A DNA stretch of 64,000 nucleotides from an uncultured Nitrospiraceae bacterium (GTDB lineage: Bacteria; Nitrospirota; Thermodesulfovibrionia; Thermodesulfovibrionales; SM23-35), in NCBI GenBank assembly GCA_963727775.1, contig CAVSHB010000002.1, positions 352,001 to 416,000 of the forward strand. The letters are read 5' to 3'. The translations under genes were made by a program, and so were the position numbers. Shown in pieces: positions 1 through 64,000 of the stretch. The notes beneath the pieces were generated by a model. That model saw nothing but the letters and a program-made list of their open reading frames with translations, ran no database searches and was not told the origin of the DNA. Positions within the stretch are counted from its first letter, which is position 1. Every line of letters starts with the position of its first letter.

Positions 1-1035
1 ATGTCAAATTTGCCGGAGGAGATAAAAAAAGCCGGTGAAATAATAATAGGCAATATAGATGAAAACGGATATCTGATCTCTTCTGTTGAGGAGATGGTTG
101 AGATGGAAAAAATCCCGCCGGAGACAGTCGAAAAAGCACTCTATTTGGTCCAGAGTTTTGACCCTTCAGGGGTCGGAGCAAGAAATATCAAGGAATGTTT
201 ACTGCTGCAGTTATGGGTGTTGAACCTGCAAGGCACGATCATAGAGAAGATAATTGCGAACAATATGGATGATCTCGAAAAAAAGAAATATACATCTATT
301 GCTCAACAGTACAATCTGCCCCTAAAGGATATCATGACGGCAGTGAATGTTATCGAGGGGCTTGAACCGAAGCCGGGCAGAAATTACTCCAGCACAAGTA
401 CTAATTATATCATCCCTGATGTCTACCTGATCAAGACAGCGGAAGGGTATCAGATTATTTTGAATGACGAAGGATTGCCGAGACTGAGGGTGAGCAGTTT
501 TTATAGAAAACTTATTCAGCAGAACAACGCCTACCCAAAAGAAGATAAACAGTTTCTTATGGAGAAATTGCGTTCCGCCGTCGGCCTGCTGAAAAGTCTG
601 GACCAGAGAAACAGAACTATATATCGGGTAACAGAGACATTGCTCCATCTGCAAAGGGACTTCTTTGAGAGGGGGGTGGAACATCTCAAACCTTTGACCC
701 TTAAAGATGTTGCGTCAACTCTTGACTTACACGAAAGTACGGTCAGCAGAGTTACTTCGAACAAGTTCCTGTCCTGTGAACATGGGGTGTTCTGCTTCAG
801 GTATCTCTTCAGCAGCGCATTGCACAGCGGCTTGGGGAGTATCTCGTCAACATCTGTAAAAAGTACCATAAAAAAGATTGTAACAGAAGAGGATTCCCTG
901 AAACCCCTGAGTGATCAGCAAGTAGCCGAGATATTAAGGAAAACCGGCATCGTAATTGCCAGAAGGACCGTTGCAAAATACAGAGAGGAAATGGGAATCC
1001 CGTCACAAGCGCAGAGGAAAAAATCGATAAGCTAA
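1..1035 (+). CDS. rpoN: RNA polymerase sigma-54 factor, 5'-truncated by window edge
   Basis: GNIDENGYL, FDPSGVGAR, LHESTVSR helix-turn-helix and RpoN box ARRTVAKYREE. Confidence 0.97.
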   Translation: MSNLPEEIKKAGEIIIGNIDENGYLISSVEEMVEMEKIPPETVEKALYLVQSFDPSGVGARNIKECLLLQLWVLNLQGTIIEKIIANNMDDLEKKKYTSIAQQYNLPLKDIMTAVNVIEGLEPKPGRNYSSTSTNYIIPDVYLIKTAEGYQIILNDEGLPRLRVSSFYRKLIQQNNAYPKEDKQFLMEKLRSAVGLLKSLDQRNRTIYRVTETLLHLQRDFFERGVEHLKPLTLKDVASTLDLHESTVSRVTSNKFLSCEHGVFCFRYLFSSALHSGLGSISSTSVKSTIKKIVTEEDSLKPLSDQQVAEILRKTGIVIARRTVAKYREEMGIPSQAQRKKSIS

Positions 1036-1046
1036 AAGGAGAACTT

Positions 1047-1571
1047 ATGAACATTATTGTAACAGGAAGACATCTTGAAGTTACGCCTGCTCTGAAAGAC
1101 TACGCAGAAAAAAAGATTAAGAGATTTGACCGCTATCTCTCCAACATATCTGAGGCTGTTGTGACCCTCAGCGTGGAAAAGTACAGACAGAAAGCGGAAG
1201 TCCTGCTCAAGGTCAACGGAGTCCTGATACAGGCAGAAGGGATTACCGGTGATGTCTATTCTTCGATTGATGAAGTTGCGGAAAAACTCGAAAGGCAGAT
1301 AAAAAAGTATAAAGAGAAACTCGTTTCGCATAGAAAGTCCGAAGGAAAAGCCGGCGCGGTTGAAGAAGAGGTTGCGGTCCCGGTTGAGGCCGGCAGGATC
1401 ATAAAAAATAAACGCTTTGAACTGAAGCCGATGAACCCTGATGAGGCGGTTATGCAGATGGAACTTCTCGACAAGGATTTCTTCGTCTTTACGAATGATA
1501 ACAGCGGGGATATAAATGTTCTCTATCGCAGGAGAGACGGGAATTTCGGTCTCATAGAACCTGTGAAATAA
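1047..1571 (+). CDS. hpf: Ribosome hibernation promoting factor (long HPF)
   Basis: IIVTGRHLEVTPAL...YSSID N-domain; C-terminal KPMNPDEAVMQMELL...VLYRRRDGNFGLIEP; follows rpoN. Confidence 0.95.
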   Translation: MNIIVTGRHLEVTPALKDYAEKKIKRFDRYLSNISEAVVTLSVEKYRQKAEVLLKVNGVLIQAEGITGDVYSSIDEVAEKLERQIKKYKEKLVSHRKSEGKAGAVEEEVAVPVEAGRIIKNKRFELKPMNPDEAVMQMELLDKDFFVFTNDNSGDINVLYRRRDGNFGLIEPVK

Positions 1572-1604
1572 AGCGGTCAGACGCAAAGGATAACCGGCTT
1601 AAGG

Positions 1605-2450
1605 ATGAAACCGATGATTGTCATAATTACGGGACTTTCAGGTTCCGGCAAAACCGTTGCGCTACGGTCCATTGAGGACGCCGGTTTTTTTTGCGTAGAT
1701 AACCTTCCTATAGCGCTGATAGATTCATTTGTCTCAATTATATCGGAAAATATTCATATAAAAAAAATTGGGATAGGTATTGATATCAGGGAAAAAGGGC
1801 CGTTTTCCAGTATCAGCGATGTTCTGAGCATCCTAAGAGATAAATATCGTACCGAGATCCTTTTTCTTGAAGCGGAAAAAGACATACTTGTGAGGCGTTT
1901 TAAAGAGACGCGCAGGCCTCATCCACTGGGGGGCAGTATTGAAGAAGCGATACGAAAAGAAAAGGAAAGGCTTTTCCCTCTGCGAGAGTATGCAGATAGG
2001 ATTGTCGATACATCTTCTTTTACACCGCATCAATTGAGACAGATCGTTACGTCTCTTTACAAGTTCCGCATAGGCAAAAAAGCAATGACGGTTGTCCTCA
2101 TTTCGTTCGGTTTTAAGCTCGGTACGCCTCAGAACATCGACCTGCTATTTGATGCGAGGTTTCTTCCCAATCCGAACTTTGTGCCTGAATTAAAGGCTTT
2201 GAAGGGGACCGATAAAAGGGTCTCCGAATATGTGTTCAAGAATAAAACAACAAGACAATATGTGGACAAGATAGAGGAACTATTGGACTTCCTTGTCCCT
2301 TTGTATATTAAGGAAGGCAGGTCTTACCTGACAATCGGCATCGGGTGTACGGGTGGAAATCATCGCTCTCCGGCAATTGTTGAAAAACTGCGTGGTTATC
2401 TTAAGAAACATCCAATTGATATTAATATCGTTCACAGGGATATAAGTTAA
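1605..2450 (+). CDS. rapZ: RNase adapter RapZ (P-loop protein)
   Basis: ITGLSGSGKT, CVDNLP, RRFKETRRPHPL, IGCTGGNHRS motifs; rpoN operon context. Confidence 0.95.
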   Translation: MKPMIVIITGLSGSGKTVALRSIEDAGFFCVDNLPIALIDSFVSIISENIHIKKIGIGIDIREKGPFSSISDVLSILRDKYRTEILFLEAEKDILVRRFKETRRPHPLGGSIEEAIRKEKERLFPLREYADRIVDTSSFTPHQLRQIVTSLYKFRIGKKAMTVVLISFGFKLGTPQNIDLLFDARFLPNPNFVPELKALKGTDKRVSEYVFKNKTTRQYVDKIEELLDFLVPLYIKEGRSYLTIGIGCTGGNHRSPAIVEKLRGYLKKHPIDINIVHRDIS

Positions 2451-2509
2451 CGTACCCCGGTGTATTTCTTTACAAAGTTTAATTTAAGTTGTTAGTATAT
2501 AAACCTTGA

Positions 2510-2602
2510 GGAGAGGTGGCCGAGCCGGTCGAAGGCAGCCGCCTGCTAAGCGGTTGTGGGGATAAAACCTCACCCAGGGTTCGAATCCCTGCCTCTCCGC
2601 CA
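2510..2602 (+). tRNA. tRNA-Ser(GCT)
   Basis: GGAGAGG/CCTCTCC acceptor stem, loop CT-GCT-AA, long variable arm, GGTTCGAATCC, encoded CCA. Confidence 0.97.
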
Positions 2603-2653
2603 TAAAAAGTTAAAAACTAAAATGTTAAATCCGCAGGCTACAAGGAGGCAAAG

Positions 2654-3268
2654 ATGAAAAAGAAAGTATTAGTAATTGCATTATCTCTCGCATTGACTTT
2701 TGCTATAGGTGCATGCAAGAAAAAAGAAGAGCAGCCTGTCCCGAAGACTCAGGGACCGATGGCAACGGGTCCCGTGATGCCGCCAGGACAAATGCCGCCA
2801 GGACAAATGCCGCCAGGACAAATGCCGCCAGGACAAATGCCGCCAGGGGGGCAGCAATTTGCGAAGCCCGGTATGATGATGCAAAAAGGTCAAACAAAGA
2901 TAGTGGTGCCTGAATCGGTTAGGGGGCAATGGACTTCCGCAAAGCTGATTGTTGAAGATAAGGGCACAAAGGCAAAGCAGGAATATACAGTCAAGCTGAA
3001 CAGTGACTTTAAAGTCCCGAACTCCAATCTAAAGCTTCATGTGGGTGAGTTTCTGCCTGACTTCAAAATGGACGGTCTCAATCTTACTTCCGGATCAAAT
3101 GATCCGAGAAATCCGGCTTTGGGTATCCGGGTTTTTGAAAATAATAAGCAAATATTCCCTGCGCCTGGGAAACAATGGGGGTGGCTGTTTTCAAGAGTGC
3201 CTACAATACACCCATTTGAGCATCCGAAGTACAGCATTATCCTTAAAGAAGGACTGAAAAAAGGGTAA
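2654..3268 (+). CDS. Lipoprotein, DUF2155-like, with (MPPGQ)n linker
   Basis: Lipobox AIGAC after hydrophobic signal; C-terminal EFLPDF...SNDPRNPA...GWLF...HPFEHPKY resembles DUF2155; AAGGAGG RBS. Confidence 0.7.
   Translation: MKKKVLVIALSLALTFAIGACKKKEEQPVPKTQGPMATGPVMPPGQMPPGQMPPGQMPPGQMPPGGQQFAKPGMMMQKGQTKIVVPESVRGQWTSAKLIVEDKGTKAKQEYTVKLNSDFKVPNSNLKLHVGEFLPDFKMDGLNLTSGSNDPRNPALGIRVFENNKQIFPAPGKQWGWLFSRVPTIHPFEHPKYSIILKEGLKKG
2777..2847 (+). repeat. 15-bp coding tandem repeat ATGCCGCCAGGACAA, 4 perfect copies plus a partial fifth
   Basis: Read directly; encodes MPPGQ repeats. Confidence 0.97.
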
Positions 3269-3300
3269 GGTATTATATTTTATTATGCCGCCAACTGAAA

Positions 3301-3377
3301 GCGCCCATAGCTCAGCTGGATAGAGCGTCGGACTACGAATCCGCAGGCCGGGGGTTCGAATCCCTCTGGGCGCGCCA
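3301..3377 (+). tRNA. tRNA-Arg(ACG)
   Basis: GCGCCCA/TGGGCGC acceptor stem, loop CT-ACG-AA, GGTTCGAATCC, encoded CCA. Confidence 0.97.
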
Positions 3378-3380
3378 CCC

Positions 3381-4274
3381 ATGAACGTTGTCATAAATCT
3401 TAATAAACCTGAAAATATATCTTCACAGCAAGCAGTAACGAGGGTCAAACATCTTTTGGCTGCCAAAAAGGCAGGGCATGCCGGAACGCTTGACCCGATA
3501 GCGACAGGTATATTAATTGTTTGCCTGAATGAGGCAACCAAGATAACCGGATTTCTATCAGACCTTGATAAGGAATATGAGGTCCGCTTAAAACTCGGGG
3601 AAAGGACCGATACCTACGATTCGACCGGTACGATTATCAGTAAGACGGAGTTGGCTGTTATTAGTGAGGAAAAAATATTTAGTGTCCTGAATAATTTTAC
3701 CGGCCGGATAAAACAAACGCCTCCTATGTACTCTGCAATTAAAATAGGCGGACAAACCCTGTACAAACTTGCACGTAGAGGTATAACTATAGAACGTCCG
3801 GAAAGAACGATTATTATTTCTGCAATAGATATCTTAAGTTTTGACGAGCCCTATCTTGATCTGAGGGTATCATGCTCAAAGGGGACTTATATACGGACCC
3901 TCTGCGATGATGTCGGCAACGCTCTCGGCGTAGGCGCTCATATGGTTTCGCTAAAACGAATAAGGATCGGGCCATTCAGGATTGAAGATTCGGTAACAAT
4001 GGCAAATCTTCAGCGAAAAGATGCATTCCATTCTATGGATGCTGCGATTTCACATCTCGGTGAAATAATTTTTAATGAGAATTCCTATAGAAAAGCCAGA
4101 AACGGCATGTCTATCAATTTTGATGAAATTCCTTTGCTCGCCCCAACACTAAAGGATGGGTTAGAAAAATTAATTGTAAATCAATATGTTAGACTCAAGA
4201 ACCACGAAAATCTGCTCTTCGGGATAGGAAAAATAGAAAATAATAGAATAAAAATCGAAAGATTGTTAAACTAA
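3381..4274 (+). CDS. truB: tRNA pseudouridine(55) synthase
   Basis: KAGHAGTLDPIATG, QTPPMYSAIK, CSKGTYIRTL motifs. Confidence 0.97.
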   Translation: MNVVINLNKPENISSQQAVTRVKHLLAAKKAGHAGTLDPIATGILIVCLNEATKITGFLSDLDKEYEVRLKLGERTDTYDSTGTIISKTELAVISEEKIFSVLNNFTGRIKQTPPMYSAIKIGGQTLYKLARRGITIERPERTIIISAIDILSFDEPYLDLRVSCSKGTYIRTLCDDVGNALGVGAHMVSLKRIRIGPFRIEDSVTMANLQRKDAFHSMDAAISHLGEIIFNENSYRKARNGMSINFDEIPLLAPTLKDGLEKLIVNQYVRLKNHENLLFGIGKIENNRIKIERLLN

Positions 4275-4330
4275 TTTCTTGAAGTTTTAGAATAACTCCT
4301 CTTATATTAAAGAAAAAATAGAAAAAATAC

Positions 4331-4359
4331 TTGACAATATCTTTTTTTTCTGGTATTCA
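4331..4359 (+). promoter_or_regulatory. Putative sigma-70 promoter of pilM (probably leaderless)
   Basis: TTGACA, 17 nt, TATTCA preceded by TGG; ATG 6 nt downstream and no Shine-Dalgarno. Confidence 0.55.
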
Positions 4360-4365
4360 TAATCT

Positions 4366-5403
4366 ATGTTCTTTGGCGGAAGGAGTTCCATTGGTTTAGA
4401 CATAGGCTCAGGTTATCTTAAGGTTGTTCAACTGAAAGATACAAAAAGCGGGTATGAACTTGAGCTTTTTGATACGCTTCCTTTACCTCCGGAACTTATC
4501 GTCGATGGCTCAATAATAGATTCTCTTCGCCTCGAAGATTCCCTCAAAGAGCTTTCAAGGAAGGCAAAGATAAAGACAAAGGATGTTGCTATTAGTATAG
4601 CGGGTCATTCGTCTGTAATCATTAAACGGGTCTCCTTGCCTGATATGTCTGAAGAAGAGCTATCCGAATCCATAAAATTTGAGGCGGAGCAATATATACC
4701 ATTTGATATAGAAGACGTAGCCCTCGACTTTCAGATCCTTGGACCAAAAGAAGAGCCTGGACAGATGGATGTTATCATCGTTGCGGTAAAAAAAGATATC
4801 ATAAATGAATATATTTCTGTTGTAAAAGGAGCAGGATTTAATTGTCAGATTGTTGATGTTAATTCGTTTGCCCTTGAGAATATTTATGAGATCAATTATG
4901 AGATCGAACCTGGGAAAAATGTCGCTTTGGTGAATATCGGCACAAGTACGATCAATATGAATATTCTTAAAGGCGGCATTTCCGTTTTTACAAGGGATAG
5001 CGCAGTGGGAAGTAATCTCCACACTGAAGTCCTTCAGAGGGAATTCAATCTGACTTATGATGTAGCTGAAAGACTTAAGAGGGGTGACGCCGTTGAAAAT
5101 GTATCCCCGCAGGACGCCTTTTCAGTAATGGAATTGGCTTCAGAGGAGATAATAGGAGAAGTAAACCGTTCGCTGGAGTATTTCCATGAGGAGATCAACG
5201 AAGTAATATTAAGCGGCGGCTGTGCGCTTGTAAAAGACTTTTCTAACCTTGTCGCAGAAAAAATAGGGGTTGAGACAAAAATTATGCAACCCTTTAAGAA
5301 TATTCGAATTCCGAAAAAATTTGATGTGACGTACATAGAAGAAATGGCGCCTATGGCTGCTGTAGCAGCAGGATTGGCACTGAGAAGACCGGGCGACAGA
5401 TGA
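4366..5403 (+). CDS. pilM: Type IV pilus assembly protein PilM
   Basis: IGLDIGSG actin-like motif, EAEQYIPF, ILSGG, AVAAGLALR. Confidence 0.96.
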   Translation: MFFGGRSSIGLDIGSGYLKVVQLKDTKSGYELELFDTLPLPPELIVDGSIIDSLRLEDSLKELSRKAKIKTKDVAISIAGHSSVIIKRVSLPDMSEEELSESIKFEAEQYIPFDIEDVALDFQILGPKEEPGQMDVIIVAVKKDIINEYISVVKGAGFNCQIVDVNSFALENIYEINYEIEPGKNVALVNIGTSTINMNILKGGISVFTRDSAVGSNLHTEVLQREFNLTYDVAERLKRGDAVENVSPQDAFSVMELASEEIIGEVNRSLEYFHEEINEVILSGGCALVKDFSNLVAEKIGVETKIMQPFKNIRIPKKFDVTYIEEMAPMAAVAAGLALRRPGDR

Positions 5404-5939
5404 TAAAAATCAATCTCTTACCCGTCAAACGGAAAAAGAAAGCCAAGCCCATCCCGGCTTTTTTACTTGTTACAATTATCGTAACTCTGGTTTCAGGTAT
5501 TGTAATGGCCTATCTCGTCTTCTTTTTTAACTCCCGGCTGGCTGCAAAAAAAGCGCAGGTTGCCGCTAATGAAAAGACAATTGCAGAGCTCAAGGCAAAG
5601 ATAAAGGCAGTCGAAGATTTTGAGCAGCGTAACAAAACCTTTAAGGAACGAAGTGATATAATAGAGCAACTCAGTAAAAACAAGAGCATGCCGGTGAAGA
5701 TTCTGGATGAAATAAGCGCCCTCCTTCCCACCGGTGTCTGGTTCAGTTCATTGTCGGTTTCAGAAAGCGGCATAAGTATAGACGGCACCGGCTTTACAAA
5801 CCCTGATATCGTTTCGTATGTAGATAATCTTAAGAATTCAAAATTGTTTACTGAAGTTTATTTGCAGGAGACCCGGAGTCTCGAAATAGAAAAGATACCG
5901 GCGTATGTGTTCAAGTTAACATTCAAGGTAAAGGGGTGA
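5400..5939 (+). CDS. pilN: Type IV pilus assembly protein PilN
   Basis: MIKINLLP motif, one TM, coiled coil; position after pilM. Confidence 0.95.
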   Translation: MIKINLLPVKRKKKAKPIPAFLLVTIIVTLVSGIVMAYLVFFFNSRLAAKKAQVAANEKTIAELKAKIKAVEDFEQRNKTFKERSDIIEQLSKNKSMPVKILDEISALLPTGVWFSSLSVSESGISIDGTGFTNPDIVSYVDNLKNSKLFTEVYLQETRSLEIEKIPAYVFKLTFKVKG

Positions 5940-5940
5940 A

Positions 5941-6552
5941 GTGGCCTTAAAAATTAATATCAACGTTAAGAAGTTACCTTTATACGCAAAAGTATTATTA
6001 GCCGTAGCGCCGGCGGTTATTATCATTGCGGTTGTTGTTTTTCTTTTGATTCTGCCGAAGAACAAGGAAATTAAGAACTTTGAAATAAAAATATCGGCGC
6101 AGGAAAATGAAATAGCAAAAAACCAGGCAAAGGCTGCAAAACTTCAGGAATTGACCCTGGAGAACGAGAGACTCAGAAAAAGGCTTGATGAGTTAAAATT
6201 GCAATTGCCGGAAGAAAAAGAGGTTTCTACCTTACTTAAACAGGTATCTGACCTATGTATCAGGTCCGGTCTTAAAATAGCGCTATGGAAGCCGGAACAG
6301 AAGAAGACCCATCCAAGCGGTATAGTTTATGAAATTCCGGTGAGGGTCGAGCTTTCGGGCAGTTACCATAACCTCGGTCATTTTTTCAGCAGCCTGACAA
6401 AGTTCAACAGGATAGTAAATATTTCTGACATAAAACTCTCTGATCCCAAGCCGGAAAAAGGGAGCGCCGTACTGAAGGTATCATTTATTGCTACGACATT
6501 TTCAGCGGTACCCGATGGAGAGATAGGAAAAGAAAAAGGGAAAGGCAAGTGA
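5941..6552 (+). CDS. pilO: Type IV pilus assembly protein PilO
   Basis: TM plus coiled coil, QLPEEKEV, YEIPV..ELSGSYH..FF...RIVNI. Confidence 0.95.
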   Translation: MALKININVKKLPLYAKVLLAVAPAVIIIAVVVFLLILPKNKEIKNFEIKISAQENEIAKNQAKAAKLQELTLENERLRKRLDELKLQLPEEKEVSTLLKQVSDLCIRSGLKIALWKPEQKKTHPSGIVYEIPVRVELSGSYHNLGHFFSSLTKFNRIVNISDIKLSDPKPEKGSAVLKVSFIATTFSAVPDGEIGKEKGKGK

Positions 6553-7064
6553 TAAGAAATACGGTATACCTTCTCTTGGTTATTTTTTTCTTTATCCCCT
6601 TTATCGGGTGTCAGAAAGAGACTGCTACAGGCAAAAAGCCGATGGCTGAAAAAGTTAAATCATTAGAAGCTAAGCCGGCTGCAACAAAGGCCGACGAGAC
6701 AAAGAAGGTTGAACAAGAAGAATACAAATATGATTCAAAAGGAAGAAGAGACCCTTTCCTTTCCCTTGTAGTTACAACAAAAGAAAAACCTACAAAGAAA
6801 AGAGGGGCGAGCCCTATCGAAAGTTTTGATATCGACGAAATACAGTTGTTGGCGATTGCATGGGACCATAATAAATATTATGCATTAATAATGCTTCCCG
6901 ACAAAAAAAATTATACTATTTCAGAAGGGATGACGCTCGGACTGCAGGGCGGAAAAGTATACAAGATAAACAACGATACCGTAGTAATCAGAGAATATGT
7001 GAAGGATTATAAGGGAGAAATGAAGCCAAGAGATTCAATATTGAAACTCCATAAGGGGGAATGA
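6549..7064 (+). CDS. pilP: Type IV pilus assembly lipoprotein PilP
   Basis: Lipobox FIGC, YDSKGRRDPF, SPIESFDIDE. Confidence 0.93.
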   Translation: MIRNTVYLLLVIFFFIPFIGCQKETATGKKPMAEKVKSLEAKPAATKADETKKVEQEEYKYDSKGRRDPFLSLVVTTKEKPTKKRGASPIESFDIDEIQLLAIAWDHNKYYALIMLPDKKNYTISEGMTLGLQGGKVYKINNDTVVIREYVKDYKGEMKPRDSILKLHKGE

Positions 7065-9457
7065 TAATGAGCCAGAAGTTAAAAATAAAAAATCAGAGAT
7101 TGAATCGCATAATACTGTACATAGTGCGATGCCTTAAACTAATGAGCTTATATACTGCACTCCTGTGTTTTTCCCTGTTATCCTTTGCAGTGTGTGCTTC
7201 TGCAAAGAGCGGCAGCGAGACGCAAAAGCCCCAGGAAGCCGCTGTGATAACCGGCATAAACATCCAGGAGAATGCCGTCTCAATAACGGCTGACAAGCCT
7301 TTCATCTACACAATATACAAGCCGGGCGATCCGTATAAAATGGTCGTCGACCTCCCTGAGGTGTCAATCGGTCCGTTCAATCAAAAGATAGTCTCCAATA
7401 AGGCCGGCATAACAGAGGTAGTGCCTTCACAGATTGAAGCCCCGACTCTGATGGCAAGGCTTGAAATATTGCTCCAAACACCGGCGTCCGTTGACCGGGA
7501 CTATAAGAACAACATGCTGACTATTAAAATAAAAGATGATCTGCCTAAAGCTGAAGAGCCCTCCGGAAGAACGAGGCCGGTCCTTTTAGCCAAAGAAGAG
7601 AAAGAATTATATGCAAAGAAAGACAGACCTAATGCCGACGCGCCGAAACAGACGCCGCAGTCGAAGGCAACAGAGATATCCGGCATATCATTTGAGACTT
7701 ACGGAAACGCTGTTAAGGTCGTGATTAAGGGAAACGGTCCGATGATACCAAATGTCTTCCCCCTGGACGACCGGATCGTAATAGACATCCCCGGCGTTGT
7801 AATGAATGCGACTGTTCCTTCCGACGTTATTTCTCCTGTGAGGGGAATACGTTCCGGTATGCATGATGACAAGATAAGACTTGTCCTTGATATTAAGGAA
7901 AAGACAACCTTTGATGTGGCTGCAATCGGCGATTCCATAATTGTGACCCTCAAGAATCCGGAAATGGGAACTTCGGCATCCTCTGTATCCAGAAACCCTG
8001 TTCGCAAGATAGAAGAAGGGATCGAACCTTCTGAGAAAAAAGAGAACGGAAGGTCTGTCCAGGCAAGATGTGAAACATATGTTGCGGGCAGAGAGAATGT
8101 AAACCTCGATTTCCAGGACCAGGATATCGTTCCGATACTCAGGCTGTTTGCGGACATAAGCGGTTGCAATCTCTTCATCCACCCTGATGTAAAAGGCAAG
8201 GCTACGATGAAGTTCAGGGATGTCCCCTGGAACCAGGCGCTGGATACATTACTCAAAACCTTTGGTCTCGGCAAAATTATTGAAGGGAATATCATACGGG
8301 TTGCCCCGAATTCTGTTTTAGCCCAGGAAAGCGATGAATCGAAAAAGGTGGAAATAGCAAAAAAGGCGGCGGAATTGGAATTGGCGCCGCTTGAAAGAAA
8401 AACATACCGTTTAGTCTATGCTAATGCGGAAGACGTAAAAGCAAAGTTATTGGGCCAGGTAAGGGCGGTAAGTTCCGAAGTTGAAGGGGGAACAAGCACA
8501 TCCACTACCGGACGCACAGGGGGGGCTTCTTCCTCTTTTGGCGCCGCATATGCCCGTACAGAATACGATGAAAAATTAAGGGTCCTCTCGCGCAGGGGCA
8601 ATGTAATGGCGGACAAGATATCAAATACGCTGACTGTTGAAGACGTGTCGATCAAGATAAAACTTATTGATGATTTTATCGCGGAAATCGACCAGCCCAT
8701 AAGGCAGGTATTAATAGAGGCAAGGATTGTTGAGGTCAACACAAACGTGCAACAGGATTTTGGAGTACAATGGGGGACGTTCTTTAACGGCGCTAATACT
8801 TTAACCTCTGTCGGCGGATTGTCAGTGCTGAATAAAGGCACATTTACCGGGAACAATTATCTTGTAGATTTTGCCGGAGGCTCATCAGCGAGCTCGGGCT
8901 CGGGTATTTCCTTTGGGGTCATGAATGCTGCAAAGACTATGGGTCTCGACCTTCAGCTTTCCGCTTTTCAATCACTCGGCACTGCCAAGGTCGTTACAAA
9001 CCCCAAGGTGATGACTATGGACAGGCAGGAGGCAAGAATTCTGCAGGGCAAGAGCATACCGGTCCGCCAGCTTACGCCGGAGGGAACTGTCTCAACACAA
9101 TTTAAGGATATAACCATGGAACTGGTCGTAACTCCATCCATAACCCGCGAGAAGACTCTGGACTTGGCCCTCAGTATTAAAAAGGAAGAGCTTGACCCTA
9201 CTGTCCCATCAATAGATGGAGTGCCCGGGACCGATAAAAAAGAGGCGAGAACCAAGGTCATGATGCAGGACGGAGAAACGGTTGTTATCGGGGGCCTTTA
9301 TAAAATAAATACATCTGATACGTCTACAGGGGTCCCGGGGTTAATGAATATCCCGGTCCTGAAATGGCTTTTCAGCAAGAAAAATACACAATCTACTACC
9401 AGCGAGCTTATGATCTTTATTACGCCGCGTATCGTGGTTTTGGAGAGAAAAGAATAA
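7061..9457 (+). CDS. pilQ: Type IV pilus secretin PilQ (two AMIN-like domains, N0, N1, secretin)
   Basis: LDFQDQDI, VPWNQALD, QVLIEARIVEV, GVPGLMNIPVLKWLF, ELMIFITPRIV; start may be ATG 7067. Confidence 0.96.
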   Translation: MIMSQKLKIKNQRLNRIILYIVRCLKLMSLYTALLCFSLLSFAVCASAKSGSETQKPQEAAVITGINIQENAVSITADKPFIYTIYKPGDPYKMVVDLPEVSIGPFNQKIVSNKAGITEVVPSQIEAPTLMARLEILLQTPASVDRDYKNNMLTIKIKDDLPKAEEPSGRTRPVLLAKEEKELYAKKDRPNADAPKQTPQSKATEISGISFETYGNAVKVVIKGNGPMIPNVFPLDDRIVIDIPGVVMNATVPSDVISPVRGIRSGMHDDKIRLVLDIKEKTTFDVAAIGDSIIVTLKNPEMGTSASSVSRNPVRKIEEGIEPSEKKENGRSVQARCETYVAGRENVNLDFQDQDIVPILRLFADISGCNLFIHPDVKGKATMKFRDVPWNQALDTLLKTFGLGKIIEGNIIRVAPNSVLAQESDESKKVEIAKKAAELELAPLERKTYRLVYANAEDVKAKLLGQVRAVSSEVEGGTSTSTTGRTGGASSSFGAAYARTEYDEKLRVLSRRGNVMADKISNTLTVEDVSIKIKLIDDFIAEIDQPIRQVLIEARIVEVNTNVQQDFGVQWGTFFNGANTLTSVGGLSVLNKGTFTGNNYLVDFAGGSSASSGSGISFGVMNAAKTMGLDLQLSAFQSLGTAKVVTNPKVMTMDRQEARILQGKSIPVRQLTPEGTVSTQFKDITMELVVTPSITREKTLDLALSIKKEELDPTVPSIDGVPGTDKKEARTKVMMQDGETVVIGGLYKINTSDTSTGVPGLMNIPVLKWLFSKKNTQSTTSELMIFITPRIVVLERKE

Positions 9458-9504
9458 CGGAAATATAAAATAGGAATATTGAAAAACTAAAAATAGGGGG
9501 CAAG

Positions 9505-9942
9505 ATGAGAGGCAAGATTTTAATATTAACTGTCTGCTGTTTGGCGCTCAGTTTGATCTTATGTGGCTGCGGAGGAGGGAGTGCACCGCCTGGTTCGGTG
9601 ATCACGATAAACCCTACTACTAATACAGTCACTGATGGAAGCACTGAACCATCATCTCATACCCTTTTTTATACTATCTCACTTGTGGATTCTACCGGCA
9701 GACCTTTGGGACATACCCGAATTTCGCTCTCGTTCATATGGGCAAATCCGGACGTATACAATGTAGTGCAGCTTTTTGACGGTACTACGCCGAAAAAATC
9801 TCCATTTGATGCGGAGACAGATGATTTTGGCGCATATATACTGCGTTTAGATTTTCAGTCCGGCGGTGGGCTAAGTTATACAGGCAATGTAGAAGCGCGT
9901 TCCGGCGCATCATTCGTAAGCTCGACGCTTACGGTACAATAA
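9505..9942 (+). CDS. Hypothetical lipoprotein, beta-rich/Ig-like
   Basis: Lipobox LCGC after hydrophobic signal; alternating beta-strand pattern. Confidence 0.7.
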   Translation: MRGKILILTVCCLALSLILCGCGGGSAPPGSVITINPTTNTVTDGSTEPSSHTLFYTISLVDSTGRPLGHTRISLSFIWANPDVYNVVQLFDGTTPKKSPFDAETDDFGAYILRLDFQSGGGLSYTGNVEARSGASFVSSTLTVQ

Positions 9943-9988
9943 CGATATTTACAGGTTAGAGATAGATATGGCAGATATATAGCATATT

Positions 9989-12900
9989 ATGAACTGGAGG
10001 GATAAATTGAAAAATACAGATTACCAAATGCAGAGGGGAGGACATAATTTTGCAGGCCATAGGCTGAGAGCGGCTGCGAGCATATTGCTATTTATTATTT
10101 GTTCCGTTTCTTTAAGCGGATTATACGGCTGTTCGGGGGATCATTCGCCTTCGAAGGCGTCCACTGTTGTGGGTGTTGAGAATATAGACGGCAAGGTGAA
10201 GATAGCCAAACTCGTCGGATCCCAAATCCCCATTGCCAATGGATTAGGCGATCAGCAGAACCCGCATGTCATATACCTCCCGAATAAGGACCTCTGGTTT
10301 ACGGTTTATGAGGACTGGGGCAACCTGAGTTCAGGCTCGGACATTAAGGGACGTTTTTTGAAAAATGACGGTACGTTTTGCGGTAGTGAGGTGACTATTA
10401 CCAATGCGCAAGGCGACCAGACAGCCCCATGGGCTGCATACCGTGAAAAGGATATCCTTGCATCTCCAACAGGGCACGACACGATAGTTGTGACGTGGCA
10501 GGATACGAGAGGGACCGGTACCGGAGGCTATGTTTATTACAAGGCAATTAATATCGACAGCCCTGCTTTTAATGTGAATGACTGTTCAGGTTCTTCCCTG
10601 GGAAGCGATACCGCGATATTATATCACCAGATTTCTCAATATGTAGACACGACTCCAGCCCCGGTGACATCAACAGTCACAGCTACGCAGACTATTGCTC
10701 TTGGAGATGGCAAGACAACTGCGTTTATTGCAACTCTAAAAAATACGCCCATAGTGCCGACAAGCGTTAACGTTACTGCTGGAAGTATTAGTCTAAATGA
10801 TACAGGTGGTTCCAGTGGCCTCAACCAAACTTCTCCACCTCCAACATGTGCATTCGGCACGGTAGATTATTCGACCGGTGCTTTGACACTTAACTTCTCT
10901 ACTACTGGTCTATGTACTGCACCTGCTTTCGGCACACCGATAATAGTAAGTTATACATATATTGCTACTACACCGTCGCCATTTTCAGTTGCTACTTCTC
11001 CGCTGGGTGATACCCTCCTTTCAAGGAAATTACCGAGAATCAGCTATGATCCGGGGAGGGACAGGTTCTGGGTTGTATGGAATGAGTCACGAAGCACATT
11101 GCAGAGGATATCCGAGATATGTTTCGGTCTCGCTATCGCCACGTGGGATTTCGGAGATAATTCATCTTTCCCTGGCTATGTGATGCTCGATGGCGTAACA
11201 TTGGCGGAACTGCCGAACGATATAGGGACTAATGGCGCAGATATAATAAGGAACGGGCTGGTGAGAACGAACCGGATTATCAGCGCCGGCCTTGCTGCAT
11301 TGACAGAGACGTATGATTACGAATTTTTTACCGGACTCAACAATATCGCCAATGCAACCGATACAACAGGACCTGAGACCTTTATGGCATGGGAAGGCAC
11401 AAGGCAAAAAGGGGAAATGGTCTGTACATGTACCGATAAGAACGGCAACGGCGTCTGCGACACGGGTGAAGTCATAACTTCTACATTTACTGTATCTCCT
11501 TTTGATGATGGGTTCAATCATGCATACGGCCTTTTTGATAAGGAAATTTCCAAAACTTCCATACTTTCGAAGAGACTGGATACCTCGAATACTACAACAG
11601 CTCATAATCCCGCTATAGGCTTTGATCCTGTAACAAAGAGATTTCTTACAGCATGGGAAGATCTGCGCGACGGTGCGACCAAAAAGATATGGGGGCAGCT
11701 TGTTTTTTCGGGCGGCGGCCTCTATAACGGAAATTTTCTTATAAGCTTCCAGGATACTACAGGCAGCGGAAAGCAGGACGCCAATATAGCGAGTTCAAAC
11801 CAGACAAAGCCTTTCATATCATATGACTCAGTGAACCAGAGGTACTTTGTTGCATGGGAGGACGGCAGAAACGGGACTGTATCACTGGAAAACCTTGATA
11901 TTTTTGGGCAGTATGTGGATACAGAGGGTTCTTTACGCGGAACGAACTATGCCATAACAACAGCGCCTTCAAACCAGTTAAGTCCGGCCATTGCTTATAA
12001 TTCAAAGGAGAATCTTTTTCTTGCCGTCTGGAAAGACGCGCAGAATAACTCCATACCATTCGAAGGCTCTGACATATACGGCCAGAGGTTTTCCTTAGGC
12101 CAGCCGCAACTGACGCTTTTAAACCTAGATAATACGACGTTGTCGCCGCCCCTGCTCAACTTCGGATCTGTTACGGTCGGGCAGTCTTCTACAATGTCGT
12201 TTAAGGTAAGAAACACCGGAGATACAAACCTCAAGATAGACTGCCTGTCACCTTTCCCTGCGGGTTCTCCTTTTTCCCACCAGACCCTGACTTCGGAACT
12301 TCAGACATGTGAAGGCACGTATGCTTCGGGTACGTTTCTTCAGATTATCCCTGGGGCGGAGCTTACATTTACGGTGCAATTCTCGCCAGCGTCTCAGAGC
12401 ACCTTTACTTCAAGTTTTACTATCCAGTCCGACGGAGAGATTCAGACCGTAAACGTTCAGGGTGGAGGAGTGACGCCGAGCATTGTCGTAAGCTCAAACA
12501 ATATTACATTTGGCAATGTGCATGTCGGACAGAGCACAGACCGGCCACTGAGGATAACCAACAATGGGACTGTCAGCTATCAGATAACGAACATTACAGG
12601 TGTAAGTGATCCATTCAGCATCGTATCGCCTCCGACATTCCCTCTGACCCTGAACGCCGGACAGTTTTTGGACCTGACTTTGCGTTTTACTCCTTCACAA
12701 TCAGGCGGTTTCAACGGCCAGATGAATATCCAGACGAACCTCCAGGGAGTCGGCCAGACAGTGCAACTCTCAGCCACCGGTACAGCGCCTGTATTATCTG
12801 TTTCAACAATAAGTCTTGATTACGGGGCTATAACTGTAGGTACTAACTCCGACCAGAATATAACCCTCAGCAATACAGGAAATGAGATCCTCACTATAAA

Positions 12901-15900
12901 TACGCTCAGCATTCCGGGCAGTTCAGGGTTCAGTGTTGTCGGCGCCGTATTGCCTATCAGCATCAGCCCGGGCAGTTCCCAGCCGATTACCGTAAGGTTC
13001 TCCCCGACTGATGTAGTTAGTTACAGCAGCGCATTGTCCATCCAGAGCAATGGAGGCAACCAGACAGTAAATTTGGCCGGGCAGGGCGCGGGAGGGAAGA
13101 TTTCGGTGTCTCCGGCCCAGGTGGACTTTCAGACCGTTGCAGTCGGCGCGTCAAAGACCGTAGCCGTCACTGTTTCAAATACGGGAAATGCGCCGATGAG
13201 CATAACGGGAATCACAAGCCCGCCTCTATCTACGCCGTTCAGCCTGATATTTACCGGCACGCCCACAATACAGCTTTTGCCTGGCACAAGCTATACAATT
13301 CTGGCAGTGTTCAGCCCTACAGCCGAAGGCACATTTAATAACAATACTTTTGTCGTCTCTACAAATGCGGTCAACACTTTAACAGGCGAAACTATAAAAG
13401 GCCAAGCGACGATTAAACTTCAGGGTGCTGCCGTAGTGCCGAAAGTTATTATTACCCCATCGTCGGTTGTTTTCCCTGATACCGCTGTGAACCAGATACA
13501 GTCCACCAATATTTCGATTAAGAATAACAGCCCTATCCCGGTCAAAATAAATGCTTTCAGTTTGCCTCAATCAGCATCTTTTGGTACGCTTTTTCAAGTC
13601 TTTAATATGTCGAGTGGGTCCCCTGTTTTATTGAAAGCAACCGATACATTTACCTTGCAGCCAGGTACGACATTGAATTTCGTGATAACGTTCCAGCCGC
13701 CTCAAACAGGTACTTTTAGCTCTACTTTCGGGATCCTTTTCGATTTCGCTTTGTCGCCGACTTATGTGCAAATAAGCGGGACTTCATCGGCGAGCATGAG
13801 CGTGACGCCTGCAGGCAGTGTCCTCGATTTCGGAACTGTTAAAGTCGGATCAACGAAAGACTTGGGCGTCACTGTTGCAAATACCGGTAAGTCAGTATTT
13901 AATTATCAGATTATAGGGTTGACTTCACCTTTTGTTGAGCCCATTTTTGTCTCTCTTCAACCAGTATCTCCGGGGCAACAGGACAGTCAAACAATTAGCT
14001 TCGCTCCTTCAGCGCGCGGGACATACCAACAGACATTGACTATTATTACTGACCAACAGGGGCTTAGCCAGACAATAACAGTGAAAGGGCAGGCAGTAGC
14101 GCCTATCCTGAGGGTCGAGCCTCTGAGTGTAGATTTCGGTTCGGTAACAGTTGGGTCAACTGCAACGCAAAACATCACACTATTTAACGATGGTGACGGG
14201 GACATGAATATCACAAGCTGCGGCTCTCCTCCTGACGGTTTTTCAATAAGCACATGTCCGTCTACCATACCTGCCGGTGCGAACGCGAAGCTGACTATTA
14301 CGTTCAAGCCGACAGATGCAATAGTGAATTCCGGGACAATGGATATTCAGACCGATGGAGGGACTAAGACTATTACTCTAACAGGAACAGGCCAGGGAGG
14401 AAAGATAAGCCTTTCTCAGGAGCAGATCGACTTCGGGACAGTAGCTCAAAATGCAACCGGCACAATCCCGTTAACCGTTACAAACACAGGCAATGGGCCT
14501 TTGAATATCACGAACATAACAAGTCCTACATCGCCCTTCAGCGTTAGCTTTGTAGGTACGGCACCGATAAAACTTCTGCCCAATACAACTTTTACAATTA
14601 ATGTCAACTTCAATCCGATAACTGCAGCTAATTATAGCTCGTCGTTTGTAATACAGACGGACGGGATTAACGGCAACAAAACTGTCAACCTTCAGGGCAC
14701 AGGTGTGTTACCGGCTATCAGCGTAAACCCTTCGCCTATAGTATTCACCGATACAGGCGTCGGCCTAACCCAGTCCCAAAATCTTTTTATCAAAAACAAT
14801 GGGACGCTGCCTGTTACCATAACGAGCTTTGATTCCCCTATTGCGCCATTTACGATTTCAGGGTTACCTACAGTGCCGTTTTCACTTAACGCCGGCGCAA
14901 CGTTAAGTCTTGTTGCGCAGTTTGCTCCGACGACTGCAGGGAGTTTCAGTTCCTCGCTTGGTATCCTTTTTGATACTGCGACGATGCCGACACTTGTCAA
15001 CATGACCGGCACTTCTTCAAATCCGGCAGGTAATATAATCTTTCAGCAGGGAGGTTCACTGATAACATCCGTGGGCTTTGGCAATGTACTGAAAGGGACT
15101 CCGAGCACAACACATCTAAGTATAATGAACACCGGCTCAATAACAAGATACGTCAATACTGTTACTCTGTCAGATCCTGCTTTTATGACGACTCTGAATG
15201 CACCGTTTACTTTAAATAGCGGAGAAACAAAATATTTTGATGTGATCTTCAATCCTACAGCGATACAGTCTTACTCTGCTACTCTGACATTGACGGATGC
15301 ATCGAATAATACGCAGCAGTTAAGCCTCACCGGGGCAGGTTCGTCGATCAGCGTAGGAGTCGATCCAGACTTTCCAGGGACAGTAACCTTCTTTACGGCG
15401 CTTACTTCATCACAACTGCCGGTATCCTCAAAACCGGCCAATTTCAATATCAGCAACGCGGCAGAATTTGTGATAGAAGGTGTTAATCCGGGTTCTTCGG
15501 TCTATGTGAGCATAACATTTAGTAGCCTGCCGGCGTCCCCTGTCTTCTATAAGGTCGTTGGGAACACATGGACAAAGCTTACTGACTATAGTCTGCAAAA
15601 TAATGTGCTGACCTACAGCATAACTGATAAGATCAGCATAACTGATAATAATGGTCCATTTGACAGTGACCCGACACCTGGTAAAATACAAGATCCGATT
15701 GTTGCCGGCAGCACAACCGGCGGTGGCGGCGGCGGTGGTGCTATCCATAACTCAGGCGGCGGCGGTTGTTTCATAGCAACGGCAGCATATGGCTCATACC
15801 TTGACGCGCACGTAATGGTCCTCAGGGAATTCAGAGACAAGTATCTTTTGACCAATGCGCCGGGTAAAATATTTGTAGCGCTGTATTACAAATATTCCCC

Positions 15901-16063
15901 GCCTGTAGCTGATTTTATCAGGGAGCACGAAATGTTAAGGACGGCGACAAGATTTGTACTGACGCCGATAGTTTATGGCGTAAAATACCCGTTGCCGGCA
16001 ATGGGGTTACTGTTCTTCAGCATCTCATTTTTCGGCATCAGGAAACGGAGGAGAGATTCTTAA
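9989..16063 (+). CDS. Giant surface lipoprotein/adhesin: propeller-like N-region, ten ASH/choice-of-anchor D Ig-like repeats, choice-of-anchor U-like domain, CFI-box-CTERM
   Basis: LYGC lipobox; repeated F..(A/V)WED blades; ten (D/N)FG.V..G....(I/V).N.G units; [29 protein letters not shown]...LREFRD...YYKYSPP then TM and RKRRR; true start may be downstream. Confidence 0.85.
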
Positions 16064-16082
16064 TAAGATTAGACTTGCGAAA

Positions 16083-16391
16083 TTGATTGTAATCATAGGG
16101 CTTGTACTTGCCGTCTCGGCTTGCGGCTCAAAGGAAGGCTGCCCGACAAAAGAGACTGTAACGTCGGCAGTGAAGAATATAATGCCTGTGCGCTTCGAGA
16201 TAGTGAGTATCGCGGAAACCAGTCAGATACACGGGATGTGCGAGGTGGTTATTAAAATAGACAAAGAGCCCGTGATTTTTTACACAGACAAGACCGGCGG
16301 ATATTTCTTCTCTGGGAGCATGGTTTCAACAAAGGACAAGACTGATATCACTCAGAAACGCCGGGAGTATTTTAAAACAAAACTGCAATGA
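16083..16391 (+). CDS. Small lipoprotein resembling the DsbC N-terminal (dimerisation) domain only
   Basis: Lipobox VSAC; I.GMCEVVI...IFYTDKTGGYFFSGSMV...DIT pattern; no thioredoxin CxxC domain. Confidence 0.65.
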   Translation: MIVIIGLVLAVSACGSKEGCPTKETVTSAVKNIMPVRFEIVSIAETSQIHGMCEVVIKIDKEPVIFYTDKTGGYFFSGSMVSTKDKTDITQKRREYFKTKLQ

Positions 16392-16443
16392 CCTTCATGC
16401 CCTCCCGTCAAGGAAGGGTTATATTTTTGGTCGAGGATATTTA

Positions 16444-17322
16444 TTGAAATCAAGCCTTTTTTCACATAGAAATATTTTTTATCTGAACGCGCTCGTAGGT
16501 GTAGTCCTTGTCATAGCAACTCTTTTTTTTATGCGGGATATTATTTCAGTCTATGCCGGCAAACAAAAAATCCTTAAGAGAGATGTCCCGGCGTCTAAAA
16601 ATACGCTGACCGGCAGGCAAAAAATGCAGCTTACAGATTATGCTTCGATAATGAAAAATAACCCTTTCGGTTTTCCGGGAGGTGAATTAAAGCCCCTAAC
16701 AGCTTCTTCGACGGAGGCCGATACCCGGCGTGCAGATATTCATCTCCTCGGCACGATAGTAGGACCGAAGGACCTCAGTTACGGCGTTTTTAAAAGCAGC
16801 TCAGGACCGCAGGAACTGTTCAAGGTCGGAGACTCTGTATTCGGTATCGGTAAATTGAGCAAAGTGGAGAGAGACAAGGTGATTATAAGACAGGGGGGTA
16901 AGGCAATAGAGGTACCCATTGAAGATGTGAAGGTGGAAGAGATTAAACAACCGGGCGCCGGAGGGTCACCATTCACCTCTTCTTTTGCCCAAAAGGTGGG
17001 GAAAGATACATATATGGTCGACCAGCGGAATTTACAACAGGCGATCGCCAACCCCGGACAGATAATGACTGACGCAAGGCTCAGGCCGAATACTGTTAAC
17101 GGTAAAGAGGAAGGGTTTATGTTGAGCGAAGTCAGGCAGGGAGGGATTTACAATAGCCTCGGGCTTCAGAACGGCGACGTGCTTTTGAGGATCAACGAGT
17201 ACGACATATCTAATCCGGAAAGGGCCCTACAGGCATTTACCGCACTGAAAGGCATGGACAGGGTGCAGATTGATTTGATCAGAGATGGAGCACGGATGAC
17301 AATGACTTACCAGATAAAGTAA
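16444..17322 (+). CDS. gspC: Type II secretion protein GspC (HR plus PDZ)
   Basis: N-terminal TM, LLGTIVG HR domain, LGLQNGDVLLRIN PDZ. Confidence 0.92.
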   Translation: MKSSLFSHRNIFYLNALVGVVLVIATLFFMRDIISVYAGKQKILKRDVPASKNTLTGRQKMQLTDYASIMKNNPFGFPGGELKPLTASSTEADTRRADIHLLGTIVGPKDLSYGVFKSSSGPQELFKVGDSVFGIGKLSKVERDKVIIRQGGKAIEVPIEDVKVEEIKQPGAGGSPFTSSFAQKVGKDTYMVDQRNLQQAIANPGQIMTDARLRPNTVNGKEEGFMLSEVRQGGIYNSLGLQNGDVLLRINEYDISNPERALQAFTALKGMDRVQIDLIRDGARMTMTYQIK

Positions 17323-17336
17323 TATAAGGCTATTAT

Positions 17337-19589
17337 ATGAAAAAGTTAGCGATCTTTGTTCTCATGGTTTTTTCTGTTTTTATCCTCAGGTCAAATGCGT
17401 CATGCGCTCCTGTAAATGCTCCTGCAGCAACGGCTGATCAAACCGCGGAAAAATCTGCTGAAGCGTCTCTGAGTGAAGTCTCCGTCCGGGAATCGGTCCA
17501 TCCTGAGAAAGAGGGCATCAAGGACAAGAAAGTTACTTTTAACTTTGTTGATGTTGATCTCTCGGCCATAACAAAATTTATCAGTGAGATCACCGGTAAA
17601 AATTTTATCTTCGATGAAAAAGTAAAAGGCAAGATAACAATAATCGCTCCTTCAAAGCTGTCGGTCCAGGATGCATACAGCCTTTTTACTTCAGTGCTGG
17701 AGCTTAAAGGGTTCACGATTGTTCCTTCGGGCGTCGCCGTATATAAGATTGTGCCCGCCATAGAGGCGAAACAACGAGGTATGCAGATTTCTACGGGAAG
17801 AGTTCCTGTTAATGAAAGTTATACGGCGCGATTGATTCCCATAAAATATATATCTTCCGACGACGCGCTCCGTTTCCTTCAGCCGATCGTTTCAAAGGAC
17901 GGCCATATATCCGCCTTTGGACCGGGAAACCTCTTGTTGGTGATTGATTCAGGACTGAACCTGGAGAAGGTCCGCTCCATTCTTGAAGTGATAGACCAGC
18001 CTTTATTGAGGGAGGAGCCCGAGATTGTTCTCCTTAAATATGCGAGTGCGGAAGTTATCGCGAGGATATTAAACGAAGGAATAAGTTACGGCAAAAGCAG
18101 ACCGGGATCAGGGCAAGTGGCCAAATCCGAAGAAGTGAAGGTAGTCCCCGACCAAAGGCTGAACGCCGTAGTTATATTCGGAGATAAACTCGTGAGGGAG
18201 TCGATTAAGGGGCTTGTCGCCCTTCTTGATATCCCCGCACCCGGGGCGCAGGGACGTATAAACGTATGTTTTCTCGAAAATGCTGATGCGACGGAATTAT
18301 CAAAGGTCTTGGAAGGGATGTTGAAAGGGACCCCGGTAAAACAAACCGCTACAGCCGCAGCGGGGAGCCAGGCTGTTACGCCCTTTGAAGCCGGAGGAGG
18401 AATAGTCATTACGCCTGATAAGGCAACAAATTCACTTGTGATAGTTGCATCGCCCGCCGACTACCAGAATCTTATCCAGGTAGTAAAACAGCTCGACCGC
18501 AGAAGGAAACAGGTTTACGTCGAAGGAATGATTGTAGAGGCATCGATTGATAAAGTGCAGGATCTTGGATTGAAATGGAGGATTACCGCCCAAAAAGGAG
18601 GAGCTCCTGTAGCAATAGGCGGTTTTGGAACTATCGACTCCTCTTCCGTACAGGGTATCCTTTCCGGTCTATCCGGTATGACCGTCGGTGGTATGGGAAA
18701 CTTTATCAATGTTCCTTTTACAACGGTCGGGTCGGATGGCACAGTCACAAATTCGACCCTTACAGTTCCCGGTTTTTCAGCGTTGTTCAGCATGCAGGAA
18801 TTCAAGGATGCAATTAATGTCCTTTCAACACCGCAGATCCTGACGTCTGATAATAAAGAGGCGGAAATAATTGTCGGCGAAAACGTGCCTTTGATTTCCA
18901 AGCAAGAAGCTAATGCGGCACAACCGCAAGCTCTCTTTACCGATATAGAAAGAAAAGATGTCGGTGTCATCTTGAAGCTTACTCCGCAGATTACGGAAGG
19001 TGATTATGTGAAACTTGATCTCTATCAGGAGATTACAGCTGTCGAACAGGGACAGGCAAATATTATAGCTACAGTGGGCCCGAACTTGTCAAAACGCTCA
19101 ACAAGGACTTCTGTAGTTGTAAAAGACAATCAGACAGTTATTATCGGCGGGCTCATACAGGAAAGGGTTGAAGAGACTGTGACCAAGATCCCTTTCTTAG
19201 GAGACATACCGGGGCTTGGGCTGCTTTTCAAAAACAAATCAAAAGAGAAAACGAAAACGAACCTGCTCGTATTTTTGACGCCGCATATTGTGAAAGAAGC
19301 GGAACAGCTTGCGAAACTTACAGACAGGAAAAAAGTTGAATTTGCGAGGACTGAGGACACGTACATACAGGGAGAGTTGCTTGTGAAGTTCAGGGAAGGA
19401 ATTACCGGAGAGAGGATGACCGAAATACTCTCCGGCGAAGGGGCAACTGTGATTTCTTTATCAAAGCTCCAGGGACTTTACCATATAAGCCTGAAGAAAG
19501 GGCAGGATGTTGAAGATGCCGTCAAGATATTCAATGCCTATAAAGAAGTGGAATACGCGGAACCTAACTATATGATGAAGATAAAATGA
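17337..19589 (+). CDS. gspD: Type II secretion secretin GspD with C-terminal subtilase propeptide-like domain
   Basis: FNFVDVDL..ITKFISEITGKNFI, QVYVEGMIVE, ERKDVGVILKLTPQI, KIPFLGDIPGLG.LF; tail GELLVKF...EVEYAEPNY. Confidence 0.96.
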   Translation: MKKLAIFVLMVFSVFILRSNASCAPVNAPAATADQTAEKSAEASLSEVSVRESVHPEKEGIKDKKVTFNFVDVDLSAITKFISEITGKNFIFDEKVKGKITIIAPSKLSVQDAYSLFTSVLELKGFTIVPSGVAVYKIVPAIEAKQRGMQISTGRVPVNESYTARLIPIKYISSDDALRFLQPIVSKDGHISAFGPGNLLLVIDSGLNLEKVRSILEVIDQPLLREEPEIVLLKYASAEVIARILNEGISYGKSRPGSGQVAKSEEVKVVPDQRLNAVVIFGDKLVRESIKGLVALLDIPAPGAQGRINVCFLENADATELSKVLEGMLKGTPVKQTATAAAGSQAVTPFEAGGGIVITPDKATNSLVIVASPADYQNLIQVVKQLDRRRKQVYVEGMIVEASIDKVQDLGLKWRITAQKGGAPVAIGGFGTIDSSSVQGILSGLSGMTVGGMGNFINVPFTTVGSDGTVTNSTLTVPGFSALFSMQEFKDAINVLSTPQILTSDNKEAEIIVGENVPLISKQEANAAQPQALFTDIERKDVGVILKLTPQITEGDYVKLDLYQEITAVEQGQANIIATVGPNLSKRSTRTSVVVKDNQTVIIGGLIQERVEETVTKIPFLGDIPGLGLLFKNKSKEKTKTNLLVFLTPHIVKEAEQLAKLTDRKKVEFARTEDTYIQGELLVKFREGITGERMTEILSGEGATVISLSKLQGLYHISLKKGQDVEDAVKIFNAYKEVEYAEPNYMMKIK

Positions 19590-19673
19590 TGGATGCAAAA
19601 AATAAGTTTTTCCATAACAGCTTTACCATCTAAACTGCATAATCCATGTCGATCAATGGACCGTAATTAAGAA

Positions 19674-21194
19674 ATGGAACATATTGAAGTTATAAAAGAG
19701 GAAGACATAGAGGTTTCCATCCTTAAGAATATCCCGCTTAGTTTTGTAAAAAACAACCAAATATTTCCTATGAAGATAGATAATTCCGAACTGGTTGGAG
19801 CTGTTGCCGACGATAAGGGGGTGCTTGCTCTCTCTGAGGCGTCGAAAATGTTCGGCCTGAAGCCGCGGGCGTTAAAGGCGTCTGCCGGGGTCATCCTCGA
19901 CGCGATCAACAAGTTCTACGGAAACATGGGGTCTGCTGAAGAAGTGATGGATACCATAACTGGAGAGGACCTTTCCTCCGTTGCCACGGCATTTGAGGCC
20001 CCCAAAGACCTGCTTGAATTGACTGAAGAGGCGCCTATCATAAGGCTCCTTAATGCCTTGCTTCTGCAGGCAGTCAAAGAGAGGGCAAGTGACATCCACA
20101 TCGAGCCTTACGAAAAAGAGCTCGATGTAAGACTACGCGTCGATGGTGTGCTTCATAAGGTGCTGACACCGCCGAAGATCATTCAAGATGCATTAATCAG
20201 CAGAATAAAAATTATGTCCAATCTTGATATAGCGGAAAAAAGATTACCACAGGATGGAAGGATACGGCTTCTGCTCGGGGGAAGAGATATAGACATCAGG
20301 GTATCGGTCATCCCCACTTCTCATGGCGAGCGGGCGGTGCTCAGACTATTGGACAGAAAACAGGGCCTTCTGGGTTTATGGGAAGTCGGGTTTGACAAGA
20401 ATGACGAAAAGAAACTCGAAGAATATCTTCGGAGACCCGACGGCATCATACTTGTAACGGGCCCTACAGGCAGCGGTAAAACTACAACCCTCTACGCTGC
20501 ATTGAACAGGATACATACGGAAGAAAAGAACATCATAACAGTTGAAGACCCGATTGAATATCAATTGAAAGGCATCGGCCAGGTCCACGTGAACCCGAGA
20601 ATAGGGCTGACATTCGCGTCGGGACTGAGGTCGATTTTAAGACAGGACCCGGATGTTATTATGGTCGGAGAAATAAGAGACCTCGAGACTGCCGAGATAG
20701 CGATGCAGGCATCTCTCACCGGTCATCTGGTCTTAAGTACCCTTCATACAAATGACGCGCCGAGTGCGCTGGTAAGACTCATCGACATGGGCATAGAGCC
20801 TTTTTTGGTCGCCTCATCTCTGAGTGTTGTTCTGGCGCAGAGGCTTGTAAGGTCAATTTGTCTTCATTGTAAAGTATCTTATAGTCCGTCCGAGCTTGAA
20901 AGGTCTTACTTCAACAAACCGCCTGAAGTTTTATATCGAGGGACCGGATGCGATAAGTGCAGCAATAAAGGTTATTTCGGAAGGATAGGCATATTTGAGC
21001 TCCTTGCAATAGATAATGAAATACGGCCGATGATTACCGATAAGATTGATTCTCAGAGCGTAAAGAACCATGCGCTTTCCAGGGGGATGAAAACCCTTCG
21101 CCAGGACGGTCTCGAAAAGGTCATCGGCGGCGTTACAACCCTTGAAGAGGTTTTGAGGGTCACGCAAAAAGATTATGCCGATATTTCAATATAA
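19674..21194 (+). CDS. gspE: Type II secretion ATPase GspE
   Basis: ASDIHIEP, RLPQDGR, GPTGSGKTTT, LRQDPDVIMVGEIRD, two CxxC zinc-site pairs. Confidence 0.97.
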   Translation: MEHIEVIKEEDIEVSILKNIPLSFVKNNQIFPMKIDNSELVGAVADDKGVLALSEASKMFGLKPRALKASAGVILDAINKFYGNMGSAEEVMDTITGEDLSSVATAFEAPKDLLELTEEAPIIRLLNALLLQAVKERASDIHIEPYEKELDVRLRVDGVLHKVLTPPKIIQDALISRIKIMSNLDIAEKRLPQDGRIRLLLGGRDIDIRVSVIPTSHGERAVLRLLDRKQGLLGLWEVGFDKNDEKKLEEYLRRPDGIILVTGPTGSGKTTTLYAALNRIHTEEKNIITVEDPIEYQLKGIGQVHVNPRIGLTFASGLRSILRQDPDVIMVGEIRDLETAEIAMQASLTGHLVLSTLHTNDAPSALVRLIDMGIEPFLVASSLSVVLAQRLVRSICLHCKVSYSPSELERSYFNKPPEVLYRGTGCDKCSNKGYFGRIGIFELLAIDNEIRPMITDKIDSQSVKNHALSRGMKTLRQDGLEKVIGGVTTLEEVLRVTQKDYADISI

Positions 21195-22350
21195 AGGATA
21201 CAGGACTGACGGGTCTGAAATAGCCGGAACCATCGAAGCGAACAGCCAAAAGGACGCCGTATTAAGGCTAAAGGAATCGGGACTCTATCCAAAGGATGTA
21301 AAAGAAGCAATATATAAAGGCAAAGCAGGCTTTTTCCGCAGGCCCGATATTTCACTCCTTCCATCTACAACAAGACAATTATCCACACTCCTTTCTTCAG
21401 GGGTCACTTTAATGGAGGCGTTAAGTTCCATCTCTGAAGAAAATAAAGGTTTCTGGAAGAATATGTTGGTTGATATTAAAGAACGGGTCGAGGCCGGTTC
21501 AAGCTTTTCAAAGGCATTGGAGGAATATGGAAATATCTTCCCGGAATTTTACGTGAATATGGTTGCCGCAGGAGAGGCAAGCGGGACCCTTGATAAGGTC
21601 CTCATACGCATGGCTGATTTCCTGGAAGACCAGGACAACCTGAAATCAAAAGTGAGAACTTCGATGGTTTATCCCGTCTTCATGATCTGCGTGGGGTTCA
21701 TTGTCCTTTCTTTTTTATTCGCATTTGTCATACCGAAGATTACAAAGATTTTCAAGGACACCGGCAGCGCCCTTCCCCTTATCACAACAATCCTTATATT
21801 TGTCAGTGATATTTTTCAGCGCTACTGGTGGCTTTTGATCGGGTTGGTTATAGGAGGGTTTTACGGTCTCAGGAGGATGAAAGAAAAGAATGCTTTGTTT
21901 ATTGACGGTCTCATTTTGCGGATGCCGGGCAATGTATTGCAGAGCCTTTATTTCGGAAGGTTCACACGGACATTAGGCTTCTTGCTGGAGGGAGGCCTTC
22001 CTGTTCTCAAAGCGCTTGATCTTGCTGCAAAATCAATCGGCAATGAGGTGATCGAGGCGCGGGTGCTCGAAGCCGGGAAACGGGTCGCGGAGGGGGCGAG
22101 GCTTTCTGCATCTCTGGAGGGGTTCCCGCCTGTGCTGTTGCAGCTTATTTCGACAGGGGAGAAAAGCGGGCAGTTGGTCCAAATATTGGGAAATGCGGCT
22201 GACTCGTATGAGGAAGAATTCTCAAGGAGAGTGCAGAAGGCTTTGTCTCTCCTTGAGCCCGGGATGATTTTGGTTATGGGATTCGTCGTAGGGCTTATAG
22301 TTCTCGCTATCCTTTTGCCGATATTCCAGTTGAACCAGCTGATAAAATGA
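21175..22350 (+). CDS. gspF: Type II secretion inner membrane platform GspF
   Basis: TRQLSTLLSSG, AGEASGTLD, GEKSGQL, LEP..ILVMG. Confidence 0.96.
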   Translation: MPIFQYKGYRTDGSEIAGTIEANSQKDAVLRLKESGLYPKDVKEAIYKGKAGFFRRPDISLLPSTTRQLSTLLSSGVTLMEALSSISEENKGFWKNMLVDIKERVEAGSSFSKALEEYGNIFPEFYVNMVAAGEASGTLDKVLIRMADFLEDQDNLKSKVRTSMVYPVFMICVGFIVLSFLFAFVIPKITKIFKDTGSALPLITTILIFVSDIFQRYWWLLIGLVIGGFYGLRRMKEKNALFIDGLILRMPGNVLQSLYFGRFTRTLGFLLEGGLPVLKALDLAAKSIGNEVIEARVLEAGKRVAEGARLSASLEGFPPVLLQLISTGEKSGQLVQILGNAADSYEEEFSRRVQKALSLLEPGMILVMGFVVGLIVLAILLPIFQLNQLIK

Positions 22351-22360
22351 ATATGGTAGA

Positions 22361-22470
22361 AAAGCCGGGTCATCGTATTTGCGCTCATTCTCGTCCCCGA
22401 AAGCTTTCGGGGCCTCCGAGGTTTTCGCTTATCAGCGAAAAAAACCGCTCAAATATTATAACCCGGCTTT
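22361..22470. repeat. Highly palindromic intergenic element (MITE/REP-like or mRNA structure)
   Basis: AAAGCCGGGT/ACCCGGCTTT terminal inverted repeat, TATTTG/CAAATA, perfect palindrome CCCCGAAAGCTTTCGGGG (22395-22412), TTTTCGCT/AGCGAAAA hairpin. Confidence 0.7.
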
Positions 22471-22490
22471 CGTGAAAATAGGAGGAACGA

Positions 22491-22919
22491 ATGAAAAATA
22501 AAGGGTTTACGCTTCTCGAAATTATCGTGGTGGTTTTCATACTAAGTCTTCTGGTGGCTATTGTGGCGCCTAAGATAATCGGTAGGACTGATGATGCGCG
22601 CATTGCAGAGGCCAAGGTCCAGATCAGGAATTTTGAGACGGCACTCAAGCTTTTTAAGATCGACAACGGCTTTTATCCAAGCACAGAGCAAGGGCTTGCG
22701 TCATTAGTGGAAAAACCGAACACAGGACAGATTCCTCAGAAATACAGAGAGGGCGGGTACCTTGAACAGAAAAAGATCCCACTTGACCCTTGGGGCAACC
22801 CCTATGTGTATATATCTCCGGGTGTATACGGTGACTTTGATATCATGAGTTATGGAGCGGATGGAAAAGAAGGCGGGGAAGGCAAGAATGCCGATATCAA
22901 GAGCTGGGATTTGCAATAG
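22491..22919 (+). CDS. gspG: Major pseudopilin GspG
   Basis: KG/FTLLE prepilin site, YPSTEQGL.SLV, DPWGNPYVY, SYGADG. Confidence 0.97.
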   Translation: MKNKGFTLLEIIVVVFILSLLVAIVAPKIIGRTDDARIAEAKVQIRNFETALKLFKIDNGFYPSTEQGLASLVEKPNTGQIPQKYREGGYLEQKKIPLDPWGNPYVYISPGVYGDFDIMSYGADGKEGGEGKNADIKSWDLQ

Positions 22920-23394
22920 CCGCGGGTTCACTCTCCTTGAACTCATCGCTGTAATGTTCATTATTTCTGTGGTTGCGGCCATTGCTCTGCCGTCTTTTAT
23001 CGGGGTTGGAGAAAGCAAAGTCAAATCAGAGGCACGGGAAATGGCCTCAATATTGACTTATCTGAACGATAGCGCAGCCTCAAGGAAAGAGACATTTGTC
23101 ATGAGATTTGATCTTGATAATAATACGGTATTCTGGAAAGGGCCTGAGGGAGAGAAGACAAAAAAGTTTGATGATATGACAGGAGTGACCACTCAAGCGG
23201 CCGGGACCGTCTCCAAAGGAGAACTGACCTTCTTATTCGGGCCGTTTGGAATTGGTGAAAATATCAGTGTTCATATGAGCAAGGGAGACCAGAGCATGAC
23301 AATCACTTTGAACCATTTAAGCGGAAGGGTGAAGATAAAGGATGACGCAGGAAGCAGTGAGGATGAAAACGGGGCCCGCAAAGAAGGGCAATAA
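22888..23394 (+). CDS. gspH: Minor pseudopilin GspH
   Basis: RG/FTLLEL prepilin motif; order after gspG; start uncertain. Confidence 0.85.
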   Translation: MPISRAGICNSRGFTLLELIAVMFIISVVAAIALPSFIGVGESKVKSEAREMASILTYLNDSAASRKETFVMRFDLDNNTVFWKGPEGEKTKKFDDMTGVTTQAAGTVSKGELTFLFGPFGIGENISVHMSKGDQSMTITLNHLSGRVKIKDDAGSSEDENGARKEGQ

Positions 23395-23755
23395 GTTTGT
23401 CCTTGATCCTTCTTTTTTTATTCACCGGGAAAATGGTTTTTCTTTGCTTGAAGTGTTGATCGCTCTTGCGATTGTCGGCGGTCTTTTGGTGACCCTCATA
23501 TATACTTTGAACTATCAGTTGAGTCTCGTGGACAGGCAGGAGGTCATTACTGTCGCGACCTTTCTCGCAAAGAGTAAAATGGCCGATTTAGAAAAGAGTC
23601 CCGAAAATAAGAAAGGGGATTTTGAAACTCCTTACGATGGCTATTCATACGAGACCTCTATTAAGGACTCGCCATACGTCGGCATATCTGAAATTATGGT
23701 TTCGGTAAAAGGAGGCAGGGAAGAGGTAAAATTGAATGAGTTTGTTTTTAAATAA
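23342..23755 (+). CDS. gspI: Minor pseudopilin GspI
   Basis: NG/FSLLEVLIALAI; gene order. Confidence 0.85.
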   Translation: MTQEAVRMKTGPAKKGNKFVLDPSFFIHRENGFSLLEVLIALAIVGGLLVTLIYTLNYQLSLVDRQEVITVATFLAKSKMADLEKSPENKKGDFETPYDGYSYETSIKDSPYVGISEIMVSVKGGREEVKLNEFVFK

Positions 23756-24380
23756 AAATCATCGTATATCTCTCCATACAGCTATTGCCGGGAACGAGCG
23801 AAACGGTGGAGGTTTCACCCTTATCGAAATCCTTGTGGCTTTTACAATTCTTTCAATAGTTCTGGCCGCTGTCTACAGCACTTTTTTCTTGAGCCACAAG
23901 GCAATGGACGGCATGGATGAATACATGTTAAAACTCCGGGAATCACGGAGGGCGATTGACATCCTAAAGCGCGAACTCGATTCTGCTTTCTATCGGCGTG
24001 ACGATCAGAGTACATTGTTTAAGATATATGACAAGGACATATTCGGCAAACAGGCGTCTCAGCTTGCTTTTACGGCTTTTTCAACACTAAGGCCGGGGGT
24101 TTCGAGAATCGTTTATTATATCGAAGATAAAGACGGGAAATTAAATCTTCTTAAGAAAATAGAGTCGCCTTTTCAGAAGGAAGAAACCGACGGGGTGGAA
24201 ATAATAGAGGACCTGGACGCGTTCACCGTTGAAGCAAAATACGGTGATACGTGGGTAAAAACATGGGATGCGGACATGAATAACGACACCCCGGAAGAAA
24301 TCAGAATAAGCCTCTCCGTGATGATAAAGGATAAAAAAATGACTTTGTCCGATGTATCAAAACCAATGGTCAAATCGTAA
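23736..24380 (+). CDS. gspJ: Minor pseudopilin GspJ
   Basis: GG/FTLIEILVA, W.KTWD...P..IRI. Confidence 0.87.
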   Translation: MSLFLNKNHRISLHTAIAGNERNGGGFTLIEILVAFTILSIVLAAVYSTFFLSHKAMDGMDEYMLKLRESRRAIDILKRELDSAFYRRDDQSTLFKIYDKDIFGKQASQLAFTAFSTLRPGVSRIVYYIEDKDGKLNLLKKIESPFQKEETDGVEIIEDLDAFTVEAKYGDTWVKTWDADMNNDTPEEIRISLSVMIKDKKMTLSDVSKPMVKS

Positions 24381-24385
24381 TACAC

Positions 24386-25306
24386 ATGACACAAGGACAA
24401 TCAGATCAGCAAAGTTATATGGCAAACCATAAGGGAATAGCTTTAGTTATTGTCCTTCTGGCATTGGCCCTTATCACCGCCATGGTAGTCGAGTTTTCGT
24501 ATGCAGTATATACCGGCACCAATGATCTTTATAATTGGCGCGATGGCCAGCGCCTCTCTATAATGGCAAGATCAGGAATAAATGTGACTATAAAGTTATT
24601 GCCGTATGTGCTTGCAGAGCAAAAATATTCGCAGGGCGTGATGGAGCGGCCTATAGAGAACCCTTTTGAAGATTTCAATGGAACCATAACAGTGAGGGTT
24701 GAGGATGAGAGTTCCAAGCTCAGCCTGAAATTCTTAGTAGATGATTTCGGGAATCATAATAATGTCGCTTATGATGAATTCAAGAGACTTCTAAGCGTGC
24801 TTTCGTTGAATGAAAAGATTGCGGATAGAGTTGTCGACTGGATTGTGAAAAAGAGAGAAACCGGATTCTCTGCCTCCGGAGAAAACAATAAGCATTATAG
24901 ACTCCGCAGTGTCGATGAACTCCTAATGATAGATGGAATAGACAGGAACGCTTATGATAAATTATTGCCATATGTTACTGTTTATGGGCCGGATATGACT
25001 GATTACTCTATTAATGTTAACGGCGCCGGGAAGCCCTTATTGATGAGCATATTGCACGCCAATGGATCGTTTCCCATAACAGAGGACCGAGCTGATAGAA
25101 TAATTAAATATAGAGAGCTCTCTCCTTTTTTATTCTGGGGAGATTTTAATAATTTTGCAGGGACATCATTTTCAGCAGACCGGATCAAGACTATGGGTAC
25201 AGATTTTTCAATAAAAGCGACCGCCTCTTCCGGCGGAGTAAAAAGGATAATCGAATCAGTTTTAAATACATCAGCCGGTAAAATTGAATACTGGAAGGAA
25301 TATTAA
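24386..25306 (+). CDS. gspK: Minor pseudopilin GspK
   Basis: KG/IALVIVL, EDESSKL, VVDW, SVDEL.MIDG, INVN.A, terminal YWKE. Confidence 0.9.
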   Translation: MTQGQSDQQSYMANHKGIALVIVLLALALITAMVVEFSYAVYTGTNDLYNWRDGQRLSIMARSGINVTIKLLPYVLAEQKYSQGVMERPIENPFEDFNGTITVRVEDESSKLSLKFLVDDFGNHNNVAYDEFKRLLSVLSLNEKIADRVVDWIVKKRETGFSASGENNKHYRLRSVDELLMIDGIDRNAYDKLLPYVTVYGPDMTDYSINVNGAGKPLLMSILHANGSFPITEDRADRIIKYRELSPFLFWGDFNNFAGTSFSADRIKTMGTDFSIKATASSGGVKRIIESVLNTSAGKIEYWKEY

Positions 25307-26370
25307 TGGGCAAGGCTTTGTTTATCGATATAAAGGAAAAAGAACTCAGCACATATCTGTTTGATATCAAAGTCAACAAATATGAAATAGGGGAAATCAG
25401 GAAATATCCCGTCTCTGAAAAATTTGATTTCTCGTTTGACATCGGGACCGAGAAGATTGAAAACGCCTATGTAAGCCTCCCATTGAGCAGCCTGAACTTC
25501 AGGGTCATTGAACTGCCGTTTTCCGATAAAGACAGGATTAGGGAAGTGCTTCCGTTTGAGCTCGACGGGATGATATTGGGCGGGACTGACACAGTAGTCT
25601 TTGACAGTGTGATCGTAGGAACATCCGACGATAAGCAACAGGTGCTTGCGGCATATATTGATAAAAAAGATCTCCGGCATCTGCTCGGAAAATTAAAAAC
25701 ATATCATATTGATCCTGTCTTTATTACGTCATTGGAGCTTAAAAACATTCTGAATGATTTTTCTATGGGAAGTCTTCTTTCCCCTCCTGAGCTTGAGGAC
25801 AAAGACAGGATAGAACTGGCTTCCCGGGAAATAAAAGCCCCAGTGATCGACCTGAGAAGGCACGAGTTTTCATACACACGGGAACGTGAGAAGACAAAAA
25901 AGAAGCTGAGGTTAACGGCTGCGCTTCTGGCGTTGCTTGCGCTTGTTCTGTCCGCAGACTTATTGATGAAGATTGTGTCTGCGCGGAGTGAGGCGGCATT
26001 ATTAAAGAACGAGATGCGGAAACAGTATCAGGAAGTCTTTCCCGGAGAGAAAAATATCATGAATGAGCTTTATCAGTTTAAATCCCATATGAAGGAGTTG
26101 AAAAGTAAAGAGGATATTTTCATTGGCGTTGATCCTCTCAGACTGCTTTTAAGTCTCTCCCGTTTGGAGAAACAAGGTGTTGCTTTCAATGAGATAACTG
26201 CGGAAAAAGGGAATATCACCTTGAAAGGTGAGACTGCGTCCTTAAGCGAAGTCCAGCAGATAAAGGGGAAGCTGGAAAGTATTTTTAATGAGGTGAATAT
26301 ATCCGATTCAAAATCCTCTGCGCAGGGCAGGATGCTGTTTACCATAACAGCAAAGGAGAAAAGGTCTTGA
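25306..26370 (+). CDS. gspL: Type II secretion protein GspL
   Basis: Actin-like cytoplasmic part (ELPF...VLPFELD), IDLRR.EF, one TM, ferredoxin-like periplasmic tail. Confidence 0.85.
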   Translation: MGKALFIDIKEKELSTYLFDIKVNKYEIGEIRKYPVSEKFDFSFDIGTEKIENAYVSLPLSSLNFRVIELPFSDKDRIREVLPFELDGMILGGTDTVVFDSVIVGTSDDKQQVLAAYIDKKDLRHLLGKLKTYHIDPVFITSLELKNILNDFSMGSLLSPPELEDKDRIELASREIKAPVIDLRRHEFSYTREREKTKKKLRLTAALLALLALVLSADLLMKIVSARSEAALLKNEMRKQYQEVFPGEKNIMNELYQFKSHMKELKSKEDIFIGVDPLRLLLSLSRLEKQGVAFNEITAEKGNITLKGETASLSEVQQIKGKLESIFNEVNISDSKSSAQGRMLFTITAKEKRS

Positions 26371-26876
26371 TACCAGCGCTGGTGAAGGACAGAAGGATCC
26401 AGGTTGCATCGAGTTGTTTGATCGCTTTTGTGCTTGCTGTAATGTTCGGAGTGCATTTGCTTTCATCCGAGAGAAAAGAACTCAAACAACTGAATGAACA
26501 GAGAAAAGAAATGCTGCTGCTGAAAGATGAATTCATATCTTTGAAACAGAGAATTAATGTTGTGGAAAGCAAGAAGAACCTGTCAAATGCTCAGGGTATT
26601 GTTCAGGCTGTTGATGAGGTTTTTCTGTCTGTCGGGCTGAAGGATAAGGTCAAGTCGGTTAAATCTACGGGGAAGAGAGAAGTCAAGGACGGATTTGAAG
26701 AAGAGGCCGATATTTACATCGAAAAAGTAAGCATGAATGAAATGGCAAATATTTTTTACAGGATCGAGAACGCGCCGGTTATTCTCACGATCAAAAAAGC
26801 CGCAATAAAAAAATCCTTTGAAAACCCCGAGCTCCTGAACATATCCCTCGCTCTTTCTTTTCTGAAAACGAAGTGA
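26367..26876 (+). CDS. gspM: Type II secretion protein GspM
   Basis: TM plus coiled coil plus alpha/beta domain; order L-M-N. Confidence 0.78.
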   Translation: MIPALVKDRRIQVASSCLIAFVLAVMFGVHLLSSERKELKQLNEQRKEMLLLKDEFISLKQRINVVESKKNLSNAQGIVQAVDEVFLSVGLKDKVKSVKSTGKREVKDGFEEEADIYIEKVSMNEMANIFYRIENAPVILTIKKAAIKKSFENPELLNISLALSFLKTK

Positions 26877-27652
26877 AAAAAATCCTCATTGCACTGGTTT
26901 TTATCATGGTTATTGTCTGTAGCTTATGGATAATGTTCCCTGCAAATTCTATCCAGTCTATTATTGAGGATTCTGTTACGGACAAGAAATTTAATTTAGA
27001 GATCAAAGGTCTTAAAAAAGGGTTGTTTTATAATCTGAGCGCCGACAGTATAATATTGAAGAGCTCCGGCCTAAAGGTAGTCTCCTTAACCGGTATTCAC
27101 GGAAATATCGATCCTATGAGTCTCGCGGTGTTGCGTCCAAAGGTAATGATGAATGGGAATATCGGCGGGGGGAATTTTTCAGGCACTGTCGGTTTTGCAA
27201 AAAACAACGTGCAGGTGAACATTAATTTTAAGCAGGTCGGCATAAATGAGGCGCCGTTTTTCAGCCAAATCGGTATACGCGGCGAAGGGACTGTTTCAGG
27301 TAAATTAGTTATGACGGACAATAAGGGGAATATTGGATTTGTTACGAAAGACGCAAACTTCGAGCAGGCGAAAATCGCCGGGGTCAGTGTGCCGCTGAAT
27401 CTTTTCCATGCTGTTTCAGGCATTGTCGACATAAACGGTAATCTGCTCAGTATTGGTTCTCTCTTCCTTGAAGGCAAGGATATCAGTGCGAGGCTAAAAG
27501 GTATAATAAAAGATACTGGTATGGACCTTAAGATGGAAATAATGCCCGGCAGATCTTTTGCTGAAAATCCATTATTCATTTCCGGACTCGAAAGATATAA
27601 AATTTCTCCGGGATATTATGTAATCCCTCTAAAGGGCAATCTGTCCCTCTGA
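26873..27652 (+). CDS. gspN: Type II secretion protein GspN
   Basis: N-terminal anchor ending in FP, beta-rich body; gene order. Confidence 0.78.
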   Translation: MKKILIALVFIMVIVCSLWIMFPANSIQSIIEDSVTDKKFNLEIKGLKKGLFYNLSADSIILKSSGLKVVSLTGIHGNIDPMSLAVLRPKVMMNGNIGGGNFSGTVGFAKNNVQVNINFKQVGINEAPFFSQIGIRGEGTVSGKLVMTDNKGNIGFVTKDANFEQAKIAGVSVPLNLFHAVSGIVDINGNLLSIGSLFLEGKDISARLKGIIKDTGMDLKMEIMPGRSFAENPLFISGLERYKISPGYYVIPLKGNLSL

Positions 27653-27661
27653 GGAGATAGC

Positions 27662-29998
27662 ATGTCAAAGTATATACTGCTTGCACTTATCCTGCTGAGT
27701 CTTGTTTCATGCGGCGGGGATACGTCCGGACAAAAACCCTCAGCTTATAAAGAAGGTGAGATAATAGTTAAATTCAAATCAGGCGCGGATCCAACGCAAA
27801 GATATGTGGCGCATAAAGCTGCCGGAGCGAAATCGGTGAAGACCCTGGGTGATCAAAGGTTTGAAAGGGTCAAGCTGCCTCACGGCGTCACTGTTGCAGA
27901 GGCAATCAAAACGTATACAACGAACCCCGAGGTCGAATATGCCGAGCCTAACTATATTGTAAAGGCTTACAGATTGCCGAATGATGCGCGTTTTAATGAT
28001 TTGTGGGGACTTCATAATACCGGTCAGAACGTAAACGGTACCACGGGCACAGCCGGCGCGGATATCGATGCGACTGATGCATGGGATATCAGCGCGGGTT
28101 CTCCTTCCGTAATCGTTGCCGTCCTCGATACCGGCGTCGATTACAATCACCCCGACCTTAAAGACAATATCTGGAGAAATTCGGGAGAGACCAGTTGCAC
28201 CGACGGGATTGACAACGATAAAAACGGTTATATCGATGACTGTATCGGGTGGAATTTTTTGGAGTCCAATAATGACCCTGCGGACGATAACGGCCATGGT
28301 TCACACATTGCCGGTATTATTGGTGCCGTTGGGAATAATGCCTTAGGGGTTGCCGGGGTAAGCTGGTCTGTAAAGATTATGTCTCTGAAAGTGCTCGATA
28401 ATAATGGAGAGGGTGATATAGCTACTATCATAGAGGCGATATCATATGCTGCCGCAAAGAACGCCGGGATTATCAATATGAGTTTTGGAAGTACCGGGTT
28501 TTCGCAGTCTTTGTATGATACGATAGGAAAATATCCTAATATGCTTTTTGTCGCTGCTGCGGGCAATGAGGGGGCCAACAATGATCAGCCCTCCGTGGCT
28601 GATTATCCTGCGAGCTTCGGCCTGCCCAATATTATTTCAGTGGCTGCAACCGACCAGAACGATAACTTTACAAGTTTCTCTAATTACGGGGTTAAATCTG
28701 TTGATGTTGCTGCGCCGGGTACAGACATTCTCAGCACTATCCCGTCTTTCACTGCAGGAATTACATATAGCGGAACGTACAAGGTGGTTTATTTTTCTTT
28801 TGGCTTTGAAGGTATAGATGGCGCTTTATTGCGCGCGGACGTCATGCGAAGGGTGCTGGAGTTTAACGGTGTTTCACCGGGAGACGGTATTCTTCTCGTG
28901 GATGACGACGGCGGAGACACATATGAGACTTATTATAAGCAGGCCCTTGAGTATCTCGGATATTCGTATGATTATTACATGGTCCCCGTTAATGATGACG
29001 GCCCTGACGCAACCAAACTGAGACAGTATAAACTGGTGATCTGGTTTACAGGCAATGAGTACAGTCCAAACTCTCAAACGCCAACCAATGTGACCCCTAA
29101 TGATCAGGCAAACATCCAATCTTTCCTCGACAACGGAGGCAGGCTTTTTATATCCGGACAGGACATAGGATACGACATCGGTTCCACGAGCTTTTATAAG
29201 AACTATCTCCATGCGCGGTTTATCACTGATGATGCGAACGGATCATTCTACACAGGGCTTAATGACTTCGATGGCTTGTCTCTTGATCTTTCGTCGACAT
29301 ACGGTGACGGAGCGCGGAACCAGAGATCAATTGATGCGGTAAAGCCTGTGGACGGCTCTACGGCTTTTTACATTCCCTATAGCGCCGCCTACCAATTCTT
29401 TGACGGCACATCTATGTGTACGGCAATGGTCTCCGGTGTTGCGGCCCTCGTATCGTCTTATTACAGCGATTTCACCACAAGCCAGATAAAGGGCACGATT
29501 CTGCTTTCCGTTGATGGGCTACCGTCTTTGCAGGGAAGGATACTCTCAGGGGGAAGGGTAAATGTCTATAAGGCGTTGTCTTCACTCATCGCGCCGACTG
29601 ATCTGACCGCTGCGCTTTCCGGGAAACAGGTTGTGCTTGCATGGACAGATAATTCTTCCGGCGAGACGGGATTTTCTATCGAGAGAAAGGAGGCAGGAGG
29701 AAAGTACATCCAAATAGCCTCGGTGCCGTCAAACCAGACGAATTACACAGACGATGCTGTAAAAGCCGGTAAGGCTTATTCATACAGGGTAAAGGCATTT
29801 AATGCCGTCGCCGGTTCGTCATATACCAACGAAGCTTCTCAGAAAATACCCGGCGTCAGCTTCAGCGGAGGCGGCGGATGTTCCAGCGGTAAAACGCAAA
29901 ACGTTCAGACAGCTTTAGCAGACATGTCAGTGCTCTTTATGCCTTTAATGGTTGTCTTCATAATCAAAAGATCAGGAAAAGATTTAAAGAAACCATAA
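27662..29998 (+). CDS. S8 (subtilisin-family) serine peptidase lipoprotein with propeptide, inserted domain, FN3 domain and GGGGC-TM C-terminal signal
   Basis: Lipobox LVSC; Asp156 (VLDTG), His212 (HGSH), AAAGN, Ser584 (GTSM); FN3 W.DNS..E.GF.IER. Confidence 0.93.
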   Translation: MSKYILLALILLSLVSCGGDTSGQKPSAYKEGEIIVKFKSGADPTQRYVAHKAAGAKSVKTLGDQRFERVKLPHGVTVAEAIKTYTTNPEVEYAEPNYIVKAYRLPNDARFNDLWGLHNTGQNVNGTTGTAGADIDATDAWDISAGSPSVIVAVLDTGVDYNHPDLKDNIWRNSGETSCTDGIDNDKNGYIDDCIGWNFLESNNDPADDNGHGSHIAGIIGAVGNNALGVAGVSWSVKIMSLKVLDNNGEGDIATIIEAISYAAAKNAGIINMSFGSTGFSQSLYDTIGKYPNMLFVAAAGNEGANNDQPSVADYPASFGLPNIISVAATDQNDNFTSFSNYGVKSVDVAAPGTDILSTIPSFTAGITYSGTYKVVYFSFGFEGIDGALLRADVMRRVLEFNGVSPGDGILLVDDDGGDTYETYYKQALEYLGYSYDYYMVPVNDDGPDATKLRQYKLVIWFTGNEYSPNSQTPTNVTPNDQANIQSFLDNGGRLFISGQDIGYDIGSTSFYKNYLHARFITDDANGSFYTGLNDFDGLSLDLSSTYGDGARNQRSIDAVKPVDGSTAFYIPYSAAYQFFDGTSMCTAMVSGVAALVSSYYSDFTTSQIKGTILLSVDGLPSLQGRILSGGRVNVYKALSSLIAPTDLTAALSGKQVVLAWTDNSSGETGFSIERKEAGGKYIQIASVPSNQTNYTDDAVKAGKAYSYRVKAFNAVAGSSYTNEASQKIPGVSFSGGGGCSSGKTQNVQTALADMSVLFMPLMVVFIIKRSGKDLKKP

Positions 29999-30055
29999 TA
30001 GTATTTCTCTGCCGACCAAATTATCCTTGTACCTGTGGTATACTCAAAATACTTT

Positions 30056-31291
30056 ATGTCTGCTTTAAGATACTTGACAGCGGGTGAATCGCATGGGAAG
30101 GCCCTTACCGGGATTATCGAGGGTGTTCCTTCAGGGCTTACTGTTTCCGGGGATTTGATTGATAAGGACCTTAAAAGAAGGCAGGGCGGCTATGGTCGCG
30201 GCGGCCGCATGAAGATAGAGTCCGATCATGCTGAAATATTGTCCGGCGTAAGGTGGGGAAAGACTATCGGTTCGCCGATAACCCTGCTTATTGAAAATAA
30301 GGACTATAATAATTGGCTCGAAGCCATGTCTGCGGATGCGTCTGCTGAAGGTTCGATTCCTCCTGTCACGAGACCGCGTCCCGGGCATGCCGACCTGACA
30401 GGCGCGATAAAATATGGCCATCGCGATATAAGAAATATCCTTGAACGTTCAAGTGCGAGAGAGACGGCCATGCGGGTGGCATTAGGCGCGGTCGCAAAGA
30501 GGTTTCTCTCGGAATTCGGCCTCCGGGTCGGCAGTTATGTTGTTCAGATAGGCAAAATCAGTGGCCCAACCCTCGAAGCTTTGAAACCACGAATACTTGC
30601 ATCTATTTTTGAAAAAGCTGAAAAATCTCCTGTCAGGTGCCCGGATGAGGCGGCATCGATAAAAATGATCAAACTCATAGACAGAGCCGTCAAAGAAGGT
30701 AACTCACTCGGCGGTATTTTCGATGTCTTTGTAACAGGTGTGCCTGTTGGTCTCGGCAGCCATGTCCAGTGGGACAGGAAGCTTGACGGCCGGCTTGCGC
30801 AGGCGGTGATGAGTATCCAGGCGATTAAAGGTGTAGAGGTAGGTCTTGGTTTTGAGATGAGCGGGAAATCAGGGTCAGAAGTGATGGACGAGATATTTTA
30901 CACCCGCCGGGACACAAGGCGAAAAATGGCTGCAAAATCTCGTGAAGATTTACTCCATACACCTTATGGGTTTTATAGAAAAACAAATAATGCCGGTGGT
31001 ATTGAGGGCGGCATGACAAACGGTATGCCGATAATCCTGAGAGCTGCGATGAAACCGATCCCGACATTGAGAAGACCGTTACGTTCTGTGGATATAGTTA
31101 CAATGAAGCCAGTAGAAGCGGCTTACGAACGTTCCGATATCTGTGCGGTCCCGGCAGCAGGCGTCGTAGGAGAGGCAATGGTTGCCCTAACTATTGCAGA
31201 CGCCTTTCTCGAAAAATTCGGCGGAGACAGCATGGACGAAGTAAGACGTAATTTTAACGCTTACGAGACAATCAAGAATTTCACCAAATGA
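30056..31291 (+). CDS. aroC: Chorismate synthase
   Basis: [45 protein letters not shown]. Confidence 0.98.
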
Positions 31292-31426
31292 CATTGTGTG
31301 CTGTACTTCCTCCTACCAACACATCTTGCTTTTGTTATAGGAAGCAACCTTTCAAATAGAAATCTTCACATAGTACAAATCACAAACTAATAACATTCAT
31401 TGTTCACAAACGCTATGTTTGTTCCA

Positions 31427-31459
31427 TTGACAAATAACAAATAGATAAATACAATGTAA
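31427..31459 (+). promoter_or_regulatory. Sigma-70 promoter of brnTA with small palindrome over the -10
   Basis: TTGACA, 17 nt, TACAAT; TACA-A-TGTA inverted repeat; ATG 6 nt after the -10. Confidence 0.75.
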
Positions 31460-31461
31460 TT

Positions 31462-31758
31462 ATGGAAGCAATATCGTTCGAGTGGGATGAAAAGAAAAGT
31501 GTTTCAAATAAGAAAAAACATGGCATTAGTTTTGAAGAGGGCCGGACAGTATTTGCAGATGAGAATGCGTTACTTATTCATGACCCTGACCATTCGGACG
31601 ATGAAGATCGATTTGTTATGCTCGGATTAAGTGCACGCCTCAGGGTATTGGTTATTTGTCATAGCTACCGTAGAGACCTAACATCAATAAGAATTATTTC
31701 TGCCCGTAAAGCAACGCGCTTTGAGCAGAAGAAATACTGGGAGAGGTGGTCAAGATGA
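31462..31758 (+). CDS. brnT: BrnT family toxin
   Basis: FEWDEKK...N.KKHGISFEE, HS..EDRF, RIISARKAT. Confidence 0.93.
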   Translation: MEAISFEWDEKKSVSNKKKHGISFEEGRTVFADENALLIHDPDHSDDEDRFVMLGLSARLRVLVICHSYRRDLTSIRIISARKATRFEQKKYWERWSR

Positions 31759-31970
31759 GAAAAGAATATGATTTTTCAAAAGCAAAGAAAAATCCCTATG
31801 CGAGTCAACTTAAGAAGCAAGTAACTATTCGCCTTGATGAGGGGACAGTGGAATATTTTAAAAGACTGGCCAAAGAAGCGGGGATTCCCTATCAGACGCT
31901 GATCAATCTGTACTTGCGGGACTGTGCTGCAGCGGGTAGGAAACTCTCGATACAATGGAAAGCAGCATAA
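31755..31970 (+). CDS. brnA: BrnA family antitoxin
   Basis: MRKEYDFSKA..NPY, VTIRLD, YFK, PYQTLIN; ATGA overlap with toxin stop. Confidence 0.92.
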   Translation: MRKEYDFSKAKKNPYASQLKKQVTIRLDEGTVEYFKRLAKEAGIPYQTLINLYLRDCAAAGRKLSIQWKAA

Positions 31971-32095
31971 ATTATAAGCGGAGATTTTTCAGGATCTCTC
32001 TTCGAAACCTTTGAGCCAGTCGTTGTTTAAAGGAAAGACGTGCGTCTTTTGGGACAAATGTCACGCAGCATCTCTAAAATTCCTACGGCGGGAGA

Positions 32096-32132
32096 ACTTC
32101 TTCCTCTTCTAAGGAAGAAGTCAAGTTTTTTT
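32096..32132 (+). terminator. Possible intrinsic terminator
   Basis: ACTTCTTCCT/AGGAAGAAGT stem followed shortly by a T run; may instead belong to the IS110 non-coding end. Confidence 0.45.
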
Positions 32133-32351
32133 CTTGTCTTTCTCTGTTAAAGCTGAAATGGTTGTGGTGTTACTTCAACCTTTTACCTTTTCACCTAACC
32201 TCTTTTGTTCTACGAGCCTTATAGCTCAACTTACCTTATTCAGGTCGAAAGGATGGTGGAAGTTGACCAAGCTGAATCCTACAAGCCTTCTTTTTAGCTT
32301 ACGAAGAAGCACGGTCCTTCTTCCACCACAACCACTGTTTACTCCCATATA

Positions 32352-32566
32352 CTAAGCAGCAATTGTTACCGTATCCTGAAATCTCCGTTTGTCTCTTAAG
32401 AGTGCAAAGATTAGCTTGATCAGCTTTATTGCTACTGCGCACAGGATCTCTTTCTTCCTCGGCAGTTGACCAAACCGGTTCTTTGTCTGCAATTTTCGTT
32501 GATAATATTCTTGAAAATAGTTGGTGAGGACTACCACCCTCATGCTCATAAAGAAAAGACACTTCC
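32352..32566 (-). pseudogene. IS110 transposase, C-terminal fragment
   Basis: RKCLFFMSMR...YY.RK...AVAIKLIK.IFALL; joins the N-terminal part in frame across TTAA. Confidence 0.92.
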
Positions 32567-32570
32567 TTAA

Positions 32571-34191
32571 CCCGAAAAGTGCAATTGGAAAAGACATGCC
32601 TATAGATCCAAGCCTATCAAGGCAATCCCGGAATTAGCATTAGCAAAGCTAATCTTTACACTGTTTCTTGATCCGCCTCCTTTTGAAGTTTATTGTCATC
32701 TTGCAACTGCAGTGCAGGTATCCAGACCTGGCGGAAAGTATTGTCCTATGCGGCTAAAGAGGTATAAAAGTTTTGATCGTACTTTCTGTGTAAAGACGGA
32801 GATCCTCAATACCAGCGTTCTGCCGTTTCCTCCCAATTGGGCGGGTAGTACAAAATACTTATACCGCAAGGTCTTCAAGCGTTCTATCTTTTCTTTCTGG
32901 CCCAGTATCTGATGTCGAAACAGGACAAACAGATTGTAGATGAATACCCGAATAAGCATTGCCGCCTCTGTTGAATAGAAATACTTCATCGAGAACCCTC
33001 CAAGCGCAAAATCCTCTTTCAGTTCCTTGATGGTATTCTCATCGTTTGCCCTCGGCCTGCACTGCTTCCATACATCATATGCGGGATCATGTGAATTGGT
33101 TATCCATACGCTGTAACGATAATTCCCTGTATCAAACTCATCTCCGAAAAGAGATAACTCCTTCCCCATCGCATGCGGCCTCTTCTTTATATCCTGACGG
33201 ACTGCGATAAACCTCCTGTCGTTTATCCAATCGACATGCTGGAAAAAGAACTCCGTGATCCATATCCCCTCTTCTATCCGCTTCCAGTTTTGTTGTGCAT
33301 AAACCATCCTCTGCAAAGGACGGTATAGGCGAGCGGCTATGATATAGATTAATTTTCTCCGCTCCAAAAGTTCGATAAACTCTCTGAGATAAAATCCACT
33401 GTCCGCAATAACGCCCTTAATATCGATATGCCCGCTAATCCTCTGCCATGTGGACTCGAAAAATCCAATGATATTATTCCATGACATCACATTGCCGGGA
33501 CGGTTCCACAGATGTATCACATACTTGCTTCTGTTAAGAAATGCCAGAAGCGGGCTATGGCTCCCACGCCCTTTCTTCTTCGGGTTATATCCCCTCTTTG
33601 CCCCCTCCTGTTTGCCATATCGCTCAAGCACTGTAGAATCAAACGTCAGCCAGTCCTCTTTGATCTCCTCCCATGGAATCAATCTCTTCAAATATCCCCA
33701 TAGCCCTTCCGACATCGTTTCCACTTCCTTCAGCTTCCTGATTTTCCTGAAAAGCCTGCCCAATGTCGTAGAGGCCAAAGGAAGCCTCTTCACTGCAAAA
33801 AGATCTGTGAAAATCTCCTGCCAACCAAGATAAAGTAAATGAGAAAACCTGCTGCCTCCCGCATAGATCAGAAGGATGTACGCCAATACCTTGCTGTATA
33901 TCCCCATTCCATTGGGAGAACTCTCGTGGACCGGGATCACCTCTTGCAAAATTCCTCTCAATTTGATCTTTTCAAAAAATGCCGCCAATAAACTGAATCC
34001 CCCATATGCCGTCATCTTCTTCTCCGTAAATCCAATCCTTACTTTATTTATTTCGATGTTTGTGCTACATTTTGACTGCATATTTCTATTCTCCTTTCGT
34101 TTAGAGTTGATGGTCGCTCAAACCTATTGATTCTAATACGAAAGGAGAATTTCTTCGGGGATATTATTTTAGGTCAACTGCACTTTTTGGG
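32571..34191 (-). mobile_element. IS1380-family insertion sequence, 1621 bp
   Basis: Inverted repeats CCCGAAAAGTGCAATTG / CAACTGCACTTTTTGGG (15/17 match); TTAA duplicated at 32567-32570 and 34192-34195. Confidence 0.93.
32696..34081 (-). CDS. IS1380-family DDE transposase
   Basis: T.YGG, FDSTV..RYGKQEGA..GYNP, RPGN, ADSGF, R.N.EN.IKELK. Confidence 0.92.
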   Translation of the reverse strand: MQSKCSTNIEINKVRIGFTEKKMTAYGGFSLLAAFFEKIKLRGILQEVIPVHESSPNGMGIYSKVLAYILLIYAGGSRFSHLLYLGWQEIFTDLFAVKRLPLASTTLGRLFRKIRKLKEVETMSEGLWGYLKRLIPWEEIKEDWLTFDSTVLERYGKQEGAKRGYNPKKKGRGSHSPLLAFLNRSKYVIHLWNRPGNVMSWNNIIGFFESTWQRISGHIDIKGVIADSGFYLREFIELLERRKLIYIIAARLYRPLQRMVYAQQNWKRIEEGIWITEFFFQHVDWINDRRFIAVRQDIKKRPHAMGKELSLFGDEFDTGNYRYSVWITNSHDPAYDVWKQCRPRANDENTIKELKEDFALGGFSMKYFYSTEAAMLIRVFIYNLFVLFRHQILGQKEKIERLKTLRYKYFVLPAQLGGNGRTLVLRISVFTQKVRSKLLYLFSRIGQYFPPGLDTCTAVAR

Positions 34192-35242
34192 TTAAGAGCC
34201 AGCGTCCCTTTTTGGATATGAACTTGCGGCTTATCCTATAACCGGAATCGCTCTCCTGTGGATCATATCCTGCATATTTGACGATCTGACGGGCGTTTTG
34301 AAAATACGCCGGGTCTCCTAACTCTCCTAAGAAGATAGCGGCTGAAAGGGGGCCTATACCTGGGATGCTCAATAAATAGATCTCCTTTAGTGTGCTTTTC
34401 ATCTGTCGGTCAATATACTTGAGCATCAGTACGGTCCGTTTCACTTCTTCCAGACATATCTTTACCCTGTAGCGATCCGTACTGCCGATTCGTTTTACTC
34501 CAATGCTCTTTATTGCTGCCTGCTGGAGAGCTTTTGCTTTTTCGGCTGCTCCCGCCTTCTTCCTTGAGCTGTGGGCGATCAGTTCCTTGATAACTGCGTG
34601 TTTCATCGATACCACATCCTCGGGAAACGGACACAAATCAAGGATTGCCCATAAACTCCGGGAATTCATTGACCAAAATATCTCATGCAGCTCAGGGAAA
34701 TAGTCATCCAGTGCAGCATGAAGCGCATTTTTCGCTCCCACGCTATATCTCAAGAGTCTCTCCCTTACTTTCGACAATGTCCTTAGCTGTCTTACCACCC
34801 CGTCTTCAATTACGGTATCGATATATTTACCCTCTCTGGTGATATTCGTTATGGTCAATGCATCTCTTTTATCGCTCTTTGCAGAGGAACTCTCGTCAAG
34901 TTCCCGATGATGCTTCAGGGCCGTAGTCCGTACAAACCGAACTTCATAACCCTTCTCTTTTCCAAAGTAGGCAAGCTTCCTCCAGTAGTGCCCTGTCGGT
35001 TCCATCCCAATGAGCACGCCGTTCATGCCATACTTTGCTTTAAAACCCTCTGTCATCTTTACAAACTGCTCAAATCCTTCACGGTTGTTGTACAGTTTGG
35101 CGCAACTCCCCAACACGTTGCCCTCTTTGTTCATGAACCCCACCGCATTCCATGCATTCCCTACGTCCACTCCTATGACCAGGGTCTCCCTACTAATCCT
35201 TTCACGCTTTGCTACCTGCTTGTTATAATCTTTCTCAGACAT
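34192..35242 (-). pseudogene. IS110 transposase, N-terminal part (DEDD RuvC-like and Tnp domains)
   Basis: IGVDVG, MEPTGHYW, KSDKRDA, SIPGIG, YAG.DP...SG, ISKKG. Confidence 0.93.
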
Positions 35243-35393
35243 GGTGATCTCTCCTTTCTGTTATGTTGTTTGGATATTCAACTTTAACAGTTCGAGATTG
35301 CCATGTCTTTCCCTCTTCCTTATAGTAAGCTGAAATAGAGACCTTTGGAATCTGATATAATTATGTTTGTTACATCACATAATTAATGCATGA

Positions 35394-36254
35394 ATGCTAC
35401 CAATGACTTTTACTCATAAAACTGCCATAGCCTTTTTCGTCCAAAAGATTTTGGAGCAAGCCCAAAAGGACAATATAACAATTTCTAAAGCTCAGGAATA
35501 TATTTTTTCTTTGAATACTTATGAGCCAGATTCATATTCAAATCGTGTACTAATCGAGACATTTGAGAATGAATCAAGCATTAAGAATTTCGAAATCAAG
35601 ACAATAAAATTAATTTCAAATGCATACCAACGTGATGTAGCCAATAATAGTGATCTTCGGGCGGTTTATGGCGAAGCTTGCAAGGCTCTAAAATCAGGTA
35701 ATTATTACATCTACCGCTTGGTCACCAGAGCCATCGGACATCAAATCGATAAAATCGGAGAGTTCTTTGGTAGGTACACCTCGAATGATGAATATATACT
35801 TTGGGCTATTTTGTCTGGATTTATTTTTGCGCTTCTGGTCATCTTTGTAGTCGTCTCCTTCCGTACAGGAAAAGATATATTAGCTATATTATCTAACAGA
35901 GACTTTTTATTGTCGATAATATTATCCCTTTTGGCTACAGTTGTTTCGGTTAGAAAATATTTGCGTCTCACCAAAAAAGGACTATACGATATCTACTTTA
36001 GACAACGCATAGATCTCAAATCGGGTTTTTCTTTCAAGGGTATATTAAGTATAATCGGTATTTTCTTCTTGATTACAATTCTGACAGTTACAGCGGTTAG
36101 TAATTTCATTGCTGGTATGCAAGATAAGGATTATTTTCGCATGACCTTTGGATCAATCGAAATCATTTTTTATACTATCATTGTAATTATAATGATGGGA
36201 TTGCTTTTCATTAAGATTAAACTCTATTTGCAAAGTAACAAACGGAGATTCTAA
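35394..36254 (+). CDS. Hypothetical membrane protein (about four TMs), AT-rich
   Basis: 286-aa ORF, soluble N-terminus and hydrophobic C-terminal helices; no family recognised. Confidence 0.6.
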   Translation: MLPMTFTHKTAIAFFVQKILEQAQKDNITISKAQEYIFSLNTYEPDSYSNRVLIETFENESSIKNFEIKTIKLISNAYQRDVANNSDLRAVYGEACKALKSGNYYIYRLVTRAIGHQIDKIGEFFGRYTSNDEYILWAILSGFIFALLVIFVVVSFRTGKDILAILSNRDFLLSIILSLLATVVSVRKYLRLTKKGLYDIYFRQRIDLKSGFSFKGILSIIGIFFLITILTVTAVSNFIAGMQDKDYFRMTFGSIEIIFYTIIVIIMMGLLFIKIKLYLQSNKRRF

Positions 36255-36267
36255 TGACTCACTTTAT

Positions 36268-36398
36268 TAGACACCGCTTGAAAACGCACCCGCGACTCGG
36301 GCGTTAACCGTTTTTAACGGTAATCAACACCTTTTTAGCTTAGTCGAACCTGCGCATTAGCGGTGTAGTCGATACCCAGCGCTTTTCAGGCAGTCTTA
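36268..36398. repeat. MITE-like palindromic element
   Basis: Imperfect terminal inverted repeats AGAC..GCTTGAAAACGC / GCGCTTTTCAGGCAGTCT; inner hairpin ACCGTT/AACGGT. Confidence 0.5.
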
Positions 36399-36470
36399 AG
36401 AATAATCGAGATACCCGTTTGGTACAGATTGAGACTTAGCCTGTCGCCGTATATAGTTTGCTCAGGCTTT

Positions 36471-38252
36471 TTACACCTCCGGCAAATCTATCTTGATATA
36501 GAGTTCTTTCAGCTGTTTCGGTTCGACCGGTGAAGGACTGCCGCTCATAAGGCAGAACGCTTTCTGGGTCTTCGGAAATGCGATGACGTCCCTTATTGAT
36601 GTCGCGCCGACCATAAGCATTACAAGCCTGTCAAGGCCGAGGGCAATTCCCCCATGCGGCGGTGCGCCGTATTCGAGCGCTTCCAGCAGAAACCCGAACT
36701 TTAGCTTTGCGTCTTCTTCCGATATGCGTAAAAGCTCGAACATCTTCCGCTGCAGGTCGCGCCTGTGGATACGGATGCTCCCCCCACCTATCTCATAACC
36801 GTTAAGTACAATGTCATATGCCTTTGCCTTAAGAGAAGATAAAAGCTCTTTATTGTTAATATCGCCCGTAAGCATCTTCTCAATATCCCCATCCATCGGG
36901 GAAGTGAAGGGATGATGCATTGCCTCGAACCTGTCTTCTTCATCATTCCATTCGAGGAGCGGGAAGTCCGTGATCCATACAAATCTATACCCGGGCACTA
37001 TGAGGTTTAATTTTTTCCCGAGTTCCAGCCTCATCCTGCTCAGCACATCAAAAACAACCTTCTCCTTATCGGCAATAAAGAGCATCAGGTCTCCTTCCCC
37101 GGCATCAAGTCTCTGTGCCATCTGCTTCAGGATATCCTCGGGGAAGAATTTTGCTATCGGCGATTCAAAACCATTTTTTACCTTAATCCACGCGAGTCCT
37201 TTTGCTCCGAAGGACTGCGCCTCTTCGGTGAGCATATCTATCTCTTTTCGCGACAAACCTGCCATGCCTTTGCCGTTAATAGCTTTTACTCTTCCCCCTA
37301 ATTTGAGGGCGTCAAGAAAGACCTTAAAAGACCCTTTCTCTGCGAGATCAGCCATTTCCTTGAGCTCAAGTCTGAATCGCAGATCGGGCTTGTCGTTGCC
37401 GAACCTCTCTATGGATTCGCGGAAGCTCAATTTTTCAAACGGTATCTCAAGCTCAATATTGAGGACATCTCTGAAAAGCTTTTTTATCATGCCTTCGATG
37501 TTCCCGATAATGTCTTTCGTGTCCGCGAAAGACATTTCGATGTCAACCTGGGTGAATTCGGGCTGGCGGTCTGCACGAAGGTCTTCGTCCCTGAAACACT
37601 TTACGACCTGAAAATATCTTTCGAAGCCGGATACCATCAATATCTGTTTGAAAATTTGCGGTGATTGAGGGAGCGCATAAAAATGACCGGGATTCAGGCG
37701 GCTCGGCACAAGATAGTCTCTCGCGCCTTCGGGCGTGGATTTTGTGAGGATGGGCGTCTCTATCTCAAGAAATCCCTGCCCGTCGAGATAGTCCCTCATA
37801 AGCTTCGCGGCCTTATGCCTGATGATCAAATTCCTCTGCATATCGGGCCTTCTCAGGTCAAGATATCTGTGCTTAAGCCTCAGAGATTCCGATGTGTCGG
37901 CGGCATCCTCAATAGTGAAAGGCAGTGCGGCTGCCTCATTCAGGACCTCAAGGGTATTTACATACAGCTCTACCATGCCGGTAGGCATACCCGGATTTTC
38001 AGTACCCTGGGGTCTCTGCCTGATCTCGCCGGATACTCGTACCACATACTCACTCCTCAATCCATGTGCGCGCTCATGCGCATCGCCTGATACCTCGGGG
38101 CTGAAAACCACCTGAAGCACACCGCTTCTGTCGCGTAAATCTATAAATAGAAGGCCGCCGTGGTCCCTGCGTCTGAAAACCCAGCCGTTCAGGGTGAGGG
38201 TCAGCCCTATGTCAGCTTCTTTTATTCCTCCACATCCTTTATCACGAGCCAT
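36471..38252 (-). CDS. aspS: Aspartate--tRNA ligase (probably non-discriminating)
   Basis: RRRDHGG, STPEGARDYLVPSR, LPQSPQ, FRDEDLRADRQPEFTQ, PPHGGIALGLDR. Confidence 0.98.
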   Translation of the reverse strand: MARDKGCGGIKEADIGLTLTLNGWVFRRRDHGGLLFIDLRDRSGVLQVVFSPEVSGDAHERAHGLRSEYVVRVSGEIRQRPQGTENPGMPTGMVELYVNTLEVLNEAAALPFTIEDAADTSESLRLKHRYLDLRRPDMQRNLIIRHKAAKLMRDYLDGQGFLEIETPILTKSTPEGARDYLVPSRLNPGHFYALPQSPQIFKQILMVSGFERYFQVVKCFRDEDLRADRQPEFTQVDIEMSFADTKDIIGNIEGMIKKLFRDVLNIELEIPFEKLSFRESIERFGNDKPDLRFRLELKEMADLAEKGSFKVFLDALKLGGRVKAINGKGMAGLSRKEIDMLTEEAQSFGAKGLAWIKVKNGFESPIAKFFPEDILKQMAQRLDAGEGDLMLFIADKEKVVFDVLSRMRLELGKKLNLIVPGYRFVWITDFPLLEWNDEEDRFEAMHHPFTSPMDGDIEKMLTGDINNKELLSSLKAKAYDIVLNGYEIGGGSIRIHRRDLQRKMFELLRISEEDAKLKFGFLLEALEYGAPPHGGIALGLDRLVMLMVGATSIRDVIAFPKTQKAFCLMSGSPSPVEPKQLKELYIKIDLPEV

Positions 38253-38263
38253 ATGTCCTCCGA

Positions 38264-38983
38264 TTAACTGAAAACTTCTTGCTTTATTTTTTCAATCTCC
38301 TCAGTCGTCAAATATCTGTATCCACCCGGACCAAGTCTTCCCAGGTCGATTCCGTTTATCCTTATCCTTTGCAGCTTGAGCACCGGATGTCCTATGCTTT
38401 CGAGCATCCGTCTGATCTGCCTTTTCCTGCCTTCATGTATCGTCATCTCAAGCCATGAGTTATTTTCCGTGGTCTTGATCATCTTTACTTTTGCAGGAGC
38501 TGTTAACCCGTCAATGAGTTTTACCCCTTTTCTCAGCTTGACAAGCCCTCTTTCTTCCGGGATTCCCTTGACCTTAATGAGATAGGTCTTTGAAATCTTT
38601 TTTGAAGGATGGAGCACTGCATTTGCAAAATCCCCGTCATTTGTCAGTAAAAGGAGGCCTTCAGAATCATAATCAAGTCTTCCTACCGGATAAACTCTAT
38701 ATTTTACACCCCTCAGGAAATCTTTTACAGTCGTTCTGCCTTCAGGGTCCTGAAGTGATGTCACAACATTCCTGGGTTTGTTGAAAATAATGTAAGTTTT
38801 TGGTTCCCGCCTTGTCAGGAGCTTCCCGTCGAGCTTTATATGGTCTTTGGCCGGGTCAGCTTTTGTACCGAGCTCCGCTATCCGTCCATTCACCGTTATC
38901 CTGCCTTCGAGTATTATCTCCTCGGCCTTTCTCCTTGAGGCAATCCCCATTTCTGAGAGAATCTTCTGAAGTCTTTTTTCCAT
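38264..38983 (-). CDS. rluB: RsuA/RluB-family rRNA pseudouridine synthase
   Basis: S4 domain RLQK...SRRKAE, PVGRLDYDSEGL, EGRKRQIRRM; start taken at MEKRLQ. Confidence 0.9.
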   Translation of the reverse strand: MEKRLQKILSEMGIASRRKAEEIILEGRITVNGRIAELGTKADPAKDHIKLDGKLLTRREPKTYIIFNKPRNVVTSLQDPEGRTTVKDFLRGVKYRVYPVGRLDYDSEGLLLLTNDGDFANAVLHPSKKISKTYLIKVKGIPEERGLVKLRKGVKLIDGLTAPAKVKMIKTTENNSWLEMTIHEGRKRQIRRMLESIGHPVLKLQRIRINGIDLGRLGPGGYRYLTTEEIEKIKQEVFS

Positions 38984-39086
38984 AAGAGTAAATAATACCA
39001 TAAAAGCCTGTTCCCGATTTTTCATGCTGATATTTAAAGCGGTTTTAAGGTATAATAACCAAGCTTTTAGAGTTTAATAGATTAAG

Positions 39087-39127
39087 AAGACCTCAGAGGC
39101 TTTGAAGGCTCTGGGGTTTTTATTTTT
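39087..39127 (+). terminator. Terminator-like hairpin in the helicase leader (possible attenuator)
   Basis: AAGACCTCAGAG/CTCTGGGGTTTT stem and T tract downstream of TATAAT (39051-39056). Confidence 0.5.
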
Positions 39128-39208
39128 AGATCATGTGCAATTCTAACAATAAAGCCCTTCAGAGAATTTATATCTAACGGCAATAAAAATAAAAGAGGAC
39201 AAAGAAGA

Positions 39209-40771
39209 ATGAATTTTGATGACTTTAACTTAAGCAAGGAGACGATGAAATCCATAGCCGAAATAGGGTTCGAGGAGCCGACTCCTATCCAGGTTTCGGC
39301 GCTGCCGCTCATAATGGACGGTCGTGATATCGTCGGACAGGCGCAGACAGGCACAGGCAAGACCGCTGCTTTCGGCATCCCTATTGTGGAAAACTGTCAA
39401 AAGGGAAAAAATCCTTTTGCAATTATACTGGAGCCGACGAGGGAACTCGCTGTTCAGGTCGCACAGGAGATCCTCAGGATAGGCAAATTCAGGAAGATCA
39501 GTGTGCTGCCGGTTTATGGAGGCACCTCTATCGAAAGACAGATAAAGATATTGCAGCGGGGCGTGAATGTTGTTGTCGGGACGCCGGGCCGTGTTATAGA
39601 CCATCTGAACAGGAGGACCATTTCGTTGTCGGGCGTGAAGATTGTTGTTCTCGACGAAGCGGATGAAATGCTTGATATGGGATTTATTGAAGATATGGAA
39701 ACAATAATCAAAGCGACGCCTCCAGAGAGGCAGACGCTGTTATTTTCAGCCACAATCCCTCAACCTATCATGAACATCGCCAAACGGTATATGAGAAACC
39801 CGGAAAAAATACGGGTGAATGCAAACGATATTATTATCCCGAAGATAAAACAGATATTTTATGAGGTCAGGGAAGCGGACAAAGTGAATGCCCTTTCCAG
39901 GCTTCTTGATGTCGAAGACCCGTCGCTTGCGATTGTCTTCTGCCATACAAAAAGGGATGTTGATGAGGTTTCGACGAAACTCGAACAGATGGGATATAAT
40001 GCGGGCGCATTGCACGGTGATTTTACTCAGGCAAGGAGGGATGAGGTCATGAACAAGTTCAAGACAGGCATGCTCGATATCCTCGTTGCGACCGATGTGG
40101 CTGCACGGGGGCTTGATATAAAAGACGTGACCCATGTCATTAATTACAGCATCCCCCAGAACCCCGACAGCTATGTCCACAGGATCGGAAGGACCGGACG
40201 GGCCGGAAAGTCGGGAATTGCCATAACTTTCGTGACGCCGAGGGAATATAATCATTTGCGCCTGATAGAAAAAACCGCCAAGACGAGTATCGGCAGGAAG
40301 AAACTGCCTTCACAAACCGATGTGATAGCGGCAAGGAAGAAGAATATCCTCAAGGAAATTTCCGGCGTCATTCAGGAAAATAAACACGCGGAATATCTTT
40401 CGATGGTCAAAGACCTGTCAGAGCATTATGAGTCCGGCGATATTGCGGCAGCGGCCCTCTATTCCTTATATGGCGAGACAAAGGAAAGGCCTCTGGAGGA
40501 ACGTAAAGAAGAGAGCGGATCTGTCCGTTTATTTATGACAGTCGGCAGGAAGGACAATATAAAAACCGGTGATATTGTGAAATCCATTGTTTCGGAAGCC
40601 GGGATCCCCTTCAAGAAGATCGGGAAAATCAATGTGTTCGATAAGTTTACTTTTGTCGAAGTGCCCAGGGAGTTTTCCGACAGAATAATACGGTCGTTAA
40701 ATGATGTGATGATGAAAGGCAGGAGGATCAAGGTTCAGCACGCAAAGCCTGCAGACACTATGGGCTTCTGA
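39209..40771 (+). CDS. deaD: DEAD-box RNA helicase with DbpA-type RNA-binding domain
   Basis: AQTGTGKT, PTRELA, DEAD, SAT, ARGLD, HRIGRTGRAG, FTFVEVP tail. Confidence 0.93.
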   Translation: MNFDDFNLSKETMKSIAEIGFEEPTPIQVSALPLIMDGRDIVGQAQTGTGKTAAFGIPIVENCQKGKNPFAIILEPTRELAVQVAQEILRIGKFRKISVLPVYGGTSIERQIKILQRGVNVVVGTPGRVIDHLNRRTISLSGVKIVVLDEADEMLDMGFIEDMETIIKATPPERQTLLFSATIPQPIMNIAKRYMRNPEKIRVNANDIIIPKIKQIFYEVREADKVNALSRLLDVEDPSLAIVFCHTKRDVDEVSTKLEQMGYNAGALHGDFTQARRDEVMNKFKTGMLDILVATDVAARGLDIKDVTHVINYSIPQNPDSYVHRIGRTGRAGKSGIAITFVTPREYNHLRLIEKTAKTSIGRKKLPSQTDVIAARKKNILKEISGVIQENKHAEYLSMVKDLSEHYESGDIAAAALYSLYGETKERPLEERKEESGSVRLFMTVGRKDNIKTGDIVKSIVSEAGIPFKKIGKINVFDKFTFVEVPREFSDRIIRSLNDVMMKGRRIKVQHAKPADTMGF

Positions 40772-40800
40772 GGCTTTTGAGAAACTACTGCGGTTTCGGG

Positions 40801-41274
40801 TCAGACCCTGTTCTTCAGCCATTTCGCAGGGTCAATTATCATGGACCCGCTGTCCCCATCGGAATATACGACCTTAGCTATCCTTGAATTCAATATCATT
40901 CTTTTGCACATCATGCAAGGTTCGGAACTGCACTCTTTATTTTTATCATCGGCGCCCGAGATGTAAATTGTGGCCCCCCTTAACTCATCGGCAGACGCGC
41001 GGATGATTGCATTTGCCTCTGCATGTACGCTGTGACAGAGTTCATATCTCTCTCCATGAGGGATTTGGAGCTCTTTTCGTGTGCACTTCCCGACGTCGAG
41101 ACAGTCCTTCATCCCGGCGGGAGCGCCGTTATATCCGGTGCTTACGATGATGTTGTCCTTCGTGATGACCGCGCCGTATTTCCTTCTCAGACATGTCGCC
41201 CTTGCTGCGACTGCTTTCGCAATCCCTATGAAGTATTCATCCCAATCAGGCCTGAGCTTTTTCCTTTGTTTCAT
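40801..41274 (-). CDS. dCMP deaminase family protein
   Basis: RP.WDEYF, STGYNG, HAEANA, PCMMC. Confidence 0.92.
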   Translation of the reverse strand: MKQRKKLRPDWDEYFIGIAKAVAARATCLRRKYGAVITKDNIIVSTGYNGAPAGMKDCLDVGKCTRKELQIPHGERYELCHSVHAEANAIIRASADELRGATIYISGADDKNKECSSEPCMMCKRMILNSRIAKVVYSDGDSGSMIIDPAKWLKNRV

Positions 41275-41318
41275 GCTATTGCATAATAGCTTACAAGCTT
41301 AACTGCTTTCAAGAGCTC

Positions 41319-41333
41319 CGGCAGGCAATTTGC
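41319..41333 (+). promoter_or_regulatory. Candidate sigma-54 (-24/-12) promoter
   Basis: CGGCAGGCAATTTGC versus consensus TGGCACGNNNNTTGC, upstream of the PilZ gene. Confidence 0.4.
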
Positions 41334-41449
41334 CATTCTCTTAGGAAAGGTTGCTCTATTTTGTTTTTCAGTTTCATTTTTCAGTTGTTTTTCTAATACT
41401 ACTTTATTGCAATTTATTGCAAAGATAATGAATAATTCTAAAGGGTGAT

Positions 41450-42157
41450 ATGCGGGAAATTAGGCGGTATAAGAGATTTCAAGTGGAGATAATGGAAATC
41501 AGCGGTAAGATGGTGTTGGCTTCTTATGTGAAAATTCTCGATATAAGCATTGGAGGAGTTTCATTCCGGGTAGACAGGAGAGTGAACATGGACAGTGAAT
41601 ATACTTTGAAAATACAGGGCAAGGGGAAGGAGTTGACGGTAAAAGGTATTATTGTGAGGTCCTCACTCGTTGACAATGCAAGGGATTCCCGCGGCAATAT
41701 TGTCCCGATTTATAGCGCCGGCATGAGGTTTACCGATGTTTCAGCCGAGAAGCTTAAGGAAATCGCGGCATTCATAGAGGGTAATATGAAGGATGTTGAC
41801 AAGCAGGTGGATTTGTATAGCCCCAGCGGTCGCAGGCTTTATGTCAGAGTTTATATCGAAAACTCCGAAGGATCATTGCTGAAATTTTATGAAAGCTATA
41901 AGGTAAAGAATATTAGCCTTGGCGGGATGCTTATTGAGAGCGAAAGTAGTCTGGAAATCGGAAACACATTGCCTCTGGAGATAGTTCTTGACGAAGATAA
42001 ATCCATAAAGGTCTCGGGAAAGGTTATTTCGTGTGCCCGTACCAAAGATAATGAGACTGAGCGCTATGACATCGGGGTGGAATTTCTGGATATGCCGGAG
42101 AAAGACAGGGACATATTAAATGAATTTCTCCGCTTGCTCGACAATTTGAAAATATAG
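41450..42157 (+). CDS. Tandem PilZ-domain protein
   Basis: RRYKR...DISIGG and RRLYVR...NISLGG, each ending in G..F. Confidence 0.88.
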   Translation: MREIRRYKRFQVEIMEISGKMVLASYVKILDISIGGVSFRVDRRVNMDSEYTLKIQGKGKELTVKGIIVRSSLVDNARDSRGNIVPIYSAGMRFTDVSAEKLKEIAAFIEGNMKDVDKQVDLYSPSGRRLYVRVYIENSEGSLLKFYESYKVKNISLGGMLIESESSLEIGNTLPLEIVLDEDKSIKVSGKVISCARTKDNETERYDIGVEFLDMPEKDRDILNEFLRLLDNLKI

Positions 42158-42205
42158 CTTCCTCTTTGCATTGTTTGATTAATACATAGAGGATAAAAAG
42201 GCGAT

Positions 42206-42637
42206 ATGAAAAATGTTATTCTTTTATCTGTTCTCACCTGCATTATTTTAAGTTTTGCCTCAGTTGTCTACCCGTGTGAATGGTGTTTTGTTAGCGCTTC
42301 AAAAGAAAATTATTATTATATTGATTCCGAGAACCTAAAGGTAAGCGGCAAAGAAATAACTTTTTGGATATTGAAACAAGACATAGAAACCGGCAAACTC
42401 CTCCTCCAAAAAAAATTTATTATGAATTGCGAAGATGAAATTACCGCTGTAAGAGATGTCAAGCGTTTTGGCCTAACAGATACTATCCTGAATGCAATAC
42501 TGTACGATGATAACTTTGAGTGGGTTGATATACCCGACAATTCAAAGATGCAGGTATTTGAACAGGTATTGTGCTTAGACGGCAAGCCGAGAGCAAATAC
42601 AAAAGAATATCTGCAAAAACCCTTTGCAAGGAAGTAA
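42206..42637 (+). CDS. Hypothetical exported protein (surface-adhesin E-like)
   Basis: Signal peptide; YYID, NC, W..IP..S...C pattern. Confidence 0.55.
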   Translation: MKNVILLSVLTCIILSFASVVYPCEWCFVSASKENYYYIDSENLKVSGKEITFWILKQDIETGKLLLQKKFIMNCEDEITAVRDVKRFGLTDTILNAILYDDNFEWVDIPDNSKMQVFEQVLCLDGKPRANTKEYLQKPFARK

Positions 42638-42710
42638 TATTTTTTAGATACTGATGGAAAGCGGCTTGAATGACGATAAAATATGCCGGGATATTTTCTA
42701 AGGACAGAGC

Positions 42711-43391
42711 ATGAAGATATCCCACGCAAAGGCTATTTTTATATGGGGGACAGTACTTTCGTCAGTCGTCTTCATTGCGCTCACGTATGATTCCATCTTG
42801 AAAATGCCCGAGAGGACGCATGAAGACAGACTTACTGCAAAGGTAGCTGACGGCAAGTGGGTGTGGCAGAAGTACAATTGCAATGACTGCCATACCATTC
42901 TCGGCATAGGAGGTTATTATGCCCCCGATCTGACAAAGGTAATGAGTTATCGGGATTCTGACTGGATTAGGGGATTTCTTAAGGACCCTGAAAAGGTCTG
43001 GCCTGCCGTACGGAAGATGCCGAACCTTCGTCTTAAGGAAGAAGAGATCAATGACCTTATCGAGTTCCTTGCGTGGGTCAACGGTATAGACACTAATAAC
43101 TGGCCTCCAAAGCCTGTGGTAACTTCCACTGCACCTTTGACAAAGCAGGCGACGCATGGAGAAGAATTATTTAAGTCACTTGGATGTTCTGCGTGCCACA
43201 TGATAGGAGGCGTCGGCGGACACATAGGCCCTGACCTTACAAAAGTAGGGAGTAGAAGGGGCAGGGAGTGGATCGAAGAACAGATCAAGGCCCCTAAATC
43301 CCATATCCCGAATTCCATTATGCCGGGTTTTGCGGCGCAGCCGGATAAGTATATCGAAGATCTCTCCGATTATCTTTCCGGGCTGAAGTAG
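42711..43391 (+). CDS. norC: Nitric oxide reductase cytochrome c subunit, di-heme
   Basis: N-terminal TM, CNDCHTILG.GGYYAPDLTKV, MP; second CSACH domain. Confidence 0.88.
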   Translation: MKISHAKAIFIWGTVLSSVVFIALTYDSILKMPERTHEDRLTAKVADGKWVWQKYNCNDCHTILGIGGYYAPDLTKVMSYRDSDWIRGFLKDPEKVWPAVRKMPNLRLKEEEINDLIEFLAWVNGIDTNNWPPKPVVTSTAPLTKQATHGEELFKSLGCSACHMIGGVGGHIGPDLTKVGSRRGREWIEEQIKAPKSHIPNSIMPGFAAQPDKYIEDLSDYLSGLK

Positions 43392-43403
43392 GGTGGCTTT
43401 ATA

Positions 43404-44720
43404 GTGGAATATAAGACACAGAAGATTGCTTACAACTATTTTATAGCAGCAACACTGCTCTTCGGCCTGCAAATAATATTCGGTCTGATAACGGGTGCAA
43501 AATACGTGTGGGACTATGATCCTCTGATAAATATCCTTCCATTTAATACCACAAGGGCAATACATATAAATCTTCTCGTTTTCTGGCTCCTTGCGGCTTT
43601 TATGGGGGGAACATATTACCTCGTACCTGAAGAGGCGCAGACTGAAATCTATAGCCCGAGGCTTGCGGGTGTTCAACTCGTCCTTTTGTTAGTTGTCGGC
43701 GTTGCGGTGATAATAGGATATATCTTGGGATGGTCGTGGGGGATGCCTTTTCTTGAGCAGCCGACAGTCTTCAAAATAGGGATCGTCGTTGTTGCTCTCA
43801 TTTTTCTGTTCAATGTCTTTATGACGATGATGAAAACAAAGAAATGGACCGTAATACAGGGGATGCTTCTCGGAGGTCTTATAATGCTTGCCGGCATGTT
43901 CCTTTTCGGGATCCCATTCTTAAAAAATATGTCTACCCAATATTACTGGTGGTGGTGGGTCATTCATCTTTGGGTGGAAGGGGCTTGGGAGCTCGTTGCG
44001 GGTTCGATCATGGCCTTTGTCCTTTTGAAACTCACCGGCGTCAAAAGAGAATTGGTAGAAAAATGGCTGTATATTGAAGCAGGACTTGTCCTGTTTACCG
44101 GAATAGCAGGCACAGGTCATCACTATTACTGGATCGGTACCCCCGGCTACTGGCTCTGGGTCGGCGGCATCTTCAGCGCCCTTGAACCGTTGCCGATACT
44201 TTTTATGGTCATTGACACGCTGCGGGACGTAAAAGAAAGGGAGATACAAATACAGAACAGGCTCGCGCTATACTGGGCGGTGGGCTCGGCGGTCATGCAC
44301 TTCTTCGGAGCAGGGGTATGGGGTTTTGCACATACGCTTCCGCAGATAAACCGATGGACACATGGGACACAGATAACCGCTTCTCACGGACACTTTGCCT
44401 TCTATGGGGCCTATGCTATGCTGAATCTCACCATGATATATTTTGCAGTTCCGCAGATAAAGGGCGTCAGCAATTTTGACCGAAAGCTCGGCTTCAGGGC
44501 GTTCTGGATCATGAGCTTCTTTATGATTCTCATAGCCCTCAGCCTTGCAATTGCCGGCATAGTCCAGGTATATTTCCAGCGATTGCTCGGGATGGATTAT
44601 CTGACGACCCAGGAATTTATGAAATTATGGTACGCAGTGTTCTGGATATCGGCGGTGGGATTTGCCTCAGGAGTATCACTCTACATCGCTGATTTCTTTT
44701 CTATCCAAAAAGCAAAATAA
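43404..44720 (+). CDS. norB: Nitric oxide reductase large subunit (cNOR)
   Basis: R.IH.N, FLEQP, HLWVEGAWE, GTGHHYYWIG, ALEP, HGHFAFYG. Confidence 0.95.
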   Translation: MEYKTQKIAYNYFIAATLLFGLQIIFGLITGAKYVWDYDPLINILPFNTTRAIHINLLVFWLLAAFMGGTYYLVPEEAQTEIYSPRLAGVQLVLLLVVGVAVIIGYILGWSWGMPFLEQPTVFKIGIVVVALIFLFNVFMTMMKTKKWTVIQGMLLGGLIMLAGMFLFGIPFLKNMSTQYYWWWWVIHLWVEGAWELVAGSIMAFVLLKLTGVKRELVEKWLYIEAGLVLFTGIAGTGHHYYWIGTPGYWLWVGGIFSALEPLPILFMVIDTLRDVKEREIQIQNRLALYWAVGSAVMHFFGAGVWGFAHTLPQINRWTHGTQITASHGHFAFYGAYAMLNLTMIYFAVPQIKGVSNFDRKLGFRAFWIMSFFMILIALSLAIAGIVQVYFQRLLGMDYLTTQEFMKLWYAVFWISAVGFASGVSLYIADFFSIQKAK

Positions 44721-44733
44721 ATTAATCTTAGAT

Positions 44734-44808
44734 TGGTAGGCGATGCTGGTATCGAACCAGCGGCCTCTTCCGTGTGAAGGAAGCGCTCTACCACTGAGCT
44801 AATTGCCC
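44734..44808 (-). tRNA. tRNA-Val(CAC)
   Basis: Reverse complement GGGCAATTAGCTCAGTGGTAGAGC...CTTCC-TTCACAC-GGAAG...GGTTCGATACC...ACCA. Confidence 0.96.
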
Positions 44809-44812
44809 GCCC

Positions 44813-45000
44813 GGAGCAGTGAGACCCTGGAATGAATCCATGGTAATCTACCGCAGATATTAAACCACCAAAGAACTCGCCTTCTATATTAACCGAAATC
44901 ATCTATTTTTTGGAACGGGTAGCGAGCGCTTTCCACGTCGCTTGCTTGGGTACTCCTTACGTTAAGATACCCTGTGGTCTTGCGCAGGGTTCCTTATTCC
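44813..45000. ncRNA. Candidate structured RNA (~190 nt, 6S-like size)
   Basis: Ends pair (ACCCTG/CAGGGT, CCA/TGG, GGTAATC/GATACC); internal AGCGA/TCGCT stem; family not identified. Confidence 0.25.
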
Positions 45001-45028
45001 CATGCTATAATTCTTTGCACAAAGTTTT

Positions 45029-45451
45029 ATGAAAAGAATATATACACTTGGGACCGACAGAAGAAGCGAAGAGGATTTTGTAGAGATCCTCTTCGCTTAT
45101 GGCATTCAATCGTTGCTCGACGTGCGGAGTTTTCCGAAAAGCAAGATAGCGATATTCACAAAAGAAAACCTTGAGCAGCTTCTCAAACGTGAAGGGATCG
45201 ACTACCATTTTCTTGGAAAAGAACTTGGGGGGTTCAGAAAAGGAGGCTATATTGCGTATATCATTACCGATGATTTCAGTAAGGGGATTGATCTGCTTGA
45301 AGCAATTGCGCTGAATAAGACCTCGGTTATTGTCTGTGCCGAAAGGTTTCCCTGGAAGTGCCACAGGAAATGGATTTCGAGGGAGCTGCATCAAAGAGGT
45401 TGGGAGGTAGATCATATCATCGATAAGGGAAAGCTCTGGATTCCAAAGTAA
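45029..45451 (+). CDS. DUF488 family protein
   Basis: IYTLG, DVRSFP.S, ELGGFR, CAE..P..CHR; TGCTATAAT extended -10 upstream. Confidence 0.88.
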   Translation: MKRIYTLGTDRRSEEDFVEILFAYGIQSLLDVRSFPKSKIAIFTKENLEQLLKREGIDYHFLGKELGGFRKGGYIAYIITDDFSKGIDLLEAIALNKTSVIVCAERFPWKCHRKWISRELHQRGWEVDHIIDKGKLWIPK

Positions 45452-45531
45452 TTTCATATTCTATAGGAATAGGTATAGTATCCGCATGTATATCATTTGT
45501 GATACGATAATAATATCGAAGGAGGTGTTAT

Positions 45532-45792
45532 ATGGCAAAAACAGCAATGATAACCACAAGAGTGGATCCTGACTTAAAGGCTGATGCTGAAAAAGTGTTA
45601 AGCAAGCTGGGCATCAGCACAACAGAGGCAATAAATCTGTTTCTGTCGCAGGTAAGACTGCGCAGGGGTTTGCCTTTTGATGTGAAAATACCCAACAAGA
45701 CCACCTTGAAGGCCATGAAGGACGCTGAAGAAGGTCGGAATCTGAGCAGCTATGACAGTCTTGATACGTTTTTTGAAAAAATGGCGACATAG
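45532..45792 (+). CDS. dinJ: RelB/DinJ family antitoxin
   Basis: RVD..LK..AE.VL..LG.S...AI.LF, GLPF, PN..T..A; TATCA-N4-TGATA palindrome at 45491-45504. Confidence 0.9.
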   Translation: MAKTAMITTRVDPDLKADAEKVLSKLGISTTEAINLFLSQVRLRRGLPFDVKIPNKTTLKAMKDAEEGRNLSSYDSLDTFFEKMAT

Positions 45793-46067
45793 TGCTTAGA
45801 TTTAAGACTACAAAGCAGTTTGAGGGGGATTACAGGCTGATGTTAAAGCGGGGCAAAGGCATCGAGAAGCTCAAGACTGTCATGCGCCAACTCGTCAATC
45901 AGCAACCCCTTGAAAGCAGATACCATGACCATGCCCTTACTGGTAATTTGAGAGGCCATAGAGATTGTCATATAGAACCTGACTGGATATTGATTTATCG
46001 AATAGACAAAGGCTTGCGGGAGATTACCTTTGTCCGCACCGGCAGTCATGCGGACCTGTTTGGATAA
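45792..46067 (+). CDS. yafQ: YafQ family mRNA interferase toxin
   Basis: DHALTG, RDCHIEPDW.LIY, RTGSHADLF. Confidence 0.93.
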   Translation: MLRFKTTKQFEGDYRLMLKRGKGIEKLKTVMRQLVNQQPLESRYHDHALTGNLRGHRDCHIEPDWILIYRIDKGLREITFVRTGSHADLFG

Positions 46068-46191
46068 AGACCGGCAATAGAGACTCGCGAGACTTCTTGA
46101 GAAATTAGAATTAAACCTGAAATACGCACGGTCAGAGAAGAACCTGCTGCTACTTTAATTCAAAGACAAAAAACGGTTTAAACCATATTGA

Positions 46192-46599
46192 TCAGGAATA
46201 AATTTTTGAGACTCTTTTATACCGTATCACGGTTTCATACTCAATACGTGCATGGTCAATAGAAAGGATATCGGAAGTCCCGCAACAAGGGAGAGACCCG
46301 TTCCTTATTTTCTTATGAGTTTTAACCATATCCGCTATTACGGCAGTCAGGTCAAGTCCGCCCCCTTTGCAGCCTTTTACCATACAGTCCATTTTAAAAT
46401 TGGCATACGAGGTGGGAAAGATATTAACAGTGCGCACCATAAGAAGGGGGCTTGCTGTTTTGTGGTAATACGTCATCTGAATTACGATACCGGAAACTGA
46501 AGGGAATCGGTCCGAAACTAAACCGGCAGCAACATTGATCTGGTTTTTCAATTCCATCTTTAAGACATAATTTTGTCTGTATTGATATCTGTTTGCCAT
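46192..46599 (-). CDS. Hypothetical Cys-containing protein
   Basis: 135-aa ORF with C-x4-C and CC motifs, downstream of cspA. Confidence 0.6.
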   Translation of the reverse strand: MANRYQYRQNYVLKMELKNQINVAAGLVSDRFPSVSGIVIQMTYYHKTASPLLMVRTVNIFPTSYANFKMDCMVKGCKGGGLDLTAVIADMVKTHKKIRNGSLPCCGTSDILSIDHARIEYETVIRYKRVSKIYS

Positions 46600-46610
46600 T
46601 TCACCGCCAT

Positions 46611-46645
46611 AAAAATCCCCCCCTGCTTCTCCAGCAGGGGGGATT
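46611..46645 (-). terminator. Intrinsic terminator after cspA
   Basis: GC-rich stem CCCCCCTGCT/AGCAGGGGGG followed by a T run on the minus strand. Confidence 0.8.
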
Positions 46646-46655
46646 CGTCAGGCAA

Positions 46656-46856
46656 TTACAGTTTTGCTACATTGATCGCCTTGGGGCCTTTCGGTCCCTT
46701 TTCAGTATCAAAGCTGACTGAGTCACCCTCGGCAAGGGATTTAAATCCCATACCCTGGATTGAAGTGTGGTGGACAAATACATCGCTGCCGTCTTCGCTT
46801 GTAATAAAGCCAAAACCCTTTGAGTCGTTGAACCACTTTACTGTCCCATTCGTCAT
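46656..46856 (-). CDS. cspA: Cold shock protein
   Basis: GTVKWFN..KGFGFI (RNP1), DVFVH (RNP2). Confidence 0.97.
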
Positions 46857-47025
46857 TTCTTTTTTACCTCCTTATTTCTATACTCAAATCTCAGAAGGTC
46901 TCAACAAATAAAAAAGCCACAAAGTTAAAAAGTCTTTGTGGCCTCATAAACGGCAAAAACTTCTAAAATTCTGTACTTAGCATAACACGCCCAAACAAAT
47001 TATTCAAGGAAGAACTGCATGAAAA

Positions 47026-47571
47026 TTATGAGGCCCTGAGAATCATTACCATCTGTCGGCCGTCCATCTTTGGCTGGGACTCTACTTTCGCGATATCCTC
47101 CAGTTCCAACGCTAACCTGTTCAGCACGCTCGTCCCCATTTCCTGACGACTAAATTCTCGTCCTCTAAAGCGGATGGTCACTTTAACCTTGTCCCCGTGC
47201 TCGATGAACTTACGCGCACTACGCTTCTTGAACTCATAATCATGGGTGTCGATCGAAGGGCGCATCCTGATTTCTTTGAGTGCGAGAGTCGTTTGCTGTT
47301 TTTTGGACTTCCGCAGTTTCTTGCTTTGCTCGAACTTGAACTTCCGGTAGTCCATGATCTTACATACCGGCGGCTCAGCCTGAGGGCTGATTTCCACGAG
47401 ATCCAAACCTTGTTCTACGGCGATCTTCAATGCCGAATCAATGTCCATTATGCCGATTTGCCCTTCATCGGCGACAACCCGGATCTCTTTCACTTTAAGC
47501 AGCCGGATTTGGTTGTTTACGCGGGTCTTATCGACAACCCGCCCGGGCGATACTCGTCCTTGATTAGTTAT
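47026..47571 (-). CDS. infC: Translation initiation factor IF-3, predicted ATA start
   Basis: RVNNQIR, GLDLVEISP.A.PPVCKIMDY, GDKVKV..RFRGRE; AAGGAGG 7 nt before an in-frame ATA. Confidence 0.93.
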   Translation of the reverse strand: MTNQGRVSPGRVVDKTRVNNQIRLLKVKEIRVVADEGQIGIMDIDSALKIAVEQGLDLVEISPQAEPPVCKIMDYRKFKFEQSKKLRKSKKQQTTLALKEIRMRPSIDTHDYEFKKRSARKFIEHGDKVKVTIRFRGREFSRQEMGTSVLNRLALELEDIAKVESQPKMDGRQMVMILRAS

Positions 47572-47743
47572 GGTGTGTCCTCCTTATTATAGATAGTCTT
47601 TGCCGGTCTTCGTCCTGCACGTTCTGCACAAGAAGCGGCATCTATGAATATAGTGTAGCATGTTTACACGATAGGACCATACTTCAAAAAGTTAGTGTCG
47701 ACAAAGTCATTGTGCAGATGCCATAGGGATTGCCCGTGGGTAT

Positions 47744-49426
47744 CTACACAGGGTTTAGTATCTTGTCTAATACTGTCCTTGCTACGACGAGTGGGTCGAT
47801 GAAGATCGATTCCATATCCTGCTCCAGATCACGCTTATTGGAAAGATAGGTGATCCTGTCCTGCATCCTGGCCCTTAGATACTCAAGATATTTACTATCA
47901 TGCGTGGGCTTGTATTTACGGTCGTAATCGCTCGCGAAGAGCTCGTTTCCATTCTTGGGGACTGAAAGCCCCTGAAAGCGCCTCCAGTCGCGCCATTCGA
48001 TATTGCCGCGCACAAGCTCGGTGACGATCTTAAGGGAAAGCTCCTTTGGAATATCCGTAAGATCGCCCGGGAGTCCGAAGGCATGAGTGTTCATGATATA
48101 GCATTCGCACCCGGCCTTGAAGAGCTTCACGAACTGCTGGCAATCGACGACGAGCGGATGCACGCGGAACGGATTTGCGAAAGGTTCGATCACAAGTTTT
48201 TCAAGCTCCTTGGCATCGACGTTCTCCACCCCCTTTGCCCTCATCGTCGAAAGCGACGCCCCCATTGAAACAGACAACACCGCGGAGTTTACCCGGCATA
48301 CGGGTGGCAATGAGGTGTCTTTTTGGAGCCATACCACTTTGTTTGGCGCCTCGCAGTAATCTGCGTGATTGAACATATCACGGCTCTTTATGCACCGGCC
48401 GTTGGCGTTGCGAATGTCTTCGCCCAGGAGCCTCCGCTCGCCGTTCGCTGTGCCGACGACGGCAACGTTCTGGGCAGAAAGAAAATATTTTATGTCAGGA
48501 TCGTTGAACTTCACGGAGTCGGTCTTATCGAAAAGGGCGGGCTCCAGCGCCACTGTTATGTTGTTTTCCAGATCGATAAGAAAAGCATCGTCGTGTATGA
48601 CCGTGACTTTTTCGTCAGGCCTCAGAGTGCCTCCGTGGTCGTGGCTGTTGGTGATCGAGGACTTGCCGCTTCCAGAAAGCCCGAAAACAGCCACCGGTGG
48701 GTTCTCGCCTATCGTCTTGATACCGCCGTGACAGGCCACCATGTTGTGGCGCACGCCCATCGTCCATGCAAGCGTGAGCGTCCCCTTCTTCCTTTCGCCG
48801 AAGTAGCGCATTCCCAATATGGCCATGCAGTTTTCCGCCTCGTCGATTATCGCAAGCCCCGAAGGATATTCCGGGCTTCTCCACTCGGGGTCTGCCAGGA
48901 CAAGTATATCCGGTTCATCCAGGTCCCGGGATTCTTTGTAAAGCCGGTCCCACGGCTTCATGAAAGGGGTGAAATTCAGTCCCCAGTCAAGCATATTCTT
49001 CGCGTCCGTGACCGGGCTTAAGAGATGGGCCTTCACCATGAAATCCTTGTGCAATCCCACAATCCCCTGAAGCCAAAGGCCCTGCCTGCGATTTAACTGA
49101 TAAATGGCGTCTAAGAGGACGGTCTTCAGCTTTGTGCGCTCGGCCTTGTCCAATTGGCGGACGAGCCTTCTTGCGCGGGCGGTCCTGCCCACCACAGCGC
49201 CGTCGTTCGATACCAGTATCTTAGCGTCTTTCGGAAGCCCGAACCTCTCCGGATCGTACATAGGCTGGGTCGTGCTTATTACCTCGGGTTGTTGCAAAGC
49301 CAGCCCGTAAAGTTCTGCCATTGTCGTCTGCCGGACGGAATTTGCGTAGAATGCGCTTCCGATAGCGGCCCTCCACGAAGAGGCTACCTGCTTGTATACT
49401 GATGTCATCTTTCTTCCCTCCCTCAT
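47744..49426 (-). CDS. pckA: Phosphoenolpyruvate carboxykinase (ATP)-family protein
   Basis: YFGE.KKG, CHGG, FGLSGSGKS, IHDD, FDKT, NGR, FANPFR. Confidence 0.85.
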   Translation of the reverse strand: MREGRKMTSVYKQVASSWRAAIGSAFYANSVRQTTMAELYGLALQQPEVISTTQPMYDPERFGLPKDAKILVSNDGAVVGRTARARRLVRQLDKAERTKLKTVLLDAIYQLNRRQGLWLQGIVGLHKDFMVKAHLLSPVTDAKNMLDWGLNFTPFMKPWDRLYKESRDLDEPDILVLADPEWRSPEYPSGLAIIDEAENCMAILGMRYFGERKKGTLTLAWTMGVRHNMVACHGGIKTIGENPPVAVFGLSGSGKSSITNSHDHGGTLRPDEKVTVIHDDAFLIDLENNITVALEPALFDKTDSVKFNDPDIKYFLSAQNVAVVGTANGERRLLGEDIRNANGRCIKSRDMFNHADYCEAPNKVVWLQKDTSLPPVCRVNSAVLSVSMGASLSTMRAKGVENVDAKELEKLVIEPFANPFRVHPLVVDCQQFVKLFKAGCECYIMNTHAFGLPGDLTDIPKELSLKIVTELVRGNIEWRDWRRFQGLSVPKNGNELFASDYDRKYKPTHDSKYLEYLRARMQDRITYLSNKRDLEQDMESIFIDPLVVARTVLDKILNPV

Positions 49427-49444
49427 TATTTCGCAATTCAGTCT

Positions 49445-49873
49445 CTAAAGCGAGCCGGCGTCTTTAAGCATGTTTATTACCGTTGAAAATTGTTCGGGGT
49501 CCAAGGGCTTGAACATATAATACCCGGCGGACAGGTTGTAAGCTTTTTCGACATCCTGCTCGATCGTTGAGGTGGTCAGGATTATCACCGGTATCCTGCT
49601 CAGGTCCGGGTCCTGCTTGATCTCAGCAAGCACTTCAAAACCGGTTTTTTTCGGTAGGTTGAGGTCGAGCATAATGATATCAGGGCTCACTGCATCGACA
49701 TACCCGTTAGCGCGGCGTAAATAGGCCATAGCCTCGTCTCCGTCTCCGACGCTGTAGAAATTGTGCGGGATTTCGCTGTCTTTGATGCTTTCCTTGGTAA
49801 GATACACATCTGCGGGGTTGTCCTCAACCAGGAGGATATTTATATAATCAGCCTCTGTTTTTAATATATTCAT
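49445..49873 (-). CDS. Single-domain response regulator (Rcp1-like)
   Basis: ILLVEDNPAD, MLDLNLP, IPVIILTTS, KP; start taken at MNILK. Confidence 0.9.
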   Translation of the reverse strand: MNILKTEADYINILLVEDNPADVYLTKESIKDSEIPHNFYSVGDGDEAMAYLRRANGYVDAVSPDIIMLDLNLPKKTGFEVLAEIKQDPDLSRIPVIILTTSTIEQDVEKAYNLSAGYYMFKPLDPEQFSTVINMLKDAGSL

Positions 49874-49883
49874 GGCATATCGT

Positions 49884-50027
49884 TCAGCAACATATTGTAA
49901 AATAAAATATTGAGCCTTTTCCAGTGCCGGGTTCAACCCATATATCGTATTCCGTCCTGCCATGAAGCCGCTGGAAGATAACAGAGACCCGCTCCTCGTC
50001 GTTTAGGTCTATCCCGATGCCGTTATT
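49884..50027 (-). pseudogene. Histidine kinase ATPase-domain remnant
   Basis: Translates [46 protein letters not shown]2-box segment absent. Confidence 0.8.
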
Positions 50028-50109
50028 AGGCGGATTGTCATCTTCCCTTCGATCCAACAATACTGAACAAACAAAGGCGTCAAAAGCGGTTACTCCAAAC
50101 TCTTATTTC

Positions 50110-50199
50110 TGGCGGAGGGGCAGGGATTCGAACCCTGGGTGGAGTTGCCCCCACAACGATTTTCGAGACCGTCCCATTCAACCGCTCTGGCACCCCTCC
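50110..50199 (-). tRNA. tRNA-Ser(CGA)
   Basis: Reverse complement GGAGGGG...ACGGT-CTCGAAA-ATCGT, long variable arm, GGTTCGAATCC, CCCCTCCGCCA. Confidence 0.97.
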
Positions 50200-50270
50200 T
50201 TATAAAAGCAATAAACAGTAAATAGTAAACAGTTTTAAATAAAAAACACAATTACTCAGGCACAAATAAA

Positions 50271-50729
50271 TTATCTCCGTTCCTGAAAGAATCTTTTCAA
50301 CAATTCTGCACACTCTTCTTCGAGCACCCCCGATACCAATTCCACCTGATGGTTCAGTCTTTTGTCTGAAAGCAATCTGTAGAGACTGTCAACGGCGCCT
50401 CCTTTTCCGTCTCTGCATCCGTAAACGAGCCTGCCGAGTCTTGCGTTGATCATCGCCCCTGCGCACATGATACACGGCTCTTTTGTCACGTAAAGCGTTG
50501 TCTGGGTCAATCTCCACTTACTGTCACCGCCGGCCCCTGTCCTGATCGCGAGAATTTCAGCATGCCCTGTCGGGTCTTGGGACGCTTCCCGGCAATTATG
50601 TGCTTTTGCTACAATTTCACGTTCTTTTACAAGCACGGCGCCGACGGGCACTTCGCCTTCGTTGAAAGCAAGGGCGGCCTCTTCAAGGGCAAGCCTCATA
50701 AAATAGATATCGTTTTCCATGACATGCAT
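50271..50729 (-). CDS. tadA: tRNA adenosine(34) deaminase
   Basis: GEVPVGAV, HAE, EPCIMC, LNH, FF..RR. Confidence 0.96.
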   Translation of the reverse strand: MHVMENDIYFMRLALEEAALAFNEGEVPVGAVLVKEREIVAKAHNCREASQDPTGHAEILAIRTGAGGDSKWRLTQTTLYVTKEPCIMCAGAMINARLGRLVYGCRDGKGGAVDSLYRLLSDKRLNHQVELVSGVLEEECAELLKRFFQERR

Positions 50730-50797
50730 ATCAATATATTCTATCGGAAGGGTTCAAAAAAATCATGGTAAGATAGAATTGAAATGAGTGTAAGCAG

Positions 50798-51589
50798 ATG
50801 ACCAGAGACGATTTGACTGTTTTGAAAAACCGGTTCTCGACGTATTGCAAATCTTTTTATGCGTCTGACGCCGAGGACCAAAAAAATATCTCTTTGAAAG
50901 AAGAGCATACATTTCATGTATGCAGGAATATAGTTGAAATAGCCGTGGGCTTGTCGCTTAATGATGAGAAAATATTGTTGGCTGAATCAATAGCATTGTT
51001 CCACGATATAGGCAGGTTCCCGCAGTATGCGCAGTACAAAACTTTCAGGGACAGCGTTTCGGTGAATCACGGCCTTCTCGGCGCGGAGACGCTTATTGAA
51101 GAAAAGATGCTGCAAGACCTGTCTTCCAACGAACAGGAGATAATTGTTAAGTCGGTAAAATTTCATAATGCCTTCTCCATATCGAAGACGATGACAAAGG
51201 AAATTGTTTTCTTTCTGAAATTAATAAGGGATGCGGACAAGCTGGACATATGGCGCGTTTTTTTGGAATATTATGAAAGCCCGGACGAGATGAAGGCGTC
51301 GGCGGTCGGTCTCGGTCTGCCGGATTTGCCCGAATATTCAGAGGAAGTCGTCTCCTGCATATTCACGAAAAAGATCGTGTCGCTGTCGATGCTGAAAACC
51401 CTGAATGATTTTAAACTCCTGCAGCTGTCATGGATATTCGACCTGAATTTCGAACCGACCTTTCGATTGTTGCACGGGAGAGATTACATAAACAGGCTCA
51501 CAGCTCATTTGCCTCGGACAGAAAAGATTAACAGTATCTCGGTCTTTTTGCATGACTATGTAAAAAAGAAAATCCCATCTTATTCGTAG
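50798..51589 (+). CDS. HD-domain phosphohydrolase
   Basis: K..HT..V, HDIGRF, H, RDADKLD. Confidence 0.88.
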   Translation: MTRDDLTVLKNRFSTYCKSFYASDAEDQKNISLKEEHTFHVCRNIVEIAVGLSLNDEKILLAESIALFHDIGRFPQYAQYKTFRDSVSVNHGLLGAETLIEEKMLQDLSSNEQEIIVKSVKFHNAFSISKTMTKEIVFFLKLIRDADKLDIWRVFLEYYESPDEMKASAVGLGLPDLPEYSEEVVSCIFTKKIVSLSMLKTLNDFKLLQLSWIFDLNFEPTFRLLHGRDYINRLTAHLPRTEKINSISVFLHDYVKKKIPSYS

Positions 51590-51591
51590 AT

Positions 51592-51627
51592 AAAAAAACC
51601 CTCCTCGTTTCGGAGGAGGGTTTTTTT
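51592..51627. terminator. Bidirectional intrinsic terminator
   Basis: A run, CCCTCCTC/GAGGAGGG stem, T run, between convergent genes. Confidence 0.9.
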
Positions 51628-51647
51628 ATCTCACTGTGTGCTATGAA

Positions 51648-51758
51648 CTATTTTTTCTTATGAGTCGCGCAGAATTTTGATTTCCCGGTTGTGGAGTTCT
51701 TGCAAGCTTTCCCTTCTTTTGTCTTTGCAGAGCATTTCGCTTTCTTTTCTGTTGCCAT
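51648..51758 (-). CDS. 36-aa basic CCCH zinc-finger microprotein (DUF5763-like)
   Basis: MATEKKAKCSAKTKEGKACKNSTTGKSKFCATHKKK; TAAGGAGG RBS; below ORF-track cutoff. Confidence 0.8.
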   Translation of the reverse strand: MATEKKAKCSAKTKEGKACKNSTTGKSKFCATHKKK

Positions 51759-51856
51759 GTCCCCTCCTTAAATTTTATTTAAAAATGTTGAACATCGCTT
51801 AAGTATAACATAATTGCTTTTAAATTAATGATATGAACAATTTTATCTTGTGCGAC

Positions 51857-53299
51857 TCATTTACTTACAAAGGTGCTCGTATCCCAGTGTTTCCATTTCA
51901 GGTACTCGTTTATTGCCTTAGCCGCCTTTCTCCCTGCGCCCATCGCAAGGATAACAGTCGCGGAGCCCGTGAGTATATCACCGCCTGCAAAGACGCCCTT
52001 CTTCGAGGTCATGCCGGTCTCTTCATCGGCCACGATATATCCCCTTTTATTCAGTAATAAATCGGGCACTGTTTTCGTCAGCAATGGGTTTGACCTTGTG
52101 CCGATGGCCGGTATTGCAACGTCTATCCCGATCCGGAATTCGCTGCCGTTAACAGGGACCGGCTTTCTCCTGCCCGATTGATCAGGTTCTCCCAACTCCA
52201 TCTTTTCGCATTCAACCTCGCAGACATTCCCCTTGCCGTCATCTATAAACCGCAGAGGGTTTGTCAGCAGCATGAATTCAATGCCTTCTTCATGCGCGTG
52301 ATGGATCTCCGCTTTTCGCGCAGGCATCTCGGCCTGTGAGCGCCGGTAGACGAGATACACCTTCTCCGCGCCGAGCCGCAATGCAACTCTCGCCGCATCC
52401 ATCGCAACATTGCCGCCACCGAAGACCGCAACGTTTTTGCCTTTTTTTATCGGCGTATCATACTCCGGGAAAAGATACGCCTTCATAAGGTTGGCGCGGG
52501 TGAGGAATTCATTTGCGGAATAAATGCCGTTAAGGTTCTCTCCGGGTATACCCATGAACATAGGCAGCCCAGCTCCGGTGGCGATGAAGCATGCGTCATA
52601 TCCATTGTCATTGAATAGTTCATCGACGGTGTGGAGTTTCCCGATTACCGAGTTCAGCTTCAACTCAACCCCGAGTTTCTCTATGTACTCAACTTCTTTT
52701 TCCACTATTACTTTCGGCAGCCTGAATTCAGGTATGCCGTAAATCAATACCCCTCCGGGTTTGTGCAATGCTTCGAATAATGTAACTTGATGTCCATCCC
52801 GTATCAGATCAGCGGCGCAGGCCAACCCGCCGGGACCCGAACCGATTATGGCGACCTTCCTGCCGGTCTGTTTCGGTCTCCCCGGGATCTGCACATCCCC
52901 CTGCTCCCTCTCATAGTCTGCGACAAAACGTTCAAGATTCCCTATCGCGACCGGTTCTCCTTTTTTGCCGAGGATACAGAGAGATTCACACTGTATCTCC
53001 TGTGGGCATACCCTGCCGCAGACAGAAGGGAATGCGTTGTCTTCTTTTATCTTCCAGGCAGCTTCTATAAATTTTCCTTCTTTCACTAATTTTATAAATG
53101 AAGGGATATCCACCGATACAGGACATCCGCTTCTGCATGAAGGTTTTAAACAGCTGAGACATCTCGACGCCTCTTCGACGGCCTCGTCGCGGGTATATCC
53201 ATAGGGGACTTCCATGAAATTCCTCGCCCTTGCCAACGGCTCCTGTTCCCTCATCTTTATTCTGTTTTTGGGTTGTTTGGCGGACTTTTTTTCTTCCAT
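51857..53299 (-). CDS. nfnB: NfnB/SudA: large subunit of electron-bifurcating transhydrogenase (GltD-like)
   Basis: RCL.C..P.C..GCP, CGRVCPQE.QCE..C, GSGPGG, GGGNVAMD, YRRS, GGD..TG.ATV. Confidence 0.88.
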   Translation of the reverse strand: MEEKKSAKQPKNRIKMREQEPLARARNFMEVPYGYTRDEAVEEASRCLSCLKPSCRSGCPVSVDIPSFIKLVKEGKFIEAAWKIKEDNAFPSVCGRVCPQEIQCESLCILGKKGEPVAIGNLERFVADYEREQGDVQIPGRPKQTGRKVAIIGSGPGGLACAADLIRDGHQVTLFEALHKPGGVLIYGIPEFRLPKVIVEKEVEYIEKLGVELKLNSVIGKLHTVDELFNDNGYDACFIATGAGLPMFMGIPGENLNGIYSANEFLTRANLMKAYLFPEYDTPIKKGKNVAVFGGGNVAMDAARVALRLGAEKVYLVYRRSQAEMPARKAEIHHAHEEGIEFMLLTNPLRFIDDGKGNVCEVECEKMELGEPDQSGRRKPVPVNGSEFRIGIDVAIPAIGTRSNPLLTKTVPDLLLNKRGYIVADEETGMTSKKGVFAGGDILTGSATVILAMGAGRKAAKAINEYLKWKHWDTSTFVSK

Positions 53300-54135
53300 T
53301 ATTTGGCCCCCGTCTTTTCCTTGTACCGATCGAAGGCTATTTTTTCCTCCTCGATATACATCCTCTGTCGCGACATGAGCAAATTAAAATCAACTTTGTG
53401 CCCGTCAAATTCGGGGCCGTCAACACACGCAAACTTTGTCTCTCCGCCTACTTCCACCCTGCATGCGCCGCACATGCCTGTCGCATCCACCATGATTGAA
53501 TTCAGGCTGACGACGGTTTTTGCACTGTGCTTCTCTGTTGTCACGCACACAAATTTCATCATGATGGCGGGACCTATCGCGTAAACCAGTCCGATGCCTT
53601 TTTCTTCTTTGAGAAGTTCATCCAGCGGAACGGTCACTACCGCCTTCCTGCCGTAAGAGCCGTCATCCGTTACAATGATCAGTTCATCCGACACCTTGCG
53701 CATCTTGTCTTCCCAGAAGATGAGGTCTTTCGTCCTCGCGCCGATGATCGAATAAACCGTATTGCCTGCTTCTTTGAGAGCCCTCGCAATCGGATATGTG
53801 GGAGCTATCCCGACACCGCCGCCGACACAGATTACCTTCCCGAAATTATCTATGTGAGAGGGCATTCCGAGCGGCCCGATAACATCTAATATATGATCGC
53901 CTTCATTTAATGTCCCCAGGTGATGGGTCGTCTTTCCCATTTTCTGAAAAACTGTCGAAATCGTGCCTTTGTCCCTGTCGAAATCGGCGATTGTCAAAGG
54001 TATCCTTTCGCCCTGCTCATGGATCCTCAAAGTGAAAAAATTACCCGCCTTTGCTTTTTTTGCGATATCCCTTGCTTCGATTTCAAATAATGTGACTAAA
54101 TCCGATAACTCCTGTTTCCTTAAGATTTTAAACAT
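53299..54135 (-). CDS. nfnA: NfnA/SudB: small FAD/[2Fe-2S] subunit
   Basis: GERIPLTI, GPLG, GGGVG, TDDGS, D.TGMCG.CRV, CVDGPEF. Confidence 0.88.
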   Translation of the reverse strand: MFKILRKQELSDLVTLFEIEARDIAKKAKAGNFFTLRIHEQGERIPLTIADFDRDKGTISTVFQKMGKTTHHLGTLNEGDHILDVIGPLGMPSHIDNFGKVICVGGGVGIAPTYPIARALKEAGNTVYSIIGARTKDLIFWEDKMRKVSDELIIVTDDGSYGRKAVVTVPLDELLKEEKGIGLVYAIGPAIMMKFVCVTTEKHSAKTVVSLNSIMVDATGMCGACRVEVGGETKFACVDGPEFDGHKVDFNLLMSRQRMYIEEEKIAFDRYKEKTGAK

Positions 54136-54247
54136 CAAAAGCTCCTTCCTTTTTATAGATAATGGACGGTATCACATATTATATACACTTTAAAGCCGGA
54201 CTATTTTTTTAAAAAACAAAAAACTTTTCCGTAAACCCATTTTTTAC

Positions 54248-54277
54248 TTGACAAGAGTCTTCGCTTTTCAGTATAAC
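54248..54277 (+). promoter_or_regulatory. Sigma-70 promoter of the nuo operon
   Basis: TTGACA, 18 nt, TATAAC; ATG 10 nt downstream without Shine-Dalgarno. Confidence 0.65.
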
Positions 54278-54287
54278 ATTTCTGCTT

Positions 54288-54659
54288 ATGCCAGGAACGT
54301 ATTTACCATTAGACTATTTGCCGGTTTTTATTTTCATCGTTATCGCGATGGCCTTCGGATTCGGCGCTCTTCTTCTCGGCATGATCTTCAGGCCGAAAAA
54401 ACCATACTATGAAAAGCTCATGCCCTATGAATCCGGCATCACCCCGACGGGAGAACCCCGCTACAAATTTTCGATAAGGTTTTATATCATCGCCATGCTG
54501 TTTGTCGTATTCGATGTGGAAGCAATTTTTCTTTATCCCTGGGCAATAGTATTCGACAAAATCGGAATGTATGCATTTGTAGAAATGGTGCTTTTTATCG
54601 CAGTACTGCTGGTCGGATATCTTTATGCCTGGAAGAAAGAGGCCTTTGAATGGGATTGA
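54288..54659 (+). CDS. nuoA: Complex I subunit A
   Basis: K..PYESG, FVVFDVE..FLYPW. Confidence 0.96.
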
Positions 54660-54675
54660 AAATGAGAGGTGGAAA

Positions 54676-55194
54676 ATGATCGATACATCAGCCATGGGAC
54701 TTATTCAGGTAGAACCGGACGTAAAAATATTGCCCCCGAATATCATCATCACCTCCTTTGACAAGATTATTAATTGGGGAAGGTTGTCTTCAATGTGGCC
54801 GACCACTTTCGGTCTCGCCTGCTGCGCGATAGAGATGATGGCGGCAGGCGCAGCCCATAATGATTTAGACCGGTTTGGGATCATTTTCAGAGGTTCGCCG
54901 AGACAGGCGGACTGCGTGATTGTAGCAGGTACCGTCACAAAGAAAATGGCCCCCGTAGTCAGAAGGGTCTATGACCAGATCCCGGAACCGCGGTATGTGA
55001 TAGCGATGGGAAGCTGCGCGTGCACGGGAGGGGTTTTCAAAACTTACAGTACTGTCCAGGGATGTGATTCTTTCCTTCCCGTTGACGTATATGTACCCGG
55101 TTGTCCCCCGAGGCCTGAGACATTGCTTGAGGGGTTGATAATGCTTCAGGAAAAGATCAGAAAAGAAAAGGCAAGGTGGAGTCCATGGCGGTAA
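54676..55194 (+). CDS. nuoB: Complex I subunit B
   Basis: [29 protein letters not shown]; start uncertain. Confidence 0.96.
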
Positions 55195-55766
55195 CGGAAG
55201 TAAGAATTTCGATATTTCCCGCAGGGCTGAACCCGAAAGATATAGCAGAAAAGGTGAAGGAAAAATTTCCGGAACAGGTGGTCGATGTCGCCGAATTCAG
55301 AGATCAGGTCTCTATTATCGTTAAAAAGGACCAGATAGTCCCGATCCTGAAATATCTCCACGATGACCCCCTTTTGAGCCTGGACCATCTCCAGGACCTT
55401 ACCGCTGTTGATTATCTCAAGAAAAAAGATGTCAGGTTCGAGGTTGTCTATAACCTTTATTCAATGAGATATCGCCATCAAATACGCATCAGAGCGCAAG
55501 TGGCGGAAAACGATCCAAAAATTGGCTCCGTGGTTCCTATTTGGGCCGGCGCCGATTGGCACGAAAGAGAATGTTACGACATGTTCGGCATCGTGTTTAA
55601 CGGACATCCCGATCTGAGGAGAATCCTGCTGCCCGAAGACTGGGAAGGACATCCCTTGAGAAAAGATTATCCTTTGGCGGGACCTGAACTTGAAAAAGAT
55701 TGGCCGGGGTTTGTTGATGTGCTCAAGAGATCAAAAGAATTGAGAGAGTTTGAGTGGGATGGATAA
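55176..55766 (+). CDS. nuoC: Complex I subunit C
   Basis: [29 protein letters not shown]. Confidence 0.96.
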
Positions 55767-57234
55767 GATGATCCAGAAAGAAGCAGAGAAGATATTCGAG
55801 ACAAGAGAACTTAATGTAAACATGGGGCCGCAGCACCCTGCAACACATGGTGTTTTGAGGCTTGTTCTTGATATAGACGGCGAGACAATCGTCAAGGTAA
55901 CTCCCCATATCGGATATCTCCACCGCGGCATCGAAAAGCTCGGGGAGAGCTTGAGTTATTTTCAGGCCCTTCCGTTGACGGACAGAATGGATTATGTGTC
56001 CGCGATGTCGAATAACATCGGCTATTGCGTTGCCGTTGAAAAACTGTTTGGTATAGAGGCCCCCGAGAGGGCAAAGTTCATAAGGACGATAGTAGGAGAG
56101 ATGTCGAGGATATCGAACCATCTCCTTTGGCTTGCGACCCATGCCCTTGATATCGGCGCCATGACCGTATTTATCTACTGCTTCAGGGAGAGAGAATGGA
56201 TCCTCGACCTGTACGAGATGATCTGCGGTGCGAGGCTTACCGTCACCTACCCGAGGGTAGGCGGCGTGAGGAACGATGTCCCGCAGGAATTTCTTGACAG
56301 CCTATGGAAATTTACGGACGAGTTCCCGTCAAGAATTCTGGAATACGAGACACTGATCGATCAGAACAGGATATGGCTACAGAGGACCGTGGGTATCGGG
56401 GTGATTTCAGCGGAAGAAGCGGTGAACTGGGGAATGACGGGACCGACGCTAAGAGGGTCCGGTGTTTCCTATGACATAAGAAAGCACATGCCCTATGACG
56501 CGTATGACAAGGTTGATTTTGAGGTGCCGATCGGTACCACGGGTGATACATACGACAGATACCGGTGCAGGATGCTCGAGATGAGGCAGTCGAACAGCAT
56601 ATTAAGGCAGTGCATCGAAAAGCTGCCGACGGGTCCGGTCATGGCCGATGCCCCGAAATTCACCCTTCAACCGAAAGATATGATGATGCCGATCACGCAT
56701 CCTACGAAAGAGTTGGCATATGTGATCGAGGAAAAGGTCTGCAAGGGGTGCGGCATGTGTATGAGAGCGTGTCCCGCAAAGGCGATCTTCGGAGAGAAGA
56801 AGAAACCCCATGAGATAAAGCAGGATCTCTGCCTGCAGTGCGGAAACTGTTTTGTGACCTGCAAGTTCAAGGCATTAAAGCTTATCCCCGGCGGCAAGGG
56901 CATGAGCGAAGAGCAGCTCAAGGAATTGGCCGCAGGTCCGATGCCGGAGGAGATCACGAAAGCCGCAGAATATATGGTTAAGCACTTCGAATTCGTGAAG
57001 AAAGGACCGAAAGTCCCGGAAGGGGAACTGTATGTGGCAACCGAGGTCCCCAAGGGCGAACTCGGGTTTTATTTTGTGAGTGACGGTTCGGGAAAACCTT
57101 TCAGGATGAGGTTAAGAGCACCGTCGTTTGTGCATGCCGGCGTTCTGCCGAGACTGTGCAAGGGGCATCTGGTTGCGGACGTAATCGCAAACATCGGTAC
57201 CATCGATATCGTGCTTGGAGAGTGTGACAGATAA
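55759..57234 (+). CDS. nuoD: Complex I subunit D with inserted 2x[4Fe-4S] domain
   Basis: [43 protein letters not shown]; insert [12 protein letters not shown] / [12 protein letters not shown]; start uncertain. Confidence 0.96.
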
Positions 57235-58298
57235 TGAATACACTTACTAATATCATATCTCCCTCGACTCTTGATGTTTTAATCAAATTTGGAATTAACG
57301 TATTAATCATTATTCTTAAGATAGTAATTGTTCTTGCGGTCGGGTTGCTCCACGTGGCTTACGCAACATATTTCGAACGTAAGGTCATCGGCCATATGCA
57401 GGTGAGGCTCGGACCTATGAGAGTCGGATGGCACGGTCTTCTTCAGCCTTTTGCGGACGGTATCAAGTTGTTTTTCAAGGAAGACATAATCCCTGCGCAG
57501 GCCGATAAAGCCGTATTCTACATTGCTCCGATCATTTTTATGGCAGCGGCAATGGTGAATCTTTCTTTTATCCCATTCGCTTCTAATTTTGCAGTTGCCC
57601 CAAACGTAAATATAGGCCTCTTGATGGTATTCGCCTTTGCCGGTATGGGCGTCTATGGCATATTCATATCCGGCTGGGCATCGAATTCCAAGTACTCTTT
57701 CCTCGGCGGGCTCAGGTCATCTGCTCAGGTGATAAGTTATGAGATCGCAATGGGACTGAGCCTCGTCGGTGTTATGATCATGTCCGGGTCCCTGAACCTT
57801 ACGGAGATCGTAAAGGCCCAGGAGGCATCCGTCTTCGGAATGTACGCGATACCTCAGATCGCCGCTTTCCTCGTGTTTACTATTGCGGCCTTAGCAGAGA
57901 CGAACAGGACGCCTTTTGACATGCCCGAGGCGGAGAGCGAGCTTGTTGCCGGCTACTTTACGGAGTACAGCAGTTTCAGGTTTGCACTTTTCTTCCTCGG
58001 TGAATATATCGCAATGATTATTATGGCTTCTCTGGCAACGGTATGTTTCCTGGGAGGTTGGACGTTGCCGTGGTATATCACATCGGTACTTCCCTTCTTA
58101 AAGCTGGTACCCGGTATTGTATGGTTCCTCATGAAGGTCTATGCCTTCATATTCTTCTATTACTGGATTAGGGCAACGGTGCCGAGATACAGATACGACC
58201 AGGTGATGAAGATCGGCTGGAAAGTACTAATACCGGTCGCATTGGCGAATATTGTGGTAACGGCCCTAGTGAAAATTTTGATGACAAAGGGAGTCTAA
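57234..58298 (+). CDS. nuoH: Complex I subunit H
   Basis: ERK..G.MQ.R.GP, AETNRTPFD.PEAESELVAG, PRYRYDQ. Confidence 0.97.
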   Translation: MNTLTNIISPSTLDVLIKFGINVLIIILKIVIVLAVGLLHVAYATYFERKVIGHMQVRLGPMRVGWHGLLQPFADGIKLFFKEDIIPAQADKAVFYIAPIIFMAAAMVNLSFIPFASNFAVAPNVNIGLLMVFAFAGMGVYGIFISGWASNSKYSFLGGLRSSAQVISYEIAMGLSLVGVMIMSGSLNLTEIVKAQEASVFGMYAIPQIAAFLVFTIAALAETNRTPFDMPEAESELVAGYFTEYSSFRFALFFLGEYIAMIIMASLATVCFLGGWTLPWYITSVLPFLKLVPGIVWFLMKVYAFIFFYYWIRATVPRYRYDQVMKIGWKVLIPVALANIVVTALVKILMTKGV

Positions 58299-58299
58299 G

Positions 58300-58830
58300 G
58301 TGACTGTCAGGGAAATTATCAAAAGGTTTACTTTCATAGAAATATTTCAGGGTATGGCCCTTACCTTGAAAATGATGTTCACTCACGCAGTTACTGTACA
58401 GTATCCCAAGGAAAGAAGGACCATAGCTCCCGGTTTCAGAGGGCAGCATGCACTTGCAAAGAATAAGGAAGGGAAAGCAAAATGCACCGGCTGTGGTCTC
58501 TGTGCGACGATTTGTCCGTCGCAATGCATTAAGGTCACAAGAGCCGAAGGAAGGGTGGCAAATTACGAATTGGACATATTGAGATGCATCTACTGCGGCT
58601 TCTGCGTAGAGGCTTGTCCGTATGGGGCGATCTCGCTGACCGAAAGCTACGAATACTCCGTGTATAAAAGAGAGGATCTGCTTCTGACAAAGGATAAGCT
58701 ATTAGCCAATTGGGATGAATTTATGCCTGGAAGTAAGGGGGATGTGTATTTCAGGAAATTCTGGCGACCAATGTCTGAGGATTTCGGTACTCCTCCGGGC
58801 CAGGCGGTCTTTAGAGGGAAAAAGGAATGA
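58300..58830 (+). CDS. nuoI: Complex I subunit I
   Basis: T.QYP.E, FRG, CTGCGLCATICP, CIYCGFCVEACP. Confidence 0.96.
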   Translation: MTVREIIKRFTFIEIFQGMALTLKMMFTHAVTVQYPKERRTIAPGFRGQHALAKNKEGKAKCTGCGLCATICPSQCIKVTRAEGRVANYELDILRCIYCGFCVEACPYGAISLTESYEYSVYKREDLLLTKDKLLANWDEFMPGSKGDVYFRKFWRPMSEDFGTPPGQAVFRGKKE

Positions 58831-59339
58831 TTCAGGAATTATCCTTCGGATATTTTGCATTTGCGATAGTGGTGCTTTCCATTCTCGTTATTACAAGGAG
58901 GAACCCAGTCCACAGCGTGCTCTGGATGCTGCTGCTCTTTTTCCATATCGCGAGCTTGTATCTTTTCCTGAACGCAGAGTTTATGGCTGCGATTCAGGTT
59001 ATTGTATATGCGGGCGGCATACTTGTATTGTTCCTTTTTGTAGTGTTGCTGATTAACCTCAGGGAAGAAGTTGGAATAAGCAATTTTATCAGCGCTGCCC
59101 CGACAGGGTTCACCTTTGCAGTCGGGCTCCTGGTTGTGATTACTATGTCCCTCAAATCATTTGTCGCAGCGCCTCCGGGTATTTATTCGATTGAAATGAT
59201 CAAGAAAGAAACCAATATAAAGGCCTTGGGGAAGTTATTATATACGGATTATCTCTACCCGTTTGAGGTCGCGTCATTGATCCTTCTGGTGGCAATCATA
59301 GGCGCTATAGTCCTTGCAAAAAGGAGGCTTAAGAGTTAA
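58827..59339 (+). CDS. nuoJ: Complex I subunit J
   Basis: RNPVHS, QVIVYAG.I.VLFLFV, PFE..S..LL. Confidence 0.95.
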   Translation: MIQELSFGYFAFAIVVLSILVITRRNPVHSVLWMLLLFFHIASLYLFLNAEFMAAIQVIVYAGGILVLFLFVVLLINLREEVGISNFISAAPTGFTFAVGLLVVITMSLKSFVAAPPGIYSIEMIKKETNIKALGKLLYTDYLYPFEVASLILLVAIIGAIVLAKRRLKS

Positions 59340-59341
59340 GC

Positions 59342-59644
59342 ATGGTCCCATTAAGCTGGTATATGACGCTCAGTACGGCAGTATTCGCGATCGGAGTCTT
59401 CGGATTCCTTTCGAGGAAAAATATTATTATCATGTTTATGTCCATAGAGCTGATGCTCAACGCTGTCAATATCAACCTGATAGCTCTTAGCCATTACCTC
59501 CAGGACCTGAGGGGACAGATACTGGCTCTCTTCGTTATCGCTGTGGCTGCCTCTGAAGCTGCGATAGGCCTTGCGATAGTCATAGCCTTATTCAGAAACA
59601 AGCCCACCGCTCATGTGGACGAGGTGAAGGAGATGCAGGGATGA
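59342..59644 (+). CDS. nuoK: Complex I subunit K
   Basis: SIELMLNA, VAA.EAAIGLA. Confidence 0.96.
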   Translation: MVPLSWYMTLSTAVFAIGVFGFLSRKNIIIMFMSIELMLNAVNINLIALSHYLQDLRGQILALFVIAVAASEAAIGLAIVIALFRNKPTAHVDEVKEMQG

Positions 59645-59654
59645 GGAGCAATTT

Positions 59655-61610
59655 ATGAAATTATATCTTTTAATACCGTTTCTGCCGCTCACAGCATTTA
59701 TAATTAATATTCTGCTCGGCAAAGAGGTCTTGAGAGAAAAAGCTCACTGGCCGTCCATCCTTGCGGTGGTAGGTTCATGGCTGGTGACGATATTTTCCGT
59801 CCTACCGCAGGTCATGGCGGGAAAGATCATCAACGAAGACCTCTACTCGTGGATAGCCTCAGGCACTTTCAATGTCGCCGTGGGATTTCTTATCGATCCG
59901 CTCACAGCGGTAATGCTGGTGGTTGTCACTACGTGCGCATCATTAATACATATATATGCCGTCGGCTATATGCACGGAGATACCGGCTATTACAGGTTCT
60001 TTGCGTATATGAGCCTCTTTACCTTCTGCATGCTGATGCTCGTCATGGGAAACAACTTCCTCCAGCTCTATTTCGGATGGGAGGGTGTGGGCTTATGCTC
60101 TTATTTCCTTATAGGCTATTATTTTAATAAGAAGTCAGCCGCTGACGCGGGTAAAAAGGCCTTTATCGTAAACAGGTTCGGGGACTTCGGATTCGGGCTT
60201 GGTGTATTTATGATATTCCTTACCTTTGGGACCCTGCATTATACGGATGTATTCGGCAGCGTAGCAGGCATTGTCGGCAAGACGGTAAATTTCCTGGGAT
60301 GGAACGTCGACCTTCCGACCCTTATAGCACTCCTTCTTTTCTGCGGCGCCGTCGGAAAGTCCGCGCAGCTTCCGCTGCATGTATGGCTTCCCGATGCTAT
60401 GGAAGGGCCCACGCCTGTCAGCGCCTTAATCCATGCGGCAACGATGGTCACAGCTGGTGTATTTCTCGTTGCCAGGTGCAACCCTATATTCAACCTGTCC
60501 GCAGTTGCAATGAATACGGTCGCTATTGTCGGCGCGCTTACCATGTTCTTTGCCGCGTCGATTGCCATTACGCAGAATGACATCAAGAGGATTATCGCTT
60601 ACTCTACATGCAGTCATTTAGGTTATATGTTCGTCGCATGCGGTGTGGGCGCCTATTCTGCGGGCATTTTCCATCTTTATACACACGCATTCTTTAAGGC
60701 CCTGCTCTTCCTTGCGGCGGGTAGTGTTATTCATTCCGTTCATACGAACAATATCCAGGAGATGGGCGGCTTAAAAAAATATATGCCGATAACCTATGCG
60801 GTATTTGTAATCGCAGGCCTGAGCGCTGGAGGATTTCCGGGCTTGTCGGGGTTCTTCAGTAAGGACGAGATTATATGGTCCGCATATGCTTCAGGTTCTT
60901 CTGTAGGCAAATTCGTCTGGGTGCTCGCTCTCGCGGGCGCGTTTTTCACGCCTCTATATACATTCAGACTTATATTCGTAACATTTCATGGGAAAAATCG
61001 CGGCGTGCATCACGAAGAGCACGGTCACGATGCTCATGGATCGCATGGAGAACACCACATTCATGAGTCTCCAAAAGTCATGACGGTCCCGTTAATGCTC
61101 CTTGGGGTCGGCGCGGTTGCCGCGGGTTGGTTCGGGATCCCGCCGATACTTGGCGGCGGCTCGCATTTCGCCGAGTTTCTCAAGCCGGTGTTGGGAGAGC
61201 CTGAGTTCCACGCGTCACACGCGGAAGAATGGGGTGTAATGGCATTATCAACGGCCATCGCGCTTTCTGGACTCGGTGTTGCAGCGTTCCTCTATCTGAG
61301 GAAAACCGATCTCCCGGAAAGGATAGTGAAAACCTTCAGTGGATTGCACAAGATCCTTTACAACAAATATTATGTCGACGAGTTTTACAGTTACACAATC
61401 ATAAAGCCGACAATGTGGATAGCCAAAAATATTCTTGTTGCGATTACCGACGGAAAGATGATAGAGGGAGTTGTTAACGGTTTACCAAGCGCAATCGGCA
61501 GGTTCAGCGGAAAATTGCGGAGAGTTCAGACAGGCCTGACGCATCACTACGGGATCATAATGGCAGCCGGCGCATTCTTTATAATTGCTCTGGCATTATT
61601 ACTTAGATAG
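59655..61610 (+). CDS. nuoL: Complex I subunit L
   Basis: GWEGVG, NR.GD, GKSAQ.PLH.WLPDAMEGPTPVSALIHAATMV, HAFFKA. Confidence 0.97.
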   Translation: MKLYLLIPFLPLTAFIINILLGKEVLREKAHWPSILAVVGSWLVTIFSVLPQVMAGKIINEDLYSWIASGTFNVAVGFLIDPLTAVMLVVVTTCASLIHIYAVGYMHGDTGYYRFFAYMSLFTFCMLMLVMGNNFLQLYFGWEGVGLCSYFLIGYYFNKKSAADAGKKAFIVNRFGDFGFGLGVFMIFLTFGTLHYTDVFGSVAGIVGKTVNFLGWNVDLPTLIALLLFCGAVGKSAQLPLHVWLPDAMEGPTPVSALIHAATMVTAGVFLVARCNPIFNLSAVAMNTVAIVGALTMFFAASIAITQNDIKRIIAYSTCSHLGYMFVACGVGAYSAGIFHLYTHAFFKALLFLAAGSVIHSVHTNNIQEMGGLKKYMPITYAVFVIAGLSAGGFPGLSGFFSKDEIIWSAYASGSSVGKFVWVLALAGAFFTPLYTFRLIFVTFHGKNRGVHHEEHGHDAHGSHGEHHIHESPKVMTVPLMLLGVGAVAAGWFGIPPILGGGSHFAEFLKPVLGEPEFHASHAEEWGVMALSTAIALSGLGVAAFLYLRKTDLPERIVKTFSGLHKILYNKYYVDEFYSYTIIKPTMWIAKNILVAITDGKMIEGVVNGLPSAIGRFSGKLRRVQTGLTHHYGIIMAAGAFFIIALALLLR

Positions 61611-61617
61611 GAGAAAA

Positions 61618-63156
61618 ATGGAACAGGTAATCATGAATCAATTAAGCTTCCCAATCCTGAGCACGGTTATATTCCTACCTGTTTTAGGCGCATTGCTCAT
61701 TCTTTTAAACAGAAGATCATGGGAATTGCTTACGAAATGGATTGCCTTAACAACGAGCGTTGCGACATTTCTGCTGTCAGTCCCGCTCTTCACCGATTTT
61801 GACAAGACTACGTATAGGATGCAGTTTGCCGAAAAATTCAGCTGGATTTCGAACTGGAACATTTATTATTTCCTGGGCGTTGACGGTATAAGCGTTTTGT
61901 TTATTCTTTTGTCCACATTGACCGCCATCCTTTGCGTCCTCATATCGTGGAATTCAATAAAGATGAAGGTAAAAGAGTTTTATATCGCGATACTTTTAAC
62001 TACTTCGTTTATGATAGGCGTATTCTGCTCACTCGACTTTTTCCTTTTCTATATTTTCTGGGAGGCCATGCTTATCCCCATGTTCCTCATCATCGGCGTA
62101 TGGGGAGGTCCGAACAGGGTCTATGCGGCAATAAAGTTCTTCCTGTATACCCTGGTCGGCAGCGTGCTCATGCTTGTCGGCATAATCGTGCTTTATCTTT
62201 ACGCCGGGAAGACATTCAATATCCTTGACTTAATGACTAAGACATATCCTTATACGATGCAGCTGTGGCTTTTCTGGGCATTCTTCGCGGCATTTGCCGT
62301 AAAAGTCCCGATGTGGCCCGTGCACACATGGTTGCCTGATGCCCATACGGAAGCCCCTACAGCGGGCAGTGTGATTCTGGCGGCCGTGCTTATTAAGATG
62401 GGGGCGTATGGTTTTCTCAGGTTTGCTCTGCCCTTATGCCCTGAGGCCTCAAAAGCGATGACCCCTGTTATGCTGACACTTTCAGTGATCGGGATAATCT
62501 ATGGCGCTGTAATATGTCTTGCGCAGACAGATCTGAAGAGGCTGATTGCATACAGCTCAGTGAGCCATATGGGTTTTGTGACACTGGGGATATTTGCCCT
62601 GAACATCCAGGGACTCGAAGGCGGGATACTGCAAATGCTGAACCACGGCGTCGTTACCGGAGCGCTCTTCTTGTCCGTCGGGATAGTTTACGACAGAACA
62701 CATACAAGGAAGATCGCTGATTACGGCGGCCTCGCATCGGTCATGCCTATTTATGCCGCGTTCTTTATGGTATTTACCCTTGCGGCGATCGGGTTGCCCG
62801 CAACGAACGGTTTCATCGGTGAATTCCTTATCCTTCTCGGAGGGTTTGCGGCCAGTAAATGGGCGGGAGTGCTCGCATGCACCGGAATAATCATCGGCGC
62901 CGGATACATGCTCTGGCTTTATCAGAGGATATTCTTTATGGAGACGAACCAGAAGATCATCGGTCTGACCGACATGGATATAAGAGAAACGATAACACTC
63001 ATCCCTATGCTTATCCTTGTTTTCTGGATAGGCATTTATCCGAATTCATTCCTCGGTTTCATGCACGCGTCTGTTCAGCATCTCCTGGAAAGAGTTAATT
63101 CGGGCGGAGTACAGGAAGCGAACGCCGCTAAAGCCTTTATGGAGGTTGTCAGATGA
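61618..63156 (+). CDS. nuoM: Complex I subunit M
   Basis: GVDGIS, FWE, K.P.WP.HTWLPDAH.EAP, AYSSVSHMG, F.GEF. Confidence 0.96.
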   Translation: MEQVIMNQLSFPILSTVIFLPVLGALLILLNRRSWELLTKWIALTTSVATFLLSVPLFTDFDKTTYRMQFAEKFSWISNWNIYYFLGVDGISVLFILLSTLTAILCVLISWNSIKMKVKEFYIAILLTTSFMIGVFCSLDFFLFYIFWEAMLIPMFLIIGVWGGPNRVYAAIKFFLYTLVGSVLMLVGIIVLYLYAGKTFNILDLMTKTYPYTMQLWLFWAFFAAFAVKVPMWPVHTWLPDAHTEAPTAGSVILAAVLIKMGAYGFLRFALPLCPEASKAMTPVMLTLSVIGIIYGAVICLAQTDLKRLIAYSSVSHMGFVTLGIFALNIQGLEGGILQMLNHGVVTGALFLSVGIVYDRTHTRKIADYGGLASVMPIYAAFFMVFTLAAIGLPATNGFIGEFLILLGGFAASKWAGVLACTGIIIGAGYMLWLYQRIFFMETNQKIIGLTDMDIRETITLIPMLILVFWIGIYPNSFLGFMHASVQHLLERVNSGGVQEANAAKAFMEVVR

Positions 63157-64000
63157 ATTTCCGGCTTCCCGATATCAGCCTTATGATGCCTGAACTTACA
63201 ATGATTGCCCTGGCATTGGTAGTCCTGCTCATTGACCTTTTAATAAAGAAGAAGGAGGTAATAGCATTAATAAGCATGGCGGGAGCAGCCCTTGCATCGT
63301 TGACTCTCTTCGGATCACCGGGAACAACCTTCGGGACCATGTATATTTCGGACGGCTACAGCACATTCTTCAAGCTGATATTCCTTATTAATGTAATACT
63401 GACTGTTTTAATTTCCATTAAGTATATCAATATCGAAAAAGTCAATTACGGAGAATATTACAGTCTCATTCTTTTTTCCACAATCGGCATGATGATAATG
63501 GCGTCCGCGGGTGACCTTATTGTGTTGTATTTAGGGCTTGAGCTTATGGCACTCAGCACCTATGTTCTTGCGGGATTCATCAGGCAGAATATTAAATCGA
63601 ATGAGGCGGCCCTGAAATATTTCCTTCTCGGCGCTTTTTCTTCAGCGTTCCTTTTATACGGCATATCATTAATCTACGGCTTAACAGGCACAACAGATAT
63701 AAAGGCGATAGCATCTTTTATTACGGAAAAAGGTCTTGCCGGCAACTTCTCGCTCCTGCTCTCCGTCATATTTTTTACGGTTGCCTTCGGGTTCAAGATC
63801 GCTGCCGCGCCATTCCACATGTGGACGCCGGACGTATATGAGGGCGCACCTACATCAATAACGGCTTTCATGTCAGTAGGGCCGAAGGCCGCTGGGTTTG
63901 CAGTGCTTGGCCGTGTTTTCATGGTTGCATTCGCATCGGTTAAGCTCGAATGGGCAGCAATACTTATCCCAATTTCAATACTCACAATGGCCATCGGCAA
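63153..64000 (+). CDS. nuoN: Complex I subunit N, 3'-truncated by window edge
   Basis: Reads MNFRLPDISLMMPEL..., GEYY, LGLE, EAALKYF, FK..AAPFHMWTPDVYEGAP; absent from the ORF track because it has no stop in the window. Confidence 0.95.
   Translation, partial: MNFRLPDISLMMPELTMIALALVVLLIDLLIKKKEVIALISMAGAALASLTLFGSPGTTFGTMYISDGYSTFFKLIFLINVILTVLISIKYINIEKVNYGEYYSLILFSTIGMMIMASAGDLIVLYLGLELMALSTYVLAGFIRQNIKSNEAALKYFLLGAFSSAFLLYGISLIYGLTGTTDIKAIASFITEKGLAGNFSLLLSVIFFTVAFGFKIAAAPFHMWTPDVYEGAPTSITAFMSVGPKAAGFAVLGRVFMVAFASVKLEWAAILIPISILTMAIG

Follow-up and report, generated by a model that had tools for sequence, protein, structure and literature searches.

The T2SS secretins with an S-domain (GspD, PulD, EpsD and ExeD; structures 5wq7, 5wln and 6i1x) are among the closest described relatives of the locus analysed here, and the only published roles that we found for secretin C-termini are pilotin binding and ring stability. 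The GspD of our locus resembles these proteins in its N0-N3 domains, barrel, first S-domain helix and complete gspC-N operon, but has a 75-residue prodomain, predicted to be folded, in place of the pilotin-binding helix. This tail shares the profile, the predicted fold, the E-x-N/D helix caps and the P1 end of subtilase N-terminal prodomains (PF22148; subtilisin BPN', 1spb_P; subtilisin E, 1scj_B; fervidolysin, 1r6v), the small domains with which subtilisin-like proteases block themselves. Here, however, the domain closes a protein that is not a protease, is followed by no catalytic domain and carries the signature residues of a detached subfamily. Detached propeptide folds encoded near a protease are represented by the stand-alone inhibitors (POIA1, yeast PBI2 and Arabidopsis SPI-1 of MEROPS I9; SUB1-ProM; TgMIC5), and the tail shares conserved Glu/Asn caps and a non-canonical P2 residue with SUB1-ProM, as far as the accessible part of that report goes (PMC6993865). 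These stand-alones are small soluble proteins of eukaryotes, whereas here the domain forms part of a multimeric channel in the outer membrane and is a putative inhibitor. Aeromonas sobria ORF2, in turn, is a separate partner with a prodomain fold whose C-terminus binds the active site of the adjacently encoded secreted S8 protease ASP (3wqb), and the available sections of the source describe it as a required chaperone and temporary inhibitor (PMC5638518); ASP lacks a propeptide and needs ORF2 to fold, whereas our S8 protease comes with a prodomain of its own, and its putative partner belongs to the secretin chain. The potempins of Tannerella forsythia, such as PotC in the PotC/mirolase pair, are outer-membrane-anchored dedicated inhibitors of genetically linked secreted proteases; in the part of the report that is accessible, PotC, a lipoprotein in its own right rather than a domain of a secretin, inhibits by the standard mechanism through a reactive loop (PMC9890683). 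By analogy, the tail would work like POIA1, SUB1-ProM, ORF2 or the potempins.

The window, i.e. the whole stretch of 64,000 nucleotides that was analysed, contains gspD within a complete gspC-N run (Table 1), and its product scores 528 bits with TIGR02517 against a cut-off of 351 bits (NCBIfam). The tail begins with YIQGE at position 19362 and is closed by the stop codon at 19587-19589. PF22148 matches GspD residues 666-744 with 53-55 bits and the prodomain of the operon's S8 protease with 63 bits (gathering cut-off 21 in both cases; Pfam), and these are the two PF22148 domains of the whole genome, which is 96.8% complete; Inhibitor_I9 (PF05922) was not listed for the tail at E 0.05 (Pfam). 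BLASTP aligned the two prodomains without gaps at 25/73 identities (E 4e-12), the shared run EVEYAEPNY included. Five residues follow EPNY in the GspD of the window, the last of which falls on P1. The initial annotation, made from the sequence alone, had therefore placed a subtilase prodomain at the end of GspD in the right position and frame, had aligned it correctly by hand and had rightly noticed that the protein stops near the point of propeptide cleavage. A true propeptide precedes the catalytic domain of its own polypeptide, and here a stop codon follows the tail; a single chain of secretin, prodomain and S8 was also absent from 9 longer matches, which weighs little. GspD is thus a genuine T2SS secretin, and its tail is a genuine PF22148 domain, yet no propeptide.

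Table 1. Features of the secretin and protease locus, in positions of the 64,000-nucleotide window
Feature	Position	Strand	Evidence and remarks
2024-aa choice-of-anchor D repeat protein with CFI-box-CTERM	9989..16063	+	NCBIfam
DsbC_N small lipoprotein-like ORF	16083..16391	+	Pfam; not seen in related loci
gspC with PDZ domain	16444..17322	+	Pfam, NCBIfam NF041515
gspD secretin	17337..19589	+	750 aa; Pfam, TIGR02517 above cut-off
GspD domain order			N0, 3x Secretin_N, secretin barrel, S-domain helix, prodomain tail; lipobox absent
Secretin beta-barrel domain PF00263	18804..19295	+	GspD residues 490-653; Pfam
First S-domain helix of GspD	19281..19352	+	Residues 649-672; kept, joins barrel and tail
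GspD prodomain tail	19362..19586	+	PF22148, BLASTP against S8 prodomain, model, structure matches
EPNY in GspD tail	19560..19571	+	E742/N744 align with the helix caps E69/D71 in the prosegment of subtilisin BPN'
gspE, F, G, H, I, J, K, L, M, N	19674..27652	+	Unbroken run into S8 gene, 9-bp gap
S8 subtilase, 778 aa	27662..29998	+	Lipobox Cys17, own prodomain, D156/H212/S584, Fn3
Native prodomain of S8 (residues 29-103)	27746..27970	+	Pfam, BLASTP
S8 C-terminus	29867..29995	+	Sorting-signal-like GGGGC, hydrophobic stretch, basic end; sequence

The expectation that the tail adopts an I9/prodomain-type fold is borne out by a predicted model (AlphaFold), in which pLDDT is 85-94 across the domain and falls to ~51 in the S-domain helix (H2-25). 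Foldseek placed the subtilisin propeptides 1spb_P and 1scj_B at the top, with a best E of only 1.7e-3, while VIA gave a Z of 9.3 to 9fid_D and 3bgo_P (68 residues, rmsd 1.8-2.3), not far above the RRM/ACT folds (Z 7.5-8.4). The best structural matches as a whole were propeptides of subtilisin, furin and fervidolysin together with POIA1 (1v5i_B, Z 8.3), and the ORF2 chain 3wqb_B also matched; the Atlas matches all remained below 0.9 and serve as leads only. As a single-sequence query against solved structures the tail returned chance matches only, and a profile search was needed, in which EPNY aligned to E69-E70-D71-H72 of BPN' (chain 1spb_P). In the BPN' prosegment E69 and D71 cap surface helices of the protease, according to the accessible text of that study (PMC6993865). 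K750, the last residue of GspD (model residue 103), aligns with propeptide residue 77, i.e. P1 (VIA). On the secretin side, the alignment of GspD to 5wq7, 5wln and 6i1x stops at the first, post-barrel S-domain helix; the prodomain comes next and stands at the site of the pilotin-binding C-terminal helix alpha-12, which GspD lacks. Because the tail comes after the S-domain helix, we infer that it faces the periplasm on the outside of the barrel, which makes the docking at the gate that had initially been imagined unlikely.

The S8 protease at the end of the operon is the sole S8 of this genome. Its catalytic triad (D156/H212/S584) is intact and does not vary across 40 aligned relatives, deseasin MCP-01 (3vv3) is the nearest solved structure, and by register autocleavage is predicted after Y103. 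The Gly-rich segment with its Cys, for which GGGGGC is the consensus in the S8 alignment A2, is followed by a hydrophobic stretch and basic residues, although no NCBIfam CTERM model matched this C-terminus. Cys-containing CTERM sorting signals (MYXO/JDVT/Synerg) combine a Gly-rich Cys motif, a TM segment and a basic tail, and other CTERM proteins depend on T2SS, as stated in the accessible part of a preprint (bioRxiv 2023.06.07.544157). From this dependence, from the gene position and from the co-occurrence described below, the S8 protease would be a T2SS cargo. The choice-of-anchor D protein encoded upstream is a probable second one. A stretch of ~200 aa inserted within the S8 catalytic domain (28754-29386) had no Pfam match above the cut-off. 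The small DsbC_N ORF was considered as a conserved pilotin and rejected, as it was not seen in related loci. A scan for promoters gave 26 matches, compared with 25.1 in shuffled sequences. The whole T2SS operon lies between pilMNOPQ and aroC (window 4366-16063 and 30035-31291), a slot that in other families holds only S8 and surface proteins. Farther downstream, a 98-aa ORF that we take to resemble a BrnT-type toxin and minus-strand ORFs of 461 and 357 aa that presumably resemble IS transposases occupy 31462-35242, and ORFs at 42711-44717 and 54625-64000 look to us like nitric oxide reductase NorCB and an NADH dehydrogenase operon.

A search with the C-terminal region of GspD returned 762 matches, and all 120 listed, the window's own included, combine a secretin with PF22148; the homologues named among them are Nitrospirota, Thermodesulfovibrionales included. 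The fusion is therefore not unique to this assembly (119/119 other listed homologues are fused), and because it recurs in independent assemblies a misassembly is excluded. In the sequencing runs compared, no more than 0.11 of the sampled words were present. Among the 120 listed proteins, at least five residues follow EPNY in every case (5 in 52 and 8 in 53 of them), the E of the motif is present in 120/120 and the N in 119/120. Our phylum sample comprised 251 genomes, with 77 other members of the class Thermodesulfovibrionia, all at least 96% complete; this GspD was found in 39 of the 77 and the tail in 37 of these 39, and outside the class none of the listed matches reached the tail, with 560 weaker matches beyond those listed. 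In a quick tree of 109 secretin cores, for which duplicates, second copies and the incomplete L012, L016, L020, L031, L037 and L054 were left out, all fused forms fall into one 78-row group (SH-aLRT 88). Three tail-less rows are nested in it, as are five Syntrophaceae/Desulfobacterales rows, the position of which suggests transfer. The literature that we searched, outside of which lay most subscription papers and all supplements, held no description of a secretin-prodomain fusion. The fusion is real, conserved and apparently unpublished, and its parts were already known. As a separate observation, secretins with tandem double tails and/or a SPOR domain after the tail are encoded at L117:10140-12950, L022:9821-12646 and L028:1243-3699 and are represented by P0133, P0134, P0148 and P0175.

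The initial annotation saw the tail as a copy of the propeptide of the protease in its own operon, which our data contradict. Ungapped DNA identity between the two is only 98/219, the operon's S8 prodomain ranks 33rd of 69 native prodomains by similarity to the tail, and the nearest non-tail neighbour is a stand-alone prodomain protein for 73/78 tails, albeit in a tree of 81 columns that is too weak for placing origins. Nor is the tail tuned to the propeptide of its own operon, with an identity of 0.32 to the S8 prodomain of the same genome and 0.31 to those of other genomes (39 genomes). On these results we rejected a recent duplication from the operon's S8 gene. Signature residues agree between tails and stand-alone proteins (I25 in 58/78 tails, 54/70 stand-alones and 10/69 natives; Y/F43 in 71/78, 62/70 and 7/69), a comparison that is biased because the stand-alone set was chosen by likeness to the tail. 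The stand-alone proteins consist of a short signal-like N-terminus and one prodomain; the tail profile found 65 of them among 150 listed matches, 31 of them lipobox-like, after 18 short matches, many of them fragments, had been left out of the set, and no NCBIfam model matched these bacterial proteins. The same profile also finds S8 proteases with a second, C-terminal prodomain. In P0152, P0166, P0167, P0182 and P0234 this second prodomain lies at the extreme C-terminus, after a CFI-box-CTERM in the two tested.

Stand-alone prodomain genes are closely associated with S8 genes. Across 79 metagenome loci, an S8 gene lies within 320 bp in 20 of 24 cases, counted after removal of one tail fragment; the other four comprise two ORFs cut by contig ends and two without an adjacent S8. 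The stand-alone gene also adjoins S8 in 5/5 Nitrospirota cases and in 5/6 cases from a 301-genome Desulfobacterota sample (the phylum of G014). Two instances lie upstream of gspC-gspD. In a distant lineage (L282), the stand-alone prodomain, S8, gspC and gspD are four separate genes. In genome G596 (L210:2041-2346), the sixth case of the Desulfobacterota sample, a 101-aa lipoprotein-like stand-alone prodomain that has lost the cap (EPVY) is encoded directly upstream of gspC-gspD; the best GspD match of this genome is unfused, and 40 genomes of its family contained no second case.

The survey of co-occurrence with S8, which the initial annotation had called for, revealed a close S8 (E<1e-35) in 25/39 class genomes that have this GspD, compared with 4/38 that lack it, one of these four being broken by internal stops. 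The S8 gene is adjacent in a minority of fused operons and is often found between pilQ and aroC instead. The E-x-N/D cap is intact in 53/56 fused secretins with a matching S8 in the genome (a set that includes the window, the frameshifted S8 of G024 and the S8 without PF22148 of G032), compared with 9/19 without one (among which six genomes have no S8s but distant ones and another has a fragment). The distant S8s, all without a PF22148 match, belong to G124, G141, G162, G263 and G269 (family f7) and to G210 (family f9). With a matching S8, the E of the cap is kept in 55/56 and the N in 50/56. Where the matching S8 is missing, with four small or fragmentary bins left out, N744 drops from 50/56 to 5/15 and Y740 from 47/56 to 5/15, while the core positions stay hydrophobic. 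Purifying selection also acts on the tails of genomes that lack a matching S8 (dN/dS 0.10-0.36, compared with 0.07-0.54 where one is present). Thus, the fold is kept regardless, while the motif on the protease-facing side tends to erode once the S8 partner is lost. The Fisher p of 2e-5 for cap versus S8 overstates the case because only about four independent events underlie it.

The expected partnership with S8 held in part: the association is positive overall, but 14 of the genomes that encode a fused secretin are without any match to PF00082. The cap is lost in 8 of these 14, among them two genomes found later (G451 with KPVY and G463 with EPHY), and kept in six, namely G252, G087 and G275 (99-100% complete) and three bins of 1.4-2.0 Mb. 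Conversely, the cap is lost despite an S8 in G017, G031 and G150; two of the three are sister to lineages that have lost it, so the cap can go before S8 does. S8 is also retained where the tail is missing (G025, G192) and in genomes that lack this T2SS (G174, G231, G297). In a separate case (L136, G159) the class-typical S8 is in pieces and this GspD is absent, while the genus mates G112 and G283 have both.

Taking sequence, model and distribution together, we consider it rather probable that the GspD tail, a detached subtilase prodomain, acts as a secretin-tethered periplasmic inhibitor of S8, which would bind the mature protease and silence it at the secretion machine. Of the original idea of a propeptide mimic tied to S8, the fold, the P1 end, the class-wide spread and the S8 association stand, and the origin from the operon's propeptide falls. 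In the mechanism that we propose, a stand-alone prodomain gene from an S8/T2SS cluster would have been fused to gspD once, near the base of the Thermodesulfovibrionia, replacing the pilotin-binding helix. Every subunit of the secretin ring would then contribute one module, exposed to the periplasm on the outside of the barrel, beneath the outer membrane. The S8 protease would first cleave and shed its own propeptide, after which the sheet of the tail could dock on two surface helices, with E742 and N744 capping these helices and the C-terminus of the tail entering the active site. Two features of I9-type inhibitors, the helix-capping residues E742/N744 and a C-terminal strand reaching P1, are present in the tail sequence, and a bulky P2 (Ile/Met) and a P1 of Gln/Lys would make it a poor substrate. 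In this way the tail may shield the secretin and the envelope from S8, perhaps concentrating the protease there until export. The protease VesC is toxic in T2SS mutants and retained proteases harm the envelope, as reported in the accessible part of one study (PMC7771236). A more specific version, which we consider less likely than not, is that the secretin ring might be a protease-latency station, in which a ring of propeptide mimics catches the self-activated S8 at the outer membrane and keeps it inactive before passing it on for export.

Inhibition or capture is the best reading of the candidate role, and the other two roles that had been put forward, that of a substitute pilotin and that of a folding aid in trans, are weaker. 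An outer-membrane-anchored S8 lipoprotein that grips the tail and pilots or nucleates the secretin would fit a tail that replaces the alpha-12 pilotin site, the lipobox of the window's S8 and of many relatives, the lipobox-like motif found in 0/75 fused GspD and, in line with the initial annotation, a cluster in which no pilotin family (such as PulS/AspS) was reported among the 17 proteins scanned in Pfam and the 8 in NCBIfam. Several partner S8s (L079, L089-L092), however, lack a lipobox Cys ahead of the prodomain, most partner S8s have a membrane segment at the C-terminus, and autocleavage would leave the N-terminal lipid on the propeptide rather than on the tail-binding domain; with the 14 fused-secretin genomes without PF00082 and the existence of pilotin-independent secretins (PMC6532946), a pilotin role is improbable. 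Still less probable, to a degree that we give it very little credence, is a tail that folds the protease in trans like Aeromonas ORF2: although the ORF2 chain is among the fold matches and ORF2 is encoded beside its S8, ASP lacks a propeptide, whereas the window's S8 and the other full-length S8s read here carry their own prodomain or a prodomain-like region.

It is also conceivable, if unlikely, that a prodomain-derived module now serves the secretin itself, e.g. in ring stability, in shielding against proteases or as a docking site for something other than a protease, with protease binding vestigial or optional. Such structural co-option would account for purifying selection and a preserved hydrophobic core without a matching S8, for the presence of EPNY without PF00082 in G252 and G087, for tails that are doubled or continue into linkers and SPOR domains, and for the cap-less stand-alone of G596 directly upstream of gspC-gspD. 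It does not explain why the cap residues are so well kept where a matching S8 exists and decay where it is absent, or why the free C-terminus never stops short of P1. Moreover, one lineage (L026, L047, L127) lost the tail outright, which indicates that the secretin can do without the tail.

If the tethered-inhibitor reading is right, the channel would carry an inhibitor domain specific to one cargo, which would be a new kind of control over a dangerous enzyme that is secreted and a rare case of a defined secretin-cargo contact, and would bear on two open questions, namely how T2SS cargo is recognised and how cells survive with periplasmic proteases. If the ring were indeed a latency station, protease activation would be coupled to secretion, and in the fusion we would see, in Rosetta-stone form, a widespread and undescribed module of bacteria that consists of stand-alone prodomain, S8 and T2SS. 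The reading would also tie the large family of stand-alone bacterial prodomains to S8 control. Further arrangements of prodomains came up in the same material. Seven anti-sigma-like proteins (weak zf-HC2/anti-sigma match, TM) end in a divergent prodomain-like domain (L140:2474-3103, L141:3599-4207, L142:4289-4906, L143:4467-5099, L150:597-1229, L217:2197-2874 and L219:6268-6873); an S8 gene lies a few genes off in 5/7 of these loci, and the proteins may sense the protease or be cut by it. Finally, G037 encodes a 4935-aa protein (L094:941-15748) with three units of prodomain and S8 in one frame.

Follow-up and report, generated by a model that had tools for sequence, protein, structure and literature searches.

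The locus described here raises the question of how a complex I without an NADH module is supplied with electrons, and whether a ferredoxin-like insertion in one of its core subunits is part of the answer. In the window, the whole 64,000-nucleotide stretch of DNA analysed, the forward strand carries nuoA (54288-54659), nuoB (54625-55194), nuoC (55176-55766), nuoD (55750-57234), nuoH (57234-58298), nuoI (58300-58830) and, from 58827 to 64000, nuoJ, nuoK, nuoL, nuoM and the start of nuoN, which ends 580 bases past the window. The initial annotation of this DNA had given the order as A-B-C-D-H-I-J-K-L-M-N with nuoD against nuoH, and this order holds. Because the start of nuoH overlaps the stop of nuoD, there is no E-F-G between them. 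The core set NuoA-D and NuoH-N is present in full: HMM matches identify A, B, C, D, H, I, L and M (Pfam for A, B and C, with NCBIfam in addition for B and C), J and K are assigned by position and sequence alone, and N resembles L/M and the N-like gene of a second operon in BLAST. The operon contains no NuoEFG of its own and does not encode a 14-subunit NADH:quinone oxidoreductase.

The reported absence of E, F and G applies to this operon but not to the genome (G000). A second complete nuo operon of the E. coli type is located on contig C4 (L081, C4:33095-47851) and adjoins zwf/pgl-like genes; in it C and D are fused, and E, F and G have 154, 425 and 917 aa, respectively. It was probably acquired by transfer, and the EFG of this genome belongs to that other complex I, not to the one encoded in the window.

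The 494-aa open reading frame at 55750-57234 scores 557 bits against TIGR01962 (cut-off 459), and its probable start is the ATG at 55771, as judged from homologues of 486-489 aa. An in-frame insert with two cysteine motifs had been proposed for this NuoD and is confirmed in the frame. Alignment with canonical NuoD, suggested at the time as a means of delimiting the insert, gave the same answer twice. The solved NuoD chains align in two pieces separated by a 90-aa gap (residues 328 and 329 of 8ba0_D correspond to residues 304 and 395 of the query), and the alignment with the insertless sister NuoD of a relative, G159, yields a net in-frame insertion of 90 aa. Residues 3-305 of the G159 protein match query residues 11-313 at 85% identity, and its residues 299-396 match query residues 397-494 at 77%. 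Residues 299-305 thus align to both flanks of the insertion, and these 7 residues form a junction repeat with its first copy at 56668-56688 and its second at 56938-56958.

The graft itself comprises residues 320-395 (76 residues; 56707-56934, forward strand), namely a B3/B4 ferredoxin-like domain, as in BfuB proteins, followed by the C-terminal tail helix of its donor. The span 56716-56886 marked in the initial annotation corresponds exactly to the 2x[4Fe-4S] fold, residues 323-379, but falls short of the whole insertion. Pfam Fer4 matches residues 324-346 (E 1.3e-9) and Fer4_6 residues 355-375. With this fold and two CxxCxxCxxxC motifs, C331, C334, C337 and C341 followed by Pro (56740-56772) and C361, C364, C367 and C371 followed by Lys (56830-56862), the insert qualifies as a 2x[4Fe-4S] ferredoxin-like domain. 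The Lys after the second motif is also present in most of the donor BfuBs. Conservation of the insert cysteines in homologues had been named as a point on which the proposal could fail. Both motifs are invariant in 71 of 71 aligned sequences, as are all eight Cys and six Lys (K329, K332, K350, K351, K372 and K374); this alignment consists of the query and 70 of 75 NuoD+Fer4 clusters, five fragments of 279-380 aa having been left out, and the underlying search used the junction region and so itself favours similar inserts. The fold (residues 323-379) is basic, with 11 K/R versus 5 D/E counted from the translation, and by its sequence it is more like a receptor for an acidic ferredoxin than like a tethered ferredoxin.

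The remainder of the protein has the features of NuoD in a complex I-like quinone reductase. H33, Y82 and D134 are intact and invariant in the 71 sequences; with an offset of +5, they correspond to H38, Y87 and D139 of Thermus thermophilus Nqo4, which are named as quinone-site residues (PMC6992706). The translation has no CxxC pairs at the N- or C-terminal positions of [NiFe] ligands.

An AlphaFold2 single-chain model of NuoD has a mean pLDDT of 58.7. Values are 68-84 in the stretch 311-410 but stay mostly below 50 from residue 415 to 494; the model is poor outside the insert and unreliable after residue 414. Residues 315-379 of the model match residues 521-584 of StnB (8oh5_B) with Z 9.1 and an rmsd of 1.6 Å over 64 aligned residues. 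A Foldseek search with the model had NuoD chains alone among the matches listed. The C-terminal B3/B4 domain of BfuB, HydB and StnB (7p5h_B, 8oh5_B) resembles the graft in sequence (E 9e-13) as well as in fold. Unlike that domain, the graft is tethered at both ends within a membrane pump and has neither an FMN core nor BfuC.

The initial likening of the insert to the C-terminal ferredoxin domain of HydB/NuoF-type subunits can be traced further, to a BfuB linked to complex I. The graft matches residues 528-605 of the BfuB of G249 with 50 of 78 residues identical (64%, E 5e-32), tail helix included. Within the Thermodesulfovibrionales family of this genome (f1), the best matches after the inserts themselves are BfuB genes of 620-655 aa, present only in eight insertless genomes. 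The C-terminal B3/B4 domain, the ferredoxin-docking part, of a complex-I-linked BfuB is thus likely to be the donor of the graft. Two other candidates were rejected. The operon's own nuoF is an implausible source, given that the order-type NuoF is short (420-422 aa) and has no Fer4 end. The formate dehydrogenase BfuB of G000 (58% over 55 aa) lacks the tail helix that is common to the graft and the BfuBs of the family.

A complex I with a BfuABC head, termed Nuo-Bfu, was predicted by Schut et al. (2022, PMC9304861), with Nitrospirae among its carriers. In G090, a genome of family f2, a Bfu module lies between nuoD and nuoH, that is, in the E-F-G slot (L174:4876-15175), which matches the Nuo-Bfu arrangement described in that paper and links BfuA, BfuB and BfuC to the nuo cluster. 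The same module, with a BfuA 73% identical, is divergent from nuoA in G159 (L125:1928-14439), where it reads kinase, nfnS, nfnL, receiver-BfuC, thioredoxin-like, BfuB and NuoG-like BfuA. G138 has a full short-F nuo operon together with the divergent Bfu module. The operon in the window has no such linkage. Its counterpart on the reverse strand, divergent from nuoA, is a pair of nfnS-like (53299-54138) and nfnL-like (51857-53299) genes, named NfnSL here by our reading of their domain make-up. In G159 and G278, nfnSL lies inside the Bfu cassette, and the pair in the window is what is left of this Bfu-head cassette of the relatives.

The NuoG-like BfuA was found at an identity of at least 64% in eight of the 57 f1 genomes, all of them insertless (8 of the 10 insertless genomes). 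No donor-type BfuA was found in any of the 43 insert genomes of the family, the best matches listed there being at most 50% identical, and G140, an insert genome outside the family, has none either. Neither donor-type BfuA nor donor-type BfuB was found in G000, in which the five PF01512 matches belong to RnfC, to the formate dehydrogenase (Fdh) BfuB, to two BfuBs linked to CODH and to NuoF from the second nuo operon. The exclusivity of head and graft is not entirely clean, in that a Bfu module of some kind occupies the divergent locus in three insert genomes. In G197 it is an Fdh-like Bfu module. In G253 (L146:9972-13157) and G187 (L148:4856-8044), a chimera of about 1060 aa is encoded divergently from the insert-bearing nuo operon; its first 558 aa are 81% identical to donor-type BfuB, and its B3/B4 end is replaced by an NfnL/GltD-like module.

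Two further observations concern the Bfu head of the relatives. The genes that accompany it in G090 and G159 encode a sensor kinase, a receiver-BfuC fusion and an RsbW-like kinase, besides a PHP gene, and suggest that the head is under phospho-regulation. Donor-type BfuB is duplicated in G249 and G278, with a copy (L127:1188-3047 and L126:6817-8727, respectively) in which the GDEGDPGAFMD motif, which we take to be the FMN/NADH site, is lost or altered and B3/B4 is kept. The altered copy outscores the other against the insert, with 106 versus 85 bits in G249 and 93 versus 89 bits in G278. It is therefore possible that a paralogue with a dead flavin site was the donor.

The insert is present in 43 of the 57 genomes of the family, which argues that it is neither a chance event nor a misassembly. 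The other 14 comprise ten with an insertless NuoD, two in which no NuoD was found (G227 and G256), and two that are 60-70% complete and have no insert match. G227 is a 100%-complete genome without a nuoD or nuoI match at the thresholds used. Full-length matches among 251 genomes of the class were confined to G000, 21 f1 genomes and G140 (family f2), and the 14 matching genomes among 401 of the phylum again belonged to f1 or were G140. The latter has an insert-bearing, EFG-less operon (L116:8351-9835) with a NuoD 91% identical to that of the window in a genome of another family, which may reflect transfer or a binning error. A search with the junction region returned 87 proteins, of which 75 are the NuoD+Fer4 clusters and the other 12 are long proteins of the NuoF/BfuB type. 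Insert-length matches were obtained for 24 of 80 named loci, 23 labelled Thermodesulfovibrionales or other Nitrospirota and one Nitrospinota. Among the best 150 of 1.84 billion representatives, a single 50%-identity cluster spanned the junction, and the Atlas contributed one Nitrospirota cluster with a score of 0.79, which we regard as a lead. No independent graft was seen at this junction, the site within reach of the searches, and five candidates that were checked were not NuoD. All insert carriers probably descend from one event; genus g16 contains both the insert and the insertless state. Since the insert, the missing head and the short NuoI hairpin described below probably mark one lineage, their co-occurrences are not independent and count as one observation.

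A correlation of the NuoD+Fer4 architecture with loss of nuoEFG had been anticipated. It holds insofar as no insert genome has a match of more than 50% identity to the order-type short NuoF, but seven of the ten insertless relatives are EFG-less as well. Loss of EFG consequently does not need the graft, which tracks the loss of the BfuABC head rather than that of canonical EFG, and the idea of the graft as a direct replacement of EFG is weakened. Five of the seven (G159, G249, G266, G271 and G272) have a Bfu head. The other two, G230 and G239, have no donor-type head and carry a different, Fdh-like Bfu module (in G239 as judged from match positions). The graft is thus not required for a headless complex. 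In G279 and G280, a short NuoF is kept behind nuoD (63-66%) together with a Bfu head; G278 has a Bfu head and probably a short NuoF too. G199 (L113:681-1136) has a cyclic-nucleotide-binding-like frame between nuoD and nuoE, recognized by eye. Ordered by parsimony alone, events would have begun with an intact nuo operon and a divergent BfuABC as a second head, as in relatives. Canonical EFG would have been lost first; the Bfu head would have been lost next, with its C-terminal B3/B4 domain spliced into NuoD and the hairpin of NuoI trimmed.

NuoI holds clusters N6a and N6b, and the hairpin between its two Cys motifs is encoded at about 58528-58566. The window's own NuoI has a hairpin 5 aa shorter than that of insertless relatives. 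As judged from match spans, the hairpin is reduced by 5-6 aa in each of the 40 insert genomes with a NuoI match (three have no match) and likewise in G256, whereas all 10 insertless genomes have the long form. The shortening is probably one inherited event, and from the sequences it would fit with room being made for the graft.

The site of the graft can be compared with NDH-1, the cyanobacterial ferredoxin:plastoquinone oxidoreductase. There, ferredoxin binds 9.6 Å from N6a, in a pocket made up of the long hairpin of NdhI and a C-terminal piece of NdhH (PMC6992706), and K315 and K321 of NdhH contact ferredoxin (PMC7021789). In the register of the alignment, K421 of the query (57010-57012, forward strand) is the equivalent of K321 and residue 298 that of NdhH residue 289, so that the graft falls in the NdhH 290-320 interval. 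Like NDH-1, as described in these reports, the complex encoded in the window would have 11 core subunits, no NADH module and electron entry at N6a, and the graft lies in the stretch of NuoD that matches the ferredoxin patch of NdhH, with K321 kept. NDH-1 differs in its long basic NdhI hairpin, its extra subunits and the lack of added clusters; here, NuoI has a shortened hairpin, and NuoD is predicted to carry two clusters. The NDH-1 combination of a long basic hairpin and the K315/K321 patch is thus not found, the hairpin being shorter than even that of the insertless relatives despite the K321 equivalent. The entry point of the graft, on the far end of a helix, precedes K421 by about 26 residues, so that the graft could point away from NuoI.

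Taking these observations together, we propose, with a probability of roughly 0.6, that NuoD of an 11-subunit, headless complex I acquired the ferredoxin-docking end of the confurcating head which the complex once had, and that electrons pass from ferredoxin via B3/B4, N6a, N6b and N2 to menaquinone. We infer the cluster occupancy, the geometry, the donor, the direction of flow and the order of events in this proposal. Reduced acidic ferredoxin would dock on the basic graft, electrons would pass through B3/B4 to N6a and N6b in NuoI, to N2 in NuoB and on to menaquinone, and the flow would drive proton pumping by NuoH, L, M and N. The ferredoxin would likely be reduced by the neighbouring NfnSL-like enzyme and by the CODH-, Fdh- and Rnf-type systems of the genome. 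A futalosine-pathway MqnA/D gene in G000 suggests menaquinone as the quinone. In a Bfu enzyme, ferredoxin is bound 12.8 Å from B3 and B4, between the B3/B4 domain and BfuC, and removal of the B4 cysteines lowered one of the listed activities from 17.2 to 0.76 (PMC12018979). Further points weigh against the proposal. Unlike the one solved ferredoxin-bound Bfu case, there is no nuo-linked BfuC here, and the graft, being basic, is no mimic of an acidic ferredoxin sitting in the pocket.

Energetically, transfer from ferredoxin to menaquinone would yield 0.69-0.85 eV per two electrons, versus 0.41-0.49 eV from NADH (potentials from Table 1 of PMC9304861). Four protons cost about 0.6 eV at an assumed 150 mV. 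A forward, ferredoxin-fed pump is therefore favoured.

A bolder extension seems possible to us, if somewhat doubtful. NuoD would be an Fe-S protein and the pump's own ferredoxin port on a five-cluster wire, and the family would preserve a stepwise series from NADH head plus bifurcating head, through bifurcating head only, to grafted port. This would be an independent route to a ferredoxin-only complex I by cannibalizing a bifurcating head. In G253 and G187, the low-potential branch that the BfuB without B3/B4 is missing may be supplied in trans by the NuoD graft.

Alternatively, the graft may lie on the wire but dock a donor enzyme instead of free ferredoxin, either the adjacent NfnSL-like enzyme or a Bfu head without its own B3/B4. 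The donor-type BfuB core lacking this domain at the nuo locus of G253 and G187 points in that direction, as does the report that B3/B4 of Bfu enzymes takes electrons from the BfuC cluster (PMC12018979). Moreover, 29 of the 43 insert genomes have nfnS immediately next to nuoA in divergent orientation, and three more have it behind a Bfu module. However, the chimera occurs at the nuo locus in just 2 of the 43, 11 of the 43 have no nfnS match at 1e-80, and nfnSL is adjacent in insertless genomes too, so that this adjacency predates the graft or is independent of it. We consider such docking unlikely, although it survives better than the other alternatives.

Somewhat less probable still is that the graft binds its clusters off the electron path, as a redox sensor or as a structural cap for a surface bared by the loss of NuoG/BfuA. 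Its site is presumably where a head would cover NuoD and NuoI in complex I. Homologue P0076 lacks 17 linker residues, which would suggest a loose geometry, although this may be an assembly error. Against this, the headless relatives need no such cap, and invariant surface lysines inherited from a ferredoxin-docking domain fit the binding of a partner.

It is improbable that the same wire runs in reverse, with proton-motive force driving electrons from menaquinol to ferredoxin. B3/B4 is the ferredoxin-reducing exit in solved Bfu enzymes (PMC12018979), and the genome has ferredoxin-demanding systems. Yet Rnf and the NfnSL-like enzyme already offer routes to reduced ferredoxin, and the gap of 0.69-0.85 eV would need more than about 170-210 mV with four protons per two electrons. 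That the insert is an artefact or a decaying passenger sequence is hardly credible: frames are shortened at the insert in a few carriers (G264, G251 and one G270 copy, 206-209 aa), but recurrence in 43 genomes refutes an artefact, and full-length homologues keep the frame and all Cys at 62-95% identity in the insert region.

If NuoD does carry the ferredoxin-docking domain of a former head as an entry point, the complex encoded in the window is predicted to work like NDH-1 and would descend from Nuo-Bfu, while belonging to neither. It shares with Nuo-Bfu the B3/B4 2x[4Fe-4S] domain, present here as a graft, likely from the BfuB of such a head. Unlike Nuo-Bfu, the operon has no linked BfuA, BfuB core or BfuC. 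What is left of the head is B3/B4 alone, within NuoD, so that the complex should have lost NADH co-oxidation and confurcation. An 11-subunit enzyme resembling complex I, with the same gene order, nuoABCDHIJKLMN, has been described in Desulfitobacterium hafniense, where the direct donor is stated to be an open question, with ferredoxins among the candidates (PMC11238625). The part of that source available to us mentions no NuoD insert; in the operon of the window, the core itself includes a candidate port.

To our knowledge, there is no precedent for a NuoD carrying cofactors, and such a protein would be one consequence of the proposed entry point. The openly licensed literature, searched without supplements, yielded no description of a ferredoxin insert in NuoD; the supplementary Nuo-Bfu table or figure of PMC9304861 may list these organisms. 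In the main text of the openly licensed Nitrospirota literature examined, neither 'nuo' nor 'complex I' occurred. Judged by its sequence, the graft is a concrete candidate for how a headless complex I is fed, and with a specific domain of 76 residues, a gene as its likely donor and a change in NuoI to match, this feeding can be addressed by experiment. If correct, it would also show how complex I switches between NADH, confurcating and ferredoxin inputs, a transition for which Nuo-Bfu has been proposed as a possible mediator (PMC9304861). Its reach is narrow, namely one family of uncultured, anaerobic Thermodesulfovibrionales known here from sequences alone.

Several other loci of this genome were recorded in passing. 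On contig C4 (L124:6652-16943), the genes behind a CODH gene encode BfuC, a tandem pair of BfuB-CBS fusions, a small Fer4 protein and BfuA; this arrangement resembles the Codh-Bfu clusters that PMC9304861, in the part available to us, reports from Firmicutes only. On contig C1 (L082:6849-11860), genes for BfuC, BfuB and FdhF form a cluster in which an in-frame TGA, probably coding for selenocysteine, occupies the catalytic position; Crp-like and fhs genes come next. A third set of nuo-related genes, NuoB-, CD-, H- and L/M-like, is located on contig C2 (705944-713136) and probably encodes a group 4 hydrogenase-related complex. In the window, beyond nfnL (47744-51589), there are a PEP-carboxykinase-like frame, a lone receiver domain, a tadA-like gene and an HD-domain gene, the last alone called by HMM.
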